A DNA stretch of 64,000 nt, from NCBI GenBank assembly GCA_023213395.1, contig CM041465.1:41857741-41921740 (forward strand), written 5' to 3'. Shown here one piece after another: positions 1 to 64,000 of the stretch. The stretch is from Cycas panzhihuaensis. Its lineage: Eukaryota; Plantae; Cycadophyta. The position numbers and the translations under genes were made by a program. The notes beneath the pieces are model-generated. The model made no database searches. It worked only from the letters and a program-made list of their open reading frames with translations, and was not told where the DNA came from. Each line of letters begins with the position of its first letter. Within the stretch, counting starts at the first letter, position 1.

Positions 1-872
1 TTGAAGCTTGGACGTTCCCTTGATAATTAGGGTAATATGAGTGTCCCTTAGATTATTTTTCCTAATTTGGGTACCTAGGAGGATTCATATTTCATTAATT
101 TCCTCCTTACCTCCTTTGATGTAGAGCTTGGTACTTAGCTGGATCTTATCTCAAGTCCCTTTAGGGTTTCTATCCCTTCTCTTAAGAGGTGATTCTCTAA
201 ATTTTGAAGTACCCACTTGAGAGTGTGATTGAATCCTAGCCTTAGTGCAAAGGTATGCTCAAGTAATTCATTGGTATTCTATTGCTCTTTAACCAACATT
301 AACATGGCACTCAGTTGCTCTACTTTTAGTGTACTTAAATCTTTTAACACCCTTATACTTATTGTAACGATTTTAAATCTCCTAACACTACCTACACACC
401 TTAATATTCTTTCTAACACTCATTGTTCTATTAATGTATTCTCAAATGATCTCATTTGGTTGACTATATCTTGAACTTTAGTCATGAACTCTATTATTGA
501 TTCAATGGGTATCATTCACAAATTTTTAAATTTACTCCTAAGGTTTTGGAGCTTAGATGAAGCAGTTTCTTTATAGATTAGCTAGAGGGTATCCCATGCT
601 TCCTTTGATTTAGTTGACTCGCTAACCCATGGGAAAACATGATCTTCTAATGTACAAAATATAAGTGTAAGTATTTCATTGTCCTTTTTTACATTTTCCT
701 TGTATGTTACCTTTTCAGCATTGTTGGCATTTTGTCTTAACTCACTATATTATGTTTTCACAATCTCCCACATATCATTAGCAATGAGGATGAGTCTCAT
801 CCTCCTACTTCAGTTTAGAAAATTATTACCAACAAATTTAGGAATTATCATGTTTCTAAAACTAGATGTCAT
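1..872 (-). pseudogene. copia gag remnant
   Basis: Minus-strand translation aligns by eye with the + strand gag at 4593-5400; contains stops. Confidence 0.8.
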
Positions 873-3800
873 CTTTTAGCTAAGGTTTAAAAAATGATAA
901 ACAAAGTGAGGTTTACAAAGATTTGAGTTTGAATTTTAACCTAAGGAATAATGTCCAAAGTTTTGCCTAAAGTTTTCAAAGTCTCCTAGTCCTTAATAAG
1001 GTTTCTAAGCTCTAAGTTCAAGGGTCTCCAAGGGAAACCTCCAGTTTATATTTTGTCTAGTGATGATTACCCATAAGGGGCAAAACAGGGACCCAATATA
1101 TTAGTATATGAGCTCAAGGCTTGATATACCTTAGTACGTGGGCTACTATGAAGGTTGTTACATCCTCATGAGTTATTGGTCCATCTACACTGGACTTATT
1201 CCTAGTAACAGATCTAACAATGAAGGTTAAACTAACCAAGACACTCACCCTCTCAAGGTCTAGCCTTGGTCTCCAAAAATTGATAAAAGATTGGTTCTCC
1301 ACCTCAGCCTACCACCTAATATACCTTATAGCCAATGAATTTCCTCATCCAATTTGAGTAGGATGATTGGTGTGTGCATGGTGATAACTTTAGGGGTCCT
1401 AATTATTCCTCTTATAAAGCTAAAAATATGGTCTTACTTAGCTTTTATAAGATTCCTTTATGTAGGGAATGAAAATAACTCAAAAAATAAGTCCTTTAAG
1501 CAAGACAAAATATAAAAATCAAATTTTCATGAAATGGAAATATGATTCAAACTTCCTTCGAATGAAAATATATTATAAACTTTTTTTAAATCATAATAAA
1601 GTAAGTAAATGAATCAATGATGCTCTTCTTCTTCAAATGAACTAAGAAATATAAGCTAGTATGCAAACTAGTATTTTTAAGTTGATATATTTGTAGGAAA
1701 GACAACAAACTATATGCTCCTTTTAAATGTAATTTAATAAGAAATCCTTTAATGCTTTGAATGTCAACTAGGTTTCAGAATATCAAATTGAACTTTAAGA
1801 CAAAATAAATAATCAATGAAATTTTGCAACTTTCAAGTTGAGAAAATAAACTAAAGCTTTTGATTAAAAAATAGAATGATTTCTTGACTAATATGCAAGT
1901 CAAAGATATAGGATTTTAAATGCCAAATTGTTCCTTTATAAAGAAAGAATAACTATATGAAACTTAAAATTTATAAATAGAATCTATGCTTAAAGTGATT
2001 AAAAATGCTAAGTATATTCATTTGATAATATAAAAAATTAAACAGATTCAATGTAGATAGTACTCGTTTATTATTTTTATAGCACTTAGGTTACTTGAAG
2101 CTTAAGGTCCTGAAAACAATATTAGTTGGTTGCAAAATAGCTTAGAATGTATATAAAAAGCCAATAATAACTCCAAAAATTAATTAACAATAAACAATAC
2201 TTCAAATATAATCATTTAAAATAATGAAATACTCAAAAGATATTATTAAACAAGCATGTCTAGGGCTAAAATAGAACCTCAATTTGATTAGCTTAAAAAA
2301 CCTATAAAATAATGTCAAAACATAATAAAACTAATTCCAACATAAAGTTCTCTAAAATGCCTTTCTGGAAAAATCTTATGGTTTGAAAATCGAAGTTGAA
2401 ATGACTAAATTATTACAAAAAATGTGAATAGGCCTCTTTATGGCTAATAGAATAACTACTAAGAGAAGGTGTCACTTTGATCGATTAAAACTTAGCTAAA
2501 ACAAGCTCAAACTTGACAAGTGATAATACCACACTAAAGATCTGTGAAATACAATTCTAATGAGACTAGTTTTACTAAAAATTGATATGCCAAGGATAAG
2601 TTATAGCATTAAATATGATAGGTGCTCTTTGGCAAAAAATATAAAGAAAGGCTTAATAAAGTAAGTTAGCCCCTTTTGAAAAATAGGGTGCACGGTCATA
2701 TGGAGTAGTTTTAAACTAAAAATCATATCTCTGTAGGATATATAAAACTTCAGCACTTAGTAAATGCTCATCTATGCTTGCAGATAGCCAAGATCAAAAA
2801 ATATCCAAAAAAAGATGAAAAAAACTCTTAATAAAGTTTGTAGAGATAGGTAATATTCAAAGGAGTTAGGGGGCAACTGAAGGGAGCTAAATACCTTTTA
2901 TAAACCTAAATTTCAAATAGAATTAATAAGATTTAAATTTTTAATAACTTTAAGAAACTTTATAATATAACCAAATATGATTTAATAATCAAAAATATAT
3001 ATGAAAAATGAATTTTTTTAATGGCATGAAGCTGCATGACATTTGTCGAGATGCAAAGAGGAAAACAATTAAAAAAAACACTAAAAAATAATTTAAGAAC
3101 TTTGGATCTTCAATGTGATAAGGGGTGCACTCATCTATAGAGTTGATCAAGCAATAATAGACACCAAAAAATGAGAAATCAAATGGTAACCAATACGAAG
3201 TGAGAGAGATATAGGGAGAGGAATGATTGACCAGATAAAGGAGTAAAGATCGATATCAATTAAAATAAATATTGAATACTATTCAAATCTCTTCTTACTT
3301 ACTCAAAAAGAGGGACACCCAAATATGCAGGCTCAAATCATAAAAAAATTTCAAAAAATTACTTGTTATAAGTTAAAAAATGAAGGAAAAGCCTAGACAC
3401 AAAGGTTCACTCAATTCAAACTTCTCACAGGGTGCACAAATTCTCACAACATTTTAGGCATAGATAGGTATGTTTAGTAGCCATATGTTAGTGAAGTTTC
3501 ATGAAGAATGATCACTTGTAGATTTAGAATGAAGCTACATAGTAAAATAAGCAAAAATGGACATATGGTGACTCTGGGAGAGATTTCTCTCAACACAAGC
3601 AACAAAAATATGTGAGATTTCTTCTAGTAGCTAGATGATTCAATTGTAAATAGGACAAATAGTCATATGCAATAGTTCTGAGCAATGTGGGAGGCACACC
3701 AACTAGTTCTAAAATAGCTACCAATGGTTCCAAAAATAAAGAAATGGAAAACCAACATAATAAAATAAAATATTAATAAATATGAATGATTTTCTCTAAA

Positions 3801-3902
3801 GTTTAAATACCTCCATTGAAATAATATTAACTCATACTAAAATAACATGACATAGTACCATGAGATTCCTCGTGTCCACCAAACACTGGCTCTGATATCA
3901 AA

Positions 3903-4259
3903 TGTTAGAAGCAAGGTGTAGAGTAGGAGATTACATTAGTGAGTGCATAGTTAGAAAGAGAAAATTGAATTTCTTAATAATATATTGGCAGTGTTAAAAA
4001 ATACCAAGGAGGTATTCCCACTCTATTTATAGGCAAGTTTGGGGAGGTAACAAGTCCCCCAACCTGACATAATAAAAATTTTAAATTATATTAAAAATAT
4101 TAAGCGATAATTAAATGTGTACCTTAATATGGATGTGTCAGCTCTTTTGGTGATTGGCGGTAGTTGCTAGGTGGCTCAAGGTGTCCTAAGGAGGCCCAAG
4201 GTGGCTTTGAGGAGTCCTAGGTACACATTCACATAGGAACATTAGGTATTATCCCAACA
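3903..4259 (-). repeat. 5' LTR of minus-strand copia
   Basis: tgttgg...ctaaca termini, TATA-like ctataaata, adjacent PBS; related to the LTR at 8847-9166. Confidence 0.8.
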
Positions 4260-7200
4260 TTTTATGGCCTACATACTGAGGTATATAAAGCCAAGAGCTT
4301 ACGTACTAGTATATTAGGTCCATGATTTACCACTTATGGGGAGGCACCACTAGATAGGATAGTAATTAAAGGTTTCCCTTAGAGACCCATAAGCTTAGAG
4401 CCTAGAAATATTTTTAGGGACTAGGACACTTATCAAATCTTTTGGGATAACTATAAACTTTATTTGAGATAACTACAAAATCTTATTTGGGACAACTATA
4501 ATATTAAGGACATTTTATTAACCATATTTGGGCAACTATACCTTACGAACATTTTATCAAAGGATATTTATTAAGACTTTAGTTAAGATACAACGGTAGC
4601 TAATTTTAGAAACATGATTATTCTAAAGTTTAATGGGTCCAATTTCTTGAACTCAAGTAGGAGGATGAGACCCATTCTCATCGCCAAAGATATATGGGAC
4701 ATTATGAGAATAGGATACATAGAACTAGGACAAAATGTAATAGATCCAGATAAATTAGCATATAAGGAGAATGTAAAGAAGGGAAATGAGGCCCTTGAAT
4801 TAATATTTTATGCCCTAAAGGATCATATATTTCCTAAGGTAAGTGAGGCAACAAAATCTAAGGAAGATTGGGGCACCTTATAGTTGATTTATGAAGGGGT
4901 AACTTCATTTAAGTTGCAAACTTTGAGGAGCTTATTTGAAAACCTAAGTATACTACCTAATAAATTAGTTATAAAATTCATGACCAAGGTCTAAGACCTT
5001 GTCAATCAGATGAGATCTCTTGGAGAAACATTAACTAAAAAAGAATGATTGAGAGAATCTTAAGGTGTATTGGTGAGGTAAAAAGGTTTGAAATGGTGGA
5101 AACTATTATAGAGGTATCAAAAGATTTGAGTACCTTGAAAATTAAACAACTAAGTGACATGTTGATGGCATTTGAGGAGAAGAAGAATACAAGTGATTCA
5201 CTTGAGTATGCATTTGCAACCAAGGCAAGGATATAATCAAACTCACAAGCTGGAACCTCCAAATCTAGGGACCAATCCCCAAGAGGAAGAGAAATAAACC
5301 CTAGACAAGAAATATGCCAAGAAAAATAAGCAAGGTATCAAGCTCCATATCAAAGATGATAAGGAGTAAATCAAAGGAATTCTAGCCAAATTTGATACCA
5401 AAGTTAAGAGTGGCACCATGGGACAAACCAATATTATCATAATTTTCAAGGGGACATGCAATCTTAAAGGACCAATTTCAATTATCCTAATGACAGACAA
5501 AGGGATAATCAAGCCCCATATTTTAAAAGAAGAAGACCATCTAATGTTGATAGAACCAATTCTCATAGTAGAATTCTTAGTTATAGTAGAAGGGATTTAC
5601 TTCACTACTTATTTTGCAATAGAGTTGGTTACATAAAAGATAAATATTTTGCCAAGAATGGTCCACCTACTAGGGGAAGTTCTAATATAGCTGTGGAAAC
5701 AAGGGAGAATGATCGATTATTCCTCTCTAGCTTTATTACTCATGAGGAATAAGATGACAGTTAGTATATTAATTCTGGTTGCTCCACCCATATGACACAC
5801 AAACAAGATAATTTTTAAACCAAGGATAGAACTAGAAAAGGGTCTATTATGTTTAGGGATGACACATCTCATGAATTTATTGGTAGAGGAAATATCATCC
5901 TATAGATTGAAGCAGGTGAATATAAACATCTAGATGATGTAATTTATGTTCCAACGTTCAAAAAGAATCTTTTATCAATAGGATAGATGATGGGTAAAGG
6001 TTACAAAGTTATATTTAACAATGGAGAATGCACCATTAAGGATAAAAGAAAGAGTAAGGCAATAGTTTCCAAAGGAAAAATGACTAAAGACTAACTTTTC
6101 AAGCTAGTCCTCACTCCTTTAGATACTCATACCTTAAGAACAACAATCAAGCCTAATAATGATACGTGGCATAAGAGATTTGATCATTTAAATTATAATA
6201 GCTTCACACTCATGAAGAAAATGGATATGGTTAATAGGTTACCTCACATTGAAGTGGATAAAAATATTTGTGAAGGGTGTCTCCTTAGAAAACAACATAG
6301 AGAAGGTTTTCTAGATGGTAGCTATAGAGCAAAAGGACCACTCCAGCTAGTCTATATAGATCTTTATGGCCTCATGGATATGCCTTTACTAGTAGGTACT
6401 AGGTACTTTCTTATATTCATTGATAACTATATAAGAAAAACTTGGGTTTATTTATTAAAGTTTAAGTCTGATGTATTCTAATACTTTGTTGACTTCAAAA
6501 CATTTATGGAGAGGTAAAGTAAATATAAACTACTTTGCCTAAGATCAGATAATAGGGGAGAGTTCATCTCAAATGAGTTTAAGGCCTTTTGTATATATCA
6601 TAGAATCAGGAGACAACTTGCAAATCCTTACACCCCTCAACAAGATGGGGTAGCTAAAAGAAAGAACCACACCATAGTTGAGATGGTTAGGTGCATGTTA
6701 AAGGATAAAAGATTGGGACATGAATTCTAAGCCAAGGCAGTCCACACTATTATTTATTTACTTAATAGGTGTACCACCAAATCCCTTAGGTGGATGACAC
6801 TTAAGAAGCATAGACTAGATACTAACCTAGTTTCCACCATTTAAGAGTTTTTGGTTGCTTAGCTTATGCCCATGTCCCTGAACAAAAAAGGACTAAGTTA
6901 GATGATCATAGCACCAAATGTATATTCAGTAGCTATAATGATGCCTAGAAATCTTATAAGGTCTATGATCCCAAAACACAAAAATTCATTATGAATAGAG
7001 ATGTTATCTTCTAAGAAAATAATTGTTATCACATTTATTATGATTAGGACAAAGTAAAAGATGCCATGATAAATATTGATTCAACCACTAGGCCCATATA
7101 TATACCACCTAAGCAGGACTCTAGACAAACTATTGATATAGCAAGTGGGGAGGGAACCTTCTTTGAACCTCTAATACAAAGATTTCCTAAATGGGTTCAA

Positions 7201-9166
7201 AGGAAGCATTATATGGATAACATTTTGGACAATGACTATAATATAAGATCTACCCATTCCCATAGAGTAAATTTTGCCCTTATGAGTTAAGTCATAGAGT
7301 CTCATGAGCCTCATACCTTTGATGAGGCCAATATATATAATAATTAGAGAAAAGTAATAGAGGAGGAATATAACTCCATATTAAAAAATGATACATGGGA
7401 ACCAGTTAACCTTCCTCCTAAAAAAAGGCTATTGGTACCAAATAGATCTATAAAACCAAGTTTAAATATGATAGATTAATTGATAAACATAAGGCTAGAC
7501 TCATTATAAAAGGATATGCCCAAAGAGAAGGCATAGACTATAGTGAAACATTTGCTCATATCACTCACATAGAAACTATTCGTATAATGTTGATTTTAGC
7601 TACACCAAATAGATGGGATGTTTACCAAATGGATGTTAAAAGTGCATTTCTTAGTGGGTATATTGAAGAAGATATCTATGTCCACCAACCCTAAGGTTTT
7701 GAATTCAAGGGAGAATAAGACAATGTATATAAACTTAAAAAGGTACTTTATGGACTAAAACAAGCATCCAGGGTATGGTATTCCTGAATCGACAAATATT
7801 TCAAAAACTAAGGATTCAAAAAATCTCAATTGGATCTAAATTTATATATCAAGATCAAAGGAGACTCTATCCTAATAGTGGGACTTTATGTAGATGAACT
7901 TGTCTATACAGGAAATGAATCCCATCTTTCATAGAAGTTTAAGGAAGATATATATAAGGAGTTTGAAATGACAGATTTGGGCTTAATGCATTACTTCTTA
8001 GATTTGGAAGTATGGCAAGATAAAGATAGCATCTTCATTTCCCAAAGAAACTATACCTTGGACTTACTCCAAAAGTTCAAAATGAATGATTACAAATCCC
8101 TAGCCATACCAGCTGAAGTTGGAATCAAGTTATCTAAAATTGATAAGTTTGCACCAGTGGATCCCATACTCTACACATAATTAATTAGTAGTCTGATGTA
8201 TCTAATATCAACATGACTAGACATTATATATGCAGTCAACGTTGTGTCAAGATTCATGTAAGATCCTAAGTCCACTCATTGGCAAGTAGCAAAAAGGATC
8301 TTACAATACTTAAAGGGCATAATAGAATATGGATTACATTATAAACCTTCACCAAATTTTAGATTAACCGGGTACATAGATTCAGATTAGGTAGACAACA
8401 TTGATGATAGAAAATCTACTTTAGGTTATACTTTCAGTTTGGGTTTAGCAGTTATAGCATGGATTGCCAAGAAATAGAATATGATTTTCCTATTTACAAT
8501 AGAAGTAGAATATAAAGTAACAATATTAGGTACATGTAAAATTATATGGTTATGATGACTCCTACAAGATCTTTAAATAGAACAAAAAGGGCCAATTAAG
8601 ATTTGGTGTGATAATCAAAACACTATTTAGATGACTTGGAATTTAGTATTTCATGGCTGAACCAAATATATTAAAATTCAACATCACTTCATTTGAGAAT
8701 TAGTTCATGCAGGCGAGATCGAGTTAGTATATTGTAGCACTAAAGGTTAAACAATTGATATATTCACCAAGCCATTAGGAAAAATCAAGTTCCATAAATT
8801 TAGAGATAAACTTGGAATTTTATACAATGGACATTATGGGGTAGAATGTTGGAATAAGGCCCCTTATGAAATGGTATGCAAGCTACCAAAGTTGACCTCG
8901 GGCCACCAAGAGCTAACTCATAGCTACCATATGTCGATCAGGTAAGTATTATATGTCATTTTATTTATTTTTTATTATTTATTACTAATGTTGGGTTGAG
9001 GTGGCCCCTCGACTCTCCAAACTATATATTTAATGGGAGTAACTCACTGGTGTTTTTTCAACACCACCTTCCTTCTATAGAGATTATTTATATTCTTCAG
9101 CAATGGATCAAGCTTTGTAATCTGCCTACTCTACTCACATCACCAATAATGTTAAAATGTCTAACA
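4260..9166 (+). mobile_element. Ty1/copia retrotransposon (5' part displaced by the 1-4259 insertion), decayed gag-PR-INT-RT-RH and 3' LTR
   Basis: gag 4593-5650; PR (NSGCSTHM, ~5770); INT (WHKRFDH, CEGC, YTPQQDG); RT (YQMDVKSAF, LYVDE); RH (WCDNQ, DIFTKPL); PPT ggggtagaa at 8838-8846; LTR 8847-9166. Confidence 0.9.
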
Positions 9167-9689
9167 TTACTTTTCCTCTAAAGAGAAAGTTAATTACAAT
9201 ATCTAGAGAAAAAAGATATCTAAATCATGCCCAAATAGGCAAGAAACCAAGGAATGGGTTTATTTTAGATCATATGATAACGGTGCCCATATTGTATATT
9301 TTAAAATTGACTCTAAACTACTCATTGTTAAAGAAGTCATCTACTATACTAAATGGGTAGAGTTGAGAAAGGTTTAAGTGATGAAAGATAAATTTTTATA
9401 ACCATAAAAATAATAATAATAATAATAATAAAATAAAGTGTATAGTTAATCTCATAAAAAATTATATTTCTTTAAAAATAATATTCTAAGAGACTATGGG
9501 ATTCAAATATGAGATCTTCCAAAATAATTTGAAACATTTGATCTCCAACAAGTACCAAAGGAGTAAAATCATTGTAAATATTTAAATGAATAAGAACATA
9601 TTTCATATTTAATATCTAAAAATAATGAAACACAAGCTATGATAAACATTTTGCCTATTCTAATTAACAAAAAGTATCCTAAATCTTTT

Positions 9690-10530
9690 TGTTAGATTTT
9701 TAAATTTAAGTATGATATCATATTACCATGTAATGAGTATATGCATCAAAAATATAATAAGTATGTATAATGAATGATTTATCTCATGAGGAATATGCAC
9801 ATATAAAGGAATAAACATGAATATAAAGTAAATAATAGATCAAATATATACCACAAAAGAGATAATAGATATATATATAAAAAACTCAATATAGAAAAGT
9901 CATAGGAGAAGGTGGAGCTCAGAATACCTCTTAGATATAAAAATACGTGCATCTCCTCTCTCAAGTTCTCAAGTAGTGTGTGTAAATATTTATAGTAATA
10001 GTCCCCTCATGAGTAGCCTATAATTTCTCTTAAGTCTTTATATCATTTAATAGGATATTTACATAGATATATATGCATTTCACATCTCTCAATATATTTG
10101 ATGAGTGGGTCCACTATCATTAACATTAAACATTATATATGTGAATAATATATTTAAATATTTACATATTCTAGCATTCCCCCTTTAATGTTTAATGTCT
10201 TTAATTTGCTATTCTCATTACCTTAGTCTTTAATGTATTTATATCTGCTATATCCTATAACCTGTGTCAATTTGTATTTATATCAATCTAAATAAAGTTG
10301 TAACCTATATCATCACCTATAACCTATAAATTTATCATCTATTAAGTTTGTCTCCTATAAATAATAACCTATAAAACATCTATAGTAAATAATTTATAGT
10401 AAACTTGTAGTCATCTATGATAAATAATGACTAACTATAAATAACCAACCTATAATATATACTAATTATTATCTATCAATATCAGAGAATATATAAAATG
10501 TTTTCCTAAACATTTTTATATCTTTACCTT
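9690..10530 (-). mobile_element. 3' LTR plus PPT fragment of an old LTR element
   Basis: ...attctagca ends at 10176, followed by ttcccccttt (minus-strand PPT). LTR start (tgttag at 9690) is uncertain. Confidence 0.45.
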
Positions 10531-13500
10531 TGTTAGAAACAATCTTTTATTAAAATCTAATGTTATATTTATGAACTTTGTTATAAACTTTATTTATTAT
10601 GTATTTAATTCTTATGTACTAAAAGTTCAGTGAAATGGATTATTTCCATTTCAATGAACTCTAGCGTATCTTTTTAAATAATTATTCAAGAATCTATGTG
10701 CAAGGGTTGACTATGTGATTACACATCCCTGGTCAAGCTAGTAGAGTAGAGAGAGAAGATGAGATCCTCATTTTCTATCTATGTATTCTTATTTTATTCT
10801 AATAATATATTACTATATTCTTAGGTGGATTTTCTTCCCTTATAGGGTTTTTTTACTTGTCAAATCTGGTGTGTATTATTTATTCACATTCAATGTATTA
10901 TGCTTATGATTTAAATTATTTTAATCCATGATACCCTCTCTTCAACATGGTATTAGAGCGTATTTACCTCCTTTGAAGTAGGTTCATGAATATATGGACA
11001 TATAAAAGTAAAGATTCTATAAATTAATTTAAACTCATATCAACTTACTTCAAGATCTACTAAAAATAAAATCATAAATGAAGACCAGCTGCTCCATTTA
11101 AAGCTTTATGGCACGAATCCTAAGGAATTATCATAATGAAGGAGCCTTGACAAGCGTACATTCATCTATAGTAAGAAGGCATATGTATTTATTCTGAGGT
11201 GGACATATACTTATAAATAACTATAAAAACTCTTATAAAGATAAACCTACATTGTTTACTAAGAAACTTGATTCAAGTGTCAACCTTCAAGGGATGATAG
11301 GATATATTTCAAAATAGATATTTGGAGTAATAACATTTAGGCCTCCTAGTTAGTGTCATCTGCATGTAGTCTTCACATAGATTGGAGGTTGCCAGCATAC
11401 CACCGCAACCATTATGCATGCATAGTTGCAACTCTTATGCAAATGCTGGAGATACAAATTCATTCTAAGTAGGAATTCAAAGCATAGCCATTCAAGAGAA
11501 GTCTACTGAAGAAGATGCCATAGAATCTAGAAGAAGGCCAAATACAAAACTTTTTAAAGGCCATAGCTCTTAAAATCATGCAGCTCCAAATGCTCTCTTC
11601 ATGTGTTGATCCTTAAAGATGACTATAGCCTTTGAGAGGAAGAGAATTCAAGGTGAAGAGTTATTTCATAGTATTTTCACATGCAAATTAAAATTAAAAG
11701 ATCATCCAAATGAAAAATATCTAACTCCAAGTAGTTACAATTACAAACACGAAGATACCATGCATTAATGGAGAGAAATGGCATAAATGTTTTATAAAAA
11801 TTTGATCCTAAAATCTCTATTTTAGACATAAATCTGATTTGGGTAAAAAAATCAATTCAAAACCCTATGCTTAGGGTTAAAATTATTCTATTTTTTTATT
11901 TTTTTATTTGGAAAGAATCCAAATAATTATTAAAACTTATTTAATGTTTTTACAATTATAAAAATATTTAAATTTACTTAATTACTATTTTAAGTCCATA
12001 ACACCTTCACTTGACAACCCCTACTCCTATCAACCCCTTATATGACCCTAATACTATTGTGAAAGGGGCTTAAACCCTTAATATTCAACCCCCCTTATTT
12101 CAAAAAATAGGTACTTGAACTATTTTTATCATAACTTCATCATCTGGAATTAGAATTTAATTCTGAAAGTTGTATCAAAATCTTAACTCAGATGCTAACG
12201 ATTTGACTAGTCACTTGATCATTTTTTATAGCATTTTGATTATGAAAACATAATGCAAAGTCAATGGAACTAACCACAACTAGGTAAGTTTAGGTATGTG
12301 ATGCAAACTAGTAATTTTTTAATAATTTTTTAATGTTATTTCTTCAATTTAATATGTTATTAATCATTTGGTAATTTAGTAAAGTAATCGCATCATTTTA
12401 CCACTTATTTTTTAATAAATTTAGTCCATTTATTTATAAGTAATTTAACTATTATTTTAATATTATTTATTGTAAATGATATTTTAATTAATGTAAATAT
12501 TTATAAATTTGATTTAATTCTCAATATATATGATTAAAAGCATAATTTCAAAACATTTGTAATTAATTTTTAATATGTTAAAAGGGTTAACTTTCCTATT
12601 TTATTCACAAAATTTCACAATTCATTTATAAATGCTTATGTATCTTTTTAAATCAATCTTATTTTTCCTTAATTATTGAAATAAAAATGTTGTGATTATC
12701 TTTATATAATATTTATGGCTTAAATATTTCAATTCTAAAGCTTATTCTTTCTTTATATTCACCTTATTATTCTTTTATTTTTTATTAAAAGAGAATCTCT
12801 GGATATAGGTTTATTTTTCCAAAATGGCAATCATGCTAGGAACAACCTCCTCCATGCAAATTCTAATTTTAAATGGCATAAATTATGCCAACTAGAAAAT
12901 CAAAGTATTTGACCAACTCAAATAACAAAATATTTGGCAGTATGTGACTAGAGAGTTTGCGAAACCTATCAACAAAATATCAGAGGCCTATATGGTTCAT
13001 CTAATGAATTGTGATGGAACCTTAGGTACTATTTTAACCTCTCGCTTACCAGATATATGTAGCCAGTTCTCTGACAAAAATAATATTGCCATGTGTATGC
13101 TATATTTAAGGGAAAATATAATAAGGTAGATATATGACAAGTAGTTATTCTTGAACAAAAAATATATGATTTGAAGCATAAAGATTCCTCTAGAGTTGAG
13201 GAATTTTTATTAAACCTTTAACTTATAAATATAGATTTAGGAAACTACATTAAATCTATAGTAAAAGAAGATGATAAGACCATAACAATAACTCATGCAA
13301 AAGATGATGATACACTTATCCATCTAGCCAATAACAAACTTCATAAATCTTTCACTCAATATAAAACTACCAGGTAGTAGTGTGAACACTCTTCTATTTT
13401 ATTTAATCAATCAACAAAGCAACTAGTTAAATACATCCAAACTGTAAAAATTCAAGATACTTATCAAGCTCTTTTTTCTAAGTCTAAGCCATAAAACAAA

Positions 13501-15435
13501 CTAAGAAACTAAAGCAATTATCAAAATAATCACAATAGTCATCTTAAATTCTAAAAATCTCATAGAGGTTCTACTTTAAACAATTATAATCAAAATTTTA
13601 AGTACTTAAGACCACCAAAAAATTAAAACTCACCTAAACAAGCATTCACAAAAAAGAATAATTTCAAACCTAATAATAAACAAATTGTTAGTTTTACCTA
13701 CTTCCATAAAAATGAGCACATAATAAATATTTATAGGAATAAAATCATCTCTGAAGTATGAAAAGCTTTAAAAGAGATCTAATCATAATCCCATAATTCT
13801 AATATTTCTCTAATTACCACTCCATCTACTTTTTTCTTTCTCCTACTTCATAACCACCCTTATGGATCTTAGATTTAGGTTCTTTTCACTATATGATAGG
13901 ACATCAAGAATATTTATCCACTTATCAACCTGATTTCAATTTCAAAGAGGAAATCTCTTTCAAAAGTGATTCTCAATTAAAAATCAAAGAAATTGGTTAT
14001 GTAACTTTAAACGATGGTTCCATAAATGATGTATTTTTTGTTTTAGGTTTATTACCTAATCTTTTATCTGTTTATTAAATCTACCAAAAGGAACTTATTG
14101 TCAAATTCTAGAAAGATAAATTTGTTATCAAGTAACACTTTAATAAATTTAAACATATTGCTTTAGAACCTATTGACCATAAAATAGGTCTATATAGTTG
14201 GATAAATCTAAATCATTCTAAAACTAAACCTATCACTACTTTCATAGCTCTATCTGACCCAGTTAGTAAACTTTAGCATGCATAGTTTGGCTATACAAGT
14301 TATGGAAAACTATGGTACTTAATCAACATGATATTGTTCATGGACTTCCACCCTTATCAACAATTTACAGTGTTTTTGAAGCATGTGTAATAAATAAATG
14401 ATACCTAGATTTTTTCCCTCATCGAACCTCATTTTGAGTAAAATTACCACTTGAACTTATGTATTTATATATTTGTGGTCCCTTCCAAGTACCATCGTAT
14501 TATGGATATAAATATTTTATTATCTTTAACATTTATTTAAGAAAGTATTGGGTCTATATACTTAAAAGTAGAAGTCAAGTATTTTATACCTTTATTAAAT
14601 TCAAAATGATAGTTGAAAATTAATTCAACTCAAAAATTAAAATCTTTAGATCTGAAAATGCCAAGGAATATTTAAGAAATAAATTTATTTCATTCTATAA
14701 AAATCATAGAATAAGATTTCAATATTATGTTGCCTATACTTCTCAACAAAATGGTATTGCTGAATGTAAGAACCATGCCTTAGTTAAAATGGCTAGATAC
14801 ATATTACATACGAAAAGTCTTTACTTAAAATTATGGGTTGAAGTAATAGCTTACTTCAATTACTTATTAAATCAATTACCAAGCAAATCTTTACAGAATG
14901 TTATACCAGAGAAAAAGTGGTCTAGTTATATATGATCCATCAGATACTAGAAGAACCTAATCACAAAAGTTACAAGCTAATTTTACTTTAATGGGTAAAG
15001 TAATAGCTAATAATGATTTTAAAATATTCAAGGAATCTTGTAATAATTTAGAATGGAAAGAAGGCAATGAAATAGAATATGATGCTCTTCAAAAAAATTC
15101 AACTTAGAATTTAGTTCCAATACTAATAGGTAAAAATTTAGTAGACTATACATGGGTTTACTAAACCAAATATAACTTTGAAAGAGCTATAGAAAAATAT
15201 AAGACACATTTGGTAGGCAAAGGTTTTTTCTCAAATTGATGGTATTGACTATACCAAATTTTTTTCTCTTATTATAAAAATGAGTAGAATTAAAACTATT
15301 ATTACTCTTATAGACAAGTTTGGCTAGCAAATACATCAAATAGATGTAAAGAATATTTTTTAAATAGTGATTTTAATGAAGAAATCTATGTCCTAACCTC
15401 CTAATTTTATATCTAATCCTAATCTTATTTGTATC
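10531..15435 (+). mobile_element. Truncated, highly decayed Ty1/copia (5' LTR, PBS, gag, PR, INT, partial RT)
   Basis: LTR 10531-10947; PBS tggtattagagc at 10948-10959; gag from ~12824; PR ~13865; INT 14270-14930 (ICGP, YTSQQNG); RT 15050-15430 (HQIDVKN). No 3' LTR seen. Confidence 0.8.
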
Positions 15436-15447
15436 AAACTTTCAACA

Positions 15448-18400
15448 TGAAGAGAATTCAACATCAATAATAATCAATAAGATCAATGAATAAAATGTAA
15501 ACTATATTAACTTAGATCAAAGATTATTACATCATGATACTATCACACCACAGACTCAACGTGAGTTTCCATGATAACTTGATGATCCCACTCTACCTCA
15601 CTTACCTATTTAATTATAATAGTTGGGTATATATGAGATGATGTGAGTTATATGTAGGACAAATGACTTTTGACACACCTAATGAATTTTCACCTACTAA
15701 CTGACCAATGACCTTACAACTACTCTTTTAACAATATTATAATATAAGACTCTTAGACCCTTATATTATTGACACTAAGATATACCTTATACTCAAATAC
15801 ATTAAACATTATCTTCCAACACCTCCTCTTAATATTTAATGTCAAGACTATGAAACTGAATACTAAAGACATCATGATACCTAGTACTAAGGACTGATAA
15901 TAAATTGTCACAAGCCAAGACATGAGATGTTATTTGAATTTGTATCACCTTAGTCTGGAACTCTTCTTAAAAAGTATATCATAAGCTTGATTTTCATTTA
16001 TAATACAGTAAAGTCTTGTATCCATGTATATCATGGTTGTTCCATCATCTTATGTTTCTTAATTGATCTCTGCTACAGTATTTGGGTGTCCTGACTATAA
16101 GTGGGATCTCCTTTGATTATTGTCTCCAGAATCAAATGTGATAACATATGATTTGGACTTCATGAAGAGAAAGAATTTGTCAGTAAGTATGGTCAACTTC
16201 TAAAGCCAATAAATACTCTCTTGAAAGGAAAGGAGGAACAATGATTTCCTTCCTAGCTCCATAAGTACAGGTGCTTGTCCTACTTTAATAAAATACTTTG
16301 CTTTCTTTTCATCATCCATGTAATCTATTGATATGCTAAATATGATAAAAAAAAAATTCATGATCATCTGTGCATGCTTCCCAACTATGGTTACATAAAG
16401 ATTGTATATCACATTAACATGATTAATTTTTATGACTAAGTAACTTGCTTAAAATATACAATAATTTTAGTGGACAAGATTTTGACCAAATCTGATTATG
16501 GCCAAAGTATCCTTCCTTTCTTTAAAGGAGTCCTTTAGTGCCTTTGCTACATATGTTAATATAATTTCAATCCTTTCAAGGATAAGAAAAGAAAATGTTG
16601 CCAAGTTAAATATGACCATATAAAGTTTTATATACATACATACAATTATGTGACTTGATATTATTTGGAAATTTGTAACTAATCTATCAATAGAAAAAAT
16701 TATAATATTACACAAACCTTTTATTGAAGAAGTTGTGTCACTATAATGCACTACCTATAACAAATTCTCTTTGGAATTATTTTTAGGTTTTTTATCCTCC
16801 ATCCTTTTAGCAATTTGTAAGGTAGTTTTCCCTTTCCATATGTTGAGGTTGAAAGTATTTGGTAAAATAATATTCCTTTCAATCATCAAATCTGCTTTTT
16901 TTTTTATCTTCTTCAGATTTAAAATGGTGATCATCTAGCCTATTTTTAGAAATAGGTTCACATAGTTTTCCATTCCTTTTTTAAATATCAGATGAGTCTA
17001 TAAGAGATGTGGTCTTACTAAAGTTGATTTGATTGCATGCATTCCCTTTTTTTGCTTTCCTCTTCAGCTTATTTTTCTAGTTCTTCGTTAGTTTATTACA
17101 CATAATTGATCCTCCAAGAGTGATCTTTTCTCCTACTTTACCTTTGTTACCTATATCATAGAATTAATTTGGCTTTTTGATAATCTCCTATACCTCTTCA
17201 GGGGCATTTTCATGTACTTCATTTACCAAGCTCCAAGCCTCTTTAGTAGAATTAGTATTTTGAAGTGTATAAATGAGGAACTGGTAGGAAGGAGGAAGGT
17301 TTTCCTTAACAAAAGTTGTAAGCATTACATCAATGGATATTTTATTCTTCCTTTTGAAATTTCCCTTCCCTTCTTTATTAATTAATGTAGGATTATCAAG
17401 AATAATTTTCCATAACCTTTTAAACATAAATATACATTCTATTTTAATTTTTTAAATTTGAAAATTAGTTATGATATATCTAGGTAAGGCTTTGTTACTA
17501 TCTGTTATACAAAATTCATTCGTCCCTTATACAAAAATAATGACATCACTTAACTCCATGATGTATGAATAAGTTAATTCATGCACCCATTTTAACCTTA
17601 AATAAATCTTCCGAATTAATAAAAAATGCCTCAAATGATATATCAAAATGTCCATTTCTGAAATATAATTCCCCAATGCCTCAAGCCACTTATATAATGG
17701 TTTCTTAGATGTAAAGATATAAGCTAAACTATGCAAGCATCCCTTTCTTAAGACCAAAACTAATAAGATTAAGAAATAAGTCCCTTTGGACTATAAGCAT
17801 CATATCATATTAAAGCTCTATAAATCTAAAAGTTAAATCACTAGGGGGTTAGCAGATCTCAAAACTAAATTTTAATATACTTTAATCCAAGATTACCCAA
17901 AAAGGTTAAAATCTACCTAACGAACTTTTATGTCTATAGATTTAGAGAAAATCTTCAATCAACTTTAATCTAATCTAACTCCTCCAAGAAAAACATATCA
18001 ATTAAACCTAACCATATATGATTTACAGAGTGGTTGGACCTCCTTTTTTCCTTGTTTGATCAATCTTTATGGATACCCTTCATGTGGTAGCCTTCCTTGG
18101 TTATTTCATGGTTGGGTGTCCACCTACATATAGATCATACTCTTCTTCATATTCTTATACAGGCCAAAATCCTTCTTTGTATAGGTCTCTAGTGGTCCTT
18201 CTTCTTCCTCCTTTTACATTTGGATGCAAGGCTAGGCACTATGTAAATAGGAAATGGGTAATTATCCCTAACATAAGTCTCCACATTGATATATAGGTGG
18301 CTAGGCATCTAGAAACTTGGCAGGTGAATCTTTTTCCTTCCTCAAGTAACTGGGATTTCATTCCATACTTCCACTATGTTTCATCACTTCTATAGTTTCC

Positions 18401-20342
18401 CTAAAATAAAGTATTTCTCCCTGGAAAGGGTTCCTACTGGTTAGATGATTCCCCAAGGTGGTACAACTATAAATTATTTTTCTTCTATAAGTCATTCCCA
18501 GTTTAATCCTCACAATGGGCATTCTTCTTTCAACATCACAGGTATTCTCTAACTAGTCACATAGGCACACTTTTTGTATATGATTAGTCCTCAACTTTAC
18601 ATATGTGTTTCCATGATTTAGCCATAGATTTCTAGATTCAACAATGATGACTATAAAGAAAAGGTGTCTTCTTTACATAGAAGTGAACTTCTTTATTTAG
18701 ACGGTAAATAGTCTACCTCTTCATGTAGACATTGTTCTATAAATAGGATTAGTAGCTTCTATGTAGTACATAGATGAGCAATTTTTAGGAGGGTAGTCTC
18801 TTTTATTTTCCATTAATGATTTTCTTTCGCTACAAGTCCTTTTCTTTTTTCTTTTTTTACTTCTCTTTTTTTTAATAGTTAGGCAATCATACCATCATCT
18901 AAGTGTAAGACTAGATCAGTCTCAATGTCAATAGTTCTAGTCTCAATAGTAGTTATATCAGGATAAATTTATGCCCCAGTTCTCATAAATTTACTACCAT
19001 GAATATTTCCATGTATCCTTTCTTCAAACCCTCCTCATAGTTGATGGAACAGTTATGGATGGGTTGCTCTTTCTTAATGAATCTAATATATGAATATCTA
19101 GGGCTTCTTTCTTTTAGTCATACTGAATGGATTCACACACCTTGCCAAAGGAGGTCTCTCGTATAGGAATTGCACCTCCCCTTTTTTTCTTACCTAAACC
19201 GAAAGCACCCCTCAGTTGGGTATCATCTTAGTATGCATGTTTCAGTGTGCATGAAACGCTTTCTTTTCTTTCTTTTATTTGTCTTTTATTGGTAGAAAAA
19301 GGAAAAGAGAGAGAGGGAGTGTAGTTTTAGGTCTGTTTTGTGAACATGCATGATATTACTTCTGTCATCCCTTTCCCACACTCTATGCACCCAACCAACA
19401 TACACAACTTTCATCATCCTTGCTGGGGCTTAGTCCCTTTTAGCTTACATAGCAATAAGGATCCTCTTCATGTTTATGTTAATTTGTCTTTACTTTAGTT
19501 AATCTGTATCTACAAGTTTAAATTTCTAAGAAGAAACACTCAATGTACGGTGCTACAGATAATGTTTCATATGATAATGAGATAGGAGTGTATAAACCCT
19601 TATGCAATTCTCCACGAGCTTGCCAATAATGAACAAAGGGCACATGTAGGGTTTTAGACAAAGAGCACAATAAGTAGAAGAAAATTGCCTACAAACGGTT
19701 GAAATGAGCCTTGTCATATATATAGAAATAATCTTTGAGTATACTTACATTAATAAAAGTGCTCACAAACATACCTGAGTGAATTAAGTTATAATAGGCA
19801 CAATCCTTAATGGACAACATATGGGAATGTCCACAGCACTCATTAATATCATTGTTTTCAGAGGTAATGTACAAATCTGGTTATATATTCACTTACAAAC
19901 CAACCTATAAAATGCAGAACTTGGAAACCAATCTGCTATGATACCATAGAGAGCATTCAATATCCAAGAACAATAGAATAAATATCAATGAACATAATAT
20001 GACAGCATTAATCCAAAATAAAATAGGGTGCATCACAATGTCTCCACAACCATAATAATATCATAATAAACTCCATCTTCACTTGATGTATTCTACTCTA
20101 CCTCCACCACTTATTTATGCATCACAAGTGGGAGAGAGTAGTAAGACTTGTGTTATGTGTGAGACAAATGACCTCCAATACAACCAATGACATAACATCT
20201 ACTAACTAACTAATGACCTTTCAACTTCTTAACAATATTATAATTTGTGACTCTTAGACTCAAGACTATAATATTATTGATCCTAAGAGATAATTTACAT
20301 TTTAATGCATTAAATATTTATATTAAACATTATCTTCTAACA
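15448..20342 (-). mobile_element. Old non-autonomous LTR element (LARD-like) without recognisable gag/pol
   Basis: Diverged LTR pair 15448-15821 and 19947-20342. PBS (rc gctatgatacca) at 19935-19946, PPT (rc cctcctct) after 15821. TSD not recognisable. Confidence 0.7.
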
Positions 20343-20459
20343 GAGTTGATAAAATTTAAGCCATCAAACTTAAGTATAACTATGTTTCTAAGATTTGTTG
20401 CCATTATGAAAAAATAGTTTTAAAAATGTAACTCAAAAAATATAAATGTTCTTGTGTCC

Positions 20460-20898
20460 TATCTACTTAAAGGGTTACTATTCTAGAATTCTAAGTTTCA
20501 AGGTTTCCAAGGAAAACTCTTGGTTGTTATCCTGTCTAGTGACACTTGCCCTCAAGTGGAAAACTAGAGACCCTATATACCAGTACGTAAACTCTAGGCT
20601 CTATATACCTTAATATGCAAGCTTCTAAGAAGGTTCAAGACCCATCTAATTTGTGGATTCACCTACGTTAGACTTATACCTAGTGACAGATCTAGTAGTG
20701 AGAACTTAAATAACTAAGGCACTCACCCTTTGAGTCTAGCCTAGTCTTTATTCTCCAAAGGAAAATTTGCCACCACATCCTATGAGCTAATACATCTTAT
20801 AGTCAATGGTTTTCTCAATAAATTATAGAAAGACCAAGGCTGTATGTGAGGTGGTAACTTTAGGGATCCTAACCATTCCCTTTACAAGGCTAGTATAG
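20460..20898 (-). repeat. Isolated copy of the conserved copia pre-gag leader module
   Basis: Colinear with 990-1420 and, reverse-complemented, with 4260-4420. Confidence 0.8.
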
Positions 20899-22163
20899 AT
20901 GTTGTAAATTGAGAAATTATCTTAGATAATATTTCAAATTAAGATAATTTTAAGTGGTCTTAATTATACACAATGTTATTTTTAATGAATGAAAGATGAA
21001 ACATGAAAGTAAATGAAAGGAATTAAAATAAAAAAAAGGTTTAAAAAACTCTTTTTGGAAGACTTGATCCAAGAAGAATTACTTCAACTTTCAAAGAGTA
21101 CTATTACAAAAAGTCAACCACAAGCACTCGTAAGTCCAAATAATAGGTTAGGACAGCTAATAAATAGTCAACACTATGAAGGCAATAATGGGAGTCAGAT
21201 GGAGTAGATCATGTAGTAAGGGATATTATTCATGTAAATTTTTCACATTATGGCAATGGTGAAGAACACCTAGGGTCTTACGACCCTTGTATAAATAGAC
21301 AAGAGTTGGGTGGGAGCCCAATGTCTACCATCATCTGGTATTTAAAAATAATAATCCATTCACATGGCTTAAGTTAGCTCCCCAAAGTACAAAGCCGATG
21401 CACATGCCATCTGTATTTAATAAGTCAAATGTATCGTTAAATGATTAATGAATATTTTCCAACATACATATCTATATTTCCATAGTATATATCTAAAAAA
21501 GTAACTAATTAATAGCATCAACAAAAAAGTCTCCCCAAGTATAACCAATCCAATATAATACTTAAGTGTATGCACTAAAAAGAAAAATAGACCTTGAAAA
21601 TTGGTTGCCATGTGATCAATATTTATATATAACTCTAATATATATGTGTAGTCTTAATATTCATAATATTCTTTAAGTTCTTTATGTATCACTTAAAGAA
21701 CTTAATTAATAGTTAGGTATCAGGACGACGCATGTCTTGCATGAAACACTTATATGTCTCGCATACCATGAACTAAAGTTTATATAAATATGTAAGTCAT
21801 TCTTCAAAGAAATCAATGAAGAAAGAAGTTATTCATTTTGTTAGATATGTTGAACACTTTACAAGTGTTACATGGGTATAGGTATTACACCTGAGCCCCT
21901 TTAGGGCCCTTGGTTGGGGGGTCTAGGAGGCCAGTGACTTCCTAGGCGGGGGTTCGGTGGTGGGAGCCCCCGAGAAAAATTTTTGGGTGTCTTATAGGGG
22001 TCTTTACTAGCCCAATAGTTTATTCCCATTATATTGTAAAACTGCAAGGTGGTATCTTATAATGTTATGTCTATATATTCTTCTGTAACAACATGTGTAA
22101 TATATAATATGAAGATGATGGTGGGATCGTCAATGAGTTGAGAAGAAGAGTTGGGGTTCATCT

Positions 22164-25100
22164 TATTAGAAAATAGACCTGCAATAAGATAATCACAAAC
22201 AGAAACAAACACCTCCACAGGATCGAACGGTACCCTTAAGGTACCTCAAATTGTATTAACAAAACATCCTTACAATAACATTACAATATGATACACAAAA
22301 TTGTGTATTTATAATATAAGTCATGATGGAATAGTAGGACCCACTTGCATGTGGGATAAATCAAATATACATTAATATTCTAGCACTCCCCCTTAATGTG
22401 CATTTGGGTCATTTGTATTTGCAACGCTTTGTCCTTGGAAATGTTTTGAGAATGATGTCTTTAACCTGATTCTTGTCTTCAATCTTGTAGTAATGTCTTT
22501 GCTGCAGAATGATGTCTTCATCTTAATTTTCATCTTCAATTGCATCGATGCCTTTGTAAGATGATATCCTTAGCTTGATTTCTGTCTTCAATCCTGTAGT
22601 GATGATGTTAATCTAGCAGCTCTAGCAAGTGCAAATCATGATTCTTCATTGTGCCTGGTCTAGTCTTATTATGATGTAGATCCTGTAAATAACCATCTTC
22701 AATCACAACTTGCCTGTCATCATTCTCTTATATAAACTCTTGAACACTATGTACAATAGTGATTTCTTCAACCTTAGGAGTGGAGTCTTGATTAACTTAC
22801 ATACTCTTTGAGCTTGAAACAATGCTCAAAGAAGAAATATCATTCAAACTTGAATCAATACTCAAAGTAGGAATATCATCAATATAAGACTCATCCTTTA
22901 TAGAACCATCAGATTCATATTCAATCTCCCTTGAAATCAATTCATCACTTTCAATGTCTTCATCTGTAATCTCATCAATGCATTCAACAGTAGAAGTTTT
23001 GTGAGTACTCAAACATTCTTCATCTTGACATGCTATCTCATCAATGTTGATGATACTTTCTTCATTTGTTGTACCTGTACCATAACTAGCCTTAATTACT
23101 TTTTCAATCATTCGTTGTATTTCTTCAGAAGTTTATTCAAATACTTCCCTTAGAAAATCCCAAGATTCTTTAGCATTACTTTTATGTAGAATCATAGGAA
23201 TAACAAAATAGAATTTGGAAGGAAGATCAATATCATTGAATGTAACATAAATCATAATGAATGCTTTCCTATCTTTCTTCTCAAGCATTTCCTTTTCTTC
23301 TCCATCATTAGGGATATTATATTCATCAGTAACAATCTTCCATAAACCTCTAGCTATGAATAGACATCTCATTTTAATTATCCAAAAGAAGTAGTCTTCA
23401 CCATTGCACTTAGGTACTGGAAGAAATGAATCCCTTAAGTAATATTCATTTGTTTCATGAGCATATATAACCACATCATTATCCTCCATGATTGTAAATG
23501 CCATTTTCTAACACCATGTCCCTTTTCCAATCAACAAATTCACCCATCAATCTCAACAAACTTTCTCATGTCTCATGTCCCTCATATCACTGACTTCATT
23601 ATCACATCATTGCCTTATGCATCTCACATGTTACCAAATAGTCACATACAAAGAATATCTAAAGCACTTTCTTCACCATAGAATCAAAGCTTATACCACA
23701 TACATCTCACAAGAATCATGTATACCTCATGTCACCATTAAATCACCAAGACACATCACACTTCACTTAATTACCCAAAACACAACTCATGCCATTACAC
23801 CACTCAATAATTTTGCTTCCCTCCAACTCAAGTATCTTCAACAAAAGAAACCCATCCTTCTTTGCCCATTCAATCAATTAGAACACATCATCAAACATAC
23901 TTGATCTCATCCTTAACACACCTAACAATTTCTCGATCTTATCATGTAACCTCACATGTAATAAGCACCTCATTGCCTCAAATCGCTATCTTTCTTGCCC
24001 TCAAATTAGCTTTGTTATACCCATCAAGTCCTTTCACGTAAATCACATTCCACGGAGTACTTAATTGTCATATTCCATCTAATTCATTCATGCAAATACA
24101 TGTACTATCACTTCATTACCATACTATGCCATTGTCACAATAGCTCTCTCATACAAACACATGTAAGAAAGTACTCAAACTATCATTAAACAATCACCAT
24201 CATGCAACTCAAATCACTAATAGAGTGCCAAATATATTTACATCAATATAACTTAATGTCATCTCATATTGTAACAATACTCTCCCATATGCCACATATG
24301 TAAGAGAGCCTCAAACAATCACTTCATTACCATTGCCCCATTCATGTCACCATATAAATACGAAACCCTTAAATTCTTAAAAACTTATTTCTGAAAAAAT
24401 ATTATAGCTCAAAAATATATAAAATATAGATAAAAATGATGGCCTCTGAAATATGATTCCAACAATTTAGATGAAATTGAATTTTGATATCTAGATCAAA
24501 AGTTATGCTCCTTTTAAGAATTTCACAATTAGGGTTTCTAAGGGCTGTAATAGTACCTTCTAATAAACTGATAATAACCTTTTATTCAGAACTCTGATGA
24601 ACCTCAAACCACTTCCATTAGAAAGAGAATTTAAAAACATACAGAATCAAAAAAAAATTGAGGTTATTTGGATACCTGTAGCTAAAGTTATGGCTCTTTA
24701 AAGTTGAGGTTGCAGATCTATCCCAAAAATACGGCGACAGAAAAAATGCAGGCCAAAATTAATTTTGCTATAATTTTCACGCTTTCACCCCAAAATCTAT
24801 AGTGCAACCACTCAAATTTTATAGAATGAGCTATTTCGTCTCAATTTTGCTATTACTTTTTAGAAATTTCAACGTTATGGCACCTCCCAAATCACTGCTC
24901 TAATATCGAACAAAAACACCTCTCTCAACCCAGGTGCTCTGATACCATGTTGGAAAATAGACCTGCAATAAGATAATCACAAACAGAAATAAACACCTCC
25001 ATAGGATCGAACGGTACCTTTAAGGTACCTCAAATTGTATTAACAAAACATCCTTACAACAACATTACAATATGACACACAAAATTGTGTATTTATAATA

Positions 25101-25169
25101 TAAGTCATGAGGGAAGAGTAGGATCCACTTACATGTGGGATAAATCAAATGTACATTAATATTCTAACA
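22164..25169 (-). mobile_element. Gag-only non-autonomous LTR element (TR-GAG-like), inserted in the copia 5' LTR
   Basis: 222-bp LTRs at 22164-22385 and 24948-25169 (~13 substitutions by eye). TSD CATCT; PBS rc 24936-24947; PPT rc ctccccct at 22386; no pol. Confidence 0.92.
22797..23504 (-). pseudogene. copia-type gag N-terminus (PKCNGEDYFFWIIKM...AKESWDFL) followed after one in-frame TAA by an acidic low-complexity tail
   Basis: ORFs 23133-23504 and 22797-23111 are in the same frame, separated by TAA plus 7 codons. Confidence 0.75.
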
Positions 25170-28100
25170 CATCTCTATAATTATTTAGATGTTACTCAGA
25201 TTAATAAAAGTTCTATACTTAGACATGAATCTCCTAGTATTCTTTATTGAGTGTTTGATTTGTTTATGTTATTTGTTCTTCACATTACTTCTCGGTTATA
25301 TTTTCTCTTCATTTGGTATCAGAGCTAAGGGTTTTAGTTCTATGGGAAGTCATTTGGTAAGTGAGAGCCTTGTGCAATGAACTTGAGTACGAAGATCATG
25401 GCAAGTACTACAAAGATGGAGATTGAAAAGTTCAATGGCCATAACTTAGAGCTGTGGAAGCTAAAGATGGAAGATATGCTCGTCAAAAATGATCAATGGA
25501 TTATTGTAGCAGGAACAAAGCTTACGACTATGGGTGATGAAGACTGGAAGAAGCTTGATTGAAAGGCAATTAGTTCGATAAAGTTATGCCTTTCAGACAT
25601 GGTGTTATTGAATGTTACCACAGAATCTATAACTAAAGATCTGTGGAGAAAGTTAGAGGCTTTATATCAGACAAAGTCCTTGGTTAATAAGTTATTTCTT
25701 TGAAAAAATTTGTATTCACTCAGGATGAGTGATGGAGATGTAGTTGCAGATTATCTAACTGCATTTAATACCATGGTGAGCTAACTTATTTCAATTGGGG
25801 TAACAATATCTGAAGAAGACAAGTGTATTACCCTGTTATGTTCGCTTCCTAATTCTTAGGATAATCTTGTGATGACAATTAGCAGCACAACTGCTTCTAC
25901 TCTAAAATTTGATGATGTTGTTGCTCTGCTATCAGATGAGATAAGGTGAAAATCTTCTTAGGATTATTCGAAAGAAGCATTAGTAATGAGAGGTCAACAT
26001 TGGATCGTGACTAGTAAAGACCTAGGAACAGATGGCCAAAATTGAGAGGAAAATCTAAATCTCCATGTAGAGGACCTTTGCTATGTTAGAGATGTGGGAA
26101 GGTTGTCCATATGAAGAGACAGTGTCGAGTTAAGGCAGATAAGGGAAAGTCACCTGAAGCTACTTCTTCCATAGTAGCAAAAGCCTCTGATGAAGTAGAT
26201 GGCAATGTTTATTTGGCAACCTCAAGTAAGTTGTCAAATACTAAGTCTTGGTTAATTTACTCTGATGCTTCGCTTCATGTTACTCCCTATAGGGATTAGT
26301 TTTGTGAATACACAAGGATTGATGGAGGTGAGGTATTTCTTGGGGATTATTACCCATACAAAATTATAGGTCGTAGAAGGGTAAAGGTTCGATTTGGGGA
26401 TGGAAGGGTTAAAGCTATCTTTGATATGAGTCATATTCCTGATTTGGCTATGAGTTTGTTGTCTATCAATCAATTAGGTGATACAGGAATAGAAGTGATC
26501 TTCAATAAAAATAGTTGCATAATGGTTTGAGGAGCATTGATATTAGTAAGAGGGGTCTGATTTGGAATACTATACAAGCCTGATACAAGTACAGTATGTG
26601 ATGGAAGTTGTAGTCCAACTATTATAGAAAATAGCAATAAAGAAGACGGGACTTAAATATCACTTGTTAGTAAAATTATATTATGGCATTAGAGACTGTG
26701 ACATATTGGAGGGAAAAGCCTCCATGATTTATTCTCTAAAGGTATGGCAGATGACATCTTTGGAATTAATGGCTTCTTTGATTTTGATTTCTATGAGCAT
26801 TGTGTCTATGGTAAATAAAATCGGGTCAGTTTTCCTTCAAGTTCGAAGAGAGCAATGGGTATTCTACAATCGGTGCATAATAATGTTTTTGAACCTGTTG
26901 ATGTACCCTCATTGGGTAGTTCCAAATATTTTGTTTTATTCATAGATGATTTCTTAAGAAGACATGGCTATACTTTCTCAAGTAGAAATATGAAGTCTTC
27001 AATAAATTCAAAGAATTCAAGGCCTTGGTCGAGAATCAGAATGATAGGTGGATCAAGGTACTGAGGATTAATAATATAGGTGAGTTTTACTTAAAAGAAT
27101 TTGAGCAGTTCTATAAGTAGTGTGGGATAGCAAGGCAAAAGATAATTCCCTATACACCACAGCAGAACGAAGTTGTTGAAAGGATGAATATGACCTTGTT
27201 GGAGAGATTGAGGAGTATGCTCAGAGTTACTAGATTAGAGAAGAAATTCGGGGTGAAGGTTATGATGACTGCAAGCTACTTGATCAACAGATCATCGATA
27301 ACTACCTTAGTATACAAAACACCTGAAAAAGTGTGGTCTGGTAAGAAACCATCTCTTGGTCATCTTAGAGTTTTTGGTTTTGAAGCTTTTGTGCATGTTC
27401 CTAAACAGCAAAAGACTAAGCTTGATTTTAAAGAACAAAAGACTATTTTTACTGGCTATGGTAATGGTGTTAAAGGATATAAACCTTATAACCTTGAAAC
27501 ACAAAAGACTATGTATATTCATGATGTTATCTTTAGAACGAAGTCTAATTCTCTAAAGCAGGATGAAGAACCAAATGAGGAACACTCTAAGAAGGTACAA
27601 TTTGAAGTAAGGGATGAAAATTCTGCATCAGAATATGAGTTAGTTAAAGAGGAAGAACCAGTTGTAGAGGTAGCTCAATCTCAAGAACCCCACATCTTGA
27701 GGAGATCAACTCGTTAAAGAAGACAGCCTGACAGGTATATTTCTGAAGACTTTTGTTTCTCCTCTTATATTTTATCTACTATAAAGGATGATCTAGGTAC
27801 TATTCGGGAGGCTCTAGAGTCAAAAGAGAGCCAACTCTAGATGAAGGCCATGCAGGAAGAAATGATGGCCTTGGACAAAAATAATACGTGGGATTCGGTG
27901 GATCTGCCTAGTAGCAAAAAACTTATTGATAACAAATGGATCTTCAAGAAGAAGTTTTGAGTAGATGGTACTGTGGAAAAAAGTACAAGGCTTGCCTAGT
28001 AACAAAAGGCTATTCCTAAGTCAAGGGAATAGATTTTGGTGAGGTATTTTCTCTTGTTGCAAAAGTTATTTCAATTAGATTTTTATTAACTATAACAGCT

Positions 28101-29306
28101 GCCTATGACCTTGAGGTGGATTAAATGGATGTGAAGACTGTATGTCTTTACAGTGACCTCGAGGAATAAATTTATATGTTGCAGCTTGAAGGGTTTGAAG
28201 TTGCAGAAAAGGAGGATATAGTGTGTAGGTTAAAGAAGTCATTATACGGCTTGAAACAATCACCAAAGATGTGGTATCAAAAGTTTGATTCACATATATT
28301 GGCGGATGGCTTTGTGTGCAGCAAAGTAGATCATTGTATTTATTATAAGCAAGTTGGTGATCATTTTGTTATTCTAGCTTTATATGTTGATGACATACTT
28401 TTAGTTAGTAACAATAAAAGAATGAACCAACTTATGAAAGACTAATTGGAATCTCACTTTGAGATTAAGGACTTTGGTGCTGCACATTTTATTTTAGACA
28501 TTGAGATTAAAAGGCATAGGAGAAATAAGAAGATTTAGCTTAGCCAAAGATAATACATTAAAATAATATTACAACGATTTAGGTTACAAGATAGTAAACT
28601 GAAAGAAAATAATGTGATGGAGAGCATGGCAGAACATAAACAAATAATCACAGATCAATACATCATTATTACATAAACAAGAATCATTTGTATTCAATTC
28701 ATTGTTGTGAAAAGAGTATTATAAATGTCTAAAATGAAGGTGATGTCTAAAGACACCAAGGTTGCACAGCCCTCAGAATATATAGTTTGGGGAAGGAGGG
28801 AAACTCCTCAACCCCTGAAATTTAAATAACAATAAAATATAACTTAACTTAAATCAAATTAATCTTACCTTATACTTACCTACATATATAAGTATCCACA
28901 TGTGTAAATTGATAGTAGTGAGGTGTGAACTCCTGGTTGGAAGGTGGGAGTGGGATGATGAGCATTAACCCCAACATTCTCCCCCTTAATGGTCATCACG
29001 AACAATGTCTTCTCTTTAATCTTGTGGAATTTATACTTGAAAAAAACTTTAAAAATTTGTCTTGTAGCTTGATCTTTATTAACTTGCTTCAAATTTATTG
29101 CAATGTGTGTCTTCTCCATTGAATGGTGTAAAAATACTGTAAGTAAATTAAGCTTGATTCAAATGTGTATGTGTAGCTGTAATTTTGACTTTATCAACTA
29201 GAACTTTAAGAAAACTTTAAACTTAAATTTTGTCTTCTGAAAACTTTATGTTGTGAACAACTATCATATCATCATATCTCTCCCCCTTAAATGGAGGATC
29301 AAGTTT

Positions 29307-29702
29307 TTATGCAATAAGATGATCATACATTTGACTTGAATCTTCCTTGGTCTTTTCATTAGAATCCACCTGTTCTGTCACATGTCTCACATACTCAATA
29401 AAATCAATATTAAATTCATTGAGGGTATCTCTCCTATAAGTAGAAATCAATATGTCCCACATGGATTTGGAAGTTGTTAATTCGTAAACTCTAGAAAACA
29501 CTTCATCATCTATAGTACAAAATAATAAAGCTAACGCTTCATTGTATTTTTTAATGTTTTCCTTAATACTAACATCATAGTCATCTTGTACGTATTTCTA
29601 AAGATTATATGTAATAAAATAATTTTGCATAGTTTGATACCATAGTGAAAAATTATAGCCATCAAATATAGGAAATTGTACTTGATCAAGATTGATTGCC
29701 AT
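29307..29702 (-). pseudogene. truncated copia-type gag
   Basis: MAINLDQVQFPIFDGYNFSLWYQTM...SKSMWDILISTY, with one internal stop. Confidence 0.8.
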
Positions 29703-31170
29703 TTTATCAAGAACTTTAGTACATAAAAAAAAATTTGATTTTACTAAGTTAAAAAACTTAATAAATGATAAACTTATAAGATATAATTTTAGATAAAATT
29801 TGAAATAAAAATAAATATATGAGTAAATTCAAATATAACTAAGATCCTTTTAATTATGTAAATCTTAATTAAAACATTGGTGATAAAAAATAAAGAAGTC
29901 TTAACCTTTTATTTTTTAAATGTTGGGGTATGTCAAATGCTCAAATTTAGTAGCTTCAAAGTTGTACTAAACAAAGTTAGAATAGCCTGAAATTATACCA
30001 AAGTGAAGATCAATGAAAAAACTATTCAATGGAACTGACCGTTTTGAAAATGGTTTCCTACAATTCAATATTTGAGTGAACAAAGGAGACAATCCTCTTT
30101 TTTAGGCTTAACAGGAGTATGGGGCTCAAAATATTATAAAAATTCTAATAAAATACTTATAAAATATTACAAAATGATCAATTATAGTTTAGAAGACTAC
30201 TCAATATATTTTTTAATTAAAAACTTTGAGAAATAATATATAAAAATTGTGTAATAATGATAGATTAGAGACTATGATATACCTCTACTTTAATAGATTT
30301 GAAAATCTAAAAAAATACTTTAAAACTTATAAATAATAATGTCAGTTCAAAGAGGAGTGAGTCAGCTTCCAAATGAAACTAGCAAAACTGAATTCTGATG
30401 TAAAATAAAAAAGTTATAATGAAAATGACAATAAGTACTTTTATGGTAAAATGTTTAAAAAGTGTTAAAGTGTCACTTTCAGTGATTAAAATAATGATTA
30501 AAATAAATTTTAAAAAATAAAATAAATAAATGGTAATAAAGTTTATAAACAATAGATAACTGCAGAATAGATATGGGTGGAAAATAGTTTCTCGGTGATA
30601 AAATATAATCTGATGAAAAATAGATTTTATGAAAATAGTTTTAAAATGTTCTAAAAATCAATGCCTAGCTTTGGATTGACTAAAACTTGGTCAAATCAGC
30701 TCCAAATAGGTCATATGACCAGCCAAAATCATACCTCAAAAAATTCTAGATGCAATGGAATATGTTCTGTCAGAAACTGATAACCCAGTCAAAAGTTATG
30801 GCAAAAATTTGCTAAGTACCCTATGTGAAATAAAAAAATTTAAAAAAATAAAAGGAAAAAATTATTTATAAAAGTTGTTGGCCCCTTTTGATAAGCTATG
30901 GTCACGTGTTGGGTACATAGGGCTAGGGGATAAATGTTAAAAGGGGCTTATATCCCTTAAACCTTAGAATTGAAAGTATATATAATTAAATTTAATTTTT
31001 AAATAAACTTTAGAAAGAAATATTTAAAAATTAAATATTTTGAATCAAAAAGAGATTGTCGCTTCATTGCCGCCATCTGAGATGTCGTTGTTGCTGCACC
31101 TATCACCACCACAACCATGGAGACGCCGCTGTTATAGGGGGGAACAGAGAATGACCGCTCAGATGAACTT

Positions 31171-31231
31171 GGGGTGGTGGCGCAGTTAGTTAACACATAG
31201 GTCTCATAGCTTACTGAGCGATCCTGAGGTC
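31171..31231 (+). pseudogene. 5' two-thirds of an intron-containing elongator tRNA-Met(CAU), decayed
   Basis: ggggtggtggcgcagttagttaacacataggtctCATa[gcttactgagcg]atcctgaggtc matches the recalled plant tRNA-Met(e) GGGGTGGTGGCGCAGTTGGCTAGCGCGTAGGTCTCATA-intron-ATCCTGAGGTC. T-arm and 3' acceptor strand are absent. Confidence 0.85.
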
Positions 31232-31650
31232 TTCATCACATGGTGCAATATTCTTAAACGTGTACCAAATAGTGCCCTATGGCTTCTCAAGTTCCCTACA
31301 GCTGGAGAGAGTAGATTGTGGGCATTTGTTGCTGCATAGGGTGTCTAACCTGATCAAATTATATTCACAAATATTGCTGCAAAGAATGAGCATATAGGGT
31401 GGCTAATCTTTTCCTTGATACACCATTATGCAATGCTCATACCACAGGCACTGATGTTCTCTGGGTTGGTCTACATGTTGTAGCTCTTCCTCTAGAGAAG
31501 ATGGCTACACGAGTAGTTGGATCTATTTGTTTGGCCACAAGTCTTAGAGAAGAGATGGTTGCCAGCAATATGCAAGAGTATGAGGGGAAGGTTGTTAGTC
31601 TTACTCAATGCCCTGCAAGGCTTCAAGCACTTACAACCAAACTTAGAATG
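31220..31650 (+). pseudogene. SEC: Uninterrupted fragment of O-GlcNAc transferase (SECRET AGENT-type, GT41 C-terminal domain)
   Basis: [26 protein letters not shown]...PDQIIFT...LFLDTPLCNAHTTGTDVLW...LPLEKMATRV. Two stops and a frameshifting deletion near 31398. Confidence 0.9.
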
Positions 31651-31653
31651 TAA

Positions 31654-31936
31654 TGTCAAGTGAATGGGAGGCTACAAGGCTTGAGGCATTGCTTTGGATG
31701 TCATTTCTTTTGGAAAGGCATCGCACAGAGGTTGCAAGAGGAGATTTTATTATGTTTTTCAACCAAATATTTGATGCACTATGTAAACTCTTAGTAGATT
31801 TAGATGCTAATATGTAGAGCGTTGTACATCTTTTTTATCGCCTTGTTAAGGATATTGTTACAAAAAGTGATAAGTTCATCATTGAAGAATTCATACCATT
31901 GCTAAGGGAACAAATGAACGTTCTCAATCCTTATGT
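31654..31936 (+). pseudogene. VAC14: VAC14 fragment with exon order scrambled
   Basis: SSEWEATRLEALLWMSFLLERHRTE | VARGDFIMFFNQIFDALCKL..DANM*S..HL..RLVKDIVT.SD.F.IEEFIPLLREQMNVLNPY. Confidence 0.85.
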
Positions 31937-32178
31937 AATATAGTTGAGGATCCAGCACGGACTGTAGAATATACCATTGACAGAACTGTTATAAGCATCC
32001 CCAGTATAAGCATACCTGTGGACACAGCTTTCACATGATTATGAAGACCATTGCATTCATAGTCCCTAGGTTCACTTGAAAGCCCATTGTAGCACAAGTA
32101 CGTGCAGTATAGAGATATTATAGAAGCTGGCAAAAGACTGTCATTCACCTTAGGATGGAGTGCAATGACTGCAAATGT
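31936..32178 (-). pseudogene. Serine incorporator (SERINC/TMS family) fragment
   Basis: FAVIALHPKVNDSLLPASIISLYCTYLCYNGLSSEPRDYECNGLH...VYSTVRAGSST. Confidence 0.88.
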
Positions 32179-32254
32179 AATGTAATACTTAAATGTAATG
32201 TAATGCTTGATGTAATGTAATGTAATGTTTGAATGTAATGTAATGCTTGATGTG
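32174..32254. repeat. TGTAA-based minisatellite, about four (A)ATGTAATGTAATGCTTG units
   Basis: Read directly from the sequence. Confidence 0.9.
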
Positions 32255-32310
32255 TATGGGAAAATGGGTAATTCTTGGAACAGAGTTTTATTGTTATTTG
32301 TAAAGATAAA

Positions 32311-32616
32311 AGAGCAAGGGATAATGTGAAGTTTTTAACAACTATTAAGTGTTATTTCAAGATAATTTCTAGTGAACCTTTGCTAAGGGTTCTTGAAATA
32401 ATAAGTCCTATGATGAATGCTCTTTGTATGGTTTGGATTCTTTCATATTACTATTCAGATGATTCTAACATGGGCTATCTTATAGAGCGTATAGCACATC
32501 AGATTGTAGAAAGAGTCTCAGAAGAGATAAATCTCAAGATTTTATTCAAGATGCTTGCTAATGATGCTGAATGTAAATTAAATATGGCAAAAAATGTATT
32601 GGACTCTTGGAGGTTT
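32311..32616 (+). pseudogene. Axonemal dynein heavy chain N-terminal tail fragment (DNAH10/inner-arm I1-alpha-like)
   Basis: ARDNVKFLTTI..YFK...PMMNALCMVWILS.YYSDDSNMGYLIERIAHQIVERV...INLKILFK resembles the recalled DNAH10 EAKDNVRFLST...AMMSALRMVWIISRHY..DERM..LMERIAWEIAERV. Confidence 0.8.
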
Positions 32617-33119
32617 TAAAAATAACTTACAACAATAAAGTGGCTTCAGTGCATAGAAACATACAATCATAGAGAAAATATAATACATAGATATTTTCTT
32701 TAGCAATTCTTTTATATATACCAAATAAATAAAATGTATATAAAAGTAGACTTTCCTATTCCCCTTTTTCTTGTTTTCTATCTACTTTTGACAAAGTAGG
32801 TTGAAGAAGTCTTGCCTGGAATATATGCTAGATCTTTTAAATATATTAATGAAAATAAATCAATAAAATAAGAAGTATATATATTTGTATCTAAAATCTT
32901 TCAAATATATTGGAGTAGATGTATCACAAAACCAAGAAATATATATGAGTTTAAATCTAAAAATAAATAAAAAAGAACTTGGTAAGCAGTTGTAGTAGAT
33001 TTGTAGCAGGTTGACTTCCAAAGATGAGATCTTCTTCCATACAAATCAAAGCTTTAAACAAATTTCTCTAATAGGCAGATCTACTATAATATATGACTTA
33101 TTGGGCTAAATATGCACTA

Positions 33120-33500
33120 AAAACTTACAGATCTAAAAAAAAACTTGAAAAAATGGTCAAATATGTGATAAAATATATAGAGATAAAGAATATATATAAC
33201 AGATTTAAAAAAAACTTGAATAAATATTATAGATCTAAAATAAATATTACAGATCTAAAGTAAATATTACTGATATGTAGGCAATATTACAGATCTGAAA
33301 CAAATATTACAGATATAAACAAAATAAACTAGAAAAATGGTAAAATATTTGATAAAATAAGCAGATCTGAAGAATATATAGCACATCTGAAGAAAACTTT
33401 GAATAAATATTGTTTGCAACTGTGCTTCTGCACAGATCTAAAAAAAGTATTAGATAAATAAACAAAATATGCTTGAAAAATGTCAAATATTTGATAAAAA
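33120..33500. repeat. Degenerate tandem repeats (aaatattacagatctaaa, ~20 bp) in the element leader
   Basis: Repeated (C)AGATCT units; clearest at 33220-33320. Confidence 0.7.
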
Positions 33501-36500
33501 TATATAAAATTTATTGATAAAACCTCTTATAGAGTGATAGAAACTTGATATTTGTTGTTTATAGCTATGCACCTACACAAATCTGAAGAAAATCTAAAAT
33601 ATATTTGTTATATCACAAGTAAAACTCAAGAATAATCAAATATGATAAAAAATAAAAGAAACTTGCTAATAAACTTTGCAGAAAATAAATATGACCAATA
33701 TTTACTAACTTGTGAGTAGATCTACTTTAAATACTAATAAATCTTCTATCTTCTTCAAAAAACTTCAAATGGAGATGTAACAGCCCAACAATTTCTACTC
33801 TAATATCAAATGAAGGAAAATAATGTGATAGAGAACAAGGTAGAACATAAACAAATAATCATAGATCAATACATCATTATTACATAAACAAGAATCCTTT
33901 GTATTCAATCCATTATTGTGAAGAGAGTATTACAAATGTCCAAAATCAAGGCAGTGTCTAAAGACACCAGGGTTGCACACCCCTCAAAATATATAGTTTG
34001 AAGGAAGAGGGAAACTCCTTAATCCCTAAAATTTAAATAACAATAAAATATAAGTTAACTCAAATTAACTTAAATCAAATCAAACTTACCTTATACTTAC
34101 ATATACATGCGAGCACCCACATATGTAAATTGATGAGAGTGAGGTGTGCACTCCTAGTTGAAAGGTAGGAGTGGGGTGATGAGCATTAACCCCAACATAA
34201 ACCAATTAATGTTCCTCTTCTTGCTAGTTTAAAATTATCAGTTGAATAATGCCCAAAGACTCACCAAGAAGTTGAAGACATGGAATTTATCCCTTATACT
34301 AGTATTATTGGTAGCCTGATGTATATGATGGTTTATACTCAACCAGATATTACCCATGCAGTGGGAGTAATTAACAGGTATATGTCAAATCCAGGCAGGG
34401 AGAATTAAATGGCTGTGAAAAGGATTTTTAGATATCTGTGAGGTACATCAGACTATGGAATTTTCTATCAAGGAGATCCGATGGAGAGTAGAATAGTAAA
34501 TCCAAGAGGTTTTATTGATGTTGATTAGACTAGAGATCTTGACAGCAAAAGATCTACAAGCGGATATGTTTTTACCCTTTGTGATGGCGCAGTTAGTTGG
34601 ATGAGTAAAAGACAACAAGTTGTGATACTTTCTAGCACAGAAGAAGAGTATATGGTAGCTACTTATATGTACAAAAGAAGTGGTTTGGTTAGAGAGATTA
34701 TACACAGATATTGACTTTAAGCAGGATGTTGTGAGGATAGATCGCAATAGTCAAAGTGCAATCTACTTAGTAAAGAACCCTATTTTTTATACCCGGTCAA
34801 AGCATATTAATGTGTAGTTCCATTTTGTAAGGGAAATGGTTCAAGATCACAAGGTGGACTTGCAGAAGATTGCTACACAAGAGAATGTTACAAACTCATT
34901 GACTAAGATTGTTGGCACAGAAAAATTTAAATGGTATAGAATTGCAATGAGTCTTTGTGATTTTGATATTCAATAGTTGTGTATGCAGGTTTTCTTATAA
35001 AGTGTTCAACAAGTGGGAGATTGTTAAATATGTTGAACACTTTGCAAGTGTTACATAGGTATAGGCGTTACACCCAAACCCTTTGTGGGATCTCAGGGCC
35101 CGTTGTAGGGCCCCCGACTGGGGGGTTTGGGGGGGTAGTAGCCCTCGAGGTGGGGGTTTGAGGATGGGAGCTCCTAAGAAAAAACAATTGGTGTCTTATA
35201 GGGGTCTTTGTCAACCCAATAGTTTATGCCCATTGTATTGTAAAACCGCAAGGCGGTATCTTGTAATGTTATGTCTATATATTCTTATGTGACGGCACAT
35301 GTAATATATGATACGAAGATGATGGTGGGATCATGGATGAGTCGAGAAGAAGAGTTGGAGTTCATCTCTGTTATTCTTTAGTTATTTCTCAGATTAATAA
35401 AAGGTTTATGCTTAGACCTGAATCTCTTAGTGTTCTTTGTTGAGTATTTGATTTGTTTATGTTATTTGTTCTTTGCATGGTTTAGAGTTCTATTATCACA
35501 TTGCTTCTTGGTTATATTTTCTCTTCACATTTCTCCTCTTATTTGGATCAGGTCTAGAATTCCTATCTATGAATAAGACCTAAAGGTACTTCCCTACTTA
35601 AATTCTAAGAAAAATAACTATCCATAAGCCTGAAGGCATATTATTTTGGTATCAAAGCCAAGTTGTCTATCTACAATATCTAATTACTTAAAGATTTTAG
35701 GGTTTGCATAATTATATGAATAGTCGTACAACCTCCATGTGGAAATATACAAACCAAAAAAAAAAGTGCTTAGAATTTGATAAAAATTTAACAAAATGTA
35801 TGCAATCATACAGACACCATTATATCCCAAAGGACCATCATGAAAATCTCACTTGAAAAGTAAAAAAATAAAGAAAAACTTGGATGTTAGTTTGAGGCTT
35901 CAACTATAATTTTCTCTAAAATTTCTCAAGCAATCTCTTTAAAACTAGTCTTAATCTCTTCTTTTTTACTAGATCTATCTTTAAGTATAAATTTGTTATA
36001 TTAAATTTTATGATTCCTTTCATACGAGCAAAAAGTGTTTTCAAATCCTAGTCACCCATTTCTATTTTGGAGTCATTTTCTCGAAAACCAGACATCCAAT
36101 TAAAAAACTGACTACAAATTTAGATATGCAACTAAAAAGCTTTGATTTGAGCCTTTTTCTTTTTTAATCACACAATTCCATATAACTATATAACCATGCA
36201 AAATCATACCTTCAAATAGAAATTTAATTTTTTTAATAATTTTTTTTCTCTTCTAAATTTCTAGTCAAAAAAATAAAAACTCTTTATGACTTGAGATACA
36301 TATATAGGAAGGGGAATATATAGCTATATCTAGTCATAAATCCTTCATTAGCAAGTATACCTCGCCTAAATATTTCTTATAAAATGAGCATATTGTTATA
36401 AGCCCTCTTTATAAGTAAGTGTATCCCTATAAGCAAGCGTATCTCAAATATACCATGTCTCATGATCAAGAGGATCAGTCCCAACTAGACATCACCAAAC

Positions 36501-36817
36501 TCTTGACATAAAAACTTCATGAACAATGACAAAATACTCAAGTTTGTTAACAAAATTTAGTCACTAATATGATAACTATATTTCAAAAAATTCTACAACA
36601 ATAAGCAATTCTAACAATAGTTCCAATTTAGACACCATATTTCAAATTAAATGCAAAAATTAATATAGCACTTTTTAAAGGTACAATGAATGCAGACAAG
36701 TTAGATACATAGGTTCGAAGTCTTAAAGCTTATTTCAAGACACAACAATTCACTAAAACTCAACAAATTATGGTTGTTGAACTTCACATAGCAGAATAAT
36801 CTTTAACATGGGCAAGT

Positions 36818-38879
36818 TGTTACAGGTTTAATTCTGTAATCAATAAATATAGAGAAATAAAAAAAGAAAATGATAGAAAAAGCCAAAGAAGGAAGTAAAG
36901 TTTTGAAGAATATTCATTAACATAAAACCATATATCCTCTGTTTATAATAGAGTGGAGAATATATAACATTAAACCCCACATCATTATATTCCTACCTCT
37001 AAATTGACTAGTCCCTTGCTTTCACTAACCTTACCCTATTCTTATATGGTAGAAGATCATAACAAGCCCCCCCCCCCCTCCTTGAGATGATTTACCCTCA
37101 AAGCATCATGATGCATTGATGCATGTGACCACCTTCTATTATTATTATCTAATCGATAGGTTTTGTGAAAGTCATCAAAAATATTACACATAGAATAAAG
37201 ATCTCTCCATTCCAAGTAGATTCTAATACATCCTAGATATCCTCTGATATGCTCTAGATGTTTGTGATATTAAAACCTCAAGCTCGAATACTATGCTTAC
37301 TTGGGATATGTAATTGATGAAGGGCTTGCCTGATAAGTTTTGTCACACTAAGTCTCTTTATAATATGGATGTTGATATGGTTTCACTTTAGTTTGCCTTT
37401 CAACCTTTGGTGATGTCTTTTCTTCTTTGTCCTTAGCTACATCTGGTGATGTGGAGTGGAAAACAACTTCTACTACTTACTCTTGACACTCTTTTTCTCC
37501 CTCATCATTCTTTTGTTGTTTTTAACTTTGTGGAATTGGAAGAATTCGTTGTTCCACCTTATAATTGAACTTCTCTAATATTTGGTGATATTTTTTTTTT
37601 TTAATTAAGACTTTGCATCTCCTACTACAAAAAATCATTATATCTTATATAAATTATCCATTGTAGCTAGAAAATTTGATTAAATATAGTTGTATTATAC
37701 CACTTCTTAAACCAAAAGTAAGACTTTTCTTGTAAATATATTAAGCAACTTTAGAGATTTCATCATTGCTTAAATATTTATTAGTAAGTGATCTTAAATA
37801 TAAATGCATATCTCTAATCTAGTCATCTACAGTAAGAGTCCCATACGCGGTATGAGCCTTTGATAGCCATGATGATGTGAAAATAGAAAATGCTAGTGGT
37901 GTCTATAACTAGTTAGCCCCCTTAATATAATTTTTTTTTCTTAATATAAAAAAAAATATTATACACTCAAGAGTAATGGTATAAAACCAAGGTCTGAATG
38001 GCTAAGAATAACACAAAAATAAATATCAACACAAACCCTTATCAAATAGGAAGATTAACTTCAAATTTAAATATATGATAAATAATGGCTTAAAAAAACA
38101 TAAAATATGGCCCAAAATAATGGCCTTTGAATTATAATTTCAACGATTTAGATGGAATTGAACTTTGATATAGATATCCAAATATATAATCTTTCTGAGG
38201 AGGATTTACTCCTAAGGTTTTAAGACTATAACAGTACCCTCTGATAAAATGTAGATAACTTTTTGCTCAGACTTTTGATTAACCTAAGACTACTTCCATT
38301 CAAAAGTAGAGAAAAAATCGCATAGAATTAAAAAATATTTGAGGTCATTTAGATACCTATAGCTAAAGTTATAGCTATTTGAAGTTGAGATAGCAGATTT
38401 GCCTTTAAATTTGGTGATAGAAAATATGCCAAAATTAAATCTATTATAATTTTCATACTTTCACCTCGAAATCTATAGCTCAATCACTCAAAATTTATAT
38501 GACAAATAATTTTATCTCAAATTGACTATTGCTTTTTATAAATTTCAACGTTTATTCTCCAATATATGTCTTTAAACCTTACATTCAAGTAGGAGGGAAA
38601 AAACTCCAAAAGTCCTTGCTCTGATACCACTTCTTACAGGTCTAATCTTGTCACCATTTAACATAGAGAAATAAAAAGAGAAAATGATAGAAAGAAGACA
38701 AAGGAAGAGGTAAAGTTCCAAAGAATATTCATTAATATAACACCATGTATCCTCTCTTTAAAATAGAGTGAGGTATATATAACATTAACCCCCACATTAT
38801 TATATTCTTACCTCTAAGCTGACCAATCCCCTACCTTCACTAACCCTACCCTATTCTTATATGGTAGAGGATAATAAAA
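36818..38879 (-). mobile_element. Small non-autonomous LTR element (TRIM/LARD-like) inserted in the gypsy gag
   Basis: LTRs 36818-37063 and ~38632-38879. PBS rc gctctgatacca at 38618-38629; PPT rc poly-C at 37066-37080. TSD only weakly recognisable. Confidence 0.85.
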
Positions 38880-41764
38880 TAAACACTCTCCTGTAATCAA
38901 CCTCCTATCATATGGGTTGATTTTAAAAATATTATATGCAGTCAGTTCTACCCTTTAGAATACTTAGATGAACTCACTATGCATTGGTTACATCTTCGAT
39001 AGACCTCAAGATAACATGTTTAGTAATACGTTGACAAGTTTATCAAACTTTCTATTCAATTAGAAGTTTCTAACTCTGATCATATTCTTAAGTTGAAATT
39101 TATAGGTGAACTCTTTTCGTTTCTATAGTGTTAGATGGATTCCCTTCAAATTCCTACTCTACTTATCGACTTGCTCTTAAAATTGAGAACAAGTTACAAT
39201 GGAAGCCATGACCACCTTCGACAATTGTTTTGTCTTCCAAAATAGTTAATGTACAATGACCACCTAACACAAATAAATATTATTCTTTCCATAAGTATTC
39301 ATGACACACAGATGCCTAATGTCAAGCACAACATAAGTCATACACTTTGGTCACTGAACCTCAAGCACTACTAGATTCAGATGATATTATTGAAGTTCTT
39401 AATTTGTAGGCTATAGATCCACATCTTGTATTAATGACTCTAAATTTTTTTTCTTCTGAGAGAAAATGAGTCTTCACACAAAATTATCAAAACAATGATT
39501 GTCTAGTTCTTTGTATTATTAACAACGACAACATGAAGAATCTCATCTTTCAAACTTTTATTGATTCTCTATAGTTACCCACTAGGTCACATCCCAAGCC
39601 TTGTACTCTTGGGTGAATAACAGCTAATGGTCATAAAACAATGGTAGACAAGATCTGCACTGCTATTTTTGTTGTTCCATCATTCTTAGATATAGTCAAT
39701 TAGGATGTCACTTCTATGTATTTTAGTGACATTCTTTTAGGACATCCATATCAACATGATCGCCAAGCATTGTATGATGGTTATCATAATATTTATATGC
39801 TTCACAAAAATGAGAAAGCATACAAGCTTACTTCTGTAGCCAATACTTCACCATCCTTAACTCTTGTCACTAAAAATCTTGTAGTTAAACTTGCTAACAC
39901 ATCCAAGCAAATGGCACTTTGTGTAATCTATCAAGCTAAAAAAGAAAATTATAAAAAAATTCCACCAAAAGCAATAAGAACTCTTTCAGATGCGTACTCT
40001 GATGTCTTTACAAAACCTAAAGGTCTTCCTCTAATACGCGTTGTCTACCATTCCATTGATCTTGTTTCTAGGTCTCATGTTTCTAATCAAACTTCATATT
40101 GCACTACTCCTCTCACCTATACTAAATTGGAGTGATAACTTATTAAATTGATTGATGAAGGAAATTTTCAACCAGTTATTCCCCTTATGGCTCCCCTTTG
40201 CAATCTTAATTCCAAAAAAAAAAGATAAAGAGTGGCGCCTATGTATTGATTATTGAGCTCTTAACAAAATCACTATAAAAAATAGATATCCACTCCCTTA
40301 CATTTATGATTTACTTGATTATCTCAAAAAAGCCAAATATTTTTCTAAACTTGACTTGGCTTCTAGACTCAAAGTGGCCTCTATGAATGGTTAGTCATGT
40401 CTTTTGGCTTAACCAATACCCCCACCACTTTAATGTAATTGATTGATGACCTTTTGATCTTAAACAACACCTTCGATGAACACCTTCAACATGTCAATCT
40501 TGTAATGGCTTTATTGTGACAACATCAACTCAAGGCCAAATTAAAGAAATGTTTCTTTGCATAATAATCTATCTCATACCTCAAATTCATCATCAATAAG
40601 GATGTTGTTCATGTTAACCCAAAAAAGATCTGCACCATTCAAAATTGATTTACATATTCTACCCTCACCAAGCTCAAAAGTTTTATTGGAAGTGTTAACT
40701 TTTATAGAAAATTTATTTCCCACTTTTCTACGATTACACATCCCATTAACATTGTTACTAAAAATACCAAAGATTTTGTATGGAACCTTTTTGCTAAAGT
40801 TGCTTTTCAAAATCTCAAAATTGCCTTATATACCACACATGTTTTTTATCTCTATGGCCTCACTTAGTCTTTTGAACTTGAGACTAATGCTTCCCAATTT
40901 ACCGTCAGTGTTATTCTTAAGCATGGAGGACATCTAATAGCTTATCATTCTGCAATATTTTCCCAAGCCAAGCTTAACTACAGTACTTATAATAAAGAAT
41001 TGTATGCCCTCATTCAAGTCCTCTATCATTGGCAGCATTTCTCCTTGTCAAAAAAACTATTGTTCATACCAATCACCAACCTCTCTAATTTTTGAATTCC
41101 TAATCCAAAATCTAGGAACATCGACACCTCAAATAGGCCTCCTACATTCAACAATTTTAATTTGTGATCAAATAAAAAAAAAAAGGTGTCTCCAATAAAG
41201 TAATCGACTTTCTTAACCAAACTTCAATCTAAACTTTGGTCATCTTCTTAAATGCTACTTTCAACGGATATTCTGAATTGCAACCTTTATTTCCTTTCGA
41301 TCCACAATTCAAACTTATCATGACCACATTATCTCATCCCACACTTACTAGTTTAGAACCTTTTCTAAATTATCACCTTAAAGATAGTATCCTTTACAAA
41401 CTTAACTGCTTATATGTACCTGTGGGCACTCCATAATAGCAACTACTCAAACAGGCTTATTCTTTGACATACAATGGACATTTTCAAATGCATAAAACAC
41501 TTCAGTATCTCCAACGTTTATTTCTACTAGCCTTTCATACAAAAGATAGTCAATGATTATATACAACATTGCCCTTTATGCAACCAATCTAAACCCTCTA
41601 ATCAGAAATTTGAGCTTTATCAACCTCTTCCAATCCCCAGTCGACCCTAAGAATCTATTTCACTAAACTTTGTCAGTAGGTTACCCATAACTAAACATGA
41701 TCCCAACTGTATTTTCATCATTATTTGTCATTTTTCCAAAATGACTATTTTCGTCCCTTATACC

Positions 41765-41837
41765 TATTAAAATATTAGTAATACACATTTGTCTTATCCC
41801 ACATACAATTGAGTCCCACACTCACTATCATATCATG

Positions 41838-41868
<31 letters not shown>

Positions 41869-44800
41869 ATCTCATCGGTTGCAAGGATGTTTTGAATGTT
41901 GTTAATACAATTTAAGGTACTTTAAGGGTATTGTCTGATCCTGAAGTGGTTTGTTTCTATTTTGTGAATATTATTGTAATATAGGTTTGTTTTTTCAATA
42001 TGGTATTAGAGAAAGGTCGAGAGAGGTCTATCGAATTGGTTGGTGAAACCCTAATTCTATTAGCGTGTGAGGAGGTGGCTCGTTCTTTATTTGATAATGC
42101 CACTAAGCTTGCCAAGTCCTAGAATTAAGTGGAGGTGATTTTGATGTTTATTGAGTAATTAAGAGGTGTTTGAAGCCACCCGTGTATGGAGAGAATCCAT
42201 ACACCTATTTGCCAGCCTTATGTTGCCAATAGGAGAGTGCATAGAACCTACAGAGCCATAAAAGGAGAGTGCAAAGAACTTGCAAAGTTGTGGAATGAAT
42301 AAATTACAATCAAATAAAATTACAATCAAATATTCAAGGTATACTCATTGTTTTCCAATATATTAATAACCCACTTAATATTCTAGGGTTTGATTGAATA
42401 CATTCATCTACCCAGTAATAAATATATTGATCACTACTGTATTTAATCATGCACACATTAATATGGGTGATAATCTCTAAATGACATCGTGATGCCCAAC
42501 GTAATATTGTTACCTTCGTCTGCAATTTATGTATTTATGTCAGTCGCGTGATAAATTTATGCCTGCATATAGTATTTATTCACTAGCCAACGGTTGATAA
42601 TTTTATCACCGTAAGATATATCAATACATTGATATACTCCAATGTTTTGTAGTCGCTCGTTTGTTGGTTTATGATGGCAGTTGTACTGTTTTACAGTCGC
42701 CCATGCATGATGTGTTAGTAGTAACTGCATCATCGTTTGATATTGCAGCCAAACATCTGTGTGATAATCATTTCCAACAGCAAGTCTCTATATATGCGTT
42801 CACACATTCTACACGCTGCCTGCATCTTATTTGTTCGACCATCATTTTTCGCCACCGCGATTTATTGTATCTTCACCTGCGTTTGCGTTTGAGTGACTAT
42901 GCATCTGATTCGTTGGTGAGACACCCCTCTGTATATGGTATGCAAGTATTTTATACAGTCGTATCTATTCTATTCACCTCTAATTTATTACAAATCACAG
43001 TAGTTTATCATTTACCCTTGCATGATGTATTATATGCAATGTCACCCACACATTAAGTTATTATCACTTGCTAATAATTTTGGTTGCCCATGTCTGCGTG
43101 ATGAGATATTTACAGCCGCTCCTGTGCATATTTCTATTCAGAAACTACATATATATTTGCATATCATTTGCCATCGTCCTCTGAGTGTGGATATATTCAC
43201 CGTTGTTTTTATATTTGTAGTGGTTGTCTTTCAATATTGGTGTCACCCGTCAATAATGATCTCTGCGTCTTTATATTTTATTACCTGTGAATTTATTTTG
43301 CCTCGTGTGTTGTTGTCTTAATATGCATTTATTTGGATATATATTTTTTGGGCATTTGATAATTTATATAAAGTAACGTTTGTTATATTTACGACAGCCT
43401 GTTTATAATGTCGCCCAATGCCTTTGATATGAATCATTTGATTTAATATTGCATTGCACCCTTTTCTATCAAGTTGTCATTTTTGAGGTTAATATATATT
43501 TGCCTAATGTTAGCATTATTTTTATCCTGATACCCTTTTGTGATATAAAATGAGACCTTATATTTATGAATTACCCATCAAATGATCTTGATCATATGTA
43601 ATTTGATTTTCATCTTTTGTAAGTTTGAAATAGTATTTGATACGAGTAGACATATATCATGTATCATATGATGTGTTATGGAGATTCATAATATGAGACA
43701 TTTATAAGGCATCAATGGCAATGTCTACTATATAGTGTGTTGGTAACCTAGTTCTCTCTTATATGTGATTACGTAAGAGAGTAAGTTGGAGGCATGAGAG
43801 ATGGGTAATATGAGGCTCTCTAGCATGCGATTGCATGAGAGAGTATTTTGGCAATGTGAGGTGACATTAAAACATGCTGATGTGAATGTTCTGGCACTCT
43901 TAATTGGTGTCATGTTGATTGGCGATTTGATCTGAAGATATTGCATTAAGCACGCTTCAATTATGGGTGAAAGTAGGCGATATGAGATGATGTTTGATGC
44001 ACTTTGCATATATCCATATAAAAAATCTATTGGGCAAAGAAGGGCATAAAAAGAGCATACTTGATAGCATGGTCTAATTGACTAAATAGACAAAGAAGGA
44101 TGAGTTTTGTTGAAGATACTTGAGCTGTAGGAAAGCAAACTTTGTTGAGTGCTATAGTGGCATGAGTTGTGTTTTGGGCAATTAAGTGAAGTGTGATGTA
44201 TTTTGGCGATTTAATGGTGACGTGAGGTGTGCATGATTTTTGTGAGATGTATATGGTATAGACATTGATTTGATGGTGAAATAAGTGTTTGAGATACTCG
44301 TTGTATGACTATTTGGCAATATGAAAGATGCATAAGGCAATGATGTGACGATGAAGTCAGTGACGTGAGGGATATAAGACATGAGAAAGTTTGTTGAGAT
44401 TGATTAATGGGCGAATTACCAATGTTATGTGAGTTTGTTGATTAAAAAATGGACATATTGTTTGAAGATACACTTTTAATCATGGAGGAAAATGATGTGG
44501 TTATATATGTTCATGAAAGAAATAAATATTACTTAAGGGATTCACTTCTTCTGACACCTAAGTGTAATGAAGCAAACTATTTCTTTTGGACAATTAAAAT
44601 GAGATGTTTTTTTATAGCTAGAGGTCTGTGGAGACTTGTTATTGATGGATACGATATTCCTAAGGATGAAGAAGAAAAGGAAATGCTTGAGAAGAAAGAC
44701 AAGTATTTATCATGATTCTTACTGCATTAAACAAGACTAATCTTCCTTCTGCATATCATTTTGTCATTCCTAAGATTCAACATGTAAGTACTACCAATAA

Positions 44801-45778
44801 AGCTTGAGATTTTTTAAAGGATGTATTTGAATAAACTCTTGAAAAGATACAATGAATAATTAAAAAGGCAAATAAGATCAGTGATAGTTATGATATAGGT
44901 AAAACGAATGAAGAGAGTATTATCAACACTGATGAAATAATATGTGAAGATGAAAAATGTATTAGTACTAATGAAATTTCTACTAAATGTAAAAAAACTA
45001 TGGTTGAATGTATTAATGACACTACAACTACTATTGAAGACATTGAGAGCGATGGATAAATAAAGGTTTTATTTAGATGACACTATTATTTCAAGGGAAA
45101 TTGAATATGAATCTGATGGTCCTATAAAATATGAGTCTTATATTGATGATATTCCTACTTTCAGTATTGATTCAAGTTCAAAGAGTATATAAGCCAATGA
45201 AGATTCCGCTCGAAACGTTACTGTTGTATATGGTGATCAAGAATTTATACAGAATAATAATGACAAGCAAGTTGTATTTGAAGATGGTCACTTACAGGAT
45301 CTACATCAAAATCAAGTTAAACCAAGCTTAATGAAGAATCAATGTTTGCACTTGCTAGAGTTGTTGCAGCAAAGATATCAATGTAGAATTGAAGATGGAA
45401 AATCAAATTGAAGACACCATTCTACAACAAAGACATCACTACAAGATTGAAGACAATGATCAAGTTGAAGATATCATCTTCAAGACATTTCTAAGGACAA
45501 GGCATTATAAATATAAATGACCCAAATGTGCATTAAGGAGAAATGTTAGAATATTAGTAATGCATATTTGTTTTGTCCCACATATAATTGGGTCCCACAC
45601 TCACTATCATATCGTGTATTATAAATACACATGTAATATATCATATGATCTCATCGGTTGTAAAGATGTTTTGAATGATGTTAATACAATTTGAGGTACT
45701 TTAAGAAAATTGTTCGATCTTGGAGGTGTTTTTGATCTGCTTTGTGATTATTATCTTGTGTAGGTTAGTTTTTCAACG
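41765..45778 (+). mobile_element. Second member of the TR-GAG-like family, inserted in the gypsy integrase
   Basis: LTRs 41765-42000 and 45544-45778; PBS tggtattagag at 42001; TSD atacc/gtacc. gag 44449-45200 is homologous to 22797-23504. (TA)n expansion at 41841-41868 in the 5' LTR. Confidence 0.9.
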
Positions 45779-46286
45779 GTACCAAAGACATCTCTGCATC
45801 TCAAGCTATTGAATTATTTTTTCAACACATCTAGACCCATTGTGGCCTTTTGCTCTCTATAGTTTCTAATGGAGACAATTATTTCCTTAGTTATTTTTGA
45901 CAATCTCTACAAAAAATGCTCGGATGCCAGATCAAATTTTTTAACTCTTTTCAACCCCAAACCAATGGCCAAACAGAGGTGGTTAACAGGATATTGGCAC
46001 ATGTACTTCGTATCTACCAACACAACACTAAATAGTAGAACTTACATCACCACCATATACAACACAACTATAGTCGAACAACTCATGTTTCCATTGGCTG
46101 CTCTCCATTTGAAGTGTGTTATGGCCATCAGCCACTTGCCCCTTATGAACTTTTGCTTGTCATTCCTTCTTCTATCATGGCCCACGAATATTAAGAACAA
46201 CTGAAAGTTGTTACCTTTATTAACCACATAGCTAAACTGTGCTCCACAATCAAGTAAATTCTCCACTAGACTCAAGCCAAATATAA

Positions 46287-49200
46287 TGTTAGCTTGGAAA
46301 TTATTTGTTAAGCCACTTGTTAATATTAATATGGTAGTTTAACTAATGTGATTAACAAAATGATGCGAGCTATACGGAGAGTCACAACCCTTGTCAATTG
46401 ACACTTATTGGAAGGATTATAAATATCCTAGAGCCCTTGTATATTCATATCAATCAAGTGGTAATCAATGTGATTAATAAATATTTGTGGTGAGTTTTTT
46501 TCCTAAAAGGGTTTTCCATGTAAATCCTGTATACTATGCAATTATTTTATGTGTTTATCTTGTTTACTTGTGTATGGTAAAAAATTCTATGGATGCAAAT
46601 ATATATGCGTCCATTTGTGTTTTTTAACATAGTATTAAAGTTGTAGGGTCCTATACAACTAAGGCTACAGTTGGGCAGAACAATGAGATCGTTGGTTGTC
46701 GAATAACGCTATCAAAACCCAAGAGTTTCTTGAGGACTTATCTTCTTCAACAACTTACAGGAGTAGACACAGTGATTAATAGTAGTTATGGAGGTGAAAT
46801 TCACCTATTGGCAAGGTTAAGGCATTATATTGGGGTCAAAATGTAGACGTGCAAAGCATTTTTGTAGAGTGAGTTTGCTCTTTAAGGGTCATTCGAAGTT
46901 GGTTGATGAATTGTGGTACTATTTGAGACCAACAAAGTACATTCAAATAGAGATTTAACAATGGCGAGGACAATCAAAGCATCATACAAGTAAGTTGGCT
47001 CTTTTCTTAACAAAGCACCACTAAAATTGATATAAAAATTACCATTTTACCTCAACAAAGTCACATATCTTACCTGAGGGTGAGATTAGAGCCTGTGAAG
47101 GTGGATTTCTATCCTTCATGAGATTGTTAAATAATATTGGTAGGTATACCCTTGATTTATTGATGTGTATGATTGAGTATTGATGGTAGGCGACTTTGTG
47201 TGGTGTGTGCCCTCCTTATTTACAACCATAAGTGTAAATGGTGGTTGGAATAGCATCAAATGCCTTCTTGTATGAGTGATGGATCGTGTAAGGTCGATTC
47301 TTACCAACGGTAAGGTGTTTTTTAAGTGTGTTTATACTTGATCGACTTATGTAAGTTATGTGGCAACCACACCTTAAGAAGTCGGATTGGTGTCTAAGGA
47401 AATATAAAACAACTTCGTTTGATATATTTTATAATGTTTAAACTTTAGTCGATAAAAATAACGTATTATTTGACTTTTAAGCATGTGTGTTGAGTTATAA
47501 GGTTTGCAACCTTTATGAACAATTGTAACCCTTAAGAATATGCTTTTTGGCATATTCCACATAAAAGTGCCATTATAAAAGCCTTATATACCATTGATCA
47601 TTCATATTATTCATTTTTTAAGCCTTATAAAGCCTTTTGAGAGCATTTTTTATGCCAACGTGGATTGGATCCTACTTGGAAGACCGTACACCCAATATTA
47701 TCAAATAATTTTTTTTGCTTGGAGCATATTCTAAGGTATCTTGAGTCATTTTTAAGCTTTTTTTGAGCATTTTGAGAATGATTTTGAACCTTGTTGGTGA
47801 AGGGTGGGTGGTTTTGGCTTGCATAGACATTGTTCAATGTGCCCCAGTGAGTGTGCTTGAGAAGGAGGTGATCATAGTGACATGAGTATTGTCCAGAAGA
47901 TAATAAGTCTAGTGATATTAATTCGTTTTTTAAAGCTCGTTTCTCAAGATGGATTATTTGATGCCCAAAGTTATTTTTAATGGCAATATCTTTGGTAAGT
48001 GGAAGGCTAATATGGAGTTAATACTGATAGTGAATCAACCATGAGCGATAACTAAGGCAACAGTGAATACAGTCCCGCTTGACTATAAAGCATGTGTACA
48101 ACTTCAAAAGAAGTTGTTTATAGATGTCGGATTATTAAAACTATCACTGGCGTCAAATCAAAAGGCATTGGTACATAACCTTGATCAGTCAGATGAAATC
48201 TAAATAAAATTGTGTAAAACTTTTAAGAAGAAAAAAATGAATAGACATCTAGCTTTAATGTTGGAGCTTCTCAATTCTACAATAAAAGATGAGACCAACA
48301 TAAATGCCTACCTGAATAAAGTCATTGACTTGAAAAAAAAGCTAAAAGAGTCAAAGGCAAATTTGTGATAATTATATCAAAATTGCCAACTACTTTTGCC
48401 ACTTTCTAGACTATCCATGGTAGAGATGAGATGATGGAGAGAGAAACGTTTGATGGTATAAAAAAACATATTCTAGTAGAGGATACCAAGTTAAAACATC
48501 ATAAGATACTTGGAGGTTCCGAGTTAAGTCAAGCCTTAGTCATGAAGACACAGAAGAGAGAGGTCGTTCAAGAGGAAAAGTTTACATAAAGGTATGGGGA
48601 AGAGTCTCAAGAGAAGAAGAAATTCACTAGCAAATGTAACTATTACAAGAAGGAAGGCCATAGAGTAAAGAATTGTTGGTTCAAGGGACGGGACAAATGC
48701 AAAGTTAGCCAAGATAATAAAAGGAAGAGCGTTGCAGCACACAATGTCAGGGTGTCAACCTTATCAGTTGAACTCTAGACCGCAAAAGTGCATCTCTTTT
48801 TAGGAGCAAAACTTTGATACATAGAGTACAGATCATAGTAATGTTGAGATTATCCTTGGAAATGCTCATGTGTTACCAGTTGAAGGTGTTAGCGATGTGT
48901 CCTTAGTAGGTGGTAAGTTTAAAGGGGTCTATTATGTACCCAAGATGCAGTTGAATTTGTTTTCGGCCCCAGAAATTTACAAACAATGAATGAAGGTGAA
49001 ACTTTACAAAAATAGATGTCTAATTAAAAATCCTAAATAGAATTTCTTTATCATTGATATTAAAAAAGTTAAAGATAATTTTTAAGTGTTTCAAAAGTAT
49101 CAATCCTAGAAAAAATTATATGCTTTAATTATCAGCGCAAATGATGTAAGTTATGGCATGATCGCCTAGGTCAATCCTAGAAAAAATTATATGCTTTAAT

Positions 49201-52200
49201 TATCAGTGCAAATGATGTAAGTTATGGCATGATCGCTTAGGTCACTTTAATTACAAAAGCATTATCCTATTGAAAAGGTTGAGAATGGTGGAAGGATTAT
49301 CATTTATTTCATATTCAAATGGTGTTTGTGAAGGGTGTATGTATGGAAAGCATTATCGTTATCCTTTTACTCGGGACAATGTTTTGAGAGCCAAGGGGAA
49401 ACTTGAGCTTGTGTATACAGATGTAATGGGACCACTTTGAACCCTTTAATATCTAAATATTGGTATACCTTAGTGTTTATAAACAACTACACCAAGAAAG
49501 CCTAAGTATATTTCTTAAAAAATAAGTCAAAGGTGTTTGATCGTTTTTGTGATTGAAGAGCAAGTGTTGAAAATAAAAGCAATAAAAATATTAAAATACT
49601 GAGAAGTGATAATGGTAAGAAATACGACAATCATGCGTTTAATTAGTTCTACCGAGATCATAATATAAAATAAAAGTTTACTATCTTATATATTGCACAA
49701 CAAAATGGTGTTATAGAGTGAAAAAATCGTACCATGATGGAGATGGCAAGGTGTATAGTGCATTCGAAAATCTTGCCGTCGATATTTTGGATAGAAGTTG
49801 TTGCAACTATCATTTACATTCTAAACACGGTACCCACTCAAACAGTTCGAAGCATGACCCTTGAAGAGAAATAGACCAGTTATTAGTCATTTAAAAACAT
49901 TTTGGTGCATTGAATATGCACACATCCTAAATGAAGGTCGCAAGAAATTAGATCGCAAGAGTTTGAAATGTATTTTTATAAAGTATTCTGATCAAAACAA
50001 AGCTTACAAAGTATGGGATCCATAGAAGAAAATAATTGTAATTAGTCAATATGTTAAATCTGATAAGTCATCAACATATCATGCTAAAAAGTCATCAAAA
50101 AAGTCATTTTACCCCCCACTACTTCCATTTTTAGATTCTTCAACTAAAGAGAACAATGAACTAGTCGTTGGAATTCAAAAGAATGCTGGACTGAGCGGAA
50201 TCAATAATAGTGAGGAGTTGTCACGTGAAGAAATACCTATAGCATCAAGTACTTTTATACCGTTACAGGCAAGGAAGATGATAGAGGATTCTAGAGTGAC
50301 AATACAAATCCTTATTAATAATAGGAGAACAAAAAGTCAACATGCTAATCGGACTCTTACTAGTAAACACCAAGAACTCTAGTGATCATATTTTGTATGA
50401 TAAAACAAAGGATGATCCACGATAGAGAACTACAATGGAGGAGGAGTATGATTCACTCATGAAGAATGACACTATGTTTCCTTTGAAGAAGAACTTTGTT
50501 AGATGCAAGTGGGTCTACAAGACTAAGTTTCGCTCTGATTAAGAGGTGGATAAGTATAAGGCCAAACTCGTTATTCAATGGTTTAAGCAAAATGAATGAA
50601 TTGATTATGATAAGATAATTGCGGTAGTCTCCAAGATAATGACGGTATGGTTGATCATTTCCTTAGCAACTGCATATGGTTGAGAGTTACATCAAATGGA
50701 TATTAAGTCTGCATTTCTTAATGGAGATTTAAAGGAGAATATTTATATGTCGCTGCCTCTAGGATTCATTAAAAGATGCCATCAGTATCTTGTGTTCCGA
50801 TTAAAAAAATCACTCTATGGCCTAAAACAAGCACTCAATGCTTGGTATGAGAAGATCAATACCAAGTTGAAGGAAATAGGATTTGTTGTTTCGAATCTTG
50901 ACTCAAATCTATATGTAAAAAGGAGTGGGACCTCAATAGTAGCTATTGTGTCGTATGCGGATGATTCACTCATCGAAGGCAACTGTAATAAGACTATTGT
51001 CACAATCAAGTCCAATTTGCGAGTTACCTTTGATATGGCAGACCTCAGGCCGCTTCACTACTTTTTAAGCATTCAAGTCAGATAGATGGAAAATTGGATT
51101 ATGTTGTTGTAGATACAATGTGTGAAGAACCTATTAGAAAAATTTAGGATGCAAAATTGCAAGCTAGTTGCAACACCATGTGCTAAGGGCACAAAATTAA
51201 AGAAAGACATGGCCAAATCCTCTATAGATTGAATAATGTACTGTTAGATGGTAGGGAGTCTAATCTATTTGATTCATACCAGATTTGGTATCACCTATGT
51301 TGTTGGATTAGTTTCCTAATATATGCAAAATATTTGATAACCATATTGAGTTGCAACAAAGCAAATTCTGAAGTACTTGAAGGGTATGCTCAATCTTGAT
51401 CTCAAATACCTTCATAGTGAAGAGATAAAGTTATATGGCTATATTGATATTGATTGGGGAAGAGACTCTAACAATCAGAAATCTATTGTTAGATACATCT
51501 TTAGTGTTGGTAATAGATTTGGTTTTGTGATAGTCGAATAAGCAATAAATATTGGTGTTTTAATCTACAGAAGTAGAATATCAAGGACTCAATGCTAGTG
51601 CTAAAGAAACTGTATGGTCATTAGGTCTCTTGGAAATTTTTGAAGTTTCAAATGACCATTCAATTATTTTTGCCAATAATCAAAGTACCATTCGTTTGTC
51701 AAAGAATTCAAAGTCTCATGCTCATACAAAGTATATTGAGATACAACACCACTATATTCATGAACAGATCAAGTCAAGAAAGCAGTAGATCAACCATTAT
51801 CCGAATGAATATTAGTTTGCAGACGTTTTCGCCAAAGTGCTTACTGAAGATCAATTCACAAAAATATGTATTGCATTAGGATTCACAAATATTATCCTTA
51901 TGGGAGGATATATTAACAAAAATAAAGAAGCAAGATAGTTTTGGCCTTCGTGATAACACAATTACTGCAGATTGCAGGTTTTTCACATTCACATTAAAGG
52001 GAGATGTTAATGTGGTATTTGTTTGTTAAACCACTTGTCAATGTTATTGTGGTGGTTTAACTAATGTGATTAACAAAATGGTGCAAGTTATGCGAAGAGT
52101 TATAACATTTGTCAATTGACACCTCTTTAAAGAATTATAAATATCTTAGGAACCTAATATATTCATATCAATCAAGTGGTAATTAATGTGATCAATAAAT

Positions 52201-52349
52201 CTTTGTGGTAGATTTTTTCTCAAAAGGATTTCTCACATAAGTCTTGTGTACTATACAATTATTTTTTACGTTTATCTTGTTTGCTTGTTGTGTATGGTAA
52301 AAAGTTCTACAAATATAAACATGTATGTGTTCATTCATGTTTCTTAACA
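46287..52349 (+). mobile_element. Full-length decayed Ty1/copia inserted in the gypsy integrase
   Basis: TSD TATAA at 46282-86 and 52350-54. LTRs 46287-46629 and 52005-52349; degenerate PBS at 46630. gag ~47950, INT ~49150-50060, RT (MDIKSAFLNG...YADD, ORF 50696-51085), RH to ~51880, PPT aaagggaga. 71-bp tandem duplication at 49100-49242. Confidence 0.92.
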
Positions 52350-52856
52350 TATAAAATTATTCGCTCCAAAGCTTATTTTCCAAGTCGACAACAAAGTTAG
52401 ACTTCATTTAGACTGTAAAAGATTTAAACATCACCATAAGCTTAAGCCTATCTGTTTTGGTCTTTAAACTATACTTCAAACTATTGGACCAAATGTTTTT
52501 TGACTCGACTTGCCTGCTTATCTGGGCATTCATAATATCGTCAATATCAATCAATTCTAATTGTATAAACCACCATAACTTGAAGTTGAACCCATCGTCG
52601 CTCATCCTTTTGATACCATTCCAAATTTTTATCCTCCCCTTTCACCAAATACCATTATCAACACTCAACAACAACGGACCAAGCAACAGACTACTGCTAC
52701 TTATCTTGTTAGTCAAAAAGGGACTTTGTCCACCAAAGCCAAATGGATTTCTAAAACAATTCTTTCTAAACAGAGAGAAAATAATGAATATTTGTGTAGT
52801 CCTAATATATATATGCATAAACTTAATATTCATAATATTCTTTAGGTTATTTATGT

Positions 52857-55800
52857 ATCCTCAGCAAAGAATTAAATCATTAATGCATCGCATTTAATAT
52901 GTTCAGCTTGTCATTCAGTCAGAAAGGTTATCATACAGTCAAAAAGGTATATGCTTTGACACAAATACCCCTGGCAACGAATACATCAAAAAATATATGC
53001 CTATGAATCATGGAGCCCATGGAAATGAAAACTTGAGAAAACGTGATGAATCAGAATGCCAAAACAGAAGAAAATGAATTGAAAAAATCGTTAACTTCAC
53101 ACACTAAAGCGACCTACTGTGGAGCTTCTATAGGAAAATCATACGGAAAAATCAACCTTTCAATTGCAATTCCAGTTAAAATGAAGAGTCCTATTAGCGA
53201 GACGCCGGAGACACTGTAAAATGACAAGCAATGCTAGCTTGAGTGCTTGGTGCAGGAACCACATTAGCTGGTGCTAAGGATATCACTTAAAGGGTACTTA
53301 AGAACTTAATTAATAGTTAGGTATACAGACGACATATCCTACATGAAACACCTATGTGTCCTACATACAACAAACTAAAATTTGTATAAATATGTAAGTC
53401 ATTCTTTATAGAAATCAATAAAGGGATAAGTTATTCATTCTTCCTCTTACCTAACTTAAGTCTAAAGTTCCTATCTATGAACAAAACCTAAAGATACTTC
53501 CCTACTTGAATTCTAAGAAAAAGAACTATCCACAAGTCTGAAAGCACATCATCGTGACTACTTTTATACCTCTATGTTAAATTGTGATTGTTTTTTTGCA
53601 TGATTGTCATGGCAGATTTTTATTACAAATACATAATACTACTTAACAAGGTTATTGATTGTTGAAAGATCATAACTCAAGGGATGCAGCATTCCATAGC
53701 ATGCAATTGTTAGAAATGAACAAGTGATCATGATCACACTGTGTTTGAAGTGAGAGCCAAGTCATTGTGTTGTAGTCTTTCCTCGCATATGGTTGTATGT
53801 GCAAATGATCTTGATTATTAATGCTCTAACATGATTAACTTTGTGTGTTTTGATTGTTGTGTATTCCAATATCATGACTGATGCCATGAAAAGTGTGGCA
53901 TACAAATTGTACAACCTGGCACGAAAGCACTTCAAGAATACAGCATACCATCATGGGCATTCCATTGAAATGAATCTCATAAAACATTCATTCGGTCTTT
54001 GTATAGTCTTTCCTTATATATGGTTGTATGTGCAAATGATCTTGATTATTAATGCTCTAACATGGTTAACTTTGTGTGTTTTGATTGTTGTGCATTCCAA
54101 TATCATGATTGATGGCATGAAAATTTTGACATACAAATTGTACAACCCGGCACTGAAGCACTTCAAGAATATAGCATACCATCATGGGCATTCCATTGAA
54201 ATGAATCTCATAAAACATTCATTCACATCATAGGCTACTTATGCATAGTTATGTACATCCTTCAACCATGGTGCGGGCATTATCATTGTCAATAGTCTGG
54301 GATTGATTATTTTGGTTAATCAACCATAGAACAAATGTGCATATTCAACGTAGTCCTATATGATTAATACTTTTGTTGAGGAAAATTGTTTTAGGGTGCT
54401 TGTTTGAGATCTACAATGATATGCATACACACACACACACATATATTGTAAAAAGGTTGTAACTTATAAAAAAAAGTATTGATGAAAAAGTTACAACTTG
54501 AATTGGCTTTGTGATTGGACTTCAATGCTTGAATAATCGCATTTATGTTATATGGATAATCTTATTTATATTATATAGGTGGACACATCCTTCAAATCAT
54601 GGAAAAAGGAACGCTTTCAGAGACATTTTTCAGGGTAAAATATTAGCATTCCCAAATAAAATATTCTCTACAGCTCATTATTTTATTTAATTTTAAAAAC
54701 TGGGATCAACACCAAGTTGATGAAACACAAGAATTACATGATATGATACAAACTTGTAGATCTCCATCCTTTTTTTGAGATTTTTATTTAACAAAACTGT
54801 TGACCCATGTATCCATATTAAGTAAAAGCAGTAGTTTATTCAATGACATCAAGTTGGATTTCGTAACCATACTTCATCCTCAAGAAAGAATTAAATTATT
54901 AATGCATCGCATTTAATATGTTCACTTGTCATTCGATCGAGAAAGGTTATCATACAACAAAAAGGTATATGCTTTGACACAAATACCCACAACGAATACA
55001 TCAAAAAATATATGCCTATGAATCATGGAGCCCATGGAAATGAAAACTTGAGAAAGCGTGATGAATCGAATGCCAAAAGCGAAGAAAATGAATTGAAAAA
55101 TCGTTAACTTCACACACTAAAGCGACCTGGGTGGAGCTTTATAGGAAAATCATACGGAAAAATCAACCTTTCAATTGCAATTCCAGTTAAAATGAAGAGT
55201 CCTATTAGCGAGACGACAGAGACATCGTAAAATGACAAGCAATGCTAGCTTGAGTGCTTGGTGCGGGAACCACATTAGGCGGTGCTCAGGATATCACTTA
55301 AAGGGTACTTAAGAACTTAATTAATAGTTAGGTATACAGACGACATATCCTACATGAAACACCTATGTGTCCTACATACAACAAACTAAAATTTGTATAA
55401 ATATGTAAGTCATTCTTTATAGAAATCAATAAAGGGATAAGTTATTCATTCTTCCTCTTACCTAACTTAAGTCTAAAATTTCTATCTATGAACAAAACCT
55501 AAAGATACTTCCCTGCTTGAATTCTAAGAAAAAGAACTATCCACAAGTCTGAAAGCACATCATCGTGACTACTTTTATACCTCTATGTTAAATTGTGATT
55601 GTTTTTTTGCATGATTGTCATGGCGATTTTATTACAAATACATAATACTACTTAACAAGGTTATTGATTGTTGAAAGGTCATAACTCAAGGGATGCACCA
55701 TTCCATAGCATGCAATTGTTGGAAATGAACAAGTAATCATGATCACACTGTGTTTGAAGTGAGAGCCAAGTCATTGTGTTGTAGTCTTTCCTCGCATATG

Positions 55801-58800
55801 GTTGTATGTGCAAATGATCTTGATTATTAATGCTCTAACATGATTAACTTTGTGTGTTTTGATTGTTGTGTATTCCAATGTCATGACTGATGCCATGAAA
55901 AGTGTGGCATACAAATTGTACAACCCGGCACAAAAGCACTTCAAGAATACAGCATACCATCATGGGCATTCCATTGAAATGAATCTCATAAAACATTCAT
56001 TCGTCTTTGTATAGTCTTTCCTTATATATGGTTGTATGTGCAAATGATCTTGATTATTAATGCTCTAACATGGTTAACTTTGTGTGTTTTGATTGTTGTG
56101 CATTCCAATATCATGATTGATGGCATGAAAAGTGTGACATACAAATTGTACAACCCGTCAAGCACTTCAAGAATATAGCATACCATCATGGGCATTCCAT
56201 TGAAATGAATCTCATAAAACATTCATTCACATCATAGGCTACTTATGCATAGTTATGTACATCCTTCAACCATGGTGCGGGCATTATCATTGTCAATAGT
56301 CTCGGGATTGATTATTTTGGTTAATCAACCATAGAACAAATGTGCATATTCAACGTAGTCCTATATGATTAATACTTTTGTTGAGGAAAATTGTTTTAGG
56401 GTGCTTGTTTGAGATCTACAATGATATGCATACACACACACACACATATATTGTAAAAAGGTTGTAACTTATAAAAAAGTATTGATGAAAAAGTTACAAC
56501 TTGAATTGGCTTTGTGATTGGACTTCAATGCTTGAATAATCGCATTTATGTTATATGGATAATCTTATTTATATTATATAGGTGGACACATCCTTCAAAT
56601 CATGGAAAAAGGAACGCTTTCAGAGACATTTTTCAGGGTAAAATATTAGCATTCCCAAATAAAATATTCTCTACAGCTCATTATTTTATTTAATTTTAAA
56701 AACTGGGATCAGCACCAAGTTGATGAAACACAAGAATTACATGATATGATACAAACTTGTAGATCTCCATCCTTTTTTTGAGATTTTTATTTAACAAAAC
56801 TGTTATGCTGACCCATGTATCCATATTAAGTAAAAGCAGGTAGTTTATTCAATGCACATCAAGTTGGATTTCGAACCATACTTCATCCTCAAAAAGAATT
56901 AAATTATTAATGCATCGCATTTAATATGTTCAGCTTGTCATTCGATCGAGAAAGGTTATCATACGATCAAAAGGTATATGCTTTGACACAAATACCCCTG
57001 GCAACGAATACATCAAAAAATATATGCCTATGAATCATGGAGCCCATGGAAATGAAAACTTGAGAAAAGCGTGATGAATCGAATGCCAAAGCGGAAGAAA
57101 ATGAATTGAAAAAATCGTTAACTTCACACACTAAAGCAGCCTATTTGGTGGAGCTTTATAGGAAAATCATACAGAAAAATCAACCTTTCAATTGCAATTC
57201 AGTTAAAATGAAGAGTCCTATTAGCGAGACGACAGAGACATCAGAAATGACAAGCAATGCTAGCTTGAGTGCTTGGTGCAGGAACCACATTAGCTGGTGC
57301 TCAGGATATCACTTAAAGGGTACTTAAGAACTTAATTAATAGTTAGGTATACAGACGACATATCCTACATGAAACACCTATGTGTCCTACATACAACAAA
57401 CTAAAATTTGTATAAATATGTAAGTCATTCTTTATAGAAATCAATAAAGGGATAAGTTATTCATTCTTCCTCTTACCTAACTTAAGTCTAAAATTCCTAT
57501 CTATGAACAAAACCTAAAGATACTTCCCTGCTTGAATTCTAAGAAAAAGAACTATCCACAAGTCTGAAAGCACATCATCGTGACTACTTTTATACCTCTA
57601 TGTTAAATTGTGATTGTTTTTTTGCATGATTGTCATGGCAGATTTTTATTACAAATACATAATACTACTTAACAAGGTTATTGATTGTTGAAAGGTCATA
57701 ACTCAAGGGATGCACCATTCCATAGCATGCAATTGTTGGAAATGAACAAGTAATCATGATCACACTGTGTTTGAAGTGAGAGCCAAGTCATTGTGTTGTA
57801 GTCTTTCCTCGCATATGGTTGTATGTGCAAATGATCTTGATTATTAATGCTCTAACATGATTAACTTTGTGTGTTTTGATTGTTGTGTATTCCAATGTCA
57901 TGACTGATGCCATGAAAAGTGTGGCATACAAATTGTACAACCCGGCACGAAAGCACTTCAAGAATACAGCATACCATCATGGGCATTCCATTGAAATGAA
58001 TCTCATAAAACATTCATTCAGTGCTGTATAGTCTTTCCTTATATATGGTTGTATGTGCAAATGATCTTGATTATTAATGCTCTAACATGGTTAACTTTGT
58101 GTGTTTTGATTGTTGTGCATTCCAATATCATGATTGATGGCATGAAAAGTGTGACATACAAATTGTACAACCCGTCACTGAAGCACTTCAAGAATATAGC
58201 ATACCATCATGGGCATTCCATTGAAATGAATCTCATAAAACATTCATTCACATCATAGGCTACTTATGCATAGTTATGTACATCCTTCAACCATGGTGCG
58301 GGCATTATCATTGTCAATAGTCTGGGATTGATTATTTTGGTTAATCAACCATAGAACAAATGTGCATATTCAACATAGTCCTATATGATTAATACTTTTG
58401 TTGAGGAAAATTGTTTTAGGGTGCTTGTTTGAGATCTACAATGATATGCATACACACACACACACATATATTGTAAAAAGGTTGTAACTTATAAAAAAAA
58501 GTATTGATGAAAAGGTTACAACTTGAATTGGCTTTGTGATTGGACTTCAATGCTTGAATAATCGCATTTATGTTATATGGATAATCTTATTTATATTATA
58601 TAGGTGGACACATCCTTCAAATCATGGAAAAAGGAACGCTTTCAGAGACATTTTTCAGGGTAAAATATTAGCATTCCCAAATAAAATATTCTCTACAGCT
58701 CATTATTTTATTTAATTTTAAAAACTGGGATCAGCACCAAGTTGATGAAACACAAGAATTACATGATATGATACAAACTTGTAGATCTCCATCCTTTTTT

Positions 58801-59340
58801 TGAGATTTTTATTTAACAAAACTGTTATGCTGACCCATGTATCCATATTAAGTAAAACAGGGTAGTTTATTCAATGCAGCATCAAGTTGGATTTCAGAAC
58901 CATACTTCATCCTCAGCAAAGAATTAAATTATTAATGCATCGCATTTAATATGTTCAGCTTGTCATTCAGTCAGAAAGGTTATCATACAGTCAAAAAGGT
59001 ATATGCTTTGACACAAATACCCCTGGCAACGAATACATCAAAAAATATATGCCTATGAATCATGGAGCCCATGGAAATGAAAACTTGAGAAAACGTGATG
59101 AATCAGAATGCCAAAACAGAAGAAAATGAATTGAAAAAATCGTTAACTTCACACACTAAAGCAGCCCTGCTGGTGGAGCTTTTATAGGAAAATCATACAG
59201 AAAAATCAACCTTTCAATTGCAATTCCAGATTAAAATGAAGAGTCCTATTAGCAGAGACGCTGACAGAGACACTGTAAAATGACAAGCAATGCTAGCTTG
59301 AGTGCTTGGTGCAGGAACCACATTAGCTGGTGCTGAGGAT
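52857..59340. repeat. ~2.02 kb tandem array (3 units plus the original gene segment): GDPDL 3' end, gypsy LTR half and flank
   Basis: Units start at 52857, 54876, 56885 and 58909. Each holds an internal ~230-bp tandem duplication (e.g. 53770-54225) and a short (CA)n tract. Confidence 0.92.
53552..54300 (+). pseudogene. Possible MULE/MuDR transposase remnant (SWIM-like region), split by the gypsy insertion (left part ~21330-21612)
   Basis: Weak motifs only: IPLC*IV...VMADFY, HTVFEVR, GCMCK, ATYA..VHP. Many stops. Confidence 0.3.
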
Positions 59341-62300
59341 GGTCCCGAAGCAGAAGCACTGGGAGATACTGATGGTAATGGAGGCTCGTATACTGGTCCT
59401 AACGCTGGAGCTGGAGGCAGTGCAGGTGGCTTTGGTGACAAGACGTCTAAGAGTGCCCCAGGAACAACAAGAAACATTGAATAATCATCCGGTTGCTGAG
59501 GTTGAAGACAAGCGTTGCCTGCATTAGAAACTTATAATTTAAGTCATAAATCATACAAGCTTGTTGGACAGAATTTTCATTTTTGGAAGAAGATACACAT
59601 ATATGCCAATATTCAACACAAGAACCATCAAATGGAAGGAATTAAAATGAAAAGCAAGCACAAATAAGATGATATAGCTCTTACCCAGATATGCTTTTGC
59701 AGTTGCTGGAAAGTCTGTCATAAGCCCATCTGCTTTAGAGACTTGTACAAAGGTATTGATTTCCATTGTTGGATCTGCTTGATAATCAAAGGCTAAACTA
59801 AGAAATTCATTCCTTAAACGAAAGATAAACACAGAGATATTCTGCAGCTGCAATTGATGGACAGCATCTGTCGTCTTTGCTAATAAGCTCTGGTCAGTGG
59901 AAAGAAATACAGCACTCCTGGACAATGTTACAGTGTCAGCAAATTCTTTAATCTGCTTAATGGATGAATTCGGGATGGTAATGTCAGCTTCATCAATTTC
60001 ATACACAAGCTTAAAGCTTGTCTTTTGCTGGAACTCCCGTAGCACAGCACTGTCATCAGACTGTATCCTAACTCTTTGTGTCATATTGTCATAGCCATTT
60101 TTTTTTAAGGAAGAAATGATAGCAGCCGTGATATCAAAAATCTGTGCAGATGCTAGATAACGTGCATACTGCAAACAAAAAATAAAAGGTGACAGGCTGG
60201 ACATTATTTCATTGCTTCCCTTATTTAAAAATTTACTGAATTATTTTATTCTAGATGCTAAATCTTTCTTTTCATACTATGATAAGCCATAAGATTTACC
60301 TGTACATTAATAAGGACACCAACATTTGCTTGACTCTTTGCAAGCTCCAGGAAATCAGTCAATGTCATGAATTTTCCCGCATTAGCATATGCAGGATTCC
60401 TATGAGTGCCATAAGCATCAAATGGACTATAAATCTTTGCTGCAACAGATACACAAATTCATATTGAAAGATTATATCAGTAACCTCCTAAACCAAATGA
60501 CAACAGAAATGAGATGCAATAATTGAAATCTATGGATTACTTATATAACAGCAGTGAATGTATTATAAGCTCCCTGACCAATATCAATAAAGTTATCACT
60601 TCTTGCAGGCCAAAAGGAAAGAAAAATTAACCACATTTAATTGGTAGGGAAAGAATTCAAATCATGGTATCATTGGCATGCATGCCAGGGCATTAGCTAG
60701 GGAGTAGTGCTGCAGCTCTTGGATGCAAGCATTTCAAGCAAATGTGGGCAGTGGAGATGCTATACATTAACTTGTGTGCAGCTCAAATTTGAAGACTTAC
60801 GCTTCAAGCTTTGAATTTCCTTCCATGTCAGGTTAAATGTAAAGACGCCTCCACCTTTTTGGATATCCGGTACTTTGGTCATTCGAGAAGGAAACAATGA
60901 TGAATCTGATACAACGGTTGTACTTATGAGGAGATCTATTGATTCCCTACAGATGAGGATACCATCTTTTGTCACCTGGACAGAGCAGCCAATATAATCA
61001 GCTCCATCTTTTATGGCGGCCTGGTAGGCAATATCTGTACAGCCTGGGTAATCTCCACTGGCTCCATTATGTGCAATAATAAGTGGTTTTCCTGGAAACT
61101 CAAGTCACAGTGTACATAATGTTACAGCCTATATAGAGTAATTCAAATCATCTATATCTATCAGAAGAGCTTTTCATAGAAGAGTTCAATAAATCACAGG
61201 CAAGCATGGAATAATCAAAGTTCAAAATGATACAGGATATGAGGCTAACTGAAACCTGGACTTGAGGATGCCCTGTTCCCGTTGTGTGCATAGCAAGCTG
61301 CATTATCGTTATTTCGAGCAAAACCGTTAAGAATCTCCATACACTTAAAGAGGTTTACTTAAAAAAATACACACACACATTTTTCAATTCACATCAACAG
61401 TTGAGCCTTCAAACGAAAAGAGGATGAACTGTAAACATTTCTTCCTAAATTTGAATGTTCATGCTATTAATATGTGAAAAAAGCATAAATCATCTGAAAT
61501 ACAGAATGTCCGTCCTACTCAGACTAATAACTCAAGATACTTTAGGCCCTTGCTTCATTTCTAGTTTACATAGAGAATTGAAATTGCCACACCGGTAGAC
61601 AGCCAAAAACAGAAGAAATGTGAACATGCATGTTCTCAGATTAGGAGAGATTAAATATCAAGAAAATCATACCTACTGCCTCTGACGCTGTCACAGAGAA
61701 ATCTGTTACAACACCATCAACTGCAAAATCGGCAGTGTCTACAAACTGTAGATACTCTCTTATAGGATCAAAGCTATAGTTGTAGCTCAAACCAATTGCA
61801 TCATTGGCAAAATCAGCAGCAAACACTTCGAGCCCTGCTGTGTGTGCATCTTGTACAAGGCTTGTATGAGGTTGTAAATATGAATCAGCACTAACAGGCC
61901 AAATGTAACTCTTTGGAACTAGGATTCCAGAAGCAAATGTCTTCACAAATGTCAAATTATTCAAGAGGGAACCATATGTTTCATTTGTTGATGGTTCAAT
62001 CTCATCTGCATCAAGGAACCTCAGTATTATCTTTGTCTTGCTTTTTCTGAATCCTGTTCCTATGCCCCTCAAAAATTCAACCTCTGGCGAAGAGATATAA
62101 TTCAACGGTACTACTTTGGATGTAGATCGCACATATGACGACATGCTTAAGTTGTGCTGCTCAAAAAACTTTGAATACTGCCACAAATGTCCACAACATA
62201 TCAGAATAAAATAGGCACCGAAAATGAATTTACAAAAATTTGCATGTTAATAGCAGAAATCATTCAACAAATTCTAAAACTGACTATTGAAAAATACCCT

Positions 62301-63323
62301 TTTAAGTTCCCAGATGCTAAAGAACAACAAAAGCGTCTCCAACTAAGAAACAGTATATTTCAAGTGAGAAGTATACACCTGTACATTCAACCAGATTGCA
62401 GCTGCACCAAATTGAGTTAGGTCACTAGGTGAAAGCACTGGGAAAGTATTATCAAATGCAGGAGTCCGAGATGGGTTAGATTGCCTTGCTGCAAAAAACA
62501 GAGGATTAGTACTCCTTTAAGAATTCAAACACTCAAAAAACACGAACAAGTAATTTCTGTATCAGAGGAGATATACTGAAATGTAAATGCCCCAGAAGCA
62601 ATTGTTGTATTACTTGAATGTTCTAGAAAACAAAAGTATGTCAATTATTTTGTGTGTGTTTCTTCAAAAGTACTTCTGGGCTCAACCACAGCAGCGTAAA
62701 TGTTCATATAGCATTCCTCCAAATGCCTGTGCAGACTCCGGCCAATACTCAAAGCAAGCCATGTCTAAAATGCTTTATCGGGGTATAAGTTGTGTGCAAT
62801 CAACAGTTTCTAACATGGAAATAGTAGTTTAGAGTAGAATAGTTATTCTAATGTAGTAACATATAGCCAATGACCCAGCAATACCATACTACAGTGGGGT
62901 TGGATACTCACGGTTCACAATCCACATACACAGCTACCTGCAAGGAACCTGACGGTGTAACATGCAGTCATAAAATTATTCAGAAAAAAGGTCATGAGCT
63001 GCCGTTTCTGTTCAACTCACCTGTAACTGTATTATTACCAAATATTTGGTCAGCGGTGAAGTCAATAGAAAACCATCCAGTAACATCATGACCGTTGACA
63101 AGATAAGATCTACTGTGATTTGGATAAATTTCTGCAATGTCTGTACTGTTGTCCAGTGCTAATCCTGTCCGGCATAATCCTTTCCCATCTTTTGTTAATT
63201 GTAAGTCGCAGAAGATTATAGTATCCAGCAAGCTGTTATTAACTGCCAGAATATAAGCAGCAGCTGTCTGGTCAGGAAAAACCCCTGAGAGTCCGCCATG
63301 AGCTATGACCAGCGGTGCACTAC
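59214..63323 (-). CDS. GDPDL: GPI-anchored glycerophosphodiester phosphodiesterase-like protein (SHV3/GDPDL family, two GDPD domains), 5'-partial
   Basis: GT-AG exons 63323-63021, 62488-62379, 62177-61673, 61297-61256, 61091-60801, 60439-60300, 60168-59685 and 59518-59214 splice into one open frame (~725 codons). Motifs [59 protein letters not shown]; Pro-rich linker and hydrophobic C-terminal GPI signal. Confidence 0.93.
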
Positions 63324-64000
63324 CTGCACAGTGGAGGAAAAAAATCAATCTTTGTATGATGTCAAAACTTTCAAACACAACATACAAAACATTAAACAAA
63401 CAAATAAATAAATGTCATCGACCAAAACAAGAAGATGAGCATGCATAAGAACACACCCAAATCAATTATGGTAACAAAATTACAAACCAAGATGCGGAAA
63501 TCTGGAAATAGTAGTTTCACAAAAAAGGACAGCAATGCACATAATTTGCAGAAAAAGTTTTGATCCGACTCCATCACCAATTTTTTTTTATACTTCCTTT
63601 TTTCGTTGTTGTTGAAATAAAGTAATTCTATTAATTGAAAATATTACACACAGCAACAACAAAAATAAGGGAGAATAAATGTCAATCCCCTCCATGCCTG
63701 CAGATAAGTCATCAAGAGTCAAAATGAAACTACCGACTCTAGAGAGTTGGCAAATACTTAGCAAAGAAGGAAGCTTGGTCACTAAAAGCAGTATGCCATA
63801 CAGCTTGTAGCCAGACAAGGCAGAGTACAAATATTAGTATGCAGAGGTCGGGTCGCCACAGTTATCATCACCCTTATCTTGGTGATCTTCTCTTCGGCAT
63901 TATCCTTTGCACAAGTATTGGGCCTACACCACTGAGCTTGAGAAACTGTTGCCTATTCTGTTGTTCCTCTCCCTGTTGCGAGAGTTGACTGGCATAGGGC

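Follow-up and report, generated by a model that had tools for sequence, protein, structure and literature searches.

A fragment of intron-bearing elongator tRNA-Met joined to a spliced SEC mRNA fragment inside a dead Copia-type LTR element of Cycas panzhihuaensis

tRNA-derived SINEs carry a tRNA head fused to unrelated 3' sequence. LTR-mediated retroposition is known from maize Bs1 and from LTR-flanked retrocopies in Drosophila and mouse, for which capture of several genes with microsimilarity has been described (PMC5131818), and the capture of gene fragments by LTR elements of gymnosperms is described as common (PMC13477047). For retroviruses, the account in PMC12220202 describes both the spurious-primer model of Colicelli and Goff for a tRNA-Gly insert in MMLV, where DNA was copied back through a primer that had not been removed, and HIV tRNA inserts of 63-67 nt, those from the Berkhout laboratory in HIV-1 measuring 63-65 nt. 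Murine leukemia virus, moreover, is described as packaging unspliced pre-tRNAs, cleaved halves and leader-bearing forms, so that unspliced pre-tRNAs do reach the site of reverse transcription, as shown for a mammalian retrovirus (PMC4378196); the available text of PMC7197481 holds nothing on the packaging of pre-tRNAs by plant retrotransposon particles. Within the open-licence literature, a scope that leaves most subscription journals outside the search, we found no report of an intron-bearing tRNA captured in a plant LTR element.

The locus described here lies in a stretch of 64,000 nucleotides of Cycas panzhihuaensis DNA (the window; assembly GCA_023213395.1, contig CM041465.1, coordinates counted from its first letter). 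Like tRNA-derived SINEs it places a tRNA head on unrelated sequence, but unlike them it has no B box, no tail and no sign of independent spread. In common with Bs1-like retrocopies it is non-autonomous, with partial spliced pieces of several host genes between LTRs and short shared sequence or short inserts at the joints; unlike them, its cargo sits upstream of gag, for the most part in antisense to the element, and includes an intron-bearing tRNA, whereas the word tRNA is absent from the main text of PMC5131818. With the retroviral tRNA inserts it shares about 60 nt of non-cognate tRNA in retroelement DNA at a recombination joint, but the insert described in PMC12220202 is a mature tRNA with a CCA end, while here we see the 5' part plus the intron, without T-arm or CCA, and, unlike those inserts, a piece that would have paired through positions 38-48 and has become fixed in a plant germ line. 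Chimeras of tRNA and LINE-1 likewise join a truncated 5' tRNA to another retro-copied RNA, often antisense to the element; as described in bioRxiv 10.1101/2025.02.02.635956 they have target-site duplications and the hallmarks of LINEs, and their tRNA halves measure about 37 nt, as against the 61 nt with intron found here in an LTR element. The features of the locus, from left to right, are as follows.

28600-28976, minus strand: 3' LTR of a decayed, non-autonomous Copia-type element
about 28977-28989, minus strand: purine tract adjoining the 3' LTR
29424-29630, minus strand: Copia-type gag remnant (PF14223, E 3.5e-8)
31040-31153, no strand assigned: repeat backbone beside the cargo, matched by contigs 82-84% identical that end at 31151 (X2 record 15) and 31153 (X5 record 9)
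31154-31170, no strand assigned: 17 nt of uncertain origin, the upper limit for a tRNA 5' leader or flank
31171-31208, plus strand: 5' exon of elongator tRNA-Met from the mature 5' end, with 5 differences from intact genes in 31170-31210
31205-31207, plus strand: anticodon CAT
31209-31220, plus strand: retained tRNA intron, 12 nt, after position 37; intact genes that bear the intron match across it, with 3-4 differences
31221-31231, plus strand: part of the tRNA 3' exon, 11 nt, positions 38-48
31220-31231, plus strand: tRNA/SEC overlap, the last intron base plus tRNA positions 38-48, with likely 10 of 12 letters shared and the tRNA letters kept
31220-31647, plus strand: spliced SEC (O-GlcNAc transferase) mRNA fragment, with stops and a 10-nt deletion near 31396
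31648-31655, plus strand: 8-nt filler of AATGT repeat type between SEC and VAC14
31656-31936, plus strand: VAC14 cargo in scrambled order (PF12755)
31937-32181, minus strand: SERINC fragment (PF03348, E 3.9e-20), boundaries approximate, opposite to the other cargo
32174-32253, plus strand: degenerate AATGT array at the SERINC/dynein joint
32311-32613, plus strand: dynein heavy chain fragment (PF08385, E 5.7e-19)
33798-33808, minus strand: primer-binding site with 2 mismatches, 2 nt inside the LTR edge
33811-34197, minus strand: 5' LTR

The element at 28600-34197 is a decayed Copia-type LTR element carrying host cargo, and it is dead. Its LTRs end in TG...CA and are identical at 331 of 377 aligned columns (K2P 0.137), and a 5-nt target-site duplication is found in identical form at 28595-28599 and 34198-34202. 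The primer-binding site, which we take to be of the initiator-Met type and exact copies of whose motif occur at 24937, 25314 and 38619, lies by the right LTR and the purine tract by the left one, and the element is therefore on the minus strand. It has been inserted into another Copia element, the reverse transcriptase of which (PF07727) is found to its left. No pol was found in its own interior: 18 frame translations of the non-cargo part gave no other credible Pfam family, and the remaining interior yielded a Protoglobin match only, below that family's cut-off. The cargo block sits between the primer-binding site and gag and runs, left to right, through the tRNA-Met fragment, SEC, VAC14, SERINC (on the other strand), the AATGT array and dynein, all of it antisense to the element except SERINC. 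The locus thus displays the Bs1-like features of cargo between paired LTRs with target-site duplication, primer-binding site and purine tract, of cargo made of spliced partial mRNA (shown as spliced for SEC), and of joints with an overlap (tRNA/SEC, about 10 of 12) or a short insert (8 nt between SEC and VAC14). A second purine tract is seen on the minus strand at about 29275-29290, directly after the gag remnant and some 300 nt before the LTR-adjacent one. The window at large is AT-rich and repeat-rich, with about 25-40% GC per kb; several nested LTR-like pairs occupy 21.7-42 kb, related elements in inverted orientation lie at 22189-23885 and 44070-45751 (73% identity over 1.8 kb), and in 52857-59340 a 2.0-kb unit is repeated about three times in tandem, the copies being about 97% identical and each containing a 231-nt internal duplication.

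The left end of the cargo is formed by the tRNA piece, the positions of which are numbered by standard tRNA structure. Contigs with intact tRNA genes align over 31171-31231 and then run on into the T-arm and acceptor stem (X2 records 16 and 17; X5 record 13), their alignment with the window ending at exactly 31231. These contigs and the sequence itself bear out the original prediction that the piece is a tRNA-Met with its 12-nt intron unspliced. An intron after position 37 marks the elongator tRNA-Met of flowering plants and moss, as described in PMC3531208, and the Arabidopsis elongator tRNA-Met genes are described as bearing introns at the same place (PMC13728533); by this placement the tRNA is the elongator and not the initiator, again as had been proposed. 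Parts that a functional gene would have are absent, in that the cloverleaf is incomplete, stops at position 48 and has neither B box nor acceptor stem; ARAGORN called no tRNA gene, Rfam at E up to 1 missed the fragment, and folding of 31154-31231 gave a z of -0.32, that is, no special stability. We propose no present function, and none is evident at the junction. The decay mutations of the tRNA piece resemble those of the neighboring sequence. Its parent locus was not found, the closest among the matches listed having 3 differences beyond the 5' exon.

How much tRNA flank accompanies this piece bears directly on its source. In organisms B and C, repeat contigs follow the window as far as 31151 or 31153 and then depart, so that the flank amounts to at most 17 nt. 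A long genomic flank upstream had been named as the mark of DNA capture, and none is present beyond these 17 nt, the parent locus not being among the matches listed. In all five listed cases (X1 records 2 and 3; X5 records 11, 12 and 13), tRNA pieces from intact or decayed loci match the window upstream over no more than 4 nt, and the 5' flanks of the listed tRNA loci are AT-rich, unlike 31154-31170; the assignment of 31165-31170 to a 5' leader was not borne out. The stretch 31153-31170 instead looks like 31199-31223 of the tRNA itself, inverted and gapped, with a block of 9 matches in 10 (shuffle p 0.008-0.028 over four scorings, for a likeness noticed post hoc, after folding). As a hint only, 31154-31170 may thus be an inverted copy of the adjoining anticodon and intron region, as by fold-back synthesis, and if so there would be no leader at all and the source would have been 5'-trimmed yet unspliced. 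A flank of at most 17 nt in itself favors capture of RNA over capture of DNA. An unseen tRNA locus could, however, supply the 17 nt as flank, the two large DNA runs (X1, X5) having been covered by about half, and with no parent locus among the matches listed, a pre-tRNA and tRNA-gene DNA are both candidate sources. We also considered 31055-31170 as the 5' end of another mRNA, with an ATG in good context, and dropped it: the stretch is a diverged repeat, found at 82-84% in contigs of at least three organisms. The three RNA-type runs (X11, X14, X15) have no RNA contigs over it.

To the right of the tRNA, the SEC fragment (PF13844, E 1e-19 and 1.5e-17) has its nearest named proteins in Ginkgo, Pinus and Taxus. 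In all three RNA-type runs (X11, X14, X15), SEC mRNA contigs begin their alignment at exactly 31220, upstream of which they continue as SEC coding sequence, and the match ends at 31647 where the compared stretch reached it (X11, X15). Genomic contigs from two organisms (X1, X2) have an intron acceptor at 31242/31243, and the window, only 23 nt from the joint, has no intron there, which confirms the derivation of SEC from spliced mRNA. The fragment differs from the mRNA at 29 of 428 nt (6.8%), in addition to the 10-nt deletion in the window, a divergence that is an upper bound as the mRNAs (organisms E, G and H) may come from relatives rather than from the window's species. Since 6.8% is half of the LTR divergence of 0.137, the capture of SEC would be about as old as this LTR insertion. 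Several other SEC copies occur in the DNA runs X1 and X5 over 31220-31505; at least one is clearly intronless and some continue upstream as SEC, and this lineage has apparently produced SEC retrocopies repeatedly. The letters that the other intronless copies of X1 and X5 have in common with the window are confined to mutation-prone sites, two of them in the case of X1, whose copies also share letters among themselves. Among the matches listed for X1 and X5 there is no sister copy with a longer SEC and the same downstream cargo.

With the tRNA match extending to 31231 and the SEC match starting at 31220, the two are indeed fused through an overlap at 31220-31231. The original prediction had further taken this block to be an exact 12-mer that serves at once as tRNA and as the SEC codons D-P-E-V. 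Its location and its role in guiding the joint by homology hold, but the exact identity probably does not, the shared letters more likely numbering 10 of 12; nor was it confirmed that SEC itself encodes D-P-E-V across such a 12-mer, as its mRNA differs at 2 places in 31220-31241 and SEC proteins have Ile for Val. Over 31220-31289, the mRNA contigs of X11 and X14 have 2 differences apiece, with none listed in 31250-31289, and both must fall in 31220-31241 because the pieces of the parent gene show none in 31242-31289. Ile occupies the position of the window's Val in 167 of the 170 SEC proteins that carry the motif (195 examined), Ginkgo and Pinus SEC read D-P-D-I-F-I-T-W, exactly two residues off the window (D-I vs. 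E-V), and one SEC copy of X5 (record 16) aligns only from 31230. From these difference counts and the protein conservation, and not from letters directly read, we infer mismatches at 31229 and probably 31228, which would arrange the block as 8 exact, 2 mismatched and 2 exact letters. Positions 31228-31229 are those of the variable-loop bases G45 and G46 in the tRNA, whose letters the window has retained. Were the 12-mer exact and both differences confined to the following 10 nt, a Val allele and an event of roughly 10% would have to be assumed. For any given joint, at least 10 of 12 in-register matches would arise by chance with a probability of about 4e-5 to 8e-5, and because such a match is this improbable by chance we take homology to have guided the tRNA/SEC joint.

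The remaining cargo and joints provide further insights into the kind of molecules that were gathered. The SEC/VAC14 joint is bridged by X2 record 19 (207 nt, 3 differences). Within VAC14, a downstream exon (about residues 347-372) is joined at 31730/31731 to an upstream exon (about residues 121-190), an order opposite to the natural one in all 104 proteins that carry both motifs; the first piece ends where the genomic contig of a paralogue begins an intron, the second starts at a break in 5 of 114 gene models, and two X1 contigs have the same order with 13 nt less. The joint at 31730/31731 looks like a back-splice joint, and the VAC14 piece is likely a copied circular RNA, which would support the view that the cargo came from a pool of RNA; this joint is possibly of more interest than that of the tRNA. 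Pseudogenes derived from circular RNAs are described for mammals in the review PMC6965350. For SERINC, a search at a strict cut-off returned nothing. The motif AATGTAATG occurs 8 times in the window, always at two cargo joints, and ATGTAAT marks three cargo joints (31648, 31933, and 32175 onward, including VAC14/SERINC); these letters may have arisen by stutter from the SERINC end or from a backbone repeat. The fillers and the one inverted piece keep end joining of cDNA pieces in play. Dynein in land plants is tied to flagellated sperm, and the dynein fragment hints at the male germ line as the place where the cargo was collected. Together with the closeness of SEC to Ginkgo and the conifers, it would fit a gymnosperm whose sperm are flagellated.

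On balance, we consider it probable that a shortened, unspliced pre-tRNA base-paired through its 3' end with antisense SEC, at about 10 of 12 positions, and that this end, acting as a spurious primer, was then extended, through steps that are deduced from one joint. A pre-tRNA ending at position 48 would have been present where the element was being copied, and its end would have annealed to antisense SEC, either as SEC cDNA or in the element's own RNA, in which SEC is antisense. The annealed tRNA would have primed synthesis into SEC, and the overlap would hold tRNA letters because it was the tRNA end that primed; the opposite strand would then have been copied through the attached primer to the tRNA 5' end, as normally happens at the primer-binding site, and the copy would have rejoined the element backbone near 31153. 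The same polarity, though with lower likelihood, would result if the pre-tRNA had first been copied into DNA and this copy had annealed during end joining, which would leave the same letters. The duplex of sense tRNA and antisense SEC can be extended from either end: cDNA extended on the tRNA leaves SEC letters, whereas the tRNA end extended on SEC leaves tRNA letters. Two features expected of a spurious primer are found here, namely primer orientation, the tRNA being sense on the strand that is primed from the primer-binding site, and tRNA letters at the paired 3' end, as far as these letters are deduced; the element's own RNA would, moreover, display antisense SEC as a false binding site. 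An RNA source is favored by the start of the tRNA match at the mature 5' end, and the neighboring cargo is RNA-derived, SEC lacking its intron and the VAC14 joint lying on exon boundaries. Against priming, a DNA template would leave the intron in place just as well, and only 2 terminal bases pair beyond the mismatches; a cut at tRNA position 48 has no known case in the literature we consulted.

The original prediction had proposed the reverse course, a homology-guided template switch from an mRNA onto an intron-containing pre-tRNA. Homology guidance, spliced SEC, an intron-bearing elongator and the lack of a long flank all stand; the direction was probably the opposite, and the block is likely imperfect with the tRNA letters kept. 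We accordingly rate as quite unlikely that reverse transcriptase, moving from 3' to 5' along SEC mRNA, changed templates in the shared block and went on copying an unspliced pre-tRNA as far as the 5' end of the latter, even though four of the five cargo pieces have one orientation and can be read as a single leftward copying path, the tRNA piece stops at the tRNA 5' end, and switching guided by microsimilarity is the standard model for LTR retrocopies, with 25 of 29 Drosophila joints and a median of 6 bp as described in PMC5131818. The nascent cDNA would have kept SEC letters in the paired block, and the window has tRNA letters at the deduced mismatches, so that tRNA-end priming fits better; under a switch one must assume either that it relied on 2 nt while a further 8 nt agree by coincidence (about 2e-5 to 3e-5), or that the true parent allele had the 12-mer exactly. 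Capture of DNA, where a break in the SEC-bearing element is repaired by copying a stretch of a tRNA-Met gene whose 3' end anneals to SEC by microhomology, would explain both the intron and the retained tRNA letters without any pre-tRNA, and the ATGTAAT fillers (31648, 31933, and 32175 onward), the possible fold-back insert and the one inverted piece look like end-joining repair, for which short inverted templated insertions are described in PMC11724301. We nevertheless judge it unlikely, as copying began no more than 17 nt from the mature 5' end, the point at which an RNA stops, the AT-rich region upstream of tRNA genes is absent, tRNA-Met genes make up a minute share of a repeat-rich plant genome, and the other cargo is RNA-derived.

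Two more accounts remain to be weighed against spurious priming by the tRNA end. A chimera of tRNA head and mRNA pieces made by a LINE-type reverse transcriptase and inserted into the LTR element, or a prior ligation of tRNA to mRNA, is highly improbable: primate tRNA/LINE-1 chimeras with truncated tRNAs are described in bioRxiv 10.1101/2025.02.02.635956, and most of the cargo is antisense to the LTR element, but the right end of the cargo shows no poly(A) tail, no duplication of at least 40 nt flanking the cargo was noticed, and the SEC piece is an internal fragment, while an overlap in register is not expected from ligation. That the joint is an assembly artefact or a chance juxtaposition we regard as the remotest reading of all. 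Among the matches listed, no contig of X1 or X2 spans the joint at high identity; X5 record 10, however, from organism C, bridges it over 31138-31289, covering the upstream piece, the tRNA and SEC; it has 11 differences, and 19 letters are lacking at the joint. This bridging makes an artefact unlikely and shows, on sequence grounds, that the arrangement is real and old. This contig has the ancestral letter at 31188 and 31197 and changes of its own elsewhere; it differs from the window by 8% and may represent a second insertion or paralogue, or else a distant ortholog. Two X1 contigs share the scrambled VAC14 order. An artefact is also at odds with a tRNA piece that has decayed like its neighbors, and with paired LTRs and a target-site duplication.

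LTR-mediated capture is known, and the joint with an intron-bearing tRNA is a variant of it, a single dead fossil with mechanistic value. Mismatches within a shared block reveal which strand was extended, and here, unlike in Bs1-like retrocopies, the retained letters suggest priming rather than template switching. The letters kept in imperfect overlaps would thus provide a simple genome-wide test that sets template switching against priming or end joining in gene capture by LTR elements. If the source was a pre-tRNA, the joint is also sequence evidence that immature tRNAs reach, and can prime, the reverse transcription of plant retrotransposons. A wider reading, which we hold to be possible but rather doubtful, combines an end-trimmed, unspliced pre-tRNA acting as spurious primer on antisense cargo, a circular VAC14 RNA copied across its circle joint, and dynein mRNA, and would make the element a fossil sample of the RNA in a retrotransposon particle of the seed-plant germ line, taken from sperm-forming cells. 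If true, the particles of plant Copia elements would, like murine leukemia virus, take up nascent and non-canonical RNAs of the host, and the giant genomes of gymnosperms would hold a minable record of such packaging.

What the first reader, a model, noticed from the sequence alone, without database searches (positions are those of the whole stretch)
31648..32303. Captured fragments are delimited by ATGTAAT, the unit of the adjacent array (repeat-spacer-like layout)
Seen: ATGTAAT lies at the SEC/VAC14 junction (31648-54), the VAC14/SERINC junction (31933-39) and the SERINC/array junction (32175-81). TGTAA also occurs just before the dynein piece (32299-303). Inference: the element's TGTAA minisatellite acts as a docking site where reverse transcriptase leaves and re-enters via microhomology. 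Host fragments would accumulate as spacers between repeat units, analogous to but not homologous with CRISPR acquisition.
Basis: partly seen in the sequence, partly recalled or inferred. Interest (0 to 1): 0.82.

Follow-up and report, generated by a model that had tools for sequence, protein, structure and literature searches.

The report
Host mRNA scraps stitched into retrotransposon
A decayed plant retrotransposon carries a chain of pieces from five host genes joined at short overlaps, and the little repeat taken for its docking site is a stuttered copy of the start of one of those pieces, likely left when the copying enzyme slipped on that piece and returned to it.

Summary
ATGTAAT is at the three places named, more often than chance. 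The interpretation only partly holds. The cassette lies in a non-autonomous Copia-type LTR element (28600-34197, minus strand, TSD TAAAC). The 'TGTAA array' is seven partial copies of that start, so the motif is host-derived, not an element minisatellite. The TGTAA at 32299 lies inside the PPR piece; the real PPR/dynein join is an 8-nt overlap without the motif. The motif marks 3 of 6 located junctions. Only at SEC/VAC14 is it an untemplated filler (6 nt, part of an 11-nt match to the array); at the other two the donors supply it. The SEC piece lacks four conserved introns, so the source was RNA. Four of five donors lie antisense to the element, which plain first-strand switching does not explain. 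Sister copies exist. Verdict: a variant of known LTR-mediated retrocopy chimeras (Bs1 type) with an unusual stutter-and-return scar. Reuse of the array as a landing pad remains possible (about 20%) but is not shown.

The parts
28595..28599 (.). Target-site duplication TAAAC (left), in the RT region of an older Copia element
   Evidence: host element domains
28600..28976 (-). 3' LTR (TG...CA)
   Evidence: 85% identical to the other LTR, K2P 0.138 (computed on 28597-28977 against 33808-34198)
28977..28987 (-). Polypurine tract
29310..29690 (-). Broken, truncated Copia gag; about 0.7 kb from gag start to PPT leaves no room for pol
   Evidence: PF14223 E 3e-7 and 7.7e-7; left end approximate
31050..31219 (.). 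Piece X: GC-richer stretch of unknown origin; left end approximate
   Evidence: no Pfam hit in 6 of 6 frames; no protein hit for 2 frames tried; joined to SEC in sister contigs (X3 record 17, X4 record 25)
31220..31647 (+). SEC (O-GlcNAc transferase) mRNA piece, spliced across four intron positions, 10-nt deletion; antisense to the element
   Evidence: PF13844; homologues named SEC; donor ends; introns
31648..31653 (+). 6-nt filler ATGTAA supplied by neither donor; part of an 11-nt match to 32231-32241
31654..31732 (+). VAC14 mRNA, downstream piece (placed first)
   Evidence: same RNA contig as the next piece, 513 letters apart (record 9; joints)
31729..31937 (+). VAC14 mRNA, upstream piece; 4-nt overlap AGGT with the previous piece; ends in ATGTA (Tyr-Val codons)
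   Evidence: PF12755 E 1e-4; donor ends
31938..32177 (-). SERINC mRNA piece (clean alignment from 31942); the only named donor in sense with the element
   Evidence: PF03348 E 5e-20; donor ends
32174..32236 (+). Stutter array: seven prefixes (5, 13, 5, 17, 5, 13, 5 nt) of the PPR piece, 3 mismatches, all G>A or C>T
32237..32320 (+).
   Evidence: 3088-nt RNA contig, 6 differences in 84 nt, PPR codons continue on both sides
32313..32613 (+). Dynein heavy chain piece (DHC_N1); 8-nt overlap AGCAAGGG with PPR; right end approximate
   Evidence: PF08385 E 6e-19; upstream dynein flank from 3 DNA contigs (loose end 32313)
33219..33319 (.). The element's own 20-bp tandem repeat (5.1 copies), unrelated to the cassette junctions
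33798..33810 (-). Decayed initiator-Met primer binding site
   Evidence: compared with the host Copia's site at 25313
33811..34197 (-). 5' LTR (TG...CA)
34198..34202 (.). Target-site duplication TAAAC (right)

Best explanation
The stretch is a chain of host gene pieces (SEC, VAC14 twice, SERINC, PPR, dynein) inside a non-autonomous Copia-type LTR element, and its TGTAA array consists of repeated copies of the first 5-17 bases of the PPR piece, likely made when a reverse transcriptase jumping between co-packaged host RNAs at short overlaps stuttered on that piece's end and likely returned to it between other templates. Shown: the element's anatomy and direction, donor identities and ends, the PPR origin of the array, overlaps of 4, 4 and 8 nt, one 6-nt filler matching the array, sister copies. 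Shown by proxy: splicing of the SEC piece (intron positions from other plants). Inferred: the enzyme is the helper Copia's RT; because SEC, VAC14, PPR and dynein are antisense to the element's RNA, most jumps would have happened while the element's plus strand was being made (leaving the dynein-bearing template at the 8-nt overlap, copying PPR RNA to a broken 5' end, re-priming at AATG/ATGT there), with SERINC copied from a cDNA or added in an ordinary first-strand switch. The finished chimera then spread by retrotransposition and decayed by C>T/G>A change; it is likely non-functional.
For: PPR RNA contig matches 32237-32320 and continues in frame on both sides, so the array's last unit is PPR coding sequence. 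The array tiles into 7 PPR prefixes with 3 transition mismatches, against 6 for a pure satellite model and at least 4 for 270 of 270 other AATGT sites. Every unit restarts at the same PPR base. Overlaps AGGT (4), AATG (4), AGCAAGGG (8); chance for 8 nt about 2e-4, for 4 nt about 0.02. SEC piece spans residues 2-147 of P0021 without a break where 21 of 29 genomic plant loci printed break at all four positions and the other 8, partial, break at those they cover. Filler at 31648: 11-nt match to 32231-41; 30 of 1432 six-nt cores in the cassette (6 of them this one) reach 11 nt. LTRs, TSD, PBS, PPT and gag all point to the minus strand. Sister contigs 10% diverged bridge X/SEC, SERINC/array, array/PPR and PPR/dynein. 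66 of 121 differences from the RNA run are window T for donor C or window A for donor G.
Against: Orientation: no single direction of synthesis can use mRNA templates for all five donors; SERINC or the other four need cDNA or antisense templates. Plus-strand jumps onto mRNA were not found described in the passages read. The same scars (fillers, iterative re-priming, both orientations) are hallmarks of polymerase theta repair (PMC10923293, passages). The return at VAC14/SERINC has no untemplated base and cannot be told from a direct join. No listed contig bridges the SEC/VAC14 or VAC14/SERINC joins, so their state in sister copies is unknown. The host's own SEC intron positions were not seen. 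The RNA status of run X24 is a guess by the tool, and it is of another organism label than the best DNA holder.
Confidence: 0.5

Rival explanations
1. The array arose once as a stutter on the PPR piece and then served as a landing pad in later retrotransposition cycles: SERINC (and perhaps VAC14) were inserted into it afterwards, RT leaving and re-entering at array units.
For: SERINC is the one donor in the orientation that first-strand switching predicts, and both of its ends match array units (donor AATGC on the left, AAATG on the right). VAC14 is also bounded by array-like letters (TG, ATGTA). A fixed return site is on record for Drosophila BLASTOPIA retrocopies (PMC5131818, passage). Array length differs between sisters (one 40-nt period fewer in an X2 contig).
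Against: No joint skipping VAC14 or SERINC among the joints listed (12 rows in table 5 and 12 in table 5c; 3 rows; about half of each DNA run read, tables cut). Depth is higher over SERINC's right half, array and PPR than over VAC14 and SEC, which does not suggest SERINC came last (weak: depth is no copy number and includes other SERINC copies). Three of six junctions lack the motif.
Confidence: 0.22
2. The cassette was patched together at a double-strand break in an element copy by polymerase theta-mediated end joining, using cDNA fragments as templates; RT supplied only the cDNAs and the later spread.
For: Iterative microhomology-primed extension, fillers copied from nearby or from unrelated molecules, and fillers in both orientations are described for plant TMEJ (PMC10923293, passages and a figure legend). 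Explains mixed orientation and the stutter without special pleading.
Against: All identified donors are coding mRNA pieces of 79-428 nt; no genomic, repeat or organelle shard was identified among them (X is unidentified), although repeats dominate this genome. Long pieces from five transcripts at one break are easier to picture in a particle that packs RNAs (inference).
Confidence: 0.2
3. The extra motif hits are coincidence plus decay: donors join directly, and C>T/G>A change turns donor letters into ATGTAAT.
For: At 31933 the motif is VAC14's ATGTA plus SERINC's letters; at 32175 SERINC supplies ATG. Decayed SERINC copies that do not run into the array also read ATGTAAT there (X2 loose end 32177, 4 contigs). 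The filler's local null is only about 2%.
Against: Six bases at 31648-53 come from neither donor, and the 9-mer occurs nowhere else in the window outside the array. Two hits at junctions have P below 3e-4.
Confidence: 0.05
4. As first written: the element owns a TGTAA minisatellite that is a general docking site, and host pieces pile up as spacers.
For: Motif at three boundaries. Each LTR holds one ATGTAAT, on the opposite strand.
Against: The array's interruptions spell PPR codons M-L-D and its end is PPR mRNA. Summed depth over the array is 10-29 (X2) and 95-116 (X3) against 260-710 and 70-580 over the dynein start and about 3,000-12,000 over backbone 32802-32955. One joint seen in 2 of 3 DNA runs skips the whole cassette (31016 to 32848) with a single A between and no array (table 5c; side lengths not shown, so only a hint).
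Confidence: 0.03

Closest known systems
LTR-mediated retrocopies (Tan et al. 2016, PMC5131818; passages read)
   Same: Partial spliced mRNA pieces inside an LTR element; microsimilarity at 25 of 29 Drosophila junctions (median 6 bp), de novo bases at 3; multi-gene chimeras including a four-gene mouse case; further rounds of retroposition; a fixed return site in BLASTOPIA.
   Different: Here four of five donors are antisense to the element, one mRNA is scrambled, and the recurring site is a stutter product of a captured gene, not element sequence.
Maize Bs1 (seen only as described in the review PMC13317346, passages, and in PMC5131818)
   Same: Plant LTR element carrying pieces of three host genes.
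   Different: Bs1's pieces form a translated hybrid ORF; this cassette has stops, mixed orientation and no such ORF.
Gene-fragment capture by gymnosperm TEs (Bao et al. 2026, PMC13477047; abstract, passages and section 12 read)
   Same: Capture is very common (about 400,000 fragments per genome; 13.68% of carrier TEs hold two or more), Copia and Gypsy examples.
   Different: In the parts read there is no junction-level analysis, orientation or stutter array. Its supplements were not opened and may hold such examples.
Polymerase theta templated insertions / filler DNA in plants (PMC10923293, passages)
   Same: Iterative re-priming, short fillers copied from nearby ends, both orientations, microhomology.
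   Different: Described for DNA donors at induced breaks; here the donors are spliced RNA pieces in a retroelement.
TR-GAG and other non-autonomous LTR elements (name recalled, not from a call)
   Same: LTRs, PBS, PPT and gag without pol.
   Different: Long 5' region filled with host pieces; family membership not tested.
CRISPR arrays
   Same: A short repeat recurs between foreign pieces at 3 sites.
   Different: Repeat is host-derived and younger than the first capture; half the joins lack it; lengths vary fivefold; no dedicated integrase or function.

Membership tests
Non-autonomous Ty1/copia LTR retrotransposon | Two LTRs with TG...CA ends and a 5-bp target-site duplication | tested here: met
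   28600-28976 and 33811-34197, TAAAC on both sides
Non-autonomous Ty1/copia LTR retrotransposon | PBS after the 5' LTR and PPT before the 3' LTR on one strand | tested here: met
   Both on the minus strand; PBS decayed by two transitions against the host Copia's
Non-autonomous Ty1/copia LTR retrotransposon | Copia-type gag, no pol | tested here: met
   PF14223 on the minus strand; about 0.7 kb to the PPT; 5 of the 12 frames of the two non-cassette internal stretches were scanned, none with a pol domain
LTR-mediated retrocopy chimera (Tan 2016 / Bs1 type) | Intron loss in the captured piece | tested here: met
   By proxy: four intron positions of plant SEC genes lie within the contiguous piece; the host's own gene was not seen
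LTR-mediated retrocopy chimera (Tan 2016 / Bs1 type) | Microsimilarity at the switch points | tested here: met
   4, 4 and 8 nt at three donor/donor joins, 1-3 nt imperfect at VAC14/SERINC, filler at SEC/VAC14
LTR-mediated retrocopy chimera (Tan 2016 / Bs1 type) | Microsimilarity between element and mRNA at the two outer joins | not testable with these tools
   No cassette-free copy could be fetched (no genome held); X's donor unknown
LTR-mediated retrocopy chimera (Tan 2016 / Bs1 type) | Donor in sense with the element RNA, as the first-strand switch model implies | tested here: not met
   1 of 5 named donors (SERINC) in sense; so filed as a variant, not a plain member
LTR-mediated retrocopy chimera (Tan 2016 / Bs1 type) | Further retroposition of the chimera | tested here: met
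   Contigs about 10% diverged bridge four joins; their LTRs were not seen
Repeat-spacer (CRISPR-like) array | Repeat belongs to the element and is present at the empty site | tested here: not met
   Array is PPR-derived
Repeat-spacer (CRISPR-like) array | Every acquired piece bounded by the repeat; similar lengths | tested here: not met
   3 of 6 located joins; pieces 79-428 nt
Pack-MULE / Pack-CACTA / Helitron DNA capture | DNA-transposon termini around the cargo and introns kept | tested here: not met
   No inverted repeat around the cassette among the 25 of 39 pairs shown; LTRs instead; introns absent
Polymerase theta templated insertion | Short filler copied from a nearby end, flanked by microhomology | tested here: met
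   31648-53; not specific to this enzyme
Polymerase theta templated insertion | Dependence on the enzyme | not testable with these tools
   Needs genetics

The most novel reading that the evidence does not exclude
A retrotransposon made its own capture hotspot out of cargo: a stutter on one captured mRNA left a short repeat that offers many re-entry registers, and later host RNAs were slotted between its units over successive rounds, mostly by jumps during plus-strand synthesis. That would be a self-seeded, heritable landing pad for gene capture.
Probability: 0.2. Interest if true: 0.65.

Novelty: new variant of a known kind. Interest (0 to 1): 0.36.

Why it matters
How plant LTR elements pick up host gene pieces is usually inferred from counts, not junctions. 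This locus keeps a base-by-base record of the copying: where the enzyme left each template, where it slipped, and that it came back to the same piece. The mostly antisense cargo does not fit the standard first-strand switch and points to plus-strand jumps or to repair with cDNA; either can be tested genome-wide in a giga-genome with hundreds of thousands of captures. As a single decayed locus it has no sign of function.

Tried and rejected
No whole genome is held, so full sister copies could not be aligned. Run search: no RNA holder listed for the element; this says nothing on expression. Piece X stayed unidentified (Pfam 0 of 6 frames; 2 frames searched, no hit); its other frames were not searched by sequence or by protein-language features. 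Two DNA contigs match only the array with foreign flanks; their flanks match nothing in the window beyond chance, so they were set aside as unrelated microsatellites, not empty sites. The VAC14/SERINC motif also has 10-nt matches to each LTR on the opposite strand and to four unrelated places: rejected as chance in AT-rich DNA. The filler could also be a copy of the VAC14 upstream piece's own end (ATGTA), a 5-nt match only; not preferred. The GDPD hit at 60763 was checked as a second cassette and is an ordinary intron-bearing gene. No dynein transcript was laid from the RNA-like run; no inference drawn. Earlier findings: nothing returned. Alignment A1 was not used. PMC12786077 (passages) held nothing relevant.

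Full report
Setting. The window is AT-rich plant DNA with nested Copia remnants. The finding lies inside an LTR element at 28600-34197: LTRs with TG...CA ends, 85% identical (K2P 0.138), a TAAAC duplication on both sides, inserted in the RT region of an older Copia element. PBS, PPT and a broken Copia gag all lie on the minus strand, so the element reads right to left and the cassette sits between PBS and gag. There is no room for pol. A dynein heavy chain among the donors suggests a plant lineage with swimming sperm (established knowledge; the host was not identified). No genome is held. Nineteen of 24 listed runs hold part of the element, none more than 37% of its words.

Observation. The four motif positions are as stated. 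The 7-mer is not enriched in the window (34 against 30.4), but two hits at non-array joins are unlikely (3e-5 to 3e-4 for at least 2 of an assumed 6 joins), and the 9-mer AATGTAATG occurs only in the array or PPR start (7 times) and at 31647.

Donors. Contigs of run X24 (RNA by the tool's guess) were laid on the cassette twice. SEC runs 31220-31647 and its donor goes on with other letters, so 31648-53 is not SEC. VAC14 is in two pieces in reversed order: 31654-31732 comes 513 letters (counted to 31695) after the end of 31729-31937 in one contig, and the two overlap by AGGT. SERINC lies on the minus strand, 31942-32177, with a closest donor at 13 differences in 209 nt. A 3088-nt contig matches 32237-32320 with 6 differences and continues in PPR reading on both sides; the peptide finds 18 proteins at E up to 0.001, 5 of 5 tested carry Pfam PPR, and it is 66% identical to one of them. 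The dynein piece starts at 32313, since 3 DNA contigs continue upstream from there with dynein-like codons, giving an 8-nt overlap with PPR. A 170-nt piece X left of SEC was not identified.

Junctions. Of six located joins, three carry the motif. X/SEC, VAC14/VAC14 and PPR/dynein do not. At SERINC/array the donor supplies AAATG, and sister contigs keep six more donor bases (table 4 and records 8, 19, 20), so the join is a 4-nt overlap with the PPR start. At VAC14/SERINC, ATGTA is VAC14's Tyr-Val codons and the rest is SERINC after C>T and G>A change; undecayed, the join would read like the first nine PPR bases, which may be a return to that template or a direct join. At SEC/VAC14 six bases come from neither donor and belong to an 11-nt match with 32231-41; 30 of 1432 six-base cores in the cassette reach that length, 6 of them this one. 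TGTAA at 32299 is PPR codons.

The array. 32174-32236 tiles into seven prefixes of the PPR piece (5, 13, 5, 17, 5, 13, 5 nt) with three mismatches, all G>A or C>T; a pure satellite needs six, and 270 of 270 other AATGT sites need four or more. The self-overlaps AATG and ATGT in the PPR start explain the unit lengths as slippage. One X2 contig has SERINC joined to an array one 40-nt period shorter and then PPR (joint 32177 to 32214, 64 letters on the short side), so part of today's length is later duplication. The array therefore cannot predate the PPR capture.

RNA origin and spread. The SEC piece covers residues 2-147 of a plant SEC (P0021). Of 67 loci returned, the script printed the 29 with a best segment of 75% or more and at least two segments; 21 of 29 break at four positions within that span, and 8 partial ones break at those they cover (many loci are near-duplicates, and none is known to be the host's). 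Sister contigs about 10% diverged bridge X/SEC, SERINC/array, array/PPR and PPR/dynein, and two X2 contigs join the VAC14 pieces. No listed contig bridges SEC/VAC14 or VAC14/SERINC; the tables show 32 of 6,664 and 24 of 282 pieces, and about half of each DNA run was read. Summed depth is far higher over dynein and the backbone than over the array and the left pieces, hinting that dynein was captured first and is in many copies; depth is no copy number. A joint from 31016 to 32848 with one A between, in X1 and X3, may be a cassette-free relative without array (table 5c; unverified).

Mechanism. First-strand synthesis on the element RNA moves left to right and can take up only mRNAs that end in sense with the element: SERINC alone. 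SEC, VAC14, PPR and dynein fit an enzyme making the element's plus strand, right to left, and jumping onto mRNAs: out of the dynein-bearing template at the 8-nt overlap, along PPR RNA to its broken end, slipping there, and returning to it before VAC14 and before SEC. I give this 0.5. Later insertion into the array (0.22) and polymerase theta patching with cDNA (0.2) fit nearly as well; chance (0.05) and an element-owned docking satellite (0.03) fit poorly.

Comparison. Multi-gene chimeras in LTR elements with microsimilarity, a few de novo bases and even a fixed return site are published (PMC5131818, passages; Bs1 as described in PMC13317346, passages), and capture is very common in gymnosperms (PMC13477047, abstract, passages, section 12; supplements not opened). 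Iterative fillers are known from plant end joining (PMC10923293, passages). Seven searches of the held library (listings only, apart from the five papers named in this report) turned up no account of a cargo-derived stutter array reused at other joins; the library lacks most subscription papers, so this is weak. Verdict: new variant of a known kind, interest 0.36.

Noticed in passing
window 59300-64000, minus strand: Intron-bearing host gene with a GDPD domain (PF03009, E 5e-20), running off the window's right end.
   Followed up: partly
window 52857-59340: About 3.2 tandem copies of a 2.0-kb unit, 96-97% identical, each with an inner 230-bp duplication, ending at the 3' end of the GDPD-like gene. 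Recent duplication or assembly artefact.
   Followed up: no
window 31016 to 32848: Joint in two DNA runs that skips the whole cassette with one base between: possible cassette-free relative (table 5c).
   Followed up: no
window 32237-32319: An X1 contig holds the PPR piece twice in tandem with 11 more PPR bases upstream of the second copy: a sister or other copy with a longer PPR start.
   Followed up: no
window 32313-32650: The dynein piece has DNA depth of 200-1100 against 3-8 for single contigs, so a dynein-derived stretch seems to ride in a high-copy family.
   Followed up: partly
window 31717-31729: Two X2 contigs join the VAC14 pieces about 13 nt earlier, at a short direct repeat: another switch point or a later deletion.
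   Followed up: no
window 25171-35527: The older Copia element that hosts the insertion, with gag, protease, integrase and RT remnants, itself among further nested LTR elements.
   Followed up: partly

Follow-up and report, generated by a model that had tools for sequence, protein, structure and literature searches.

A VAC14 fragment with a reversed exon 12-exon 5 join in a plant copia element, probably copied from a circular RNA

Circular RNAs have left DNA copies in mammals, where Dong et al. (2016; PMC4897178) described circRNA-derived pseudogenes of circRFWD2, circSATB1 and circDIAP3 in mouse and of circPRKDC and circCAMSAP1 in human. Mouse circRFWD2 is represented by 33 such pseudogenes, which carry a reversed exon 6-exon 2 join, vary in length and have LTR-rich flanks. 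The same study cautioned that other reverse-transcription paths may give such joins, and left the mechanism open (PMC4897178). Besides, LTR template switching is described, in the accessible part of Tan et al. (2016; PMC5131818), as a source of retrocopies that show microsimilarity and derive from more than one parent gene; the main text of that paper, as far as it was available, nowhere contains the word 'circ'. In plants, the maize LTR element Bs1 carries pieces of three host genes in an expressed chimeric frame, according to the available portion of a review (PMC13317346) in which, to the same extent, the string 'back-splic' is absent. In gymnosperm genomes, capture of exons by copia and gypsy elements is reported as common in the accessible sections of a survey (PMC13477047), so that the VAC14 cassette described below is as such ordinary; exon order and circular RNA lie outside the scope of those sections ('circ' has 0 occurrences).

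Full-text literature searches, which covered few subscription papers, returned no report of a circRNA-derived pseudogene in a plant, and the word 'pseudogene' is absent from the plant circRNA reviews PMC11276256 and PMC9860190. The initial annotation of the present locus had presented a plant LTR-borne case as without known example. A plant case does appear to be unreported, but LTR-flanked circRNA pseudogenes were already known from mouse (PMC4897178).

The VAC14 fragment and its reversed join

The window, by which we mean the whole analysed stretch of 64,000 nucleotides, contains two adjoining segments of VAC14 on the plus strand. The first (31654-31730) is a piece of exon 12, aa 347-372, that starts 5-7 nt inside the exon and ends at its 3' end; the second (31731-31937), spliced and decayed, covers aa 121-189 and consists of exon 5 (31731-31850), exon 6 (31851-31879) and the first 58 nt of exon 7. 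By tblastn, 31653-31730 matches aa 347-372 of the VAC14 protein P0091 (E 1e-9) and 31725-31937 matches aa 119-189 of the same protein (E 4e-28). That the two segments are joined in frame at 31730/31731 (cacagag|gttgcaaga), as initially annotated, agrees with the translation, since frame +3 is open across the join and reads SSEWEATR...RHRTE, then VARGDF...NPYV; one in-frame stop lies within 31731-31937. The order of the segments had at first been called reversed by some 200 aa, and this is borne out by tblastn and by the related proteins: among the 120 listed, all 118 that have both motifs carry EATR C-terminal of VxRGDF, so that the window has the opposite order, over about 227 aa from start to start. 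A 56-residue query across the join gave 296 protein matches, of which the 120 listed are plant VAC14, and none of these 120 matches without a break across the join. VARGDF and RLEAL are common to the window piece and to the Taxus VAC14 protein P0089, which suggests a gymnosperm host. The gene model behind P0089 has its N-terminus fused to retrotransposon pol text, likely by mis-annotation.

The exon map obtained by comparing cDNA L001 with genomic L022 places introns after aa 30, 68, 90, 120, 160, 169, 217, 249, 278, 314, 344, 372 and 394 and at later positions, those after K120 and E372 being in phase 0. It follows from this map that the join connects the 3' end of exon 12 with the 5' start of exon 5, over a loop of 756 nt, and that both its ends are phase-0 exon boundaries, as first supposed. 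Among 80 VAC14 loci from a metagenome scan, an intron AG stands immediately 5' of V121 in 46 of 46 intron-bearing loci (14 distinct sequences), and a GT immediately 3' of E372 in 33 of 33 (11 distinct sequences), no other state being found among the usable loci of the 80. At V121, nine more loci are spliced or intronless, and one edge case and two spurious motif matches were dropped; at E372, seven more loci are already spliced. ACAGAG, for which a check as an exact exon 3' end had been proposed together with one of the adjoining exon 5' start, thus closes exon 12, and the letters after it open exon 5. Both splice sites are kept in angiosperm loci and in loci L077-L080, which, from an inferred label, we take to be probably moss, and indels in VAC14 gene models agree with them. 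The assignment is drawn from conserved loci and relatives' contigs rather than from the host's own gene, in which both sites should hold.

The two matches overlap by four nucleotides in host-like mRNA contigs, a point overlooked in the initial annotation: the letters AGGT at 31729-31732 fit both parents, so that the breakpoint may lie anywhere in this 4-nt microhomology, the splice site included. Splice sites and microhomology had at first been set against each other as an either/or; the match to splice sites stood, whereas the opposition itself did not, as both are present. With AG|GT at both exon junctions, a template switch becomes unlikely rather than excluded.

The introns after aa 160 and aa 169, which separate exons 5, 6 and 7, are absent from the window piece, which indicates that it passed through RNA. 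Both of its outer ends are mid-exon, and only the inner join coincides with splice sites. There is no poly(A) tail, VAC14 abutting SERINC at 31937, a state that is non-diagnostic since switch products are tail-less as well. The piece is decayed, and no function is implied.

Contigs from other runs bear on the join in both DNA and RNA. DNA contigs extend over it in at least six cases in run X2 and at least two in run X7, and four of the eight listed (X2 records 7 and 8, X7 records 12 and 13) have at least 31 letters on each side. These contigs differ from one another by substitutions and one 13-nt deletion; the join is real and exists in several variants under two species labels. The four bridging DNA contigs come from two other runs, which rules out an assembly artefact. 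In X2 and X7, some contigs continue in exon 7 past 31937, at least one of them with a stop codon, and one X7 contig still has intron sequence, its 391 additional letters lying between 31851 and 31875. The VAC14 sequence of the window copy, and what the contigs show of the relatives' decayed copies, lies within exons 5-12, a weak test as the contigs are shorter than 300 nt at the join. Three X2 contigs with the exon 12-exon 5 join begin at 31676, 22 nt further in, behind a different upstream sequence that has no match within the window; they reflect either an alternative arrangement or another capture event.

On the RNA side, two host-like mRNA contigs, X12 record 2 and X17 record 3, each from an RNA-type run, align with 31656/31659-31732 and with 31729-31937; the former has 2 differences from the window in 77 nt and 15 in 209. 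Both are full-length (2426 and 3131 nt) and colinear, with exon 5 first, and the loop between the two junctions measures 756 nt in each (282+474 and 279+477), the same as for exons 5-12 in L001. X12 also contains a second VAC14-like contig. None of the three contigs from two RNA-type runs bridges the join, contigs being prone to drop rare forms.

The carrier element and the other captured pieces

The fragment lies in a non-autonomous copia element of 5,598 bp (28600-34197, minus strand) bounded by the 5-bp target-site duplication TAAAC (28595-28599 and 34198-34202). Its 3' LTR (28600-28976, minus strand) and 5' LTR (33811-34197, minus strand), both of the TG...CA type, are 85.4% identical over 391 columns, with a K2P distance of about 0.14. 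A polypurine tract, TTAAGGGGGAGAA on the minus strand (28977-28989), stands immediately before TGTTGGGG, and in the same orientation a decayed primer-binding site, TGATATTAGAG (33798-33808, minus strand), follows two nucleotides after the 5' LTR, with two mismatches to the intact site of an outer element at about 25316. A decayed copia gag remnant is found at 29310-29597 (minus strand; Pfam Retrotran_gag_2, E 3e-7, above cut-off), and no pol was detected in the open stretches of 28978-31180 and 32616-33807 or by Pfam on the cassette and seven stretches outside; this is the anatomy of a non-autonomous Ty1/copia element. The outer element is an older copia (25168-35529 with approximate ends, plus strand; LTR-like repeats D9 and D19; Pfam SH3_retrovirus at 27121-27714), and by inspection the carrier interrupts its RT region, RT-like text being present on both sides of the target-site duplication. 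Elsewhere in the window, 52830-59340 holds about three and a half tandem 2.0-kb units, 98-100% alike in parts, and another LTR element family is present in two copies of opposite orientation (22166-25181 and 44077-45758), 73-95% alike in pieces.

From the primer-binding site towards gag, the cassette consists of a dynein heavy chain fragment, an AATGT array, a SERINC fragment, VAC14, a SEC fragment and a tRNA-Met-like 5' part, all the captured pieces being antisense to the element except SERINC. The dynein fragment (32308-32610, plus strand; Pfam DHC_N1, E 6e-19) matches the lycophyte protein P0121 at 65-67%. It would fit a cycad, Ginkgo or a fern, where it would be ordinary, better than a conifer, and would be the fossil of a lost gene if the host were a seed plant without flagella. 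Apparently it exists in many copies; judging from loose ends at 32320 and 32609, some members of the family would lack dynein. The (AATGT)n array (32174-32253) is followed by SERINC (31936-32180, minus strand; Pfam Serinc, E 1.8e-19), which host-like contigs match over 31936-32180 and which overlaps VAC14 by 2 nt. Between VAC14 and SEC lies a 6-nt filler, ATGTAA (31648-31653), that resembles the AATGT array at 32174; AATGT units thus stand at either side of the VAC14-SERINC block (31648-31657 and 32174-32253), as if the block had entered an AATGT array. SEC (O-GlcNAc transferase) is represented by aa 788-933 of P0228 (31220-31647, plus strand; Pfam Glyco_transf_41, E 2e-11 and 1.2e-18; tblastn) and shares 12 nt (31220-31231) with the tRNA-like piece, a join that an X10 DNA contig spans (31131-31367).

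The tRNA-like piece itself (31171-31231, plus strand), with a CAT anticodon, was recognised from an X10 DNA contig and by inspection: the contig matches up to 31231, and beyond it has a T-loop and a terminal stretch that complements 31171-31176. No tRNA was returned by ARAGORN on the whole window or by Rfam on 28500-34300 and 31150-31260. We regard the piece as a putative tRNA-Met from inspection and one loose contig end, and it presumably retains an unspliced intron, as in plant elongator tRNA-Met.

The 12-nt and 2-nt overlaps, the 6-nt filler, the partial copies and the several parents (SEC, VAC14, SERINC and dynein) are traits of LTR retrocopies, and overlaps at several joins of the cassette point to an element history rich in template switches. 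The depth of contigs summed over three deep runs, which is not a copy number, rises from SEC/VAC14 through SERINC to dynein, a gradient that gives a mere hint of stepwise capture.

Possible origins of the join

The VAC14 piece is probably a reverse-transcribed copy of a back-spliced circular RNA of exons 5-12, 756 nt in length, placed in the leader of the copia element. Back-splicing would have used the donor of exon 12 and the acceptor of exon 5. On the resulting circle, the reverse transcriptase would have begun copying in exon 7, passed exons 6 and 5, crossed the back-splice join and departed from exon 12 when still 5-7 nt short of its start. The antisense orientation of VAC14 speaks against a simple minus-strand switch and would fit a plus-strand switch or filler repair, so that the copying may have occurred in plus-strand synthesis, which starts at the primer-binding site and meets the leader first, or the cDNA may have served as filler in break repair. 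The dynein, SERINC, SEC and tRNA-like pieces would likely have been added by separate short-homology switches, and the VAC14 piece likely multiplied together with its carrier. The fuller scenario, in which copia machinery copied the host circRNA antisense in plus-strand synthesis and amplified it into a family found in several related species, is about evenly poised between true and false.

A circular template is favoured by the match to splice sites on both sides of the join, the mid-exon outer ends, the missing introns and the colinear mRNAs with their 756-nt loop. It is also favoured by the precedent of LTR-flanked mouse circRFWD2 and by the back-splicing of VAC14 in Arabidopsis, for which at least ten distinct circles, with 0-9 reads per library, are recorded in the supplement of PMC7511659 as far as accessible; the ten listed all have AG/GT flanks when mapped on L022. 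Conversely, the 4-nt microhomology, the lack of a bridging RNA contig and the antisense orientation weaken it, as do the rarity of the circles and the absence of an exon 5-exon 12 circle (which would be chr2:311164-312652) from the at least ten listed in that accessible material. A second Arabidopsis study (PMC5623955) contains no VAC14 circles in its nine supplements, the 12 of 40 mentions examined in PMC7037704 place the VAC14 gene in GO tables alone, and none of the papers listed for VAC14 and circRNA concerns plants by title. Of the retrotransposed circular RNA first proposed for this locus, the splice-site ends, the processed state and the location in an LTR element were upheld, whereas the circle itself is absent from the RNA contigs of two runs.

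The same join could arise on linear VAC14 mRNA if the reverse transcriptase, on reaching the start of exon 5, switched by means of AGGT to the last letters of exon 12, 756 nt further 3'. For this, abundant linear mRNA suffices, the AGGT overlap is exact in both host-like mRNAs, overlaps occur at other joins of the cassette too, and LTR retrocopies, as the accessible part of PMC5131818 describes them, typically show microsimilarity where the template is switched and can combine more than one gene. The coincidence with splice sites would then follow from the AG|GT consensus of exon junctions, yet such landings are scarce: in three VAC14 coding sequences, the exon boundaries of L004 and L006 being transferred by protein alignment, only 26 of 8482, 18 of 8163 and 10 of 8353 backward jumps with at least 4 nt of exact homology reach two exon junctions (0.12-0.31%). 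Back-splicing explains the join without coincidence; given these 0.1-0.3% and the mid-exon position of both outer VAC14 ends, we regard the jump as unlikely. Nevertheless, scanning many windows will catch rare coincidences, which counts against the circle. If backward jumps are assumed in 5-20% of captured pieces and circle-derived joins in 0.02-0.2%, inputs that are plausible but unmeasured, the odds for a circle extend from about one to two up to twenty to one on those assumed rates.

Two further routes would need neither a circle nor a jump. A tandem duplication in a VAC14 paralog or allele of the host, with breakpoints in introns 12 and 4, followed by capture of the spliced linear mRNA, would yield exactly the exon 12-exon 5 join, and in frame, exons 5-12 forming a phase 0-0 block; the second VAC14-like contig in X12 shows that paralogs exist. 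However, the two full-length host-like contigs, of 2426 and 3131 nt, keep the colinear order, and the join occurs in none of the listed proteins, which makes this route very unlikely. Trans-splicing between two VAC14 pre-mRNAs would give a linear RNA with repeated exons and, after capture, the same join, which sequence cannot separate from that of a circle; linear RNAs of this type are considered less common than circles, and this origin appears less likely still. The element's own transcript cannot have been spliced to give the join, since VAC14 is antisense to the element.

Significance and comparison with described systems

If the circular origin is correct, circRNA-derived pseudogenes would extend from mammals to plants, and one of them would be tied to a carrier with readable anatomy, which bears on how circles become reverse-transcribed. 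Under the fuller scenario above, LTR template switching would be the route of circRNA retroposition left open by Dong et al. (PMC4897178), and giant plant genomes would keep, in their LTR elements, a datable fossil record of ancient back-splicing. A cheap test at genome scale would compare the frequency of reversed exon joins among LTR-captured pieces with the 0.1-0.3% expected by chance. In addition, such DNA copies, if transcribed, could mimic back-splice reads in plant circRNA surveys.

The cassette resembles the retrocopies described in the accessible part of Tan et al. (PMC5131818) in its partial intron-less host pieces within an LTR element, its short overlaps, its several parents and its further non-autonomous rounds. 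It differs from them in that the exons of one piece are reversed in order and, of the four coding pieces, three are antisense; sense orientation, which we infer from their model for a minus-strand switch, is found in SERINC alone. Like Bs1, as covered in the available portion of PMC13317346, it is a plant LTR element carrying several host-gene pieces, in contrast to which the present cassette is decayed and of mixed orientation.

From the circRNA pseudogenes of Dong et al. (PMC4897178), finally, the VAC14 piece differs in its plant host, in its carriage by a full element (both LTRs, TSD, PBS, PPT and a gag remnant) and in being one of five captured host pieces, in antisense; besides, Dong et al. 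began with circles seen in RNA, whereas the VAC14 circle is here proposed from DNA. It shares with them a non-colinear exon join, copies of differing extent and an association with LTRs, and it shows some of the features on which their high-confidence cases rest, namely a reversed join at true splice sites, a processed state free of introns and no poly(A) tail.
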